From NCBI GenBank assembly GCA_002269645.1, contig NIVC01002676.1, forward strand, positions 86,228 to 150,227: a stretch of DNA of 64,000 nt. The letters are read 5' to 3'. Every line of letters starts with the position of its first letter. Position 1 is the stretch's first letter. The notes under the pieces are model-generated. The model saw nothing but the letters and a program-made list of their open reading frames with translations, made no database searches and had not been told where the DNA came from. This document shows positions 1-64,000 of this stretch, in pieces. Both the position numbers and the translations under genes were made by a program. This DNA comes from Macrostomum lignano. Its lineage: Eukaryota.

Positions 1-207
1 AGGAACGCCGCGTTCACCGCGATTTTTGCCGGGTCTGGGAGCGATGGCGGGTGGCGTTCGCGGGTCAGGGCGTTGAGGTTGACCTTGAAGGTCCAAGTTG
101 ACAGCCCAGCGTCAGTCTGGAAGAAGGTCGGGTTCAGTAATTGGAACTCCAGGCCAGAGTACGGTGGATGCGGGTCTTGCTCTTCAGAGTAACAGGCCGG
201 TAAGATT
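1..207 (-). CDS. Possible coding exon fragment of an unidentified gene running off the window start
   Basis: Open minus-strand frame (ILPACYSEEQDPHPPYSGLEFQLLNPTFFQTDAGLSTWTFKVNLNALTRERHPP...) with C/G-ending codons like the real exons here, after a candidate CAG acceptor at 210-208. No recognisable motif. Confidence 0.3.
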
Positions 208-1594
208 CTGGCTCGGTTTTTTACTCGGTTTTATACAAAGAATAAACTAGAGATAACTTGCCTCGATCGCCCTCATAGGTAAACCTTGCATGCGGTTTCA
301 GCTAATCGTTCCACCGTTCCTTGGAGCGCTAGGCAACCAGTTACCGCGCTCTCTCGGCACCCTCGACCACCACTGATTTTGACTCCCTCCGCCACTGCTG
401 ACGGCACTTTCGGCATCGCCGTTTTTAGGAGACTTTCGTTTTGGTTAGGAGCTGGTTAGGAGCACATTTGTGTAGCCGGTTACTGTTAGTCCTTTAAATG
501 CAGCATTCATTTGTTATTTTGGAAATGTATTAATACTCGTAAAGATTTATGGCTTCAATTTTTTATTTAAAGCTTCAAATCTTTGGTTTGATGATCTACC
601 GGTTTGTGACTGGTGCCCAAATTAAATTGGCGCGTCTGCAATGAATATGGACTCTTCAATGGACTCTTGTTTTGGACTCGTATATTCTGAATACTTCGTA
701 ATATGATACTGAACTGAAAGTGTTTCCTAGAAAACTCATCTATTTTTTCCTAGAAAAATCTGTTCTTGTTTCCGTACCGTTCGTGGTTTTTGTCTTCAAT
801 CGTCAGAACTGCACCGATTTGATATATTCAACCATATATGAGAAAGGCTTATACTAAAACTTATTTTCTTAAATGCGAATTAATTTACTATCTGGGCATG
901 CGATTTTTTATTGGTTTAGAGAAATATTTAATAATACATGATCTGAGTCTAAGTCTATGAATTTATTGATTTTTTTCCTTTTTTGCCTAGGCCTATTTAA
1001 GTCACATAGATAAATTTGATTTTTAGCCCTAATTTTTATTCTATTCCATTTGATATATTTCATTTGCTTGCCTTGAGTAAAGACACCTTACTTTTGAAAA
1101 TGGGTCAAGTAATAGTTGGCCTATGCCTATAAATGTTACGAAACATTTTGTATCATAACTTTAAAAAAAATTTGTAATCTAGATGTGTATAGGCCTAGGC
1201 CTGCCAGGATGGAATTCTTGTATTTGGCATGTCCAATGGAATCATGTGATTTTTATCATGCATAAAATAATTTTTAGGCCCTGGCCTACTTGTTGCTCTT
1301 TAATTTATGATTTTGGAGCATAATAAATTGCAAGAGCAAAGTTATATTTGTTTAATTTTCTCCAGAACTAGTTCTATTTTTTCTTTGAAATAAACTTACA
1401 ATAGTCTAAATAGTTTTCTTAGAAATATAAATTTGAATTATTGTCAGATTTGTTTTATTATATTCATTTTTGTTTTATTCATGCAAATATTGCCTTAATT
1501 AATAGTCAATTTAACAATACATAAAAACCCTAATTCAATTTCTAAACAATAGAGGCCTAAGTATAGTGCAATAAAAAAATGAGTTCTTTAAAAG

Positions 1595-2848
1595 CAGTGT
1601 TGGGCAAGTTACTCAAAAAAGTAACTTACGTTACTGTAACTTAAGTTACCACTTTATAAAAAGTAACTTACATTAGCCTAGTAACTTTGAACAAAAACCC
1701 GGTAACTTTTAAGTTACTTCCATTACTTACTTCCGTTACCTATGTTATTAACAAAATTTTCTGCTTTTTTAACATTGCAAATGTGCTGGAACAGCACAAA
1801 TGATCGCAAAAGCCAGGAGGAAGAATACAACAACATTAATTTCAGTAACTGTATTAAATTTTAATCACTTTAGGCCCTTTCCGTAAAAAGAAGAGAAGCT
1901 AAAGGTCAGAAACATTAAAGGCAAAACGCAATTTAATTTTTAATAACATTATAAGTTATAATACACAAGGACAACTTAACGTAACTTTATTTGTCCTTGA
2001 TAATACATCGCTTGTAATAAGTACCTGGCTTTACTCCACTCTACAGTCTGCTTTACTAGTCTTTTTATTTATTTTCAATTATTATCATTAATATTAAATT
2101 ATTGTACAGTGCAGTGCAGTGCCAGTGGACTTTAGTGGTGTAGCCAGGGAGGCCGCCTTAACAATCGTTGGGGCGGCAACTTCACCCCACCTGCAAGACA
2201 CCCCTCCTGGGGGGGGGGTGGGGTTGGGCGTGGCGGGTACCAAAAACCATGAGGCGATTGAGTGCCTGCGGTGCTTAAATGAGTGCCTGCAGCGCTTAAA
2301 TGAGTGCTTGCGGCGCTAAAATGAGTGCCTGCGGTGCTAAAAGTGGCAATGGCATGAGGCATGGTCAGCCAGGCCAACCTGCCCCCCCAATTAAAATTCC
2401 TGGCTACGTCAATCACTGAGTGGATTTGTGGAGACTACAGATGAATTTCTTTCTTTGGTTGCTTGTTTCTAAGAACTAAACAAAATATTTTTATAAACTT
2501 AAAAACGAAAAGCAAAAATATTTTACCAAAAATAACAAAGTAAAAACATGTTTCAAGTATTTCTTTATTAATTACAGCGTAATACCGTATGATATTATTC
2601 ACTTAGTTTTGAATTTAGGAATAAAAAATGCTAAAAATGTGACAACTGGCGTAATAGCTAAGCATATCAGTTTTAAATTTAAATATTGCGATTGTTGCAA
2701 AGTAACTGTAACAGACTTCTGAAATTTAAGTAACTTACCGTTACTCCGTTACCAAAATAGGAAAGTAACTTGTGTAAGGAACACTTTACAAAAAAGTAAC
2801 TTGCATTACCATTTACAAGTTACTTAGTAACGGAAGTGCCCAACACTG
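1595..2848. mobile_element. Non-autonomous hAT-type DNA transposon
   Basis: 12-bp TIRs CAGTGTTGGGCA (1595-1606) / TGCCCAACACTG (2837-2848); perfect 8-bp TSD TTTAAAAG (1587-1594, 2849-2856); dense GTAAC/GTTAC subterminal repeats; no transposase ORF. Confidence 0.9.
2133..2419. mobile_element. Small GC-rich MITE nested in the 1595-2848 element
   Basis: Imperfect TIR TAGTGGTGTAGCCAGG ... CCTGGCTACG; near-TSD GTGGACTT/GTGGATTT; internal ~22-bp repeats (ATGAGTGCCTGCGGCGCTAAA) also seen in the MITEs at 13.3 and 45.6 kb. Confidence 0.6.
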
Positions 2849-2960
2849 TTTAAAAGTATCTTAAAAGTAGATGAATTTAAGTTTCAACAAAAGAAATGCA
2901 TGATTTTTTTTAATTTCACCTGATTTTATATATTTAAATTGTAGGAGTTCACTTATAACA

Positions 2961-3037
2961 AACACATACACACACACACACACTCACTCACTCACTCACT
3001 CACTCACACACACACACACACATACACATACACACAT
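2961..3037. repeat. (CA)n/(CACT)n microsatellite
   Basis: Seen directly. Confidence 0.9.
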
Positions 3038-3139
3038 AAACATTGCATAAGTTTTAGTATTAAGAGTTGTTGAGAATGTTCTTGTGGTTTTTAGAACCTT
3101 CTTCCAAACCAAGTTTTTTTTAATATAGAAGGACTTATT

Positions 3140-4737
3140 AAGGAAACAAAGTAATTGCCATCTAAATCAACCACTTTCTGCCATTTTTTAGGCAGACATA
3201 ATGTCATCAATGTAGAATTTCTTAGGTTTTGAGCCAAAAAGTTATTGAGCTAGTTATCTAAGGCCTTTTTATTAGCAAAAGTTTTTCTCATCAAGGCATT
3301 GGTCAGGGCACTAGGTTGGGAAAATATTGAAGATAATGCACTCAGTTCTCAGCCAAGTTCAAGTAATTTTTTTGCAAGTCACCTTGTTAATGTAAAGGCA
3401 GGCATTATTGTGCAGGAATTGGATTGGGTCAATCTGTCCAACTATTGACAATATAAGTTAGCCATAATCAATATGTTGGTGGTAGCAGCTTGTAGAGGAT
3501 CACACCTTTACAGTCTCACCAAATCGCATGACCTTGTGGGAATAGAGTCTAGCCTTAGGCTGTGGCTCAAGGGTTGCATCAGTATTTACCCACAACTGGT
3601 AATGATTAATGTTCACATATAAGCACCATTTTTTTGCCAGTAACAATTGACTTCAGCCAGTTGTGTGTATGCCAATAGGAGAGGAAAGAATCCGGCTTTG
3701 CCTTGAATTTGTGGTCCCAATTGGACAATTTATGGGGTACTCATTGAGTCAACTTGTGTACCTTGTCCAGTTAATGCAAGTGAGTGGCAATTGTTTGATG
3801 GTCTACCCCAAGGACTTGCACTAACTCATGCGTGGTTTGTTAGGGGTAGTGTTCTGCTATAAGGAGGGTCCATGTACCGTAGCCGTAGCCGTAAGCAAAA
3901 CTACAGCTTATTCCAATTCTCTGTATTCCGTAGCCGTAGGGACCCCAAAATTACCATATTCCCGTAGTTCCCATAGCTGTAGTTTTAACAAAAAGTCTAA
4001 AAAACAAAATATTTTAAATCAAGAAAATAACCTAGTGCTTAAACAACTGCAAATTAAATTACAAAATAAAAGAAACACTTAATTGTCTTTATAAGATTAT
4101 ATTTTGTCTTTTTTTAGAGCAACAATACTTAATCGTTATTGAAAGTACTAATGCTAAAGTTTTTCACATTAATAAAAATTAGAGTTTGCTAGTGTTTTAT
4201 TGTACTTTTTTAGGTATATTTTATAAGTTTTAGGTTGATAATACAGTTTACTAAAAGTATCTTTGTTTTACTCTACCTGTTTCTAATATTTTTTCAATTT
4301 TTAACATGAATAACTATGCCTATGGCTACGGGAATCTATGGAATGTGACAGCAACTACCATATTTCCGTAGTTGTAGCTGTAAGAGCAGCTAGCTACCAT
4401 AGGTATATCCGTAGCTGCCATAGGCACCTATTTTACCATATTTGCCGTAGGATCCCGTAGCTGTAGCTATGGCTATGGCGGAACACTAGTTAGGGGTCAG
4501 CCTCAATGAGTATGCACAGTCCAGGTGGTCATTATCCATCTCAAGACATTCTGACTAGGGCAAATCTTTGAGGCTGAAATCTCCCTGCCAAAACCAAGCA
4601 AACCAATCTTGTGCAGTACATTCAGACTCAGTACTAGCACCAAATGCACTGTTAATGCGGCTCAATTTGGCTTCTTTGGTACAAAATTTGAAGTTGTAGA
4701 GAAATAGTCCACAAATATAGGGTCAAGAGAGATCCAT
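3140..4737 (-). pseudogene. Mariner (DD34D) transposase pseudogene
   Basis: Minus-strand remnants in mariner order: LFLYNFK, WFAWFWQGDFSLKD, *VPHKL (WVPHEL motif), SIVTGK.WCLYVN (IVTGDEKW), W*DCKGVILYKLLP, FLHNNAC (HDNARPH), ELG*E, FYIDDIM/LPKKWQKVVDLDGNYF. Many stops and frameshifts. Confidence 0.9.
3847..4488. mobile_element. hAT-type MITE (642 bp) inserted in the mariner transposase
   Basis: TIR TAGTGTTCTGCTATA / TATGGCGGAACACTA; perfect 8-bp TSD GTTAGGGG (3839-3846, 4489-4496); GTAGC/GCTAC subterminal repeats. Confidence 0.92.
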
Positions 4738-4839
4738 GTAGATAATCTGGCTTGAATAGCAACAGTCATGAAAAGTAGTCTGTCAACATGGCATATACAC
4801 ACCCTCAATATTTACCTATACACAGTAAGCTTCTAGAAT

Positions 4840-5202
4840 AGGGGGGCCGTAGCCCAGCGGTAGCGCAGCTGCTCTGGTGTGCCAGCGACCCAGGCTCAAT
4901 TCCAAGTGCAGTCACATTAATTTGGGGCTGAATTGGAATCTCGGCTTGGCTCTGCTCGTGTAATTAACGGCCTTGAGAGCCAACCCCCAAGGCGCAGTGA
5001 AGTGTACATGCCTAACGATAAAATAAAGTTAGGGCCGCTGTACACTTCTGTGTGAGTGTGTGCCTGCGTACATATCCGCGCGCTTGTATGCCTGCTCAGG
5101 GGAGTCGGCGGAATGGGCAGCAATACCTCTCGCAGGTTGTGCCTATGTCGCTTAAAGTGCGCCAGGGTGCACACAACCCCCCTGCCTCTAATAAAAATAA
5201 AA
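4840..5202 (+). mobile_element. tRNA-derived SINE
   Basis: tRNA-like head (A box TAGCCCAGCGG, B box GGCTCAATTCC), A-rich tail, perfect 13-bp TSD AAGCTTCTAGAAT (4827-4839, 5203-5215). Confidence 0.88.
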
Positions 5203-5358
5203 AAGCTTCTAGAATGTTTTAGAAAGTTCTGAGATTGAATTTTCTGGAAACTGAAAGAACATTCTTGACAACCAAACAATTTTATGTAATTAATTATACT
5301 CATTTCTATTTTTTGTAATACTATATATAGTATATACAGTATATACCACAGATAGTAA

Positions 5359-6325
5359 TGTTGTACCTGTGGTTGTCCTGCTGTCCAGCGCAGTGACTTG
5401 GGCTCTTGACTCTTAGTAGCGTAGGTAGTGCTGCCACCAGTTCCTTCAGGTCTCGGCCTTCGATGAGGTGAGCTTCCCGTCGGAACGAAATAACGAAGTC
5501 AACGAACTCAGCACCGGGTGCAGATTTGCAGTTCAACGTACAAGGCGTCTCGTCAGCAGCACCTGCCGGGCTTGGTTGGTTCAGGGAGGGCTGAGTTAGC
5601 CTCTCGTAGGCTTGAGGTTGGGCTTTAGTGGGGTCTCAGTCAGACCAGTACAAGCAGATTCAGTGTACGCAAAGGGCACTTAGTTAGACACTGACGCACA
5701 CGGGAGCTTAGTGGATTCTCCGCAGATAAGAAGCCTCCTTGACGGAAACAAGGGAGAGGGGTCCTATTTATAGCCGGGAAACACCCACGCACAAGACCTC
5801 GTGACTTGTTCTATTTTTAGAAATGACGTCACTTGAGGTCTCGGGGCAGGGTCTCAGTGCGCGCAAGACCTCGTGACTCGTTCTATTTTTAGAAATGACG
5901 TCACTTGAGGTCTCCGGCCAGAGTACACGCGGCTGTGACTCAGTTGCTATTTTTAGAAACATGAGTCACTCCTCTCCTTAGAGAAGGGAGGGGTCCGAAA
6001 GCACGTAATTCTCCCGGTAAACAGGGCCAACGAGTGCAGTAAACATGTTTACTGCACTATAAGACTCCAAGAACGCAAGATCTGTCATGTGACTTGCTCA
6101 CATGACAGAGGAAAACGGGACGGGAATGAAACAGAGACAGCCAGCCTACAGCAGAGAAGCTGAGGGCTGAGAACAGAGACGCAGAAGAGCAGAACAGGCC
6201 AAGGGCAGCAACAGACGGCCAGGGGGGCGGGAAGCTGACCAGCGGCAGACAGCAACCCAGGGCGAGGGCGAGGGAGACTGCTGACAAAAGGGGGACGCCA
6301 AACACTAAACTAGCGGCTCACTACA
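5359..6325 (-). mobile_element. Solo LTR (967 bp), probably Gypsy-type
   Basis: TG...CA ends on the minus strand; 4-bp TSD GTAA (5355-5358, 6326-6329); TATA box (TATAAATAGGACC); homologous over about 900 bp to 56350-57288. Confidence 0.88.
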
Positions 6326-6641
6326 GTAAAAAATATTTTTTCACCCACAGTGTTTCTATTATATATGGTATAAACAAAAAGCTTACAATAAGCTAAAGGT
6401 TTGTTTAAGTTGGTTTTCAGTTTAGTTGGCTAAAAATAGTCAAAGCAAAGATGCCAATAACCCTTTAGCAGGAATTTTTTGCATTCACCAAAATCACCAC
6501 AGACATTTGAATCATATTTGCTTATTATTTATTAACTGTCGTTTGCCATTTAATTTATTTAAAATTGAATTAGTTTTATTTTAACTATCGTCTTATCAAA
6601 CTCACAATGCTGAAACGCATCCCACAGCAGCGCTGCTACAA

Positions 6642-8831
<2,190 letters not shown>

Positions 8832-8997
8832 TTTAACTGAAAAATTAATTCGTTTGCGCTGGCTTCTGATATGTCAAGCATTGAATATTAATATAAAAAT
8901 GGCTGTATTGCTGAAAAGGGATTTTCTGTCTATGCAATTTTCTGTTTTTTGTATTGCTGGCTTTGATGTCTTGCGTGCCCAAGGTTGTGCTTTTTTA

Positions 8998-9612
8998 AAT
9001 CTGACATCCACAAGAGCTGGTAGATTCAAAATCTCACCCACAAGAGTTAGTCGTTTCAAAATCACACCCACAAGAGTTAGTCGTTTCAAAATCTCACCCA
9101 CAAGAGTTAGTCGTTTCAAAATCTCACCCACAAGAGTTAGTCGTTTCAAAATCACACCCACAAGAGTTAGTCGTTTCAAAATCTCACCCACAAGAGTTGG
9201 TCGTTTCAAAATCTCACCCACAAGAGTTAGTCGTTTCAAAATCTCACACACAAGAGTTGGTCGTTTCAAAATCTCACCCACAAGAGTTAGTCGTTTCAAA
9301 ATCTCACACACAAGAGTTGGTCGTTTCAAAATCTCACACAAGAGCTGGTGGATTCAAAATCTCACACACAAGAGCTGGTGGATTCAAAATCTCACCCACA
9401 AAAGCTGGTGGATTCAAAATCTCACCCACAAAAGCTGGTGGATTCAAAATCTCACACACAAGAGTTGGTGGATTCAAAATCTCACACACAAGAGTTGGTG
9501 GTTCAAAATCTCAACACACAAGAGCTGGTGGATTCAAAATCTCACCCACAAAAGCTGGTGGATTCAAAATCTCACACAAGAGCTGGTGGATTCAAAATCT
9601 CACCCACAAGAG
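8998..9612. repeat. Minisatellite, 30-bp unit (CAAGAGTTAGTCGTTTCAAAATCTCACCCA), about 20 copies, two sub-variants
   Basis: Seen directly, just downstream of the LRRC57 stop. Confidence 0.95.
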
Positions 9613-10384
9613 TCTTATCTACCTGACTTGTGAATCGCAATGGCGCCTCAAAAAGCATGACTCTGTATTCGAAAGAAAACTGGCAGAACTACAGATACAG
9701 TGAAAAATAAACAGTGCACCATGTAAAAGCAATCGGTTTATTAAATGGAACTTTTAAGAACCGAATTTTGTTTAAATAAAACACTGAGTCTGCATGTATG
9801 TACAATAAGTATTGCTTGCCTCCTACTTATTAGTAGCATAACTACTGTGCTAACAAAACTAAATTACGATGCTTAAATCACGCGCATTAACGTATTTTCC
9901 GAGCTAATTTTTTGTGCTTGTGCTTATATAACTATTACTGATGTTATTGGTCTTGTCAGATTTTAACTTTAAGACAGTATTTATTTACTCAAGAGTGACA
10001 TAATATGTTAATTCCTATGTTACCTGTTTCTGCTCTATGCTAAAATTCTTGTATATGTAAGCTTGTTTTCAAGGATAATTTTTAGAATCTGCTTAAAAAT
10101 TCGCGTTTTATGCTACTCGCGGCCCATCTGGACAGTAGTGCACTTGACTTGTTGTGATCATTTCATAGTGTCCCCCTTTTTTTAAAGCAAACGTATATTT
10201 AATGAATTGGTGTACAGTTACTATATTAGTATGAATGTACGTTCAATATACCGATGCAAAATAATACTTTGCTATCAGATATATTCGAGTATATTGCAAT
10301 CTTTTGACCAACTATTATTTAATTCGAAATCTGTGTTAGTTGCAAAATTCAGTAAAAAATAGTTAAGAATCTGCGCCCACAAAT

Positions 10385-12139
10385 TCAAGCCTTCGGAATG
10401 CCGGCCACAATGCTGCCCTCAATGCCGCACTCGTTTTTGCCGCGCAGAATTTTAAAGAAGCCGTCCAGTCCCCAGTCGGGGTTCCAGGAGTTGGCAACCA
10501 GCCAGTACGGCGTGCCGTTCTCAACGCCCCAGCCCAGGATCTTCACCGCGTGTCCACCTAGCTCGCCCCCGGTGGTGTGCTGGTACACGCCTGACTTGTA
10601 GGACGGAAAGTCGGCATAGACGGTGAACGCGGCCTCCACTGGCCCGTTGGTCATGATCTCCTTGGCGATGTCGTCCTGCTTGGATGACACCGTGTACACT
10701 GAGGCGCCTGTTGTGCGGTTTGTGGCGATGAATAGCTCTTGAAAGCGATGGCTGTCTTGATAATAGGAGTCACGGAGCCTCCTATGGCTGCATGCACATA
10801 ACCTTGGTGTCACTGTAACAAGTCTCTTTATTATGACTCCTACTACATCAATTGGTTTCAGTCTCTGCTTTCAGTCAGTTTTGGTGCATATGGATTCAGT
10901 GTAGGTGGATGGATGAATGGAATAAAGATTATCCTTGTAAGGTTTGCCGCAAACCAAGGTGACATTCGACCGGTAGCCAGAGGAGGGAAACAATGAGGTC
11001 ACACTCACTCAGAGTGTACGGTACAGCAGTCCTGAATTCTTGTCTTCCGGCAGTGTACACACTTTTGAGTCAGGTCTATTCCATGTACAGACCCCCTGAT
11101 AAGACTCAGATGGGTCATCTACTTGCTGCCAAACTCACCAAAGTGCTTGTCATTGTTGTAGGTCATGTTGTAGCCGGAGATGCAATCCCTCTTGCACTTG
11201 GGCGTTTTGGAGTCTCCGCTGCACGGCTGGTACTTGCCGGTAGTGTGGTGGTCGCAGTGCGGCAGGCTATAAGGCTGGCAGCCCTGCTTGGTGCCGTACT
11301 GCCCGCCAGTGACAATGCCGGACTTCTTCCAGTATTGCCAGGCCGACTCCAGGAAGCCGCCGTTGCAGCCCATGCCGCAGGAGAAGCCGCAGCAAGCCAG
11401 CAGATCCTCGGCGCTGAGGTGGACTTGCACCTGTTGTTTGGATAGTATCAGGGTTTTACTGGTTTAAGGCATCAACTTCGATCGAGATGGTTCCGAATGT
11501 TCTTTAACTGGTTCCAACAGGATTCACTACTAATCAAGGCAAAAAATGTTTCTTCATCGATTCCGAGAAGGATTTCTCGATAATTATCAGCTGGACTGAC
11601 CGAAAATACCTTTAATGCGATTTAATTTGTTGAGGTTCCGAGATTTCTGCTCAAGTTTAGCAACGCATTGTCCCGGGGACTTCCTGTTCTTAAATATCGC
11701 TAACAACTAGGCTCCAGGAGAGCCTTACCTTGCCGCCGCTGTGAATGCAGTGCCTGTCAGACATGGCCTCCACCGCTCCGAAGGCCCAGCAGGATCCGCA
11801 GTTGCTCTGGTCGCGGACCTCCTGAATAGTCGGACACTTTGGCCACTGGGTTCGCGCGTCGAATTCGGTCGGCAGGTCGCCAATGTCGGAGCCTGGGTAG
11901 CTGAGCACGGGAATGTCGGGCTTGTTGGGATTGGCGATTACGCCCAGGACTCTGCGCACGTCCGACACGCTGTCGAACCGACTGGTCCGGCCGGCTTGCC
12001 AAGTTGTGCCAACTTTATTGACGTAGTCGATGAGCTCCTGGGTCAGCGGCTCGTGCATCGGCTTGACGGCCGTCGACTCTTCCCTGGGATAGGCGCTGGA
12101 TGCCGCGGCCAGCAAGAGCACAGCAAACACTTTCAGCAT
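10385..12139 (-). CDS. CTSB: Cathepsin B preproprotein; exons 12139-11729, 11430-11139, 10707-10385; 341 aa
   Basis: Signal peptide; LPTEFDAR mature start; [10 protein letters not shown] (catalytic Cys), GGHAVK (His), WLVANSWN (Asn); occluding loop CDHH; GT-AG introns join in phases 0 and 1. Confidence 0.97.
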
Positions 12140-13179
12140 GTTGGCGCAATAGTTTCTATGGACTAGTGGACACGCTTAAAGCTTGATTATTCTTCACACA
12201 ACCTTCCGAGAGTTGTCTTTTATGCGCCAGAATGTTTTGAAGTTTCTGAGCCACTGCTTTATCGGTATCAGGATTAGTCACTCTCGCTTTCTTGAATACT
12301 GAGCCCTCGCTGTGCCACCCTGGAGACGCGTTACGCCTGCACCAGCAGGGCCTCCTCGCGACTTGCCGATTGATAAGACTATCTGATTGATTGTGCTTTC
12401 ATGGCAAGGCCATTGGGTGCCCACTTGGCCTGCCTGTATCGGCTTGGATCACATGCAGATAAGCGAGATAGTGACCTCTGCCCCGGCCCTTTTTTGATTT
12501 TCTCTTTCTCAAAGGTGGTAAAGCTCACAAAAATTGAAAAAGAAAAACTTTCTTGAACGGGAAATTTTTCTATCGTCATAGTATAGAAGTATACTACAAT
12601 TAAAAAAGCCTATAAAATTCGAATATCGACGTTGAACTGGCTCCCCCGGGGCCGCATGTCTCCGGTGGAGAATACGGGCGGAAAGTTGCGCTGTTCATCA
12701 GGCGCGCGCAAGGCGACCCCCCGCGCTGGGTGGCTCTTCGTATAGAAAGAAGGCTTAGCCTATTTCTGTTCGTTTTGCCACAAAAAATTCTCTCATGGCA
12801 CGCATCTGGGTCGTCGCCCTGTTCAGACTTGAACTGAATTCTCGCCAGCCCCCACGCGCCACTCGCTTTCTCTGTGAAAGTTGCAGGCCGCGCCCGCGTT
12901 GCGCTGCGAATCGCAGTATCAACTTTGCTGTATTGCTGGATGCCTGCATGCGAAAACTCCTAAGAAAGTCTTAGTTTAGCGCTCCCATTGATTATATAGA
13001 CATCCTTCACTACGCCAATATGGTTCGCTTCAACCTAAAAGATGTGATCGTGTTGGCACAATGTCTATATCAATGCAAATTGAATCAATCAGTTTTAGGA
13101 AATTTCATGTACTTATGTACCCAGTGTAAACTGCTTGAAGCACTGTTTCTTAGGATATGACATAGACAAGTAACAGTCA

Positions 13180-13715
13180 CTTTCCAATGACAACTGCTTG
13201 CGCATCTGAAGGCTGTGTATGGCTGTTCAGTCCAAGGACTGGAAGGTCGCCACAAACACCCACAATTACCCCAGCTAAAGCTAGCACCCGCCTAAGGTGG
13301 CCTCGCCATTGATTTTATGGTGGGGGGACAAAGCCAAGAATTCTACATTTACATGTACATGACTTTCAGAATCGGTGCCGTCAGCTCTCATTTTGGCGCC
13401 GCAGTCACTCATTCTGGCGCCGCAGTCTCTCATTTTAGCGCCACAGGCACTCATTTTAGCGCCCTTGAAGCAAAATTATTGATTTCCATAACGGGTCACA
13501 AGGTTGCGTAGGGTGAACAAAGCATTGGCTTGTCCCCCCATAGCTTTTACTGGGGGGGGACATGTCCCCCGTGTCCCTCCGGTGGCGACGCCCCTGGAAG
13601 CAATGCAGAGCCAAGTGTCCTGCTCAAGGACACAAACTGTTCCGAGTTGAGTCGAGAATCGAACCCCCGACCTTTCAGTCGTGAGTCCGACGCCCTATCC
13701 ACGAGGCTGCAACCG
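13180..13715 (-). mobile_element. tRNA-derived SINE (CORE-like), interrupted by a MITE
   Basis: Minus-strand tRNA head (CGTGGATAGGGCG...GGTTCGATTC) followed by TGTGTCCTTGAGCAGGACACT, which resembles the CORE-SINE domain (from recall). Same family as the 45.3-45.9 kb copy. Left end approximate. Confidence 0.75.
13294..13596. mobile_element. GC-rich MITE of the CAGGGGCGTCGCC-TIR family inside the SINE
   Basis: Right end GGCGACGCCCCTG intact, left end degenerate; body is reverse-complement homologous to 45578-45831. Confidence 0.75.
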
Positions 13716-13820
13716 AATGCAGATGCTCTCAATACGCCCTAACCACGGGGCTGCAACCGAATGCAGATGCTCTCAATACGCCCTAACCACGGGGCTGCAA
13801 CCGAATGCAGATGCTCTCAA
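13691..13820. repeat. About 3 tandem copies of a 44-bp unit spanning the SINE 5' junction
   Basis: CGCCCT recurs at 13691, 13735 and 13779. Confidence 0.9.
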
Positions 13821-15084
13821 TAGGTAATCGTAAACCAAATAGCCAAGTATTGACTTAAAGGCTTGCAGGAGTTTTTCCCCAACTACAATCGTACTGCTTG
13901 GAGTCCGTCTTCGAACTGAGAAATCGACTCTGGCGTTTTGAATAATCCTGCTGTCAAGCTTGAACTTTGCATGACGTGGCCAAATAACTTGAAACTTTAA
14001 ACCAACTAATTTTTAATTAGCTCGCTCTCGTTCAACTTCATGGAAAGGCAAAAAAGCTCATTTAGCTTTGCGCAATTAGGATATTATAATTTTTAGTGAA
14101 ATTGCACTTGAAAACAAGCATTTGCTGCTCGCTAGGGCTTGCGCCAATTTCGCATGGGTGGAAAGCAATTCCAATCGAAACGAGAACAACCCGAAAGACG
14201 CAATTCCTCAATGCAATCATTCTGCAAAAAAGAGCGACCGAGCGAGGTATGCACCGGTGCATGGGCCTTTTTTTACCCGCCCGCCCCTTCGAATGTTGTC
14301 GGCCTGCATGAGCTGCAGTGGCTTGGGCTGTCTTGTAGCGATTTCGGTCGTCACCAAAAAATGAAGCCCCCACCAACAAGCTATAGCTTTAGCATCAAGA
14401 AGAAGCAGAGCTGGTGCGCCGCGTGGATTGGCCTGAACAGACGCGCAGACGGACGGAGAACGCAGAGAGAGAGCGTTCGTTCTCTCTGCGCAGTTGGAAT
14501 TTAGCTAGGCCAATTGGAAACTCCCAGCTTGATTCCAGCATTTCTCATGAGAGGAGAGAAATAAAGAAAAGTCGAATATAGATACACAGCGCCGGGTGCC
14601 CATATAATGGGCCAATCTCTCCTACTTATAACACCAGGTCTATGGAGCTTTTTTGCGCCCCCACTCTGTGCGCGCTCGATTTCAAACTTAGCAACCTCCC
14701 TTCCTTCATAGTTTGCATTCCCATGCTTTCCATTCCTGCCTGGAAGAAAAGCAAACCAGCTAAATAAGAGGCAATTAGAGCAGCAGAGGGGCTGAGCTGG
14801 TTGGCTGCTCCCGGCGCAGCTTGGCTACACCAGGCGCCTTTTTAAAAGGCCGCCCCTTCCTCAGTCTGCTCGGCCACTTGCTGGTAAACCCACTCGCCTT
14901 GACGACCGGCCTTGTAGCTTCCCTAGCTAGTGCCCTGTAGGATCCGTGCTTGCAACTTTACCGCACTGGAGACGGCTGCTATTTTTTTTATTAAAATACA
15001 GCAGCCGGGCTGCAGATTGTAAGCCATTCTACAGTGTACAGCGGGACGCTGAGCTCTTCGAACCTGACAACTGCCCGGCCCTGT

Positions 15085-15860
15085 GGGATCACTGTGAATC
15101 TGATCTTTGTGATCACTGTGACACAGCCCATGTGTGATCAATGTGAATCTGATCTTTGTGATCACTGTGACACAGCCCATGTGTAATCAATGTGAATCTG
15201 ATCTTTGTGATCACTGTGACACAGCCCATGTGTGATCAATGTGAATCTGCTCTTTGTGATCACTGTGACACCGCTCATGTGTGATCAATGTGAATCTGCT
15301 CTTTGTGATCACTGTGACACCGCTCATGTGTGATCAATGTGAATCTGCTCTTTGTGATTACGGTGACACAGCCATTTGTGATCAATGTGAATCCGATTTT
15401 TGTGATCATAGTGACAGCTCATGTGTGATCAATGTGAATCCGCTCTTTGGGATCACTGTGACAGCCCATGTGTAATCAATGTGAATCTGCTCTTTGTGAT
15501 CACTGACACCGCTCATGTGTGATCAATGTGAATCTGCTCTTTGTGATCACGGTGACACAGCCATTTGTGATCAATGTGAATCCGATTTTTGTGATCATAG
15601 TGACAGCTCATGTGTGATCAATGTGAATCCGCTCTTTGGGATCACTGTGACAGTCCATGTGTGATCAATGTGAATCTGATCTTTGTGATCACGGTGACAC
15701 AGCCCACGTGTGATCAATGTGAATCCGCTCTTTGTGATCACGGTGACACAACCAATGTGTGATCAATGTGAATCCAATCTTTGTGATCACAGAGACACAG
15801 CCCACGTGTGATCAATGAATCCGATCTTTGTGATCACTGTGACACAGCCTGTGTGATCCA
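15085..15860. repeat. Minisatellite, about 49-bp unit (GTGATCACTGTGACACAGCCCATGTGTGATCAATGTGAATCTGATCTTT)
   Basis: Seen directly, about 16 copies. Confidence 0.93.
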
Positions 15861-16834
15861 CTGTCACAGTGCTGTTTGATCCGTGTCACTGTTCTGTGTG
15901 ACCAATCTGACAGGAGATGTAAAAGAATCGGAGTTACCCTATTAGTCAGTTACTAAAGAATCACCATGAGGACATCAAACTAAAGCAAAATGGCAAACCA
16001 TTCCCAAATACTTTTAAGTGCCATAACACAGGATTCAAAAACAATAATCTAAACGGACACATATATTTCAGACAGGACAATACGGAAGAGACATTGCTAA
16101 GCGGTGAATTGCAGTTTTTCTACTGGATCGCGGCAGCAGCAACAGCAACAGACTAAAGCAACAAAAAAGCGTCAAAAAACTTATCAACTGTTTAAAAAAT
16201 AGGTTTAGTGCTTATTGCAGTCTACTAGAACGCAAGTCTAGTCAGTAGTGATAATCGAATTGGAACTGCTAAATAGAAGGAATCCGTCGAAAAATGATAA
16301 AATCGATTGTGTAAAATAAATCTGTTAAAAATCAAAGCAGTTGAAGACTCATTCAACTAATTAACTATTCGTTAGTGTCGGAAAGTAACGCATTAAAGTT
16401 TGCTTGATTAGAACATTAAAATACCAAAATTAATAAATTGAGGGTAATACGAATGACTAGCTAATTATGTCGGATTGCACTGAGTCACTGAATTATTGAT
16501 TTTTAAAACAACAAAAATACTAGATAATAGAAGAATGATGCGTTCAAAAAATAGAACAATAGCCGCTGTTACACCCTGTACAGGGAACTCGGGAGACATG
16601 GGGTGACAGCAGGAAACTTTCTTGTGTTCCAACAAATTTGAAAGAAACTGATGCCATTTTAAAACTCGTGTCAAGTTGTGACGGATTTATTCAGCTTTAA
16701 ATTGAGTCCAAGTTTCTCAAATTAGTTCTTGTCTCCTGAGTTCCCTGCTCAGCGGGTCAACGCGGAATGGATCCGGAGGTTTCTCCAGTCAAGTAGCAAA
16801 ATAGCCAACTAAATTGTAGACTCGTTCATTTTCT

Positions 16835-17198
16835 GGCTATGTTAAACATTTCTTACATAGCGAGATGGCTATGTTAAACATTTCTTACATAGCGAGATGG
16901 CTATGTTAAACATTTCTTACATAGCGAGATGGCTATGTTAAACATTTCTTACATAGCGAGATGGCTATGTTAAACATTTCTTACATAGCGAGATGGCTAT
17001 GTTAAACATTTCTTACATAGCGGGATGGCTATGTTAAACATTTCTTACATAGCGGGATGGCTATGTTAAACATTTCTTACATAGCGAGATGGCTATGTTA
17101 AACATTTCTTACATAGCGAGATGGCTATGTTAAACATTTCTTACATAGCGAGATGGCTATGTTAAACATTTCTTACATAGCGAGATGGCTATGTTAAA
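16835..17198. repeat. 32-bp minisatellite with an internal inverted repeat, about 11 copies
   Basis: Unit GGCTATGTTAAACATTTCTTACATAGCGAGAT; period 32 (16835, 16867, ...). Confidence 0.95.
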
Positions 17199-17588
17199 CC
17201 TGAGTTAGATGTTGTGCTACTTGACTGGAGTTAACTTATAGAACCGATCAGTTTACACCTCTGTTATCTGGGCCTAGTTAATTATACAATCAAGACAAAT
17301 AATTATTCCTTGTTAAATATTGAACAATTAGCTAAATTATTAAGAGAAACGCAGACACTGCACAATAGTCAAATTATCATTGTCTAAAAATTCACAATTC
17401 TACTGCATAAAAATTCCGTTTATTAAAATCAAGAACCACGCGCACACTACTTGCCTAGTGAAATGTTTACAATTCAACTTCAACATGATATTTTTGCAAC
17501 AAAAACCAGCTGCAATAACTTTGCAAAAAACTTCTTTTAGTTCAATCTCTTCTGTTAGATGCCTCTCGCACTGATTTATTCTGTCATC

Positions 17589-35025
<17,437 letters not shown>

Positions 35026-35809
35026 CTATATAGGCCTATCACTGATCACTCATTGACTCGTGAACAGAGCCACTTGTCTAAAGTAAATATGATGAAAAAG
35101 TACCAGTTCAGACGTTCTATCTAATACAAAAAACAAATTTAGAACTATAAGGCCTCGTATAGCAAAGCAGTTACATATATGAAGTACTTAAAAAGTTCCG
35201 AATTATCAAATTCGAATCAAATGAAGCGAACGTTGCAAAAATTAGCGCGATTTCTATTCTTATCAGTAGTTTGTATTAGAAACAAAAGAAATTCCGTACA
35301 AAACCTTTATCCACATCTTTAGCACAAAAAATTATAATACAATCATCTGCATTTGTTTATGATATTAAATATGCTAACTAGATTTCTAATGGCATATAAT
35401 TTGTTTAACTGAACCGAATTTCCACTGCTTGAACCAGAATAAAAGAGTGAATGCGCTACGAAGTCAATAAAACTGAACACTTCCTAAAATTACTCCATAG
35501 TTTTAGGTGCTATGCGCTTTCCATGCATCGAACTGTGCTAACTGAAAACTATATATTTTTATAACTATATATAAGGAACAGAGAATGTTTTACTATGAAA
35601 CCTTATCTTGACATTTATACTCTCTTACAGCGGTTTCTGTCATACAATATCGTAAAATGATATTTTAGTTTTCAATTTAACTGTATAAAAATTCTTACTT
35701 TGTAAATAGTGTTGATTGCAATTAAGGACTTATTTGTCATACTTGTCGGTCGATGTGTCGAGCTTATGTACGTGTACCAGTTCGATTTCTAGTGCCCCCC
35801 CCCCCGACA

Positions 35810-37112
35810 ACAACAAACAAATTACGCAGCCCCGCATGTAAGATCACAGTTATAGCAGCGTGCGTCAGATGGCGCGCTGCAGAGCCTGATAGCGGACGAA
35901 GTCCGCCCCGTTGACAGTGTCGGGCGCCCCGGCGTCGCGTTGAAGGCAGTCCACGCATCGACCAAGGACTACTTAAGTACAAACGTTACTTTAGTCGTCC
36001 TTGGTATCGACGGGTTTGGGCCCTGCAAGGTGAGCAGCAGGACGTCCTAAACAGGTTGGGGGCAGTAGCCCCCGGCCCGGATCACGTGGCCCGCCAGTTG
36101 AAGTCGCCGATGGCGCTGCAGCTTGGCCCGATCGTACAGGGCCTCGGTACCGACGCTCTCGTCAGCTTGAAAGGCCGCAAGACGCAGCCCTGAGTGCGCC
36201 GAGTCCAACTGCCGCTCTAGCGTAGCCGTCAGCGTCTACGTCTCGGCGGCGTTGTATCGGCGTGGACGGATTCGACCACCGCCTGCCAAAGCCGAGCCCT
36301 CTGGCGGTCGAGCAGCGCTTCGGACTGGACGACGGCCCAGATCGAATGGAAGACCGCCCAGGAAAGTCCGCTGGGATGTCCGCCGGTACAGTCAACACCT
36401 CTGTCTTCAGCGTGTTGACAACGAGACCGCGACGCTCGATGCCACCTCGACCAGCCTGTCGATGGTGCTGGGCGCCTTCAACGGACGAGGACAGGAGGGC
36501 GAGGTCTTCGGCGTAGCCCAGCACTCTCAGGCGCTTTTCGCAGTGGCGGCGACTGATACGTCTGCGCCGAAGCCTTCGTCAGCCGAGGGGAGTGCGGTCC
36601 GAAGCACCCAGTCCAGCAGCAGCACGAAGAGGGACGGCACCAGCGTGTCGCCCTGCAGAACTCCTGATGAAGTGTCGAACAGGTCAGACAGGCAGTCCGC
36701 CGTCACCACAGCAGCTCGAGTGTCGCGATACAGCGCCATGACAGCGTCGATTAGCTGCTGGGGCACCCGGTAGGCTCGAAGGACAAAGGAAAGCGCGGCT
36801 CTCAACACCGAGTCAAACGCTTTTGAAAGTCAACGAAGACAATGACTGGCGGATGCGCGCCTCCTCGATGACACGGCGGAGTGCGAGGATCTGTGTCATT
36901 ATATACCGCGTTGCGGCCAGAATCCGTTCTGCTCGTACCGCAGGTACGGGTCCAGCATTGACTGCAGAAGATAGAGCAGCAGCCGGTTTGAAAAACTTCG
37001 CGGTGCAGGACATCAATGAGATCCCGCGGGGTCTTCTTTCCGACGTTCGAGTGCCCCCAATTGCACACTCTACTGATGAGGACGCACTTTTTCCCAAATC
37101 CCGCGCTAGCAC
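35810..37112 (-). mobile_element. 5'-truncated, degenerate non-LTR retrotransposon (RTE-like RT)
   Basis: Frameshifted RT motifs RGISLMSCTAK, QILALRRVIEEAR, VIVFVDFQK(AFDSV), GVLQGDTLVPSLFVLLLD, LGYAEDLALL (YADD motif), GLVVNTLKTEVL; (TTG)n-like tail near 35810-35825. Clade assignment is from recall. Confidence 0.85.
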
Positions 37113-37617
37113 ATGGGCTCTAAACTTACTTGCCTACTAACAGTGGGCAGTGGGCATTTTTATCCTTTTTCTGCGAATTGTCATAGAATCTATACTAGAT
37201 ATAATGTCTGGCCATACTAGTAGTCATAATAACATAGGCGTAGCTTTTTGGGTCGTAAATCATCGCTTCCGAAGTTGGTCTGACAGCCACCTGCGCCTCA
37301 CTCAGTGTTGAAGCGGGCGCCAGATGGTCTGAGAGGATGCGGGCGGTAGCTTTTTTCTCATCATTTTGACAGGCCATCAAGATTTATGAGGTCAGAGCCT
37401 ATTGTTCGGATTCACTCAAGCGTGTGACAGCTTTGACAGCTATGCGTTTTACCCCTAAAAGTACCTTGGGATTAGCGATTAGCGATTTCTCTTCATTATC
37501 TTCACTTTCTATTTAATAAGAGCTTTCTAATGTATATTTTTTCATTAATTTCTGTCAATCCTACGCGAAAAGTCATAAATCATTTTGTTGCGATTTTGAG
37601 TGATTTATGGCCGCACC

Positions 37618-38979
37618 TGTCATCTTTTTACGACCCTGTGGGAACTGATAGGATCTCTCGGTCACGTGATTCTGGGTAGCAACGAGCTTAGCCAATCAGA
37701 AAATTCGGCGCTCATTTTAACAAAACGGCTCAGCCAATCAGAATCGACGTGTTCCGTTATAACAAACTGCGGTCCAGTTGGCGGCTATTTAAACCGGAGT
37801 TTTTGGCCCGCTCGGACGCAACTTCTTCTTACTTTGGCTCGGGCCCAGCGCGCAACTTCTGGTTCCCGGAGCACGACCGTCGTTTCTTGATCCCCGGATT
37901 GCAACTTCCCCCATCATCATCAAGGACGAGTCCCCCGGTCGACAGCAGCGAACATCCAGTTAAGAGCATCACCTGCTAGCTAACAGCGAAGATTGTGACA
38001 GCATCATCCCGAGTCTACAGCTGCAGAGCATCGAGCCGATTCGGTCACTGTGGAATACCTGGTCTCCGGCTGTTGAGTTTCTGATTGGTTGGGTGAGAGG
38101 CTACCTAGACTTGCTTGATTGGGTGATCCCTTTTCTGTCCCCTGTTGCAGTAGCTGAATTAGACGCACACTTTTGCTCATTTTGTTCAGTAGTGCTGTTG
38201 CTGAGGCAGGAATCATTCAATAATACTGCTAGTAGTCTAAGACTCCAATTCAATCTAAAGTGTGAAGTGAACTAAGGAGAAGGTTAAATCTAACAGTTAT
38301 CTTTGTCGGCTTTATTTCTTTGTTCGCCGATGGCTCAGATGAGTAGCTAAGCTAGTAGGCGCCGGTCACAGTGGACCAATGGCAAGGCAGTTCTCAGTCG
38401 ACCAATCTAACGAATCAGTGAGCAAAACTGCCAAAAGTGCAGAATCGGCGCCAGAGATGTACTTTGTGCACTCTAGGGTAGCCAAGCGGCTCGGGTAAAT
38501 GAATCATGCGGTCTCTGAAGTTCGAGTTAGCCTATCATCAGCGCTATGAGAGGCTAGTTGGCGCGTTGAAGGCTAAAAGTACATATCTTCGTATTTAGCA
38601 ATGTAATAGTACATGTAGCTACCCCATAGACTCGCCACCGCAAGAATCCCCTGCACAAGTCCCCTCTGTACCTGCATGGCCAACGCGATCTAGTCCCAGC
38701 AGTGTCCCTTATCATCGGCTATGACTTCGAGATTGACAGCAAAAAGACACTAGTTGGCAGGTAAGTGCAAAGCCCCTTCTAGTCGGAAGCCCGATTTCGA
38801 GAGTCCCGGTGTGGTGAGCCAGGGCGCACGGGCTGGTGGCAGCAAGTTAGTTGATCTGCGGATTAGCTAATTTCTACTTTCAAAATTCTCCCTGCTCGTC
38901 TCTCGCTGTCCCTCTCTTAGCTATAGGACCTAGACTGCTCGCCACACGATCAAGCTACCATGGGGCTGACCATCTGACA
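37618..38979 (+). mobile_element. LTR-like element (putative solo LTR)
   Basis: TGTCA...TGACA termini; two AGCCAATCAG boxes (near 37690 and 37733), TATTTAAA near 37786 and a pyrimidine-rich start region. No matching TSD found, so boundaries are uncertain. Confidence 0.4.
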
Positions 38980-40706
38980 GGAGTGGGGGGCCAGGTCTCT
39001 AATTGATTTATTTCTGAGACCTGAGGCTCGAAGGCTTCCCTAACAAGGAGCCCGAAGGTCGAAACCCATCACTACCTCGTAAAAGTAAATTCCAATAAAA
39101 AAAGCACCGAAAAGAAGATATTATTTTCATTTTTGTCTTTATTAAGTAGGAAAACTTTGCAATTTCAAAAAAAGTTATACATTTATACAAAAGCTACGAC
39201 TATATAGTAATATATTACTACATACATATGTATATGCACGTCGTGGTACTACAAAAATCGCTCGGAGTATTAATCAGCTTCTTGTTCGATCGTTGTTTGG
39301 ACTTTTGGAGCATGTAAGAGTTATATTACAGACAACCGAGACGACATATGGTTGAATGTCTATACGCTCGTAGAAGTCACATGATGGTTTTTAATCTCGA
39401 GTTTAAACTGCTGTGCAGTCGAAGGAAAGATAAATAATAGAAAGAAAAGCGACTTATTAATAGGCAACCAAAAAATGCATCACAACTTTTGAACACAGCC
39501 GATTAAGCATAAAAAATTGCTTTCGCATTGAAAAAATTGCCGACACGTCAATTCTGCAGTTTGAGTTGCTTTTTGTTTGTCTCGATATGCATATCCAAAA
39601 TTCTGTACAGAAGCAGCCGGCAAGTGGGTACAAAATTTAGCACGGAAACATTATAAAGAGAATTATAATTTATGTAGAGTCTTTGCGCAGATAGCTGTGA
39701 ATAGCTGCCTTTTCAACCTAGTCAGCTATTGCAGGAAAGCGAAAAAGCTATAACCATTCAGGAACCACTCGATCAATCCGGCCGCGCCGGACAGAGAGCC
39801 GCGGGACGCGATTCCGGCAGCTAAAAGTCATTCAGGGTGAGTCAAGGACACACCCCAGGATTAGTGCACAAATGGTTAGCGTATTAACTTGATCAAACAA
39901 TGCGTCACCTTGACTATGCAGTACCCTTGAATCGTAGGTTCGCCGCTGCTTGTTTTGCTTCTAGGAGATCGGACAATACCCTGTACAGCAGGAGCAGGAC
40001 TTAGAAGACTGGCTGTAGAAGCCATGTGAGACAGCGCGGTTATCGTTAGCACGAGTGTATTGGGGGGGGGGGGGGTAGGGGATATTTTGCGGTCGAGAAG
40101 CAATGCACAAATTCTGCGCCGCATGCCTCCAGTGCTAAATGCATAAGAGCTCCAGATCAGCTCTTGCGGCGTGGTCTGACAAGTCATTTTAGGGATTACC
40201 CTGTGCAGCGGGTAGAGATCTGGCTGCTATTGCTCACAGCTGGGTGGGGCTTCCGGCAGGAGTTCAGAGCCGGACTCTGGCGCTGATTCTCTGGCTACTC
40301 ACAGTTAAATAGTCCACTAAACCGGATACTTGGGAATATGTATAAGAGCAGCCTTTTGTTTAATTAATTAGCTGGCTAATTGGATTTAGCCACATGAATT
40401 TGAGTAGTTTTAGTTTCTCTCCTGTAGGAGAGCCTGCCCCATTAAAAATGCTATGACAACTGGAAAAATGGAGGAAATTTGTACTATTATGAAGCTACCG
40501 TAGTCAATAGATACGAGCGTAGGCTGCAGTTAAAACAAACAGTTCGTGTATCAAGACTCGGTGTAGCGCGCATTGTCTCGCGTCAGTTGCTGGGGTAAGC
40601 TCGGGGCTCTGCCGCCGTCAGTATGATAGTTGCCTATGAAGGAGCCCTCCTCTGCGTACTCACCTGAAATCCAGGTGGGAACAATTTACACGCATTTAGG
40701 CTTGAC

Positions 40707-43375
40707 TCAATTGTGCTCAAAATCAATATTTGAAAAGGTAATATTATTCTCACGATAGTCGATTTCCTCTACGCTTGCTCGAGCAGAGCTCTCCTCGGAA
40801 AGTCCGCTGACGAGGGAGAGCTTGTGCGCGTACTGGTTGGTCTCCCACATTCCATTATGACCGTCATGTTGCTGTTGATATTCGCTGAATACCTCAGCGC
40901 GAGCCTCCGCCTGGGGATTGTAGCCACGTCTGAGCTCCTGCTGGGCTACCTGGTAGGTGCGCTCGGATTCTCTAGTTGCCATGCGGATGCCGATAGCTAG
41001 GCCAACGAGCAGCAACAGCGATACAACAGTGACTGCCAAGATTTGAGCGCTAGCGCCAGCTAATTGATTCTGAGAGGCCTGAGGCTGTTTTAAGCTCAGC
41101 GCCACCGTGAGGTCCCGCAGCTGGTCATCGGCATCGAAGTCGGTGGAGTAGAAGCACAGAGAGTCCTGTCGGCAGTCGTAGGCGAGCACCGATTCCCCAG
41201 GAACCGCTGGTGGCTTTCGCATCTCCAGGCTACCGAGACTCACGGATGGCGGATAGCGCAGGTTGAATACCGGGGTGACATTCTGACGGTCAGCGAGTTC
41301 CGGACCAAGGGACGGGTGGATCCAGATGGCCACTCGGCCTCGAGAATTGTCAGTTTCCAGGGTGCAGGCCGACCTGTCTTGCAGAAGAGGGGAGCGGGGA
41401 ACAATGGTCGCGAGCCCAGCTTGAGAAAGAGTTGCAGCTCAACGCCAACTCTGTTGAGATAACTGATTATTTCATCCGATAGACGGAACTCAAAAAATGT
41501 GCCGTTGTTTTGATTGCAGCCTTGCGCGGAGCAGATGTCAGTTATATTAATGATAAAATCTTGTATTTTTAGCCTTCTGATAAATACAACGTCACTGCCA
41601 GAACTTCTGATATAGTAATCTGAGGCGCCAATCCTTTGTGATTCGGAGGAGTTCACGGAAGCTTTGCACTCAAAATGGTGACTGAAGTTGGTGCCCAGTG
41701 ACGGATTAGCTGGGGGAACGCGAATCACGTCCATTGTCAAAGTTTTACTTGAAGTCGAAGTTGAGGTCGTAGTCACGCTCATCCAACTGTCTGCACTTGA
41801 AACCTTCTGGCGAAATGCCTTATCTGTTAGACGGTCCCACTTCACCTTGTCGTTACTAACTATAGGCATGTAGAACGTTGGCTCCAATGCGACCGACTTC
41901 AATCCAGAAAACGTCACTGTACAGCTGTAGGACGGAGATCCACCCTCCATCGCGAACACCTTCTCAGGCAATAGACCGGAACTATCAGATTTTGAACTCC
42001 CGCCGTGGCCAAAATTCTGAGCGAAGTGCGGCATCGAGACCACAGTGATGTCAAACTCGAAGCGCTTTGATCCAGCCTCACATCTGTATATCCCGGAATG
42101 AGCACCGGACACCGAAGATGTAAACTCGATGATATTGCCAGTCTTTGACACTCGAATTCCATCCAACAGATTCCATTCCTCCTTCTGCGACGGCATCAAG
42201 GGTTTTCCATCGCGATAAAACCGGTAGACCTCGCTCATGTCGCTACACAGAATGGGACAGACGATGGCATTGTTGTCCATGCCGGTCATCAGAGTCACTT
42301 TACTGGCAACGTTCGGCACTACTTCGCAGTTTCGAGACACCACAGTGCTGTTACAGCCCAGGTATGAAACTTCTCCTAGAGGAATTCTTAGTCTGACGGG
42401 ACCAGTGCTCACGTAGGGCTCTGAGTCCCCAGTGACGGATGCGATGGTACAGATTCCGATTGAATACTGAGGCTTGCAGTCTTGAAAGAAAAGCTGGACC
42501 TCTCTGCTTAGGCCGCATGTTGAAAACCAGAGCTTGCCGTCTCTCAAATTCAGGTATAGCAGCTTGGCGTGGTTTTTATGCATCGAATCCATTTTTGAGT
42601 GATAATTAACGATGAGAATGGACTTGCCCAGCTGGTAGGTGATGCAAGATGACGAATCGAAGTACAAAATCATGCCCAGATTGAGCTTCGCCCTGAGAAA
42701 CTCCGGCGCTTCAGCAACCAGTCCGACGATCTCGGAGCTAAGAAAGTCGACGCTGGAAAAGGTATCATTGTTGCTGAAAATGTTGGTGGCGAATCTGGTT
42801 GCATCCCGGGTGAGAAAGCTAGGAGTGTCCGAGTTCGCATCGACTAGCGCCCGCGAAGGGACAGCCGTGATGGGATCGAGGTTCCAGATGCGCAGCGGTC
42901 TGGACACGAGAAGGCCGGTGGAAAACTCTACTAGGACGAGCAGCTCCAGCGCTCCATTGAACACGTCCTGCCGAGCAAGGCCGGACTGCCCGATGTACAG
43001 ACTGTAGTCTACGTGGCTTCTGTCGCTCAGCGATATCCTGAATGGTAGAGAATCTGGGCAGCGAGTTGCCGCAGTGACGGCCGCTCCAACCGAGCCAAGG
43101 TCGACCGTGTCCGAGACAGCGGACTTCGGACACCGGAAAATCAGCAGGCGCCGCAGCCCGACGCCCGTGTCGCCGTGCACGCGCAGCCGTACGCCGATTT
43201 TGTTGCCGGCGCGAAGCACCGCCATAGCGTCGGAGTTGCCAACCTCCCAGACGTCGTCCCAGTTAAGTAGCAGCTTGGCAGATGAGGTGCACTCGAAATA
43301 TGGCGCTCGAGACCAGCTGTTAGCTGGGTAGGCAGCGAAGCAGAGCAATGCAATCAATAGCAGGCAGTTGTTCAT
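40707..43375 (-). CDS. Ig-domain single-pass receptor, copy A; intronless; one frameshift near 41390-41405 (pseudogene or assembly error)
   Basis: Signal peptide MNNCLLLIALLCFAAYPA; Ig motif IVC...YRFYRDG...HSGIYRCEAG; ORF 41333-40707 supplies the TM (ILAVTVVSLLLLVGLAIGI) and tail. ATG-to-stop is 2669 nt, one base short of a multiple of 3. Colinear with copy B. Confidence 0.8.
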
Positions 43376-45344
43376 TTTTGACACTGAAATTGCAAACAAC
43401 TGTTACTCATTAGTAATTTGAAATAGTCGTGATTGCAACTGTATCAGACAATTTTAGGGTTAACAGGCACCTGAAATTTCATTTCATTCAATTTCAGTGA
43501 TTGTCCTAAATATAGAACTGTACATGTTTTTAATCATAATTGATTTAGCCAAATTTATAAACTTAAACATCTGATATGAGCCTGAATACAAAAGTGTTCA
43601 TCGGGACTGTAAAAATACTAATTTGTTTATAAAAAAAGACACAAATATTTTCTTATTTCATTCATAAGTTTTTAAAAGTTTTTCGAATATGAAATGACAT
43701 ATTGTTGATATTTTTTTGTATTTCTAATCAAATTATTTTTCATTATTCTAAGTTTTTGCTATTAAACTTATAACAAGTGAGTACTCTTGTACTTTAAACA
43801 AAATTAAAATCCCTACACGAAGGAAAACACATGACTTTATTGTAGCTTTATTAACAAAAATGTTAAAAACTTTCTATTAAATCATCATAAAATCTCTGTA
43901 ATAGATGAAAATTAAAAAAATGTATATAACCGTCAATTTATTTCTATTTAATGATTAATAAAATCTCTAAATAATCTGTAAATAAGGATGTAAAAACAGC
44001 AGAAAGGTATAGAGGTTGTAACTGGACTCCTTTGAAAAATAATTTTTTAAAATTCTATTAGTTTCACGCATAATACAATTTTTAATAGTTCTATCCGATT
44101 CCCGAACTCTAATTCATTAACGACTCAAATTAGTCCGAGTTGTTTTGAATTAGTTCCATTTCTTATTGCGAGAAATCTTAACAAAACGTCGTGTTATTTA
44201 CATTAGTTAAATATTTATATGAAAAACGTAGTCTGATCTACTTTATAATATTTATATCAGTTTTAGTCATATCTGCCATTTATACTTGCATACAAACACG
44301 CCCAACCAATTAATTACGGATGATCTCTGTAGAATAACGTTTCAATGGTTTTTTTGATTGATTAGAAAGTAGGAGAGTAATCACGCGCGTTCTCTTCAGC
44401 TCCTTTAGTAACTGACCCGCGTTGTAGTCAGCGGTGAACAGAGAGGACGTATTTGTATCTATGGCTTATATCTATGGTTAGAGGGAATCTCAGCCATCCT
44501 GCTGTTTACGCTGATAATTTCAAGCAGCGTCGACTTAAGTTTCCTCCTGATCCAGAATTCAGATGCAAGAGAAGTCAGTAACCTGTATTTGTGCAGCTCA
44601 TATTTTGCAATGTGGGAGCTTCATTTATGCGAAAAAATTGTAGAACTAATTATTATTTCCGTGTTATTCCACCAACTTAAACGTAGTTATAAGCTATTAA
44701 ACAGGTTTTCTATAGCTTGTCCTCTCTCTGTTTCGCTTTGGATGTAGCATCATGATATCTCAGCTGTATTTTAAACGGGGCAGTAGCATATGCAGGAATT
44801 CTGCGCCCACTCAGCCCCCAGTTGAATACGTCACTGCATGACAGCCTTAAATATATTGAAAAAAAAATCTGAAGAAAATTCCTCTTAGAAGTTGCAGAAT
44901 TCTTTTAGAATGAAAGAATGAATGAAAACTAAGAAACATTTAACATGTTGATGTTGCATCACGAAAATGGAATTTTTTTCATCAATTTCCATAAATGCTC
45001 TATTCTGCATGGTTTCATATTCTGCTACAAGACTTCTTAGACGAGGAGGAGACTGCATTATTATTCATTCGCAGCTTATTCAGCTGTCAGAAGAATGAAC
45101 ACTGAACATTGTCAGTTAGCATATCAGTTAGCACATCGCTAGTAAATACAGATTTTTGTAAATTACTTCGATGGTAAACGGCGTCATATGTCGGTTAAAT
45201 GTCGGTGTGTAATATTTAACAGCATCCATTTTCTAGCGACGCAGATAAACGTAGGAAACGTAGTGAAAATTTCTAATTAACTTAGCTGTTTTGTTGAAAC
45301 TAAGGTATAAAATTAGTTTTACGGTAAATTAAATCAATAATAAT

Positions 45345-45900
45345 AATTGATTACACCTGCCCCGATTGGGCCAGATGTGCAACCGACAGCTCAGCCGCAG
45401 CTATTGCGCGGCGCATCTGAAGGCTGCGTACGGCTGTTCAGTCCAAGGACTGGGGGGTCGCCACACACAGCCTCAATTACCTCAGTTAATGCTGGCACCC
45501 ATTCTACAGCTGGGTGAACTGAAGCAACGCAGAGTTACGAGTGTCTTGCTCAAGGACACAAATTGTTCCGAGTGGATCAGGGGCGTTGCATGGGGCAAAA
45601 GCTATGGAGGACATGCCAAATCTTTGTGCCCCCCCTACCCATCCTTGTGACCCGTTATAGAAATCAATAGTTTTGCTTCAGGCGATAAAATACAGTATAG
45701 CGCCTGCGGTGCCAATATGAGTATCTGCGGCGCCAAAATGACCGCTGACAACACTAGAACAATGTACACGTACATGTAGAATTCTTGGCTTTGTCCCCTC
45801 CCCCACCATAAAATCCATGGCGACGCCCCTGGTGTGGATCGAGAATCGAACCCCCGACCCTTCAGTCGTGAGTCCGACGCTCTAACCCGTAGGCTACAAT
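45345..45900 (-). mobile_element. tRNA-derived SINE (CORE-like), interrupted by a MITE
   Basis: Head GTAGCCTACGGGTTAGAGCG...GGTTCGATTC; TGTGTCCTTGAGCAAGACACT; (ATT)n tail; homologous to the 13.2-13.7 kb copy. Confidence 0.8.
45578..45831. mobile_element. hAT-type MITE (254 bp)
   Basis: TIR CAGGGGCGTTGC / GCGACGCCCCTG; 8-bp TSD GAGTGGAT/GTGTGGAT (7 of 8 match); SINE sequence resumes on both sides. Confidence 0.88.
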
Positions 45901-47045
45901 CCCCTCACATTAAATCAAATTATGCCAAGCCATTTCAACCATATGGCCTTGTGATGATTTATATAATCGCTTATGCACAAGCGGTCCCCTATACGTCTAT
46001 GTGGGCGCACAGGCAACTCGGGTTCAATAGACGTCTATGCAAGAATTCATAATCAGACATTTGCGATCTAATTGTGTTAGAAAACGTAGAAGAGAAGCCA
46101 ACACATAACTCGTAATAGCTCGAATAAGATTTTCAATTTTTGGCAGAATTTTCTTCGACGGTGAAATATGTTAGCATACACTCGCTTCAGGATCAATCAA
46201 CAGGAAGAAGCACCGTAGGCAGATGCTTGATATAAACACTGCTTTCCTATCGTTCATAACTTTGGAGCGTCACAATAACACGTTCGTATCTTCGCTGTTA
46301 TCTTAAAAATTAATCTTCTGCAAGCAGCTAACCGAAGCATCTGTCCGCCTGGCTTTCAAACTTTTGCTTAGTTGCATTTTCACTTAAAGCGATTTTTATC
46401 GAATCTCTGAATTTTCATAAATTCTCGACGCAAAAGCCTTAAACAGGATTCGCATTGAATTAAGAAGTTCTGCTTTAGGACAGGTTGACAAATTGCTTCG
46501 AGAAAAAACATGAATAGAGGGAGAAGGTCAGCAGGTGATTCATAGATTTGGACTTTCTGAGTTGATGGCAAAGTAATTTGAAAGGTTGCAAATGATATAG
46601 AATAATAGTGTGTAAGAACTCTTAGCGTATATCTCATAATATAGTGTGCTTTGTATTTAAGGATTTAATTATAACAGTTGCTTGCATAACAAAAGCTTAA
46701 TATAATATTTAGATCATTGGCTGAACTAGTGATATCAATATAGTAATAGTAAAAAAACTGGGTGAAATTTATGGCCAATGGGTCAATTAACAGCAAACGT
46801 ACTATATGTAACAAATTGTGCAATCCAGTATGTCTTAAATTTGGTTTCTGATTAACTTTTTATAATAAAAGTAGGAACTTTCTGAGTACATGTAGCTATT
46901 TTAATTAAACCACCAGGTCTAATCACTAAGCGATTTTCAACATCTTTGCACTGTCTCTCCTGACGTTAAGACTTGAATAAGAGTAACACTATCTACGACG
47001 CATGCACATTCTGTCTGTGCTGTTTGTCGACGTGTCATATCGCAA

Positions 47046-49676
47046 TCACGACAGCTCCAGGTCGTCCTTACTGTGAACGGACACAATGAAAGCGTTCAGC
47101 GTCTGCTTCGTGCCCACCACCGACTGCACCGGCGCGTCCTCATTGTCGGCGGCACCGGCCCTGACGTAGTCTTTGAAGGTTTCGTTCTTGGCCTCAGCTT
47201 TCGGATTGTGTCCAAGACGAATCTCCTTCTCCTCAACTAGGTAAGCCCTTTCAGGCGTCCTAGTCATGAGGTAAGCTGCCACCAGGCCAACAATCAAAGC
47301 CACACAGGCAGCGATGGCCACTCCGACAATCACACCCGAAGTACGAGTAGAAGCGACGACTCCAGGCTCGGGTAACGGTGTAACTAGAAAGGCCAGGTCA
47401 ACTCGAAGAAATTCAAGCCCATTAGATAAATCAAAGTCGGTGGAGTAAAAGCATAACTTGTCCGCCCGGCAGTCTCTTTGGCCGAGAGCGACGCTTGGAC
47501 CGCCGTAAGCACTTTTGTCGTGTCGAAGGTTTGTCAAAGCCGTTTTTGGCTGATAGCGGAAATTGTAAACGGCTGTAAGGTTTTTTCGTTTCTGCAGCTC
47601 ATTTAAAACGCTTTTCTGAGATATTGGCAAAACTTTGTAAGTCAGAGTAAAAGTTTTAGCGTCAAATCTGATGGCAGAAGCGTCTTTGACCAACAAGGAC
47701 TTCACATTTTCAAGAAGAAGATCGTCCAACATGAAGTAAGCAGAAACCTCGACCCCGACGTCCCGGAGGTAGGCTGCGGTGCTTTCCGAAAGAGCAAATT
47801 CGAACTTGGCGCCATTCGAGACGCTGCATTTCTGAACGCTACAATTGTTGTTTGGGTTTATGAGAAAACTGTCCTTCGTCAGGCGCTTTAGAAAAAAGAC
47901 ATCGGCACCCGTTTGAGTACGATACTCTGACATGCCCACCTGTGAAACAGACTCAAACTGATTAAGAGAAGCATTGCATTCAAATCGGTGACTGAAGTTG
48001 GTGCCCAGTGACGGATTAGCTGGGGGAACGCGAATCACGTCCATTGTCAAAGTTTTACTTGAAGTCGAAGTTGAGGTCGTAGTCACGCTCATCCAATTGT
48101 CTCCATTTGAAAACTTTTGACGAAATGCCTCATCTGTCAGACGGTCCCAGTTCACCTTGTCGTTACTGACCATTGGCATGTAGAACGTTGGCTCCACTGT
48201 GACCGACTTCAATCCGGAGAACATCACTGTACAGCTGTAGGACAGAGATTCGCCCTCCATCGCGAACACCTTCTCAGGCAACAGACCCGAACTTTCAGAG
48301 CTTGGAATTCCACTGGCTGCAGAAGAGTAGGTCACAGCAAAGTGCGGCATCGAGACCACAGTGACGTTGAACTCAAAGTGTTCCGATCCAGCATCACATT
48401 TGTATATCCCAGAATGAGCACTTGAGACGGAAGGTGTAAACTCGATGATGTTGCCAGTTCTCGACACCCGAATGCCATCTATGACTGTCCACTCCTCTAA
48501 TTGGGACGCATAAAGTGGGTTGCCGTCTCTGAAAAATCGATACATCTGGCTTTTATCGCTGCACAGAATGGGACAGACGAGGGCGGTGTTGTCCATGCCG
48601 GCCATTATGGTCAAAGTTTTCTTAGCATTTGGTGCCACTTTGCAGGCTGTAGACAATATGGGACATCCGGAGTAATGGACTTTGTCAATTGAATAGCGCT
48701 GATCTGCTGCCTGAATTTTTAGGTAGGGTTCAGATTCTCCGGAGAACGAAATGATGGTGCAGATTCCAACGGTATACTGCGGCTTCTTTTCATGATAAAA
48801 TGAGGTAATCTCCTGTTTTAAACCGCAAGCAGCAAAGTCTAAATAGCCACTCTCTACATCCAGGTGCATTATTTTTTGAAGCTTTTGATGTCGCAAGTCA
48901 AATTTGGAGTAGTAGCTTGTAAACAACGTGGCCTTTCCCAGTTGATTGTGCAAGCAGGACCCTGCATCAAAGTACAGGCTTGAGCCTAGTGTTATTTTGC
49001 TCCTGACGAACTGCGGTGCATTTTTGACAAAGCTTGAAATTGATGGTTCGATGAAGGGTACAGCTGGAAACTGGTCGTCAAGTGGGCTGGAATAGTTCAA
49101 CCTGGTCATCAGCTCAATCGCGGCAGGGGTAAGAAATTTTAAATCCAATGCCCCCATCTTTCCAACGCTAAATGCACCAAGTGGGTCAAAGTTGTACAGA
49201 AAGAGCGGATTGGACTGGATTGCCCCGCCAGACCATTCGACCCGCACAACGAGTTTCACTCTCCTGCTAGCCACCTGGGTATAGTGCACCTCTGAGGCTT
49301 TCATCTTCAGTTGAAAATGGTTCTCAGAGTTGCCCGCCTGTACAGTGAATGGAATGGTATTCGGGCATCGATGTTCGGGAGACAAGCTCGATTGGAGAGT
49401 GTCCATGTCAATCATTTGGGCCTGGGATTGCGGGCACTCGTAAATTAGAACTCTTTTTAGGCCGCTTCCGCCGCGATCGCCGCTCACGGACACCTGAATG
49501 TTGATGTGCTTGTCTTCGGTAAGAATCGACAGCATGTTGGACGATCCGACCTCCCAGGTGTCGCTCCAGGAAAGCAACACCTTGCTGGACGGTGAGAACT
49601 GGAACCGCGGCATCTGCTGGGTGGCGAGCGTGCAACCGGAGACCAGCGCCAGGAAGAATAGCGTCAAGAAGGCCAT
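47046..49676 (-). CDS. Ig-domain single-pass receptor, copy B; intact and intronless; 876 aa from the Met at 49676
   Basis: 2.6-kb ORF; signal peptide MAFLTLFFLALVSGCTLA; I-set-like Ig (LVC...RFFRDG...HSGIYKCDAG), second Ig-like region (GESLSYSC...RFEC); several N-x-S/T sequons; TM VIVGVAIAACVALIVGLVAAYLM; tail of about 65 aa. Confidence 0.9.
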   Translation of the reverse strand: MAFLTLFFLALVSGCTLATQQMPRFQFSPSSKVLLSWSDTWEVGSSNMLSILTEDKHINIQVSVSGDRGGSGLKRVLIYECPQSQAQMIDMDTLQSSLSPEHRCPNTIPFTVQAGNSENHFQLKMKASEVHYTQVASRRVKLVVRVEWSGGAIQSNPLFLYNFDPLGAFSVGKMGALDLKFLTPAAIELMTRLNYSSPLDDQFPAVPFIEPSISSFVKNAPQFVRSKITLGSSLYFDAGSCLHNQLGKATLFTSYYSKFDLRHQKLQKIMHLDVESGYLDFAACGLKQEITSFYHEKKPQYTVGICTIISFSGESEPYLKIQAADQRYSIDKVHYSGCPILSTACKVAPNAKKTLTIMAGMDNTALVCPILCSDKSQMYRFFRDGNPLYASQLEEWTVIDGIRVSRTGNIIEFTPSVSSAHSGIYKCDAGSEHFEFNVTVVSMPHFAVTYSSAASGIPSSESSGLLPEKVFAMEGESLSYSCTVMFSGLKSVTVEPTFYMPMVSNDKVNWDRLTDEAFRQKFSNGDNWMSVTTTSTSTSSKTLTMDVIRVPPANPSLGTNFSHRFECNASLNQFESVSQVGMSEYRTQTGADVFFLKRLTKDSFLINPNNNCSVQKCSVSNGAKFEFALSESTAAYLRDVGVEVSAYFMLDDLLLENVKSLLVKDASAIRFDAKTFTLTYKVLPISQKSVLNELQKRKNLTAVYNFRYQPKTALTNLRHDKSAYGGPSVALGQRDCRADKLCFYSTDFDLSNGLEFLRVDLAFLVTPLPEPGVVASTRTSGVIVGVAIAACVALIVGLVAAYLMTRTPERAYLVEEKEIRLGHNPKAEAKNETFKDYVRAGAADNEDAPVQSVVGTKQTLNAFIVSVHSKDDLELS

Positions 49677-51124
49677 GATCTGGACATTGGACGGACATGA
49701 GTGAAATATGCATTGAAATATTGGCACCCTATAATTCGATTATTGCAAGCTTAACAGAAAGCCAATTTTACTAAGATTTGCTAATTCGAGTTTTTACTGA
49801 ACTCAATTTTAGTTTGGCGATTAAATAACTCTATGCTTTATGCTCGCATTCATATCAATCACATCATACGCACTAGATTCATCTAATCTCTAACATGCAA
49901 ACTAAAGATACATAAGGTACGATTTTCGCGTGCAAAGGAAATTAATATTTGAACAATAAATAAAAGTTTTTACTTACAAAAATATGGTAAACTCGAGGTA
50001 GTTCCAGAAGCAACTGTAACAAGCAGAAGATTGATTTATGTTGCCACCGTTGCTGCAACTACGCAAATAAGGTCTAGCTATACAGTAGGGTAGTGTATTT
50101 GAGGCGAATAATTTGAATTCGTGCTGATGCATATTTTATATTAAAGATTAACCGTTTTTTGAATTAAGTAAGAAAAATAATGTAGAAAAAATTACTAAAT
50201 AAAAGTTCACTTATTTTGTGTAAAGTTCGGTTTTATTTTTATAAAATTTGTTATACTCCTACTAGCAAGAAGTTTCTAGAAACGAATAAAAAAATTTTAC
50301 GTTTTGACAGATGCATGCGAGTCAGGGTATAGTTATAGGAATCGTGCACCCAGTTCATTCATCTGAGATCCTTTATTTCCCCCAAATTTATTCTAATTTA
50401 GCTATTTGACGAAGTCATGATAAAAATCGAAGTCCAGAGTAAAGCATTATAGAAGTCTGGCTCGAACATGTACAATACTAAAGCAGAAGAATCTTTCATT
50501 TTCAATAAAAATAATTTATTACAGATCGGATATAACTATGGATAAATTATTTCTACAACTTAATCGAAGAGATCCTTGTGGATGTACCAATGTAGGCAAA
50601 ATGAAGTATGTAACATGCTTTTAAAAATCTGCATGTAAGATACTCCATGGAATCGTTGATTCTCTTTGCTCTTACAGCTTTCAGACCTGGGCTCTAACGA
50701 ACTCGCTCGAGCAACAGGTGATGAATGAATAACTGTCACCCGTAGCGCAGCACTCCAATACAAAAACCGGCTTGCAATCAATATCTATGTTTGTCGCTAG
50801 CAAATGAGTATTTTCGATTTGCATCGATAGCATTCGGCTGACCTATAACGTCATAATCCACCTGTGTAATGTACAGGCATCAGCAGACCGTCAGCATACC
50901 TTCTTTAGGTATGATAGTTTGTCTGATAAAAAATTTGCATTTGAGTATTTCTCAATGTGTGTAGCATCTAACTAGAAATTGGTGCGAATTTTCGATTAAA
51001 AACCAGTAGGTTCGATACAAACGAGTACAAAGTCAGCAACTTAATTATCAGGACTACACAAAGTGTGATGTGTCAAATTTTGCTGTTAATTAAACCTATA
51101 GTAAAGCCGGAGTGGATAAAACGG

Positions 51125-51362
51125 GAGAGATGAGATAAAAGAAGAGGAGAGAAGAGGAGAGAACAGGAGAGGAGAGGAGAAGAGAGGGGAGGAGAGGGGA
51201 GGAGAGGGGAGGAGAGGAGAGGAGAGGGGAGGAGAGGGGAGGAGAGGAGAGGAGAGGAGAGGGGAGGAGAGGGGAGGAGAGGAGAGGAGAGGGGAGGAGA
51301 GGGAGGAGAGGAGAGGAGAGGAGAGGAGAGGAGAGGAGAGGAGAGGAGAGGAGAGAAGAGGG
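51125..51362. repeat. (GGAGA)n polypurine tract
   Basis: Seen directly. Confidence 0.93.
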
Positions 51363-52019
51363 AGGAGCGGAGACTGCGCTATTTTTAGTGCATGGTTTCG
51401 AAAATCCTTACAATTGGTTTTTGCTTTAGTTTTGAACAATGAGCGATTTTTCTAGGCTGAAAAGCAATTGTAAAAAATATACAAATACGCAAACAAAGAC
51501 TCTAAACGCAGAATCAATGTAACTTAAGGCAGAGATCTGATTGGAATCTGGTTTGAAGGTGCGAAATTCCGTTCAAAAGCTCCGATTTTTTTACTTCGGA
51601 TGTAGCTAGAAATTCTGGCTACTCGTAGAAATCGCAGGGTCAAATTTTAAAATTTACTTCGACACTTCGACCTACACGTAGACAATTTTTGCAAGATAAA
51701 GAATCGGATCAGCTGATTTTTCGATTATTAAATACAAAATGTGCATAGTTAGTGCTTCCAAATATTGTAAAACTCAACGCAGTCATACGAGCTATACGAT
51801 AAGTAAGTTGAATGGTAACTCAAATCGTAAGTTAGAACTTTGCGCCCTGTGTAAGATCAGTCTTACTAAATTCCATTTAGATCTTGCGAAACTCTCGTAC
51901 TTATCCCGTACGTACATAAATGTTGAATAGAAAGAACTGGACGAAAGTGGAAAAACTTGATGCCTTTATAAACAATGTAGCTTATTAACAGAGATGAGGT
52001 TGCTTCTCCTTTCTCCTGA

Positions 52020-52514
52020 CCACCCCTAAGGCCTGACCACTTAGCAATTCACAGCTTGGAAATTCCACATGAGACTTATGATTGAACCCCAACCCTATCC
52101 CTGCCGAGTCACAGTATTTCGGCTATTCCCCCCATGAGCCACAGTATTATAACAATTAACCAATGAACATTGACATTTATTGAATTTTATCTCGGCAGAA
52201 ATTTCAGCAATTCTCTTATGAGCCTTGGACATCTCAGCTATTCACAGTGAGCCTTAGCATTTCAGCGATTCCCATGTGAGCTTTTTCATATTGAGCTTTT
52301 TACATATTATTGACATCTCCCCAAGAGTCCCAGAATTCCATAATTCCCCCTCTCCGAGCTTTGTCATCTCAGCAATTCCCAAATGAGCCTTGATCCCTTA
52401 GCAATCCACCAACGAGTCTTTTATTTTCGAAAAGGAAACCCTTTTATGGTTTAACCATAACCCTAACCTAATCCTAAACTAACCCTGCCTAAAGTCCACC
52501 ATTCCACCATGAGC

Positions 52515-52515
<1 letters not shown>
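52020..52515. repeat. Degenerate satellite-like repeat (ATGAGCCTTGACATCTCAGCAATTCCC-like)
   Basis: Recurring GAGCCTT/CAGCAATTCCC motifs; the same family resumes at 57660-58270. Confidence 0.65.
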
Positions 52516-55640
<3,125 letters not shown>

Positions 55641-56349
55641 CTTTCTGACAAATTTGATTCGGACTGATTTATGAACTGCCAATTTCTGCATGATTTTTCA
55701 CTGTTAAAATAGCTTTTAATCTCGTTTTTATTTTACTGTAAAAGTTCACGTGGGTACGATGTTATACACGGCCACCCTCAGTCACTGCGCGGGCTATTTT
55801 AGTCCAATTGCACATTGAGCTGATGTACACGCTAGGTTGGTGTTCGTGTAATTGGATTTACGTTTCACTCGTATCGAACTGTTAGGTTGGGTCTCAATAT
55901 ATTGTCATGAATGTGTTATTGTAACTTGAGTTGAGTGCACTATTCTACGCCGGGCCAGTCTGGCCGGCCTCTCCCCCCTCCTCAGATATTTTCTGACTCA
56001 CCCCCTTCACTTCTGCACGTGCGTAGCCCCCCCTCTCTGCCTAGGCCTTGTCTGTTATTCAACCCCCATTCTCTGCGTGCGACCCCCCCATTCTTTGCGT
56101 GCGACCCCACCCCATTATTTTGTTAGCCTAGCTGCCCCGCCCCTATAGATCGTGATTGGCTGCCAGTCCCAGTCTGCCGTGCTGCGCCCCCGGCGATTGG
56201 CTGGTACGGCTCATGTGTGTCCCATGCTGTTGTCTAAGCCCCCTTTTCTGCCTTTATCCCGCGCCCTCAACCCCTAGTTTGCTGCCTATTTTTTCGGACC
56301 CCGTGAGACTCCGTGGCTCCCCGGTGATTTTGCCAGCGTTGGTTGCTAT

Positions 56350-57288
56350 TGTAGTGATCCGCTAGTTAGTGTTAGGCGTCGCACTTCGTCAGCAGTCGCC
56401 CTTGCCCTCGCCCTCGCCCTGGGTTGCTGTCTGCCGCTGGTCAGCTTCCCGCCTCCCTCCTTTTGTCTGTCTGTTGCTGCTCCCTTCCCTCGTTTTTTCC
56501 CGTTTTGCCCCTTGTTTCTCAGCCCTCAGCTTCTCTGCTGTGGACTGTCTCTGTTTCGCTCGGTCTTTCTTTCCCCTGTCATGTGAGCGAGTCACATAAC
56601 AGATCCTCGATCTGTTCTTTGAGTCCTAAAGTGCAGTAAACATGTTTACTGCACTTGTTGGCCCTGTTTACCGGAAGAGTCACATGCTTTCGGCCCCCTC
56701 CCTTCTCTAAAGAGAGGAGTGACTCATGTTGCTAAAAATAGCAACTGAGTCACAGCCATGTGCACTCTGCCGGGAGACCCTCAAGTGACGTCAGTTCTAA
56801 AAATAGAACGAGGTCACGAGGTCTTGTGCGTGGGTGTTTCCCGGTTATAAATAGGACCCCTCTCCCTTGTTTCCGTCAAGGAATGGCTTCTTATCTGCGG
56901 AGAATTCACTAAGATCCCGTGCGCGTCAGTGTCTAACTAAGTGCCCTTTGCGTACTGAATCCGTTTGTACTGGTCTGACTGAAACCCCACTAAAGCCCAA
57001 GCCTAAGGGAGGCTAACACTGCCTTCCCAGCCACCCCTGAGCCCGGCGGGGAGCTGCTGATCAGGACGCCTTGTTCATTAATCTGCAAATCTGCACGCTG
57101 TGCTGAGTTCGTTGACTTGTTTATTTCGTTCCGACGGGAAGCTCACCTCATCGAAGGCCGAGACCTGAAGGAACTGGTGGCAGCACTACCTACGCTACTG
57201 AGAGTTGAGAGAACTTCCCACTGAAGAGGCACGAGTCATAAGGTAATCCGCAAGGGCCTAATCCGGGAAGCAAACAGCCTGTACTTCA
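56350..57288 (+). mobile_element. Solo LTR (939 bp), same family as 5359-6325
   Basis: TGTAGTGA...TTCA ends; 4-bp TSD CTAT (56346-56349, 57289-57292); TATA box near 56847. Confidence 0.88.
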
Positions 57289-57659
57289 CTATTAAGTGTC
57301 CGAATTGTCCGACAAATACAATTAAAGAATATCGATACTCCCACTGCTCTGTCGGCGCTGTTCCCGAGTTGTACGACCGAAATCGCGGCTGGTGAGCCTT
57401 CCCATTTGCAAGTCATTTGGGTCTGCATCTGTACTAGGCACCTTAGAGGGATTAAGTGCGTCGTACGCCGGTCCCAACCCAAGCAGCTCTGCGTCGTACG
57501 CGTGTCAGTGGAGGACCGCAGCCAGGGTCAGTGCGCGAACCCGGGTCTGGGAAAGGGGCACGAAAGGACCGAGCCCTTGAGCCCCATCACAGCAATATGT
57601 ATCGCAATCCAATGCCCAAGTCGGGGCCGAAGTCTTATTCAGCAAATTATCTCTGTTTC

Positions 57660-58270
57660 GCGTCAGTCACTACAGTCCCCTCATGAGCCTTGGCAACTGA
57701 GTCATTCCCTCTATGAGCTTTGAAAATCTGAGCAAGTGTCTTATTAGTCTTTTTTGGTAGACAGGCTAATTCTTTTACGGTTGAACCTTTACACTTACGC
57801 TAACATTCCTAAACGGAACCCTCACCATAACCCACCCTATCCAAAACCCCGCTGAAGGTTACAAGATTTCAGCCATTCTGCCCCATGAGCCACAACAATC
57901 CCCCCAATGAATATTCTCATCTCAGCAATTCCCCGTGAGCCTCAATATCTCAGCAACCACATCTACTGGAGACCCTTGATATCTCAGAAATTCCCCTTAA
58001 CAGCCACAGCATTTCAGAAATCATCCCATGAGCCTTGACAGCAAAGGAATTTCCCAATGAACCTTGACAATCTAACAACCCCACCCGTGAGACTTGTTAT
58101 CGCAGCGATTTTCCAAATAAACCTTGAACTCGCAGCAATTCTTCCTAAGAATCACAGTATTTGAGCTATCCCCTCCATCCTCGACATCTCAGAAATTTCT
58201 GCCGTAAGCCTTGACTCTTAGCAATTCCTCCATCGGTCTTGACATCTTAGCAATTCCCAATGAGTCTTGT
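57660..58270. repeat. Degenerate satellite-like repeat, same family as 52020-52515
   Basis: Recurring GAGCCTTGA...CAGCAATTCCC motifs. Confidence 0.65.
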
Positions 58271-61200
58271 ATGTTCGACAGGGTGCTTCTTTTTGTTTGA
58301 CACGGTGATTCTTTTTTTCGTTCTTTCTTTCGCTCAGTTTTCTTCTTTTTAAAAATAGCTTTTAGTAAAAAATTGCAATGGTTCACCAGCAGTTTAGCTA
58401 TGTGTGGCGCCGCGCCTTGCTCAGCTCATTAACTTTCACTGACTTACTTTGTGTACGCAATATTTACTCATTGCCAATGTTACGTAGCGTGCACGCGGCA
58501 CGTTGTACCTAGGCTACAGTTAGAAATGTTTGACTGCGCTATATTATAGGCGGCACGTGCCGTCTTGGTTTCTTACGTGGTTTCTTAATAATATAAAGGC
58601 CAGTTTGGCTATCACCTCAAGTCGCGTTTTTTTTGTGCTCAACTAAGCGCTCTCTTATAATGGACGACCTTATTGCTACGGCACGACACAATGGTTCACC
58701 AGCACTGTTTCACACAATCCCTGAGCAGATGGCCACAAATCTCAATGCTTTACATTAAACACGCCGGAAGGAGCCAAACGAGACAAATCAGTTGCGAAAA
58801 GCAGGCAGCGGCCGAGAAAGCGGATCCCAGTGGATCAAGCGAAGCGTTTATTTATTAGATTAAACGAGTTAATATTCATTGGTTCGTAAAAAAGAGAATA
58901 AAAAAAATTGAGAAATGGCGGACGGAGACAAGCCGGGCCGGGTGCAGAGGCTTTAAGCTGGCCCGCGCGGCCAACACCCCACACCTCAACCCCCGCCAAA
59001 GTACAGCGATATGTACAGCGGCACCCCCGGCGCGTCTAACACACCTTACTCAGAGAGTAACGATTGCATTAGATCGAAATCATTTGAAATCTTTGCAACT
59101 CGCAATTTAAATTTGATTTGCAATCCTCTTATACATATTTATTACTTTTCTCATAAGTCAGATTAGCACCGCTCCCCCAAATTAGCGCTGCTCAACCAGA
59201 TTAGCACCACCAGATGTACATAATGTTGTACATCCTTCAATAATTTCAATTTTACTTTTAAAATGCACTTGCTGATTTATCTCACTAGAGTGCACGCGCA
59301 ATGCTTGGCACACTGCAGCCTTCACCTAAAAAAGAATATTTAAAAAGCTCGTAATGCAATCGTTATCGGAATACGAATTCAGTCAGTCAACAATTCAACC
59401 TTGTTTGGCCTCCTATTGAAAGCATTGGAAAACTCAGTTTTCAAATATTTAATACATGTAGCATTGAAACAGATTAAAGAAATTTAAACTGTCTTCCTTC
59501 CAGATAATTACAGATCTTTTGGCGAAAACGCGATCAAAATTGGTCAATCGGTTCAATGTCTAGAGCCTTAAAGACAAACAAACAGATCTTGGGCATTTAG
59601 TATATGTGGTAGTATAGTATATATGTAGTAATTATTAATCAAATATTTGCTATCTGACTGTGTTACAAACACCTGCAGCCAACACCTAGCTCGTAATGGC
59701 TCAAATGAGATTTCCTTTTTACATTTTTGACGGCAAAATAGTTAGCAGAATTAGTTGGCTACTTGCTTCAGGATCAACAGAAAGAAGCACCTTAGTTATA
59801 TGGTTGTTATACTCGTAAACATTGTGTTTACTGGTTATTTCTTCCTATCATTAAATACTTTTATACCTTCACAGTATTCAGTAATTATGGCGAAGAAAAG
59901 TTCACAGCAAGACCCTGGTGATATCTTAAAAATAAATCTTCTCCAAGCAGCTACCCGAAGCAGCTGGCCTTCTACTTGGCTGGTCATGAATTTTCAGTTG
60001 AAGTGATTCTTATCGAATCTCTAATTTTCATGAATTCTGGAAAAAGCTTTTCCAACTGAATTAGGAAGTTTATCTTTAAAAGAAAACATAAATAGAGAGA
60101 AGGTCACAGATGACCGTTCATAATCACAGAACTTACACAGTTGGCTAATTTTAAGCTGAAAACTGCGTCAATCAAAAAATTGATAGGCGCATAGACTATT
60201 TTTCTGATGAAGGAATTCGAGTAACCGTAACGATCATCGTAGAGTTTTAAGCAGAAGCAAATTTTAGCACGTCAGCTTAGTCTCAGATAGCTTGCGTATA
60301 TGCCATTGACAGCAGACTGTTTGAGCAACAGGCTGAGGTCTGAACCTTTACTCGTATTCTTGCTAGCCAAGTCGTTCTCAGAGACAAACAATGAGTGTCA
60401 AATTGTCTTGTGACAAAATTTTGCCGAAAGATCTTGCCGATCTGCCAGATGATTACAATAATTTCATAGAGAGGTATGCAAGAAGTTAATCATGATGCAA
60501 GCAAGCTCATGCTTAAAGGTTTCTGGTTCATGCTCCCTAATGACTGCCCAGTTTCTAAATGCTCTTCCTGTCTATCTATCACGTTCCCATTTTACACTTT
60601 GACATTTTAAATTTTACACCATTTGATATTGGTGCAAGCCATCGACAGTAAAGATGCAAGAGTGCGCTTTATTTCAATGTAGTGAGTTAGTTTTGTCTTT
60701 CTTAGCATACTTGATATGAGCCGATTTCTTTCCAGTTTTCTTTAACTATTAAACATGATGCTCTATCAGTTTCCTCGGCATTACTTTGAGCGTTTTCACC
60801 GAAAAAGTAGTGTGCACGCGCATGCGTTTCGGAGTCATACATGTAGACATAGACTGATTGAGCATTCTGTCTGTGTGGTCACATCTAGCCATAGATTGAC
60901 TTTCTTCCTTGAAACTCCATATGTAGGTTGAGTAGGTTGGGGAAGGTTGGAAAGGACATAACTAATAGTTATAGTGTGTACTCGTAATTGAACTTTTACA
61001 TGTTAATCATAGAACATAATACTTGCATTAAACATTTATTATTTCAGAGTTGCGTGCATAGCTAGAGTTTAATAACATTTAGGTCATCGGCTGAATTAGT
61101 GATATAAATATAGTAATAGTTACTGGTTAATTCTTTTTGTCTTTAGTAAAATACGAGCTGGCGGACAAGCAACGCTATTTTGTATCGCAATCATGTACAA

Positions 61201-61693
61201 CTGAAGTCCTTCTACATCAGTTGTCCACGGTTGCAAATATTCGTAGGACTTCCACATGAGTCGCGTGATGGCAATAATGATGAATTTTACAGAGAGTAGC
61301 CTTCGAAAAATGAAAGCAAAAACTTACTTAATAATTCGATTGTATGATATACTCGCAGATTTAAAAAGTACCGAACACAGAAGCGTCTGTAAGTATCTTT
61401 CAGAGTATAAAAGACACAACAAGCAGCACCTGTACTGTGGAACTTACGAGTACGCTTGTAATTGTGCTCGTTATTACAGTTTGTCTTCTAATTCGGGGTC
61501 TAGTTAACTTTTTATGAAAAAGTAGGAAATTTTTGGAGTACCTATTCTAAAACACCAGCTCCAATTACTAAGATATTTTAACATATTTGCACGGTCTCAG
61601 AAACACTCCTGGCATAAAGACTTAAATAGAAAAACAGTATTAAACGATGCATGCATTATTTTCTGTGCTGTCTGTCGATGTGTCATATCTCAA

Positions 61694-64000
61694 TCACGAC
61701 AGCTCTAGGTAAATGGACGCAATGGAAGCGTTCAGCATCTGCTTTGTGCCCATCTTCTCTTTCTCCTCAACTTGGTAAGCCCTTTCAGGCGTCCTGGTCA
61801 TGAGGTAAGCTGCCACCAGGCCAACAATCAAAGCCACACTGGCAGCGATGGCCACTCTGACAATCACACCGAAGTACGAGTAGAAGCGACTCCAGGCTCG
61901 GGTAATGGTGTATCTAGAAAGGCCAGGTCAACTCGAAGAAATTCAAGCCCATTAGATAAATCAAAGTCGGTGGAGTAAAAGCATAACTTGTCCGCCCGGC
62001 AGTCTCTTTGGCCGAGAGCGACGCTTGGACTGCCGTAAGCACTTTTGTTGTGTCGAAGGTTTGTCAAAGCCGTTTTTGGCTGATAGCGGAAATTGTAAAC
62101 GGCTGTAAGGTTTTTTCGTTTCTGCAGCTCATTCAAAACGCCTTCCTGAGATATTGGCAAAACTTTGTAAGTCAGAGTAAAAGTTTTAGCGTCAAATCTG
62201 ATGGCAGAAGCGTCTTTCACAAACAAGGACTTCACATTTTCAAGAAGAAGATCGTCCAACATGAAGTAAGCAGAAACCTCGACCCCGACGTCCCGGAGGT
62301 AGGCTGCGGTGCTTTCCGAAAGAGCAAATTCGAACTTGGCGCCATTCGAGACGCTGCATTTCTGAACGCTACAATTGTTGTTTGGGTTTATGAGAAAACT
62401 GTCCTTCGTCAGGCGATTTAGAAAAAAGACATCGGCACCCGTTTGATTACGATACTCTGACATGCCCACCTGTGAAACAGACTCAAACTGATTAAGAGAA
62501 GCATTGCATTCAAATCGATGACTGAAGTTGGTGCCCAGTGACGGATTAGCTGGGGGAACGCGAATCACGTCCATTGTCAAAGTTTTACTTGAAGTCGAAG
62601 TTGAGGTCGTAGTCACGCTCATCCAACTGTCTCCATTTGAAAACTTTTGACGAAATGCCTCATCTGTCAGACGGTCCCAGTTCACCTTGCCGTTACTGAC
62701 CATTGGCATGTAGAACGTTGGCTCCACTGTGACCGACTTCAATCCAGAGAACATCACTGTACAGCTGTAGAACAGAGATTCGCCCTCCATCGCGAACACC
62801 TTCTCAGGCAACAGACCCGAACTTTCAGAGCTTGGAATTCCACTGGCTGCAGAAGAGTAGGTCACAGCAAAGTGCGGCATCGAGACCACAGTGACGTTGA
62901 ACTCAAAAAAGTGTTCCGATCCAGCATCACATTTGTATATCCCGGAATGAGCACTTGAGACGGAAGGTGTAAACTCGATGATGTTGCCAGTTCTCGACAC
63001 CCGAATGCCATCTATGACTGTCCACTCCTCTAATTGGGACGCATAAAGTGGGTTGCCGTCTCTGAAAAATTGATACGTCTGGCTTTTATCGCTGCACAGA
63101 ATGGGACAGACGAGGGCGGTGTTGTCCATGCCGGCCATTATGGTCAAAGTTTTCTTAGCATTTGGTGCCACTTTGCAGGCTGTAGACCATATGGGACATC
63201 CGGAGTAATGGACTTTGTCAATTGAATAGCGCTGATCTGCTGCCTGAATTTTTAAGTAGGGTTCAGATTCTCCTGAGAACGAAATGATGGTGCAGATTCC
63301 AATGGTATACTGCGGCTTCTTTTCATAATAAAATGAGGTAATCTCCTGTTTTAAACCGCAAGCAGCAAAGTCTAAATAGCCGCTCTCTACATCCAGGTGC
63401 ATTATTTTTTGAAGCTTTTGATGTCGCAAGTCAAATTTGGAGTAGTAGCTTGTAAACAGCGTGGCCTTTCCCAGTTGATTGTGCAAGCAGGAGCCTGCAT
63501 CAAAGTACAGGCTTGAGCCTAGTGTTATTTTGCTCCTGACGAACTGCGGTGCATTTTTGACAAAGCTTGAAATTGATGGTTCGATGAAGGGTACAGCTGG
63601 AAACTGGTCGTCAAGTGGGCTGGAATAGTTCAACCTGGTCATCAGCTCAATCGCGGCAGGGGTAAGAAATTTTAAATCCAATGCTCCCATCTTTCCAACG
63701 CTAAATGCGCCAAGTGGGTCAAAGTTGTACAGAAAGAGCGGATTGGACTGGATTGCCCCGCCAGACCATTCGACCCGCACAACGAGTTTCACTCTCCTGC
63801 TAGCCACCTGGGTATAGTGCACCTCTGAGGCTTTCATCTTCAGTTGAAAATGGTTTTCGGAGTTGCCCGCCTGTACAGTGAATGAATGGTATTCGGGCAT
63901 CGATGTTCGGAGACAAGCTCGATTGGAGAGTGTCCATGTCAATCATTTGGGCCTGGGATTGCGGGCACTCGTAAATTAGAACTCTTTTTAGGCCACTTTC
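61694..64000 (-). CDS. Ig-domain receptor, copy C; 5' end beyond the window; near-identical to B in the ectodomain; three 1-nt deletions as assembled
   Basis: About 97-98% amino-acid identity to B over about 675 aa (by eye). Single-base losses near 63884, 63910 and 61870, all in short G/C runs. The TM and a shortened tail are still present in the shifted frame and end at the homologous stop (61694-61696). Confidence 0.8.

What the first reader, a model, noticed from the sequence alone, without database searches (positions are those of the whole stretch)
40707..47320. Cytoplasmic tails of A and B resemble the L1CAM/neuroglian juxtamembrane motif but lack FIGQY
Seen: the tails are otherwise diverged but share TR..ER.Y.V...E.R.G.NP.AEA..E.F..Y (A: TYQVAQQELRRGYNPQAEARAEVFSEY; B: AYLVEEKEIRLGHNPKAEAKNETFKDY). 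From recall, L1-family tails read KYSVKDKE...ETFGEY (L1) and KYDVHDRE...G...FHEY (neuroglian), a FERM-binding region. A continues with an acidic S-rich ...SVEEIDY stretch like SDDSLADY, but neither copy has the ankyrin-binding FIGQY. Inference: highly derived L1-family offshoots, or chimeras of a novel ectodomain with an L1-type tail.
Basis: partly seen in the sequence, partly recalled or inferred. Interest (0 to 1): 0.7.

Follow-up and report, generated by a model that had tools for sequence, protein, structure and literature searches.

The report
Flatworm membrane proteins with L1-type tails

Summary
The window is Macrostomum lignano DNA. It holds three tandem minus-strand paralogues: A, B and a decayed copy C.

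The L1 resemblance is real homology, not chance:
- B's tail alone hits one Pfam family, Bravo_FIGEY (19.4 bits, below the 23.8 cut-off).
- Ten shuffled tails give no such hit.
- An exhaustive profile search found M. lignano paralogues with the same ectodomain. Their tails pass Bravo_FIGEY at 37-61 bits and contain GSFIGGY or GSFIGEY.
- B's tail matches one of these tails end to end (BLASTP 2e-22).

"Neither copy has FIGQY" is wrong for A. A 90-nt GT-AG phase-1 intron follows ...EEIDY and joins a short exon encoding EYAEEGSFIGNY. The spliced tail scores 24.5 bits. Four paralogue gene models have a terminal intron at the same place. B truly lacks the motif, because its tail stops about 42 residues early.

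A's frameshift is a one-base difference in a C-run. A 99.4% identical copy in another assembly is intact.

The ectodomain has only one weak sequence-level Ig match and no FN3. An AlphaFold model (pLDDT 79) best matches contactin, DCC and axonin-1 Ig arrays.

Verdict: a lineage-specific, derived L1-type family. Paralogues are already auto-labelled in UniProt, but the family is undescribed in the literature searched.

The parts
40754..43375 (-). Gene A, exon 1: signal peptide (MNNCLLL...), about 780-aa ectodomain, membrane helix and most of the tail, up to ...SVEEIDY
   Evidence: ORFs; coordinates checked. The 99.4% identical copy in L001 (16979-19648) reads through as one 889-aa ORF.
41396..41399 (-). 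C-run where window A loses its frame: CCCC here, CCCCC in the other assembly
   Evidence: This is the only indel between window A and L001 A. With the extra C the ORF is intact.
40977..41051 (-). A transmembrane helix, SAQILAVTVVSLLLLVGLAIGIRMA
40878..40976 (-). A juxtamembrane tail segment, TRESERTYQVAQQELRRGYNPQAEARAEVFSEY. It corresponds to the FERM-binding part of L1/neuroglian tails.
   Evidence: Drosophila neuroglian sequence from PMC4384726 primers
40664..40753 (-). A terminal intron: 90 nt, phase 1, GTGAGA...TTTCAG.
   Evidence: P0005, P0012, P0003 and P0006 gene models have a terminal intron at the equivalent place; phase 1 was read only for P0005 and for the P0011 donor.
40551..40663 (-). 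A exon 2: (R)EYAEEGSFIGNYHTDGGRAPSLPQQLTRDNARYTES*. The ankyrin-type motif GSFIGNY lies at 40646-40626.
   Evidence: The spliced tail scores Bravo_FIGEY 24.5 bits over profile positions 6-84 of 86. BLASTP against the P0002 tail gives 2e-20.
47046..49676 (-). Gene B: intact single-exon CDS of 876 aa from MAFLTLFF, stop codon included in the coordinates
   Evidence: It is 95% identical to M. lignano protein P0001. dN/dS against the L001 copy is 0.35.
47265..47336 (-). B transmembrane helix, GVIVGVAIAACVALIVGLVAAYLM
   Evidence: the AlphaFold model has a helix at mature residues 762-786
47049..47264 (-). B cytoplasmic tail (72 aa): a truncated L1-type domain. The juxtamembrane part is at 47264-47166. 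It ends at ...DDLELS, where paralogues continue DDKELDQY...GSFIGGY.
   Evidence: No FIG.Y-like coding sequence lies downstream.
61694..64000 (-). Copy C: a B-like copy that runs off the window end. It has a frameshift before the membrane helix and an internal deletion in the tail (TRTPERAYQVEEKEKMGTKQ...), so it is a likely pseudogene.

Best explanation
A and B are tandem paralogues of a family seen so far almost only in Macrostomum lignano. The family consists of single-pass type I membrane glycoproteins. Each has a signal peptide, an ectodomain of about 750 aa built largely of Ig-like beta-sandwich domains, one membrane helix, and a cytoplasmic domain that is a true homologue of the L1/neuroglian tail (Pfam Bravo_FIGEY).

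A encodes the whole tail. The juxtamembrane segment and the acidic ...EEIDY segment are on the large exon. The ankyrin-type motif GSFIGNY is on a short last exon after a 90-nt intron. B keeps only the first two thirds, namely the juxtamembrane region and the serine-rich middle. It has lost the last ~42 residues with the motif. C is decaying.

Inferred mechanism: the ectodomain mediates cell-cell or cell-matrix recognition. The juxtamembrane Y-x-V-x-x-(K/Q)-E-(I/L)-x-x-G segment recruits FERM/ERM proteins and so couples to actin, as shown for neuroglian. The FIGxY motif recruits ankyrin and so couples to spectrin. B would then be an ankyrin-uncoupled variant. Retention of A's in-frame, stop-containing intron would produce the same kind of variant from A.

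Shown: the homology, the gene structure and the loss in B. Inferred: binding partners, adhesion function and isoform switching.
For: Species and family. B is 95% identical to an M. lignano protein. The window is 97-99% identical to GCA_002269645.1 contig NIVC01001317.1. An exhaustive profile search of 1.84 billion proteins found 11 representatives; ten are from M. lignano (UniRef and/or NCBI records) and one comes from an ENA contig.

Tail homology.
- Bravo_FIGEY scores are 60.9, 56.7, 45.5 and 37.4 bits in P0003, P0005, P0011 and P0002 (cut-off 23.8).
- A's spliced tail scores 24.5 bits.
- B's tail scores 19.4 bits as its only Pfam hit.
- None of 10 shuffled tails hit the family.
- BLASTP gives B against P0002 2e-22 and A against P0002 2e-20, both colinear.
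- The only PDB sequence hit of a paralogue tail is the neurofascin ankyrin-binding peptide in 7xce, but it is weak and non-significant (E 2, 12.6 bits): FNEDGSFIGQY against FTEDGSFIGEY.

Intron. P0005, P0012, P0003 and P0006 gene models all have a terminal intron at the same place. In P0005, P0012 and P0003 the last exon starts just before GSFIG.

Functionality. The A copy in L001 is intact. dN/dS is about 0.35. The juxtamembrane segment is among the best conserved in the family.

L1 tail logic. In neuroglian the juxtamembrane FERM domain and FIGQY act independently (PMC4384726).

Ectodomain. The AlphaFold model has pLDDT 79 and pTM 0.71. The best Foldseek matches are contactin-2 and contactin-1 Ig1-6, and the Ig1-4 horseshoes of DCC and axonin-1 (E 1e-16 to 1e-11; TM 0.55-0.56 normalised to the target). 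Extended Robo1 Ig1-4 scores only 0.26.
Against: - B's tail is below the Pfam gathering score, and A's passes by only 0.7 bits and only with the inferred splice. An alternative acceptor 12 nt downstream gives 13.7 bits.
- No RNA evidence for the splice was available.
- In this window A carries a frameshift.
- At sequence level the ectodomain shows one sub-threshold Ig_2 hit and no FN3. No PDB sequence match is significant.
- The fold matches have 8-12% identity and low query-normalised TM. Multi-Ig queries tend to hit any long Ig array.
- The membrane-proximal ~190 residues look alpha/beta, not Ig or FN3.
- No binding, expression or localisation data exist. No paper found in these searches mentions these genes.
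Confidence: 0.8

Rival explanations
1. Chimera by domain capture. The ectodomain has an origin unrelated to L1. The membrane-helix and tail-coding part of an L1/neuroglian gene, together with its last intron, was joined to it in a Macrostomum ancestor. The tail would still work as an L1 tail, but the family would not be an L1-family offshoot.
For: No sequence-level Ig1-6 or FN3 signal is present. One Ig_2 hit scores 15-20 bits against a cut-off of 27. Profile against PDB sequences finds nothing significant. The ectodomain was found in no clearly different species among 1.84 billion representatives. The membrane-proximal third of the model is alpha/beta rather than FN3. Distant relatives P0007-P0010 have the N-terminal domains but no L1-type tail.
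Against: The best fold matches are the closest structural relatives of L1 ectodomains: contactin Ig1-6 and the Ig1-4 horseshoes of DCC, axonin-1 and sidekick, with TM 0.48-0.56 against 0.26 for non-horseshoe Robo1. Rapid divergence could erase the sequence signal.
Confidence: 0.35
2. Chance or convergent short motifs. The tails resemble L1 only because charged, acidic juxtamembrane tails look alike.
For: B's tail is sub-threshold in Pfam. A's unspliced tail gives no hit. Membrane-helix-plus-basic-stretch regions also give weak Syndecan hits and a weak Trop2 hit.
Against: Paralogues score 37-61 bits over the full 86-position profile, including F.EDGSFIG.Y. A and B are colinear with those tails at 2e-20 to 2e-22. 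None of 10 shuffles hit. A terminal intron lies at the equivalent place just before the motif exon.
Confidence: 0.03
3. A and B are decaying, non-functional duplicates, so the truncated tail of B and the frameshift in A are simply pseudogene damage.
For: Copy C is clearly damaged. A has a frameshift in this window. B lacks the C-terminal third of the domain. The family is highly duplicated.
Against: B is a complete 876-codon ORF, and dN/dS is 0.35 between copies. A is intact in the 99.4% identical L001 copy; the difference is one base in a homopolymer, a common assembly error. B's truncation is shared by its L001 copy and by C, so it is old yet the ORF persists. Two other clades (P0004, P0006) also lack the motif in intact gene models.
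Confidence: 0.1

Closest known systems
L1-family cell adhesion molecules (L1CAM, neurofascin, NrCAM, CHL1; Drosophila neuroglian; C. elegans SAX-7)
   Same: Type I topology. The cytoplasmic domain is homologous (Pfam Bravo_FIGEY), with the juxtamembrane Y.V..(K/R)E(L/I)..G segment, an acidic ...DxY segment and F.E(D/E)GSFIGxY. The motif lies on a terminal exon; from recall, neuroglian isoforms also differ by alternative last exons that each carry FIGQY, and PMC4384726 calls the ankyrin domains 'isoform-specific'. The ectodomain model best matches Ig arrays of the L1/contactin type.
   Different: There are no recognisable FN3 repeats and no sequence-recognisable Ig1-6; only one weak Ig hit. The ectodomain is about 750 aa rather than about 1,100. 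The coding region is almost intronless. The family is expanded into many tandem and dispersed copies in one flatworm. Several members (B, the P0004 clade, the P0006 clade) lack the ankyrin motif.
C. elegans LAD-2, a non-canonical L1CAM (PMC2213605)
   Same: It is a precedent for an L1-type molecule that has lost the ankyrin-binding motif, as B has.
   Different: It is the mirror image. LAD-2 keeps the canonical 6 Ig + 5 FN3 ectodomain and has a 40-aa tail with no L1 similarity. B keeps the L1-type juxtamembrane tail and has a divergent ectodomain.
Contactins / axonin-1 / DCC (Ig1-4 horseshoe receptors)
   Same: These are the best structural matches of the predicted ectodomain. Distant family members P0007-P0010 end in a short hydrophobic C-terminus without a tail, which resembles GPI-anchored contactins.
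   Different: Sequence identity in the structural alignments is 8-12%. Contactins have no membrane helix or L1-type tail. The horseshoe arrangement here is inferred from TM-scores only.
UniProt automatic annotation of M. lignano paralogues ('Bravo_FIGEY domain-containing protein', 'Neurofascin/L1/NrCAM C-terminal domain-containing protein')
   Same: These are the same family. The tail domain of paralogues P0002, P0003 and P0005 is already machine-labelled.
   Different: B's orthologue P0001 is an unlabelled 'hypothetical protein' with no Pfam domain. No A-like protein was returned by the searches run with B or with the A+B profile. No paper discusses the family.

Membership tests
L1 family of IgCAMs | Cytoplasmic domain matching Pfam PF13882 Bravo_FIGEY above the gathering score (23.8 bits) | tested here: met
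   Met for the family and for A, not for B. Paralogues score 37.4-60.9 bits. A's spliced tail scores 24.5 bits, a marginal pass that depends on the inferred splice. B's tail scores 19.4 bits, below the cut-off, but is colinear with the P0002 tail at 2e-22.
L1 family of IgCAMs | Ankyrin-binding FIGQY-type motif (SFIGxY) near the C-terminus | tested here: inconclusive
   A: present as GSFIGNY at 40646-40626 after a 90-nt intron; the splice is not confirmed by RNA. B and C: absent from the ORF and from all downstream DNA. So it is met for A and not met for B.
L1 family of IgCAMs | Conserved juxtamembrane segment that binds FERM/ERM proteins | not testable with these tools
The sequence similarity is present. 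B has YLVEEKEIRLG and A has YQVAQQELRRG. Pfam profile positions 6-59 are matched. Binding itself needs an experiment.
L1 family of IgCAMs | Six N-terminal Ig domains recognisable by sequence | tested here: not met
   There is only one sub-threshold Ig_2/Ig_3 hit: 15-20 bits against cut-offs of 27-30, at B ORF residues 379-449. Profile against PDB sequences gives only E 0.25 to one Ig domain.
L1 family of IgCAMs | Three to five fibronectin type III repeats between the Ig domains and the membrane | tested here: not met
   No fn3 hit appears in any scan, even at E<=10 on isolated segments. The membrane-proximal part of the model is mixed alpha/beta.
L1 family of IgCAMs | Ig1-4 horseshoe fold of the N-terminal domains | tested here: inconclusive
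   Foldseek target-normalised TM is 0.55-0.56 to the DCC and axonin-1 Ig1-4 horseshoes. It is 0.26-0.30 to Robo1 Ig1-4. The model coordinates could not be inspected.
L1 family of IgCAMs | Type I single-pass topology: signal peptide, one membrane helix, C-terminal cytoplasmic tail | tested here: met
   A hydrophobic N-terminus and one 24-25-aa hydrophobic helix followed by a basic stretch are seen. The model has a helix at 762-786.

The most novel reading that the evidence does not exclude
A flatworm lineage has rebuilt the L1-type receptor. It kept the cytoskeleton-coupling tail but remodelled the ectodomain beyond sequence recognition and dropped the FN3 stalk. It then expanded the gene into a multi-clade repertoire with three kinds of member: ankyrin-coupled ones (A, P0002, P0003, P0005), ankyrin-uncoupled ones (B, P0004, P0006), and tail-less, possibly GPI-anchored ones (P0007-P0010). 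The ankyrin motif sits on a terminal micro-exon behind an in-frame, stop-containing intron. Splicing or intron retention could therefore switch cytoskeletal anchoring on or off. Such a diversified, fast-evolving repertoire could be a lineage-specific cell-recognition system, for example for tissue, gamete or self/non-self recognition.
Probability: 0.25. Interest if true: 0.6.

Novelty: new variant of a known kind. Interest (0 to 1): 0.45.

Why it matters
L1-type adhesion molecules are defined by a fixed pairing: a 6 Ig + FN3 ectodomain with a tail that binds ERM proteins and ankyrin. This family keeps the tail and has a very different ectodomain. Within one gene cluster it offers natural variants with and without the ankyrin motif.

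Three consequences follow:
- It gives a natural experiment on what each part of the L1 tail does. Macrostomum lignano allows RNAi and transgenesis, so the experiment is feasible.
- It shows how far an IgCAM ectodomain can drift, or be swapped, while the cytoskeletal coupling module is retained.
- On the practical side, ORF-only reading missed a 113-nt terminal exon, and a homopolymer error mimicked a pseudogene.

Tried and rejected
- The first AlphaFold run used only the 5 near-identical or fragmentary rows. It gave pLDDT 35.7 and was discarded.
- A word-indexed homologue search with B found only its own orthologue.
- The same tool given the tail alignment found nothing at all, not even family members.
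- The same tool given P0005 found only P0005 itself and a fused gene model. As a result, no independent set of real L1-family tails could be fetched, and no tail or Ig phylogeny was possible.
- PDB sequence searches of B's tail gave no hit. The family profile gave nothing significant, only weak Ig and Trop2/TM matches.
- Pfam Syndecan, DUF6249, ASFV_J13L and similar hits on membrane-helix-plus-basic stretches were judged to be transmembrane-composition matches. This holds even for Syndecan at 28.4 bits in P0002, because the hit covers the helix.
- I considered a small intron as the explanation for A's frame break. I rejected it because no sequence is missing relative to B, and the intact L001 copy differs by a single C.
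- An alternative acceptor for A's intron (AG at 40653-40652) is also in frame but gives a poorer domain match, 13.7 bits.
- B has a GTAAGG donor-like site near its 3' end, but no downstream motif exon exists.
- The contig of P0011 (L003, ENA, 39% GC, rich in retroelements) carries only the last ~140-190 residues and no motif exon. Its organism could not be identified.
- Literature searches for the gene identifiers and for Bravo_FIGEY in Macrostomum found nothing relevant. One search timed out.
Full report
**What is there**

The window is genomic DNA of the free-living flatworm Macrostomum lignano. The long ORF B (49676-47046, minus strand) is 95% identical to the NCBI protein 'hypothetical protein BOX15_Mlig003394g1'. 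Window 35058-58434 aligns at 97-99% with contig NIVC01001317.1 of assembly GCA_002269645.1.

Three paralogous genes lie in tandem on the minus strand:
- A, at 43375-40551.
- B, at 49676-47046.
- C, a B-like copy from 61694 to beyond the window end. It has a frameshift before the membrane helix and a deletion inside its tail, so it is a likely pseudogene.

A and B are about 48-51% identical in protein sequence.

**Check of the observation**

Seventeen of 33 juxtamembrane residues are identical, and the rest of the tails diverge.

The resemblance to L1-type tails is not chance:
- B's isolated tail hits one Pfam family only, Bravo_FIGEY. The score is 19.4 bits with E 0.0024 over 24,736 models, across profile positions 7-59 of 86, below the gathering score of 23.8.
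- Ten composition-preserving shuffles of the A and B tails give no Bravo_FIGEY hit even at E<=10.
- A real neuroglian sequence, recovered by translating published primers (PMC4384726), reads ...RRNRGGK / DVHDRELANGRRDYPEEGGF. B has YLVEEKEIRLG and A has YQVAQQELRRG against (Y)DVHDRELANG. That stretch is the 11-residue FERM-interaction region deleted in the paper.

**The decisive evidence: paralogues**

I ran an exhaustive HMMER profile search, built from A, B, C and P0001, against 1.84 billion representative proteins. It found 11 proteins. Ten are M. lignano proteins. One (P0011) comes from an ENA contig of unknown organism.

Five clades (P0002-P0006) share the whole architecture with A and B. 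Their Bravo_FIGEY results are:

| Protein | Score (bits) | Profile coverage | Motif |
|---|---|---|---|
| P0003 | 60.9 | essentially the whole profile | FAEDGSFIGGY |
| P0005 | 56.7 | essentially the whole profile | FTEDGSFIGEY |
| P0011 | 45.5 | positions 2-71 of 86 | none in this fragment |
| P0002 | 37.4 | essentially the whole profile | FGEQGSFIGGY |

The gathering score is 23.8 bits. The only PDB sequence hit of the P0005 tail is the neurofascin ankyrin-binding peptide fused to ankyrin-G in 7xce (FNEDGSFIGQY). That hit is weak and non-significant, with E 2 and 12.6 bits.

B's 72-residue tail is colinear with the first 72 residues of the P0002 tail (56% identity, BLASTP 2e-22). It ends at DDLEL-S-stop, where P0002 continues DDKELDQYKDDIDFKEFGEQGSFIGGY. 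B's tail is therefore a C-terminally truncated L1-type domain.

Across the six full-length clades the juxtamembrane segment is among the most conserved parts of the protein. Its mean pairwise identity is about 0.5, against 0.36 overall.

**Correction: A does have the motif**

A six-frame scan of the window for [GS][ST]F[IV]G.Y finds one hit, GSFIGNY at 40646-40626. It lies about 60 nt (20 codons) downstream of A's apparent stop codon and in the same frame.

The sequence between is a 90-nt intron (40753-40664) with a GTGAGA donor directly after ...EEIDY and a TTTCAG acceptor, in phase 1. Splicing gives ...SVEEIDY-R-EYAEEGSFIGNYHTDGGRAPSLPQQLTRDNARYTES*. This spliced tail scores 24.5 bits on Bravo_FIGEY over profile positions 6-84 of 86, just above the gathering score. 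It aligns with the P0002 tail at 2e-20 through the motif.

The intron is a family feature:
- P0005 is one 878-codon exon, an intron of roughly 85-90 nt in phase 1 (GTGAGT...TTTAG), and a last exon GDFTEDGSFIGEY....
- P0012, of the P0002 clade, has a ~120-nt intron before FGEQGSFIGGY.
- P0003 has a 3.1-kb intron before its last exon, which begins GRFAEDGSFIGGY.
- P0006 has a 115-nt intron at the same place, but its motif has degenerated to DNSSFMYES.
- P0011 has a phase-1 GTGAGT donor at the same place.

I had no RNA data, so the splice in A is an inference. An alternative acceptor 12 nt downstream is also in frame but fits the domain less well, at 13.7 bits.

B and C have no such exon. Neither strict nor loose motif scans find anything between B's stop codon and gene A, or downstream of C.

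**State of the genes**

In this window A's reading frame breaks near 41400. The 99.4% identical A copy in L001 differs by one indel only: CCCCC instead of CCCC at window 41396-41399. It reads as an intact 889-codon exon, followed by the same intron and motif exon. The break is therefore an assembly error or an allelic difference in a homopolymer, not evidence of long decay.

dN/dS between the window and L001 copies is 0.35 for B and about 0.3-0.36 for A, the latter on few differences. This indicates moderate purifying selection.

**The ectodomain**

At sequence level only one Ig-like domain is visible, and it is sub-threshold: Ig_2 at 15-20 bits against a cut-off of 27, at B ORF residues 379-449. 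No FN3 hit appears, even when the six predicted segments are scanned separately. A family profile finds no significant PDB sequence.

With a 20-sequence family alignment, AlphaFold2 gives a usable model with mean pLDDT 79 and pTM 0.71. The first run, with 5 sequences, was useless.

Foldseek results against the PDB:
- Contactin-2 Ig1-6, E 1.7e-16.
- Contactin-1 Ig domains, E 6.5e-16.
- DCC Ig1-4 and axonin-1/TAG-1 Ig1-4 horseshoes, E 1e-13 to 1e-11, target-normalised TM 0.53-0.56.
- Sidekick Ig1-4, TM 0.48.
- Extended Robo1 Ig1-4, TM only 0.26-0.30.

I read this as four N-terminal Ig-like beta-sandwich domains, some with helical insertions, possibly folded back as a horseshoe. A membrane-proximal alpha/beta region of about 190 residues follows and is not FN3-like. 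I could not inspect the coordinates, and multi-Ig queries attract all long Ig arrays. The horseshoe and the specific kinship with L1/contactin ectodomains therefore remain suggestive only.

**Interpretation**

The tails of A and B are genuine L1-type cytoplasmic domains. Fold evidence leans toward a much-diverged IgCAM ectodomain, meaning whole-gene descent with loss of the FN3 stalk. Capture of the tail by an unrelated ectodomain is not excluded.

By analogy with neuroglian, where the juxtamembrane FERM-interaction region and FIGQY act independently (PMC4384726), I infer three things:
- All members can couple to ERM/FERM proteins.
- Only A and the P0002, P0003 and P0005 clades can couple to ankyrin.
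- B, like the P0004 and P0006 clades, is an ankyrin-uncoupled variant.

The in-frame intron of A contains a stop codon. Its retention would give a B-like short tail from A. This is speculation.

C. elegans LAD-2 is the mirror-image precedent. It has a canonical L1 ectodomain and a divergent 40-aa tail without the ankyrin motif (PMC2213605).

**Novelty**

UniProt already machine-labels the paralogues as 'Bravo_FIGEY domain-containing' or 'Neurofascin/L1/NrCAM C-terminal domain-containing'. B's orthologue carries no label. No A-like protein was returned by the searches run with B or with the A+B profile. No paper mentions the family.

It fails two defining features of the L1 family at sequence level: six recognisable Ig domains and the FN3 repeats. 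I therefore file it as a new variant of a known kind, not as a plain member. Interest is moderate.

Noticed in passing
window 41658-42289 (A) against 47968-48605 (B): A and B are only about 45-55% identical in DNA over most of their length. A central patch (B residues ~345-565, covering the Ig-like domain and the following domain) is 70-94% identical, with runs of identical protein such as SVTTTSTSTSSKTLTMDVIRVPPANPSLGTNFSH. This looks like gene conversion between the tandem paralogues.
   Followed up: partly
window 61694-64000: A third, B-like copy (C) runs off the window end. It is 97% identical to B in DNA, has a frameshift just before the membrane helix, and has lost the middle of the tail (EIRLGHNP...SVV) by deletion. 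It is a likely pseudogene.
   Followed up: partly
window 41396-41399: The single-base homopolymer difference (CCCC against CCCCC in GCA_002269645.1) breaks gene A only in this window's sequence. It may be an assembly error.
   Followed up: yes
window 37073-39072, and around 49860-50473: The window carries about 2 kb that is absent from the otherwise 97-99% identical contig NIVC01001317.1, plus smaller rearranged stretches upstream of B. These are probably insertions or structural differences between haplotypes or subgenomes.
   Followed up: no
window 7500-33300: There is a dense succession of minisatellite arrays with periods of 4-62 nt and up to 250 copies. Examples are 17686-18886 (19-mer, 62 copies), 25946-27273 (20-mer, 66 copies) and 29285-30636 (14-mer, 97 copies). 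GC skew is strong at 26-34 kb. Long 'ORFs' there are repeat artefacts that give spurious Pfam hits.
   Followed up: no
window 20498-21238 (minus strand): The ORF's C-terminal 93 residues match the N-terminal part of the protein-tyrosine phosphatase domain (Pfam Y_phosphatase, 80.9 bits, profile positions 14-103 of 234). It is probably one exon of a PTP gene.
   Followed up: no
proteins P0007-P0010 (other M. lignano loci): These distant family members match only the N-terminal ~450-600 residues. They end in a short hydrophobic C-terminus with no cytoplasmic tail, which may indicate GPI anchoring. That would parallel the L1/contactin split.
   Followed up: no
L001:10001-13303 (gene model of P0001): The deposited gene model for B's orthologue starts with a 36-residue extension (ARPYLCSCSNGG...). 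It derives from an upstream ORF joined over an intron. The signal peptide starts at MAFLALFF, so the extension is probably an annotation artefact.
   Followed up: partly
L003:5038-5595 (ENA ERZ25070786, contig ctg142120l): This is the only family hit without an M. lignano source label. It is a 185-aa ORF with the membrane-proximal ectodomain stub, the membrane helix and an L1-type tail (Bravo_FIGEY 45.5 bits). It sits in a 39% GC contig full of reverse-transcriptase fragments. No upstream ectodomain and no motif exon were found. The organism is unknown.
   Followed up: partly

Follow-up and report, generated by a model that had tools for sequence, protein, structure and literature searches.

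Organization of the locus

The window analysed here is a stretch of 64,000 nucleotides of the Macrostomum lignano contig NIVC01002676.1 (assembly Mlig_3_7), and the contig ends at window position 64000. The minus strand of the window carries several members of one gene family. Copy A (40707..43399), a diverged member, has a transmembrane (TM) segment and a tail whose proximal part is L1-like. Its sequence here is interrupted by a 1-nt deletion, CCCCC to CCCC, at about 41400, and it is intact in L001. Copy B (47046..49676) is intact from its ATG, encodes 876 amino acids and equals protein P0002. Copy C (61694..64000) lies 12 kb upstream of B on the same strand. Because the window ends with the contig, codons 1-86 of C are absent here, and the remaining partial CDS is broken in this assembly by three 1-nt homopolymer deletions. 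No Pfam matches were obtained for open reading frames in the interval separating B from C (53-57 kb) or for those elsewhere.

Minus-strand translation of positions 61690-61915 gives RYTITRAWSRFYSYFGVIVRVAIAASVALIVGLVAAYLMTRTPERAYQVEEKEKMGTKQMLNASIASIYLELS followed by a stop, in agreement with the sequence quoted in the initial annotation; C thus reads GVIVRVAIAAS and onward into ERAYQVEEKEKMGTKQMLNASIASIYLELS before its stop. The TM segment, assigned from translation and hydrophobicity, is GVIVRVAIAASVALIVGLVAAYLM (61799..61870). It is followed by a cytoplasmic tail of 34 residues, TRTPERAYQVEEKEKMGTKQMLNASIASIYLELS (61697..61798, from translation and tail alignment), and by a stop codon (61694-61696) at a position shared with the stop of B. 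Beyond the stop lies a 3' flank private to C, with approximate bounds of 61300..61693 in the flank alignments.

Alignment of C with B by MAFFT places the ectodomains at about 97% protein identity over some 780 residues and 98% DNA identity, in line with the initial annotation, which had described C as a partner of B with the same ectodomain. The differences named at that time are likewise present. The Gly codon GGA of B, B2 and B3 is the Arg codon AGA in C (61856-61858; alignment column 2355, pattern GRGG). An in-frame deletion of 102 nt, with its junction at 61755..61756, removes the counterpart of B positions 47120..47221 and with it IRLGHNPKAEAKNETFKDYVRAGAADNEDAPVQSV, and a second in-frame deletion, of 12 nt (junction 61710..61711), creates a new Tyr codon and the C-terminal string SIYLEL. 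Both junctions are found in C only, where GAGAAAGAGA is joined to AGATGGGCAC and CCATTT to ACCTAGAG. Two changes not described before also emerge from the alignment: 3 nt are inserted at 62908-62910, and 3 nt are lost at 61891/61890. Two deletions would both be in frame by chance in about one case in nine, which taken alone is weak evidence.

Frameshifts and integrity of copy C

The initial annotation had named a single frameshift, a CC/CCC site at 61869-61870, and this deletion is present in the window contig, where coding GGG becomes GG (61869..61870, column 4282). Two further 1-nt deletions lie within 63884..63911, namely CCC to CC at 63911/63910 (column 2237) and CC to C at 63885/63884 (column 2264), at a distance of some 100 nt from the end of the contig. 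All three occur in homopolymers, and the base missing in each case is present in C2, the copy of C on a sister contig, as well as in B, B2 and B3.

The sister contig (L005) is 99.8% identical, and C lies in its interior, at 12589..15156, followed by the same private 3' flank and preceded by a further 12.8 kb of upstream sequence. There it forms an intact ORF of 838 amino acids (12640-15156) comprising a signal peptide, the ectodomain, the TM segment and the 34-residue tail, with the same Arg and the same tail deletions. A third intact version is P0005, which has the same tail and differs from the frame-corrected C of the window in two of 769 residues. Disabling mutations fixed in all copies, which would mark a pseudogene, are thus not found, as the ORF is intact in both L005 and P0005. 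Since the frameshifts are 1-nt homopolymer deletions absent from the sister contig, they are most likely errors of the PacBio assembly. Like A, which is broken in the window, B2 is broken by a 1-nt homopolymer deletion in L004 and intact in L001. The Mlig_3_7 assembly was produced with Canu from PacBio data and polished with Pilon, and the genome contains 180 Mb of blocks that are at least 95% identical (PMC5730564). The earlier concern that the frameshift at 61870 might be fixed, or that the Arg and the tail deletions might be missing from other haplotypes, is eased by the sister contig, which has the extra base together with the Arg and both deletions. The suspicion that C is a pseudogene is therefore largely lifted as far as the three frameshifts are concerned, and decay nevertheless stays the main rival explanation.

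The source of P0005 is less direct. An exact look-up on the contigs recorded no match for it, and it probably comes from an earlier, ML2-based annotation, as suggested by its 'MetaClust' label, which co-occurs with UniParc/UniRef entries of M. lignano of the A0A1I8... series. As P0005 has neither a name nor an accession on record, it could have been predicted ab initio. C is missing from the NCBI annotation on both contigs, even where its ORF is intact; the annotation used by NCBI is transcript-guided (method in PMC5730564). Searches of the literature and supplements for Mlig003394 and Mlig026651 returned nothing.

An adhesion-type family with an L1CAM-like tail

A word-indexed protein search with B returned only the 90% cluster of B itself, and the family became visible only in an exhaustive HMMER search, which gave 13 proteins at E <= 0.001. 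Nine distant matches (P0006-P0014) and P0001 are all from M. lignano, while P0015 (an ENA record), P0016 and P0017 stand outside this naming. Among the named matches, the family therefore appears to be restricted to Macrostomum.

In the ectodomain Pfam detects one sub-threshold Ig domain and no FnIII domains, and a PDB sequence search with B gave no useful match. The AlphaFold model (pLDDT 79, pTM 0.73; helix of B at 781-805) finds its best Foldseek matches in contactin-2, contactin-1/neurofascin-155, axonin-1 and Dscam, with E values from 1e-15 to 1e-10. The TM-scores of these matches are low (0.15-0.29), and identity to solved IgCAMs is only about 9%. The model suggests that the ectodomain is a chain of Ig-like domains.

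Against the cytoplasmic Bravo_FIGEY domain (PF13882), with a gathering cutoff of 23.8 bits, P0006-P0008 score 37-61 bits, the tail of B alone reaches 18.1 bits (E 0.006), under the cutoff, and C gives no match. The L1CAM-type tail defined by PF13882 is accordingly a property of the family and not of C itself. The string GSFIG[GE]Y or GSFIGDY is found in P0006-P0008 and P0025; among the aligned tails the FIGxY ankyrin motif is confined to P0006-P0008, and FIGQY-type motifs are absent from the tails of A, B and C. These three share the membrane-proximal sequence R-x-x-E-R-x-Y-x-V-E-E-K-E. A second block, G-H-N-P-x-A-E-A-K-x-E-x-F-K-x-Y, is nearly invariant in nine of ten aligned tails and is gone only in C. 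This is the stretch that the initial annotation had described as the lost GHNP...ETFKDY motif, and the alignment adds that it is conserved across the family. Tail loss is consequently graded, from full FIGxY tails to A and B, which lack FIGxY, and finally to C; the long tail of B is a truncated L1-type tail.

Taken together, these features suggest that the family consists of type I membrane proteins with an L1CAM-type cytoplasmic tail. The likeness to L1, neurofascin, NrCAM, Drosophila neuroglian and C. elegans LAD-1 lies in the above-threshold domain of P0006-P0008, in the proximal tail sequence of A, B and C, and in a modelled Ig-like chain for which contactin and neurofascin structures are the best matches. 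The family differs from them in its low identity to solved IgCAMs and its poor Pfam record of Ig and FnIII domains, and B and C differ further in lacking FIGxY, with C also lacking the central conserved block. In neuroglian, a conserved distal region of 36 amino acids binds ankyrin (PMC2133023).

Duplication history and gene conversion

Changes specific to C are distributed very unevenly. Seven substitutions fall in 2136 nt of ectodomain and 11 in about 165 nt of TM segment and tail, which amounts to a roughly 20-fold higher density of C-lineage changes in the latter. The coding sequences of all copies are 97-99% identical, and upstream of them C2 and B3 share 95-100% identity in their 5' flanks. 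C diverges from the 102-nt deletion onward, whereas the 3' flanks of B, B2 and B3 remain 95-98% identical. The 3' flank of C resembles B-type 3' UTRs at about 94% over its first 35 nt or so, then at about 72%, and then becomes unalignable. Furthermore, six of the seven differences between the two C copies agree with the B copy on the same contig.

This pattern shows that gene conversion with the cis neighbour has kept the ectodomain of C 97-98% identical to B-type copies, and that the locus has a history of unequal crossing-over. As its 3' flank has diverged from B-type flanks by at least 28%, C is much older than the split of the subgenome copies. Its 3' end is private and has lost the sole cytoplasmic block that all other aligned family tails have kept. 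Since gene conversion is found in any tandem duplicate, near-identity of the ectodomains is by itself no sign of a paired function.

Measures of selection have to be read in the same light. The ectodomains of B and C give a dN/dS of 0.30, and polarisation of the C branch there yields four non-synonymous and three synonymous changes, few in number and confounded by conversion. In the TM segment and tail dN/dS is 0.70, which, with only 12 changes, is indistinguishable from neutrality. Comparison of coding with UTR divergence was rejected as a measure of tail constraint, for the coding tail and the 35 nt of UTR next to it are conserved to the same degree; this short conserved stretch looks like the edge of a conversion tract.

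The membrane arginine and signalling motifs

In C the Arg occupies the fifth place in a hydrophobic stretch of 24 residues, with 19 hydrophobic residues beyond it. Among 19-residue TM windows the best begins just after the Arg, with a summed apparent free energy of -1.27, and a 23-residue window that includes the Arg has a value of +0.09. The 19 residues could thus span the membrane alone, with the Arg at the outer edge. The earlier description of an Arg in the outer TM segment stands in so far as the residue is there; that its charge is buried does not follow from this, as the 19 residues beyond it could suffice for a span. No other family TM segment inspected has this Arg, and the change is peculiar to the C lineage. 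Its place at the outer boundary of the membrane allows the Arg to snorkel to the surface, and most likely the residue is neutral or tolerated; a role as an adaptor-docking charge is improbable.

A regular-expression scan of the tails of A and B found no ITIM, ITSM, ITAM or YxxL/I. With the ITIM/ITSM pattern [ILVS]xYxx[ILV], the sole ITIM-like string is SIYLEL, the product of the 12-nt deletion, in the short tail of C; the polarity is thereby reversed relative to the proposed scheme of a long inhibitory tail. As an ITIM this string was set aside as probably due to chance, at a rough estimate of 0.06 per Tyr with two Tyr in the tail.

Interpretation of copy C

The reading we favour, with a probability of roughly 0.55, is that C is a real tandem paralogue in a Macrostomum-specific, L1-like IgCAM family, uncoupled by the loss of its tail block. 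In this sense it is a fairly ordinary tail-truncated member of an L1/contactin-like adhesion family, and an immune-style paired receptor is not demonstrated. C would reach the membrane and bind the ligand or ligands of B, and it would be unable to engage the putative cytoplasmic partner of the GxNPxxEAKxExFKxY block. Its action would in that case be that of an uncoupled, a decoy-like or a modulatory form of B. Comparable arrangements are known in NCAM-120/140/180, neuroglian 167/180, neurofascin 155/186 and the GPI-anchored contactins, where one adhesive ectodomain occurs with or without coupling tail sequences, and tail-less IgCAM forms modulate or partner with the tailed ones. C and B resemble these variants in sharing an ectodomain and differing in the predicted coupling tail. 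The forms just named are products of alternative splicing or separate genes of ancient origin, whereas C is a separate tandem gene with an ectodomain homogenised by gene conversion.

A less probable but serious alternative is that C is a decaying or non-functional duplicate, which has lost the tail motif, in which the Arg and the tail changes are neutral, and whose ectodomain is overwritten by recurrent conversion from B-type neighbours. Conversion between C and its cis B neighbour can be seen directly and could by itself maintain an intact ectodomain ORF without selection on C; the excess of changes in the TM segment and tail, their dN/dS, a coding tail no better conserved than the adjoining UTR, the progressive tail loss across the family and the missing annotation on both contigs all agree with decay. 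On the other hand, two independent sequences carry the 838-aa ORF without interruption, both tail deletions keep the frame and end at the homologous stop, and the 5' flank matches the one upstream of B3, an annotated gene (Mlig026651g1), which makes an intact promoter region probable. Moreover, about 60 private codons contain no disabling mutation despite a 3' flank diverged by an amount that implies long persistence of C. It is hardly credible, by comparison, that C is an assembly artefact, either a chimeric contig end or a collapsed B haplotype. Its place at the very end of the contig and its homopolymer errors would fit such an origin, but the sister contig contains the same gene internally with its private flank and upstream sequence, P0005, as an independent gene model, shows the same tail, and C and B differ in their flanking sequences; an assembly chimera was rejected on the evidence of the sister contig.

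The initial annotation had compared B and C with vertebrate paired receptors. In KIR2DL/2DS, LILRB/LILRA, PIR-B/PIR-A and SIRP-alpha/beta, linked and near-identical ectodomains, shaped by conversion or recombination, are combined with either a long tail or a short tail plus a basic residue in or at the TM segment, and an Arg near the outer TM end also occurs in the FcR-gamma-coupled receptors GPVI and Fc-alpha-RI. By this analogy C would be the activating, short-tailed member recruiting an adaptor with an acidic TM segment through its Arg, and B the long-tailed signalling or inhibitory one. The long-tail/short-tail pair with near-identical ectodomains is genuine. Linkage, the distinct tails, conversion confined to the ectodomain, and an Arg that is peculiar to C and placed much as in GPVI and Fc-alpha-RI are what the analogy has in its favour. 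Its signalling part is not supported, however, because the tail of B is of the L1CAM adhesion type and lacks ITIM, ITSM and ITAM, and the only ITIM-like string belongs to C. The Ig-chain model fits neural IgCAMs, the Arg can lie at the membrane interface, and gene conversion fully accounts for the pattern of similarity. We know of no acidic-TM adaptors in flatworms, and to our knowledge homologues of DAP12, FcR-gamma and CD3-zeta are unknown outside vertebrates. An immune-type paired receptor is therefore improbable, and nothing seen here indicates an immune role of B or C. Equally improbable is a broader version, namely an IgCAM pair under selection in which conversion matches the ectodomains, the cytoplasmic ends are held apart and the membrane-edge Arg couples C to a different putative membrane partner, as an invertebrate convergence on the logic of paired receptors.

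Significance

The locus has no current bearing on the origin of immune paired receptors. It is a clear case of concerted evolution in a neopolyploid genome, with cis-neighbour conversion and unequal crossing-over both visible, and it illustrates that homopolymer errors near contig ends of Mlig_3_7 can make intact genes resemble pseudogenes. If C is expressed, it would constitute a natural experiment in a flatworm amenable to transgenesis, with the same ectodomain present with and without the conserved block, and comparison of C with B could then help to identify what this block does.

Copy C and its long-tail neighbour

The three related genes lie on the minus strand as ORFs A (41240-43399), B (47046-49727, intact) and C (61864-63942, continued in the downstream frame). 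In a global alignment, C and B share 98% of their ectodomain DNA sequence and end at a homologous stop codon. Relative to B, C lacks single nucleotides at 63910, 63884 and 61870, as well as 3 nt at 61891/61890, 102 nt at 61756/61755 and 12 nt at 61711/61710, and it carries 3 additional nucleotides at 62908-62910. A GGA to AGA change at 61856-61858 replaces Gly with Arg. Translation of the minus strand from 61915 to 61690 gives the membrane segment and tail of C, ...YFGVIVRVAIAASVALIVGLVAAYLMTRTPERAYQVEEKEKMGTKQMLNASIASIYLELS, up to the stop codon. This reproduces the reading of the initial annotation, and the alignment likewise bears out its G-to-R change, the two in-frame tail deletions and the homologous stop. 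The frameshift it described at 61870 is indeed present in the window; it is, however, one of three, as two more near 63.9 kb had been overlooked.

Status of the frameshifts

B is identical to the NCBI Macrostomum lignano protein P0002, through which the window was placed at positions 86228-150227 of NIVC01002676.1 (GCA_002269645.1, Mlig_3_7). Window position 64000 corresponds to contig position 150227, the physical end of the contig; thus, the assembly itself cuts C, and the first 86 codons are absent for this reason. Two of the three 1-nt deletions fall within about 120 nt of this end, and all three affect homopolymers (CCC to CC, CC to C, and GGG to GG). On the sister contig NIVC01004882.1 (loci L005 and L004), which is 99.8% identical to window 64000-58566, C is an unbroken ORF of 838 aa from ATG (L005 12589..15156), with the same GVIVRVAIAAS membrane segment and the same 34-residue tail as in the window. 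A third intact version of C, the protein P0005 (838 aa; its origin is inferred), differs from each genomic C by two residues.

The same class of artefact occurs nearby. Copy A (40707-43399, minus strand) is split in the window by CCCCC to CCCC at about 41400. In locus L001 (16916..19648) its ORF is unbroken and encodes 910 aa, including a TM segment and a proximal tail of L1-like type. NCBI gene calls omit A at every locus seen. The tail of B2, the counterpart of B on NIVC01004882.1 (L004, about 13290), carries a 1-nt deletion; the L001 copy (P0001), identical in all else, keeps the frame. The deletion yields the annotated 946-aa protein P0003 (PAA46398.1) with an aberrant C-terminus, and is probably another assembly indel passed into public annotation. 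Mlig_3_7 was assembled with Canu from PacBio data and polished with Pilon, and duplicated blocks of at least 95% identity make up 180 Mb of the genome (PMC5730564); three subgenomes were described (PMC10733133). Such a high-identity, duplicated, multi-subgenome genome is a setting where short-read polishing fails.

The frameshifts of C in the window are therefore most likely assembly errors, given the homopolymer sites, the extra base carried at all three by the sister C and by B, B2 and B3 (the counterpart of B in locus L003), the intact C ORFs and the similar artefacts in neighbouring copies. The 61870 frameshift is accordingly not fixed, and the Arg and both tail deletions recur in at least one other haplotype or homeologue, namely in C of the sister contig.

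Elsewhere in the window, dense arrays of long tandem repeats occupy 5788-33285 (their periods include 4, 14, 19-30 and 40-60, and copy numbers reach about 250), fitting the reported repeat richness of the M. lignano genome, and GC skew is strongly negative at 26-34 kb. The interval between B and C (49728-61693) is GC-rich at 52-58 kb (0.50-0.57), where several ORFs of 100-220 aa occur on both strands, including 53.3-55.7 kb and 57.4-57.7 kb, none with a Pfam match. This 52-58 kb interval is 99.5% identical to L001 and L004, and is missing from the L003 arrangement.

Protein family and cytoplasmic tail

Pfam returned one weak Ig domain as the sole match in B and C. An exhaustive HMMER family search of 1.84 billion representatives gave 13 proteins at E ≤ 0.001. 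M. lignano is the source of P0001 and of all nine distant matches looked up by name (P0006-P0014); P0016 and P0017 fell outside the name look-up. P0015, a 185-aa fragment in an unnamed ENA record and possibly from another flatworm, has a very similar TM-proximal tail (AYLMTRDRGETY...FKEY). Five family clusters share 39-47% identity with B almost end to end. An L1CAM-type Bravo_FIGEY cytoplasmic domain is present in three of the clusters (P0006-P0008), where it scores 37-61 bits (cutoff 23.8) and includes the GSFIG[GE]Y motif; the tail of B alone scores 18.1 bits, under the threshold. Ankyrin is bound by the equivalent conserved distal region of neuroglian (PMC2133023).

In an alignment of ten tails, the membrane-proximal R..ER.Y.VEEKE is common to all, C included. 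FIGxY is confined to the three full-tail clusters, and A and B are therefore already truncated. In nine tails, the block G-x-x-P-x-x-E-x-x-x-E-x-F-x-x-Y hardly varies, and it is absent from C only, where the missing span is exactly the 102-nt deletion; the earlier claim that this deletion removes a motif stretch is thus substantiated. Within the Mlig022515 cluster, P0033 and P0009 show a G/R difference just outside the TM segment (INQAGISF vs INQARISF).

For B, an AlphaFold model based on a family alignment of 24 sequences reached pLDDT 79 and pTM 0.73. Its best PDB matches were contactin-2 Ig1-6, the contactin-1/neurofascin-155 complex, axonin-1, Dscam and titin (E from 1e-15 to 1e-10), at about 9% identity and with low global TM-scores, as expected for flexible chains of domains. 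The structural similarity is thus that of a predicted model. The most fitting description of the family is that of Macrostomum-specific, L1/contactin-like IgCAMs that have diverged strongly. A patch of about 640 nt covering the Ig-like domain region is 83-84% identical among A (41658-42289), B (47968-48605) and C (62498-63138), whereas outside it BLASTN detects no DNA similarity between A and B or C. Either an old conversion event or strong constraint may account for it.

Comparison with paired receptors

The initial annotation proposed that B and C form a convergent pair resembling vertebrate LILR/PIR and KIR. In agreement with this, B and C are linked and combine near-identical ectodomains with a long and a short tail. 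The signalling part of the proposal finds no support, as a motif scan found no ITIM, ITSM or ITAM in the long tails of B or A. The sole ITIM-like string lies in the short tail of C, opposite to the proposed polarity: where the 12-nt deletion joins its two sides, a Tyr codon arises, and with it the C-terminal SIYLEL (window 61697-61714), which fits [ILVS]xYxx[ILV] and is probably due to chance, well within it by rough estimate. The Arg is residue 5 of a 24-residue hydrophobic stretch, and the best 19-residue membrane window, VAIAASVALIVGLVAAYLM, starts directly after it; the side chain may simply lie at the outer interface. Neither a charged TM residue nor loss of the conserved block occurs in any other family member inspected. 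C is unusual within its own family, yet the tail it carries is of the adhesion-molecule type and not of the immunoreceptor type.

Duplication, conversion and crossing-over

Gene order is C, B, A in the window, P0036 (another family member), C, B2 on the sister contig, and P0010, B3, A3 (the counterpart of A) on the third contig (L003), from which C is absent. L005 and L003 are collinear at about 97% through the upstream gene, the 5' flank of C/B3 and the CDS, ending exactly at the 102-nt deletion point, past which identity drops to 65-75%. In windowed alignments, the CDS is 97-99% identical across C, B, B2 and B3, and in the 5' flank C matches B3 at 95-100%, but B and B2 differ. On the 3' side, B, B2 and B3 remain 95-98% identical among themselves; C compared with these copies shows 86-91% in the coding tail, about 94% in the first 35 nt of the UTR, about 72% in the next part, and then becomes unalignable. 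The single gene B3 (P0004, Mlig026651g1) thus joins a C-type 5' side to a B-type 3' side (L003 1256-12446 vs L005 3612-15094; L003 9837-14463 vs window 49830-45234). This mosaic reads as the signature of unequal crossing-over between C and B, and suggests that about 14 kb were removed in the B3 subgenome copy, or that the reverse duplication occurred.

The flanks of C have diverged several times more than the 3-5% that separates subgenome copies, which marks C as an old duplicate. Substitutions specific to the C lineage number 7 in 2136 nt of ectodomain and 11 in about 165 nt of TM and tail, where synonymous and non-synonymous changes are both raised. Among the differences between the two C copies, six of seven match the B copy of the same contig, and this shows directly that C has undergone conversion with its B neighbour in cis. 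By these comparisons, the ectodomain of C is homogenised, and its TM segment and tail are private.

Proposed role of C

C is an intact ORF for a type I membrane protein that has B's ectodomain but lacks the conserved cytoplasmic block. The main rival reading is that C is functionally dead and looks healthy only because conversion repeatedly repairs its ectodomain. C is unannotated on both contigs of a transcript-guided annotation, the dN/dS of its tail is 0.70 (based on 12 changes), and its coding tail is conserved no better than the neighbouring UTR, all of which would fit a dead copy. However, two sequences have an uninterrupted ORF, both tail deletions preserve the frame (chance probability about 1/9), the stop codon is kept, the 5' flank shares 95-100% identity with the one of an annotated gene, and the copy has long persisted. 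We consider the loss of function less likely than a functional C, albeit a serious competitor.

As a functional protein, C would bind the same extracellular partners as B and would not couple to the reader of the conserved cytoplasmic block. It would, in effect, be an uncoupled, decoy-like or modulatory form of B. Tail-less or short-tail IgCAM forms exist as an analogue of comparable logic. C is an uncharacterised member of a lineage-specific family already labelled by automatic annotation via the Bravo_FIGEY tail, and a tail-truncated tandem paralogue with concerted ectodomain evolution is a phenomenon of a known kind.
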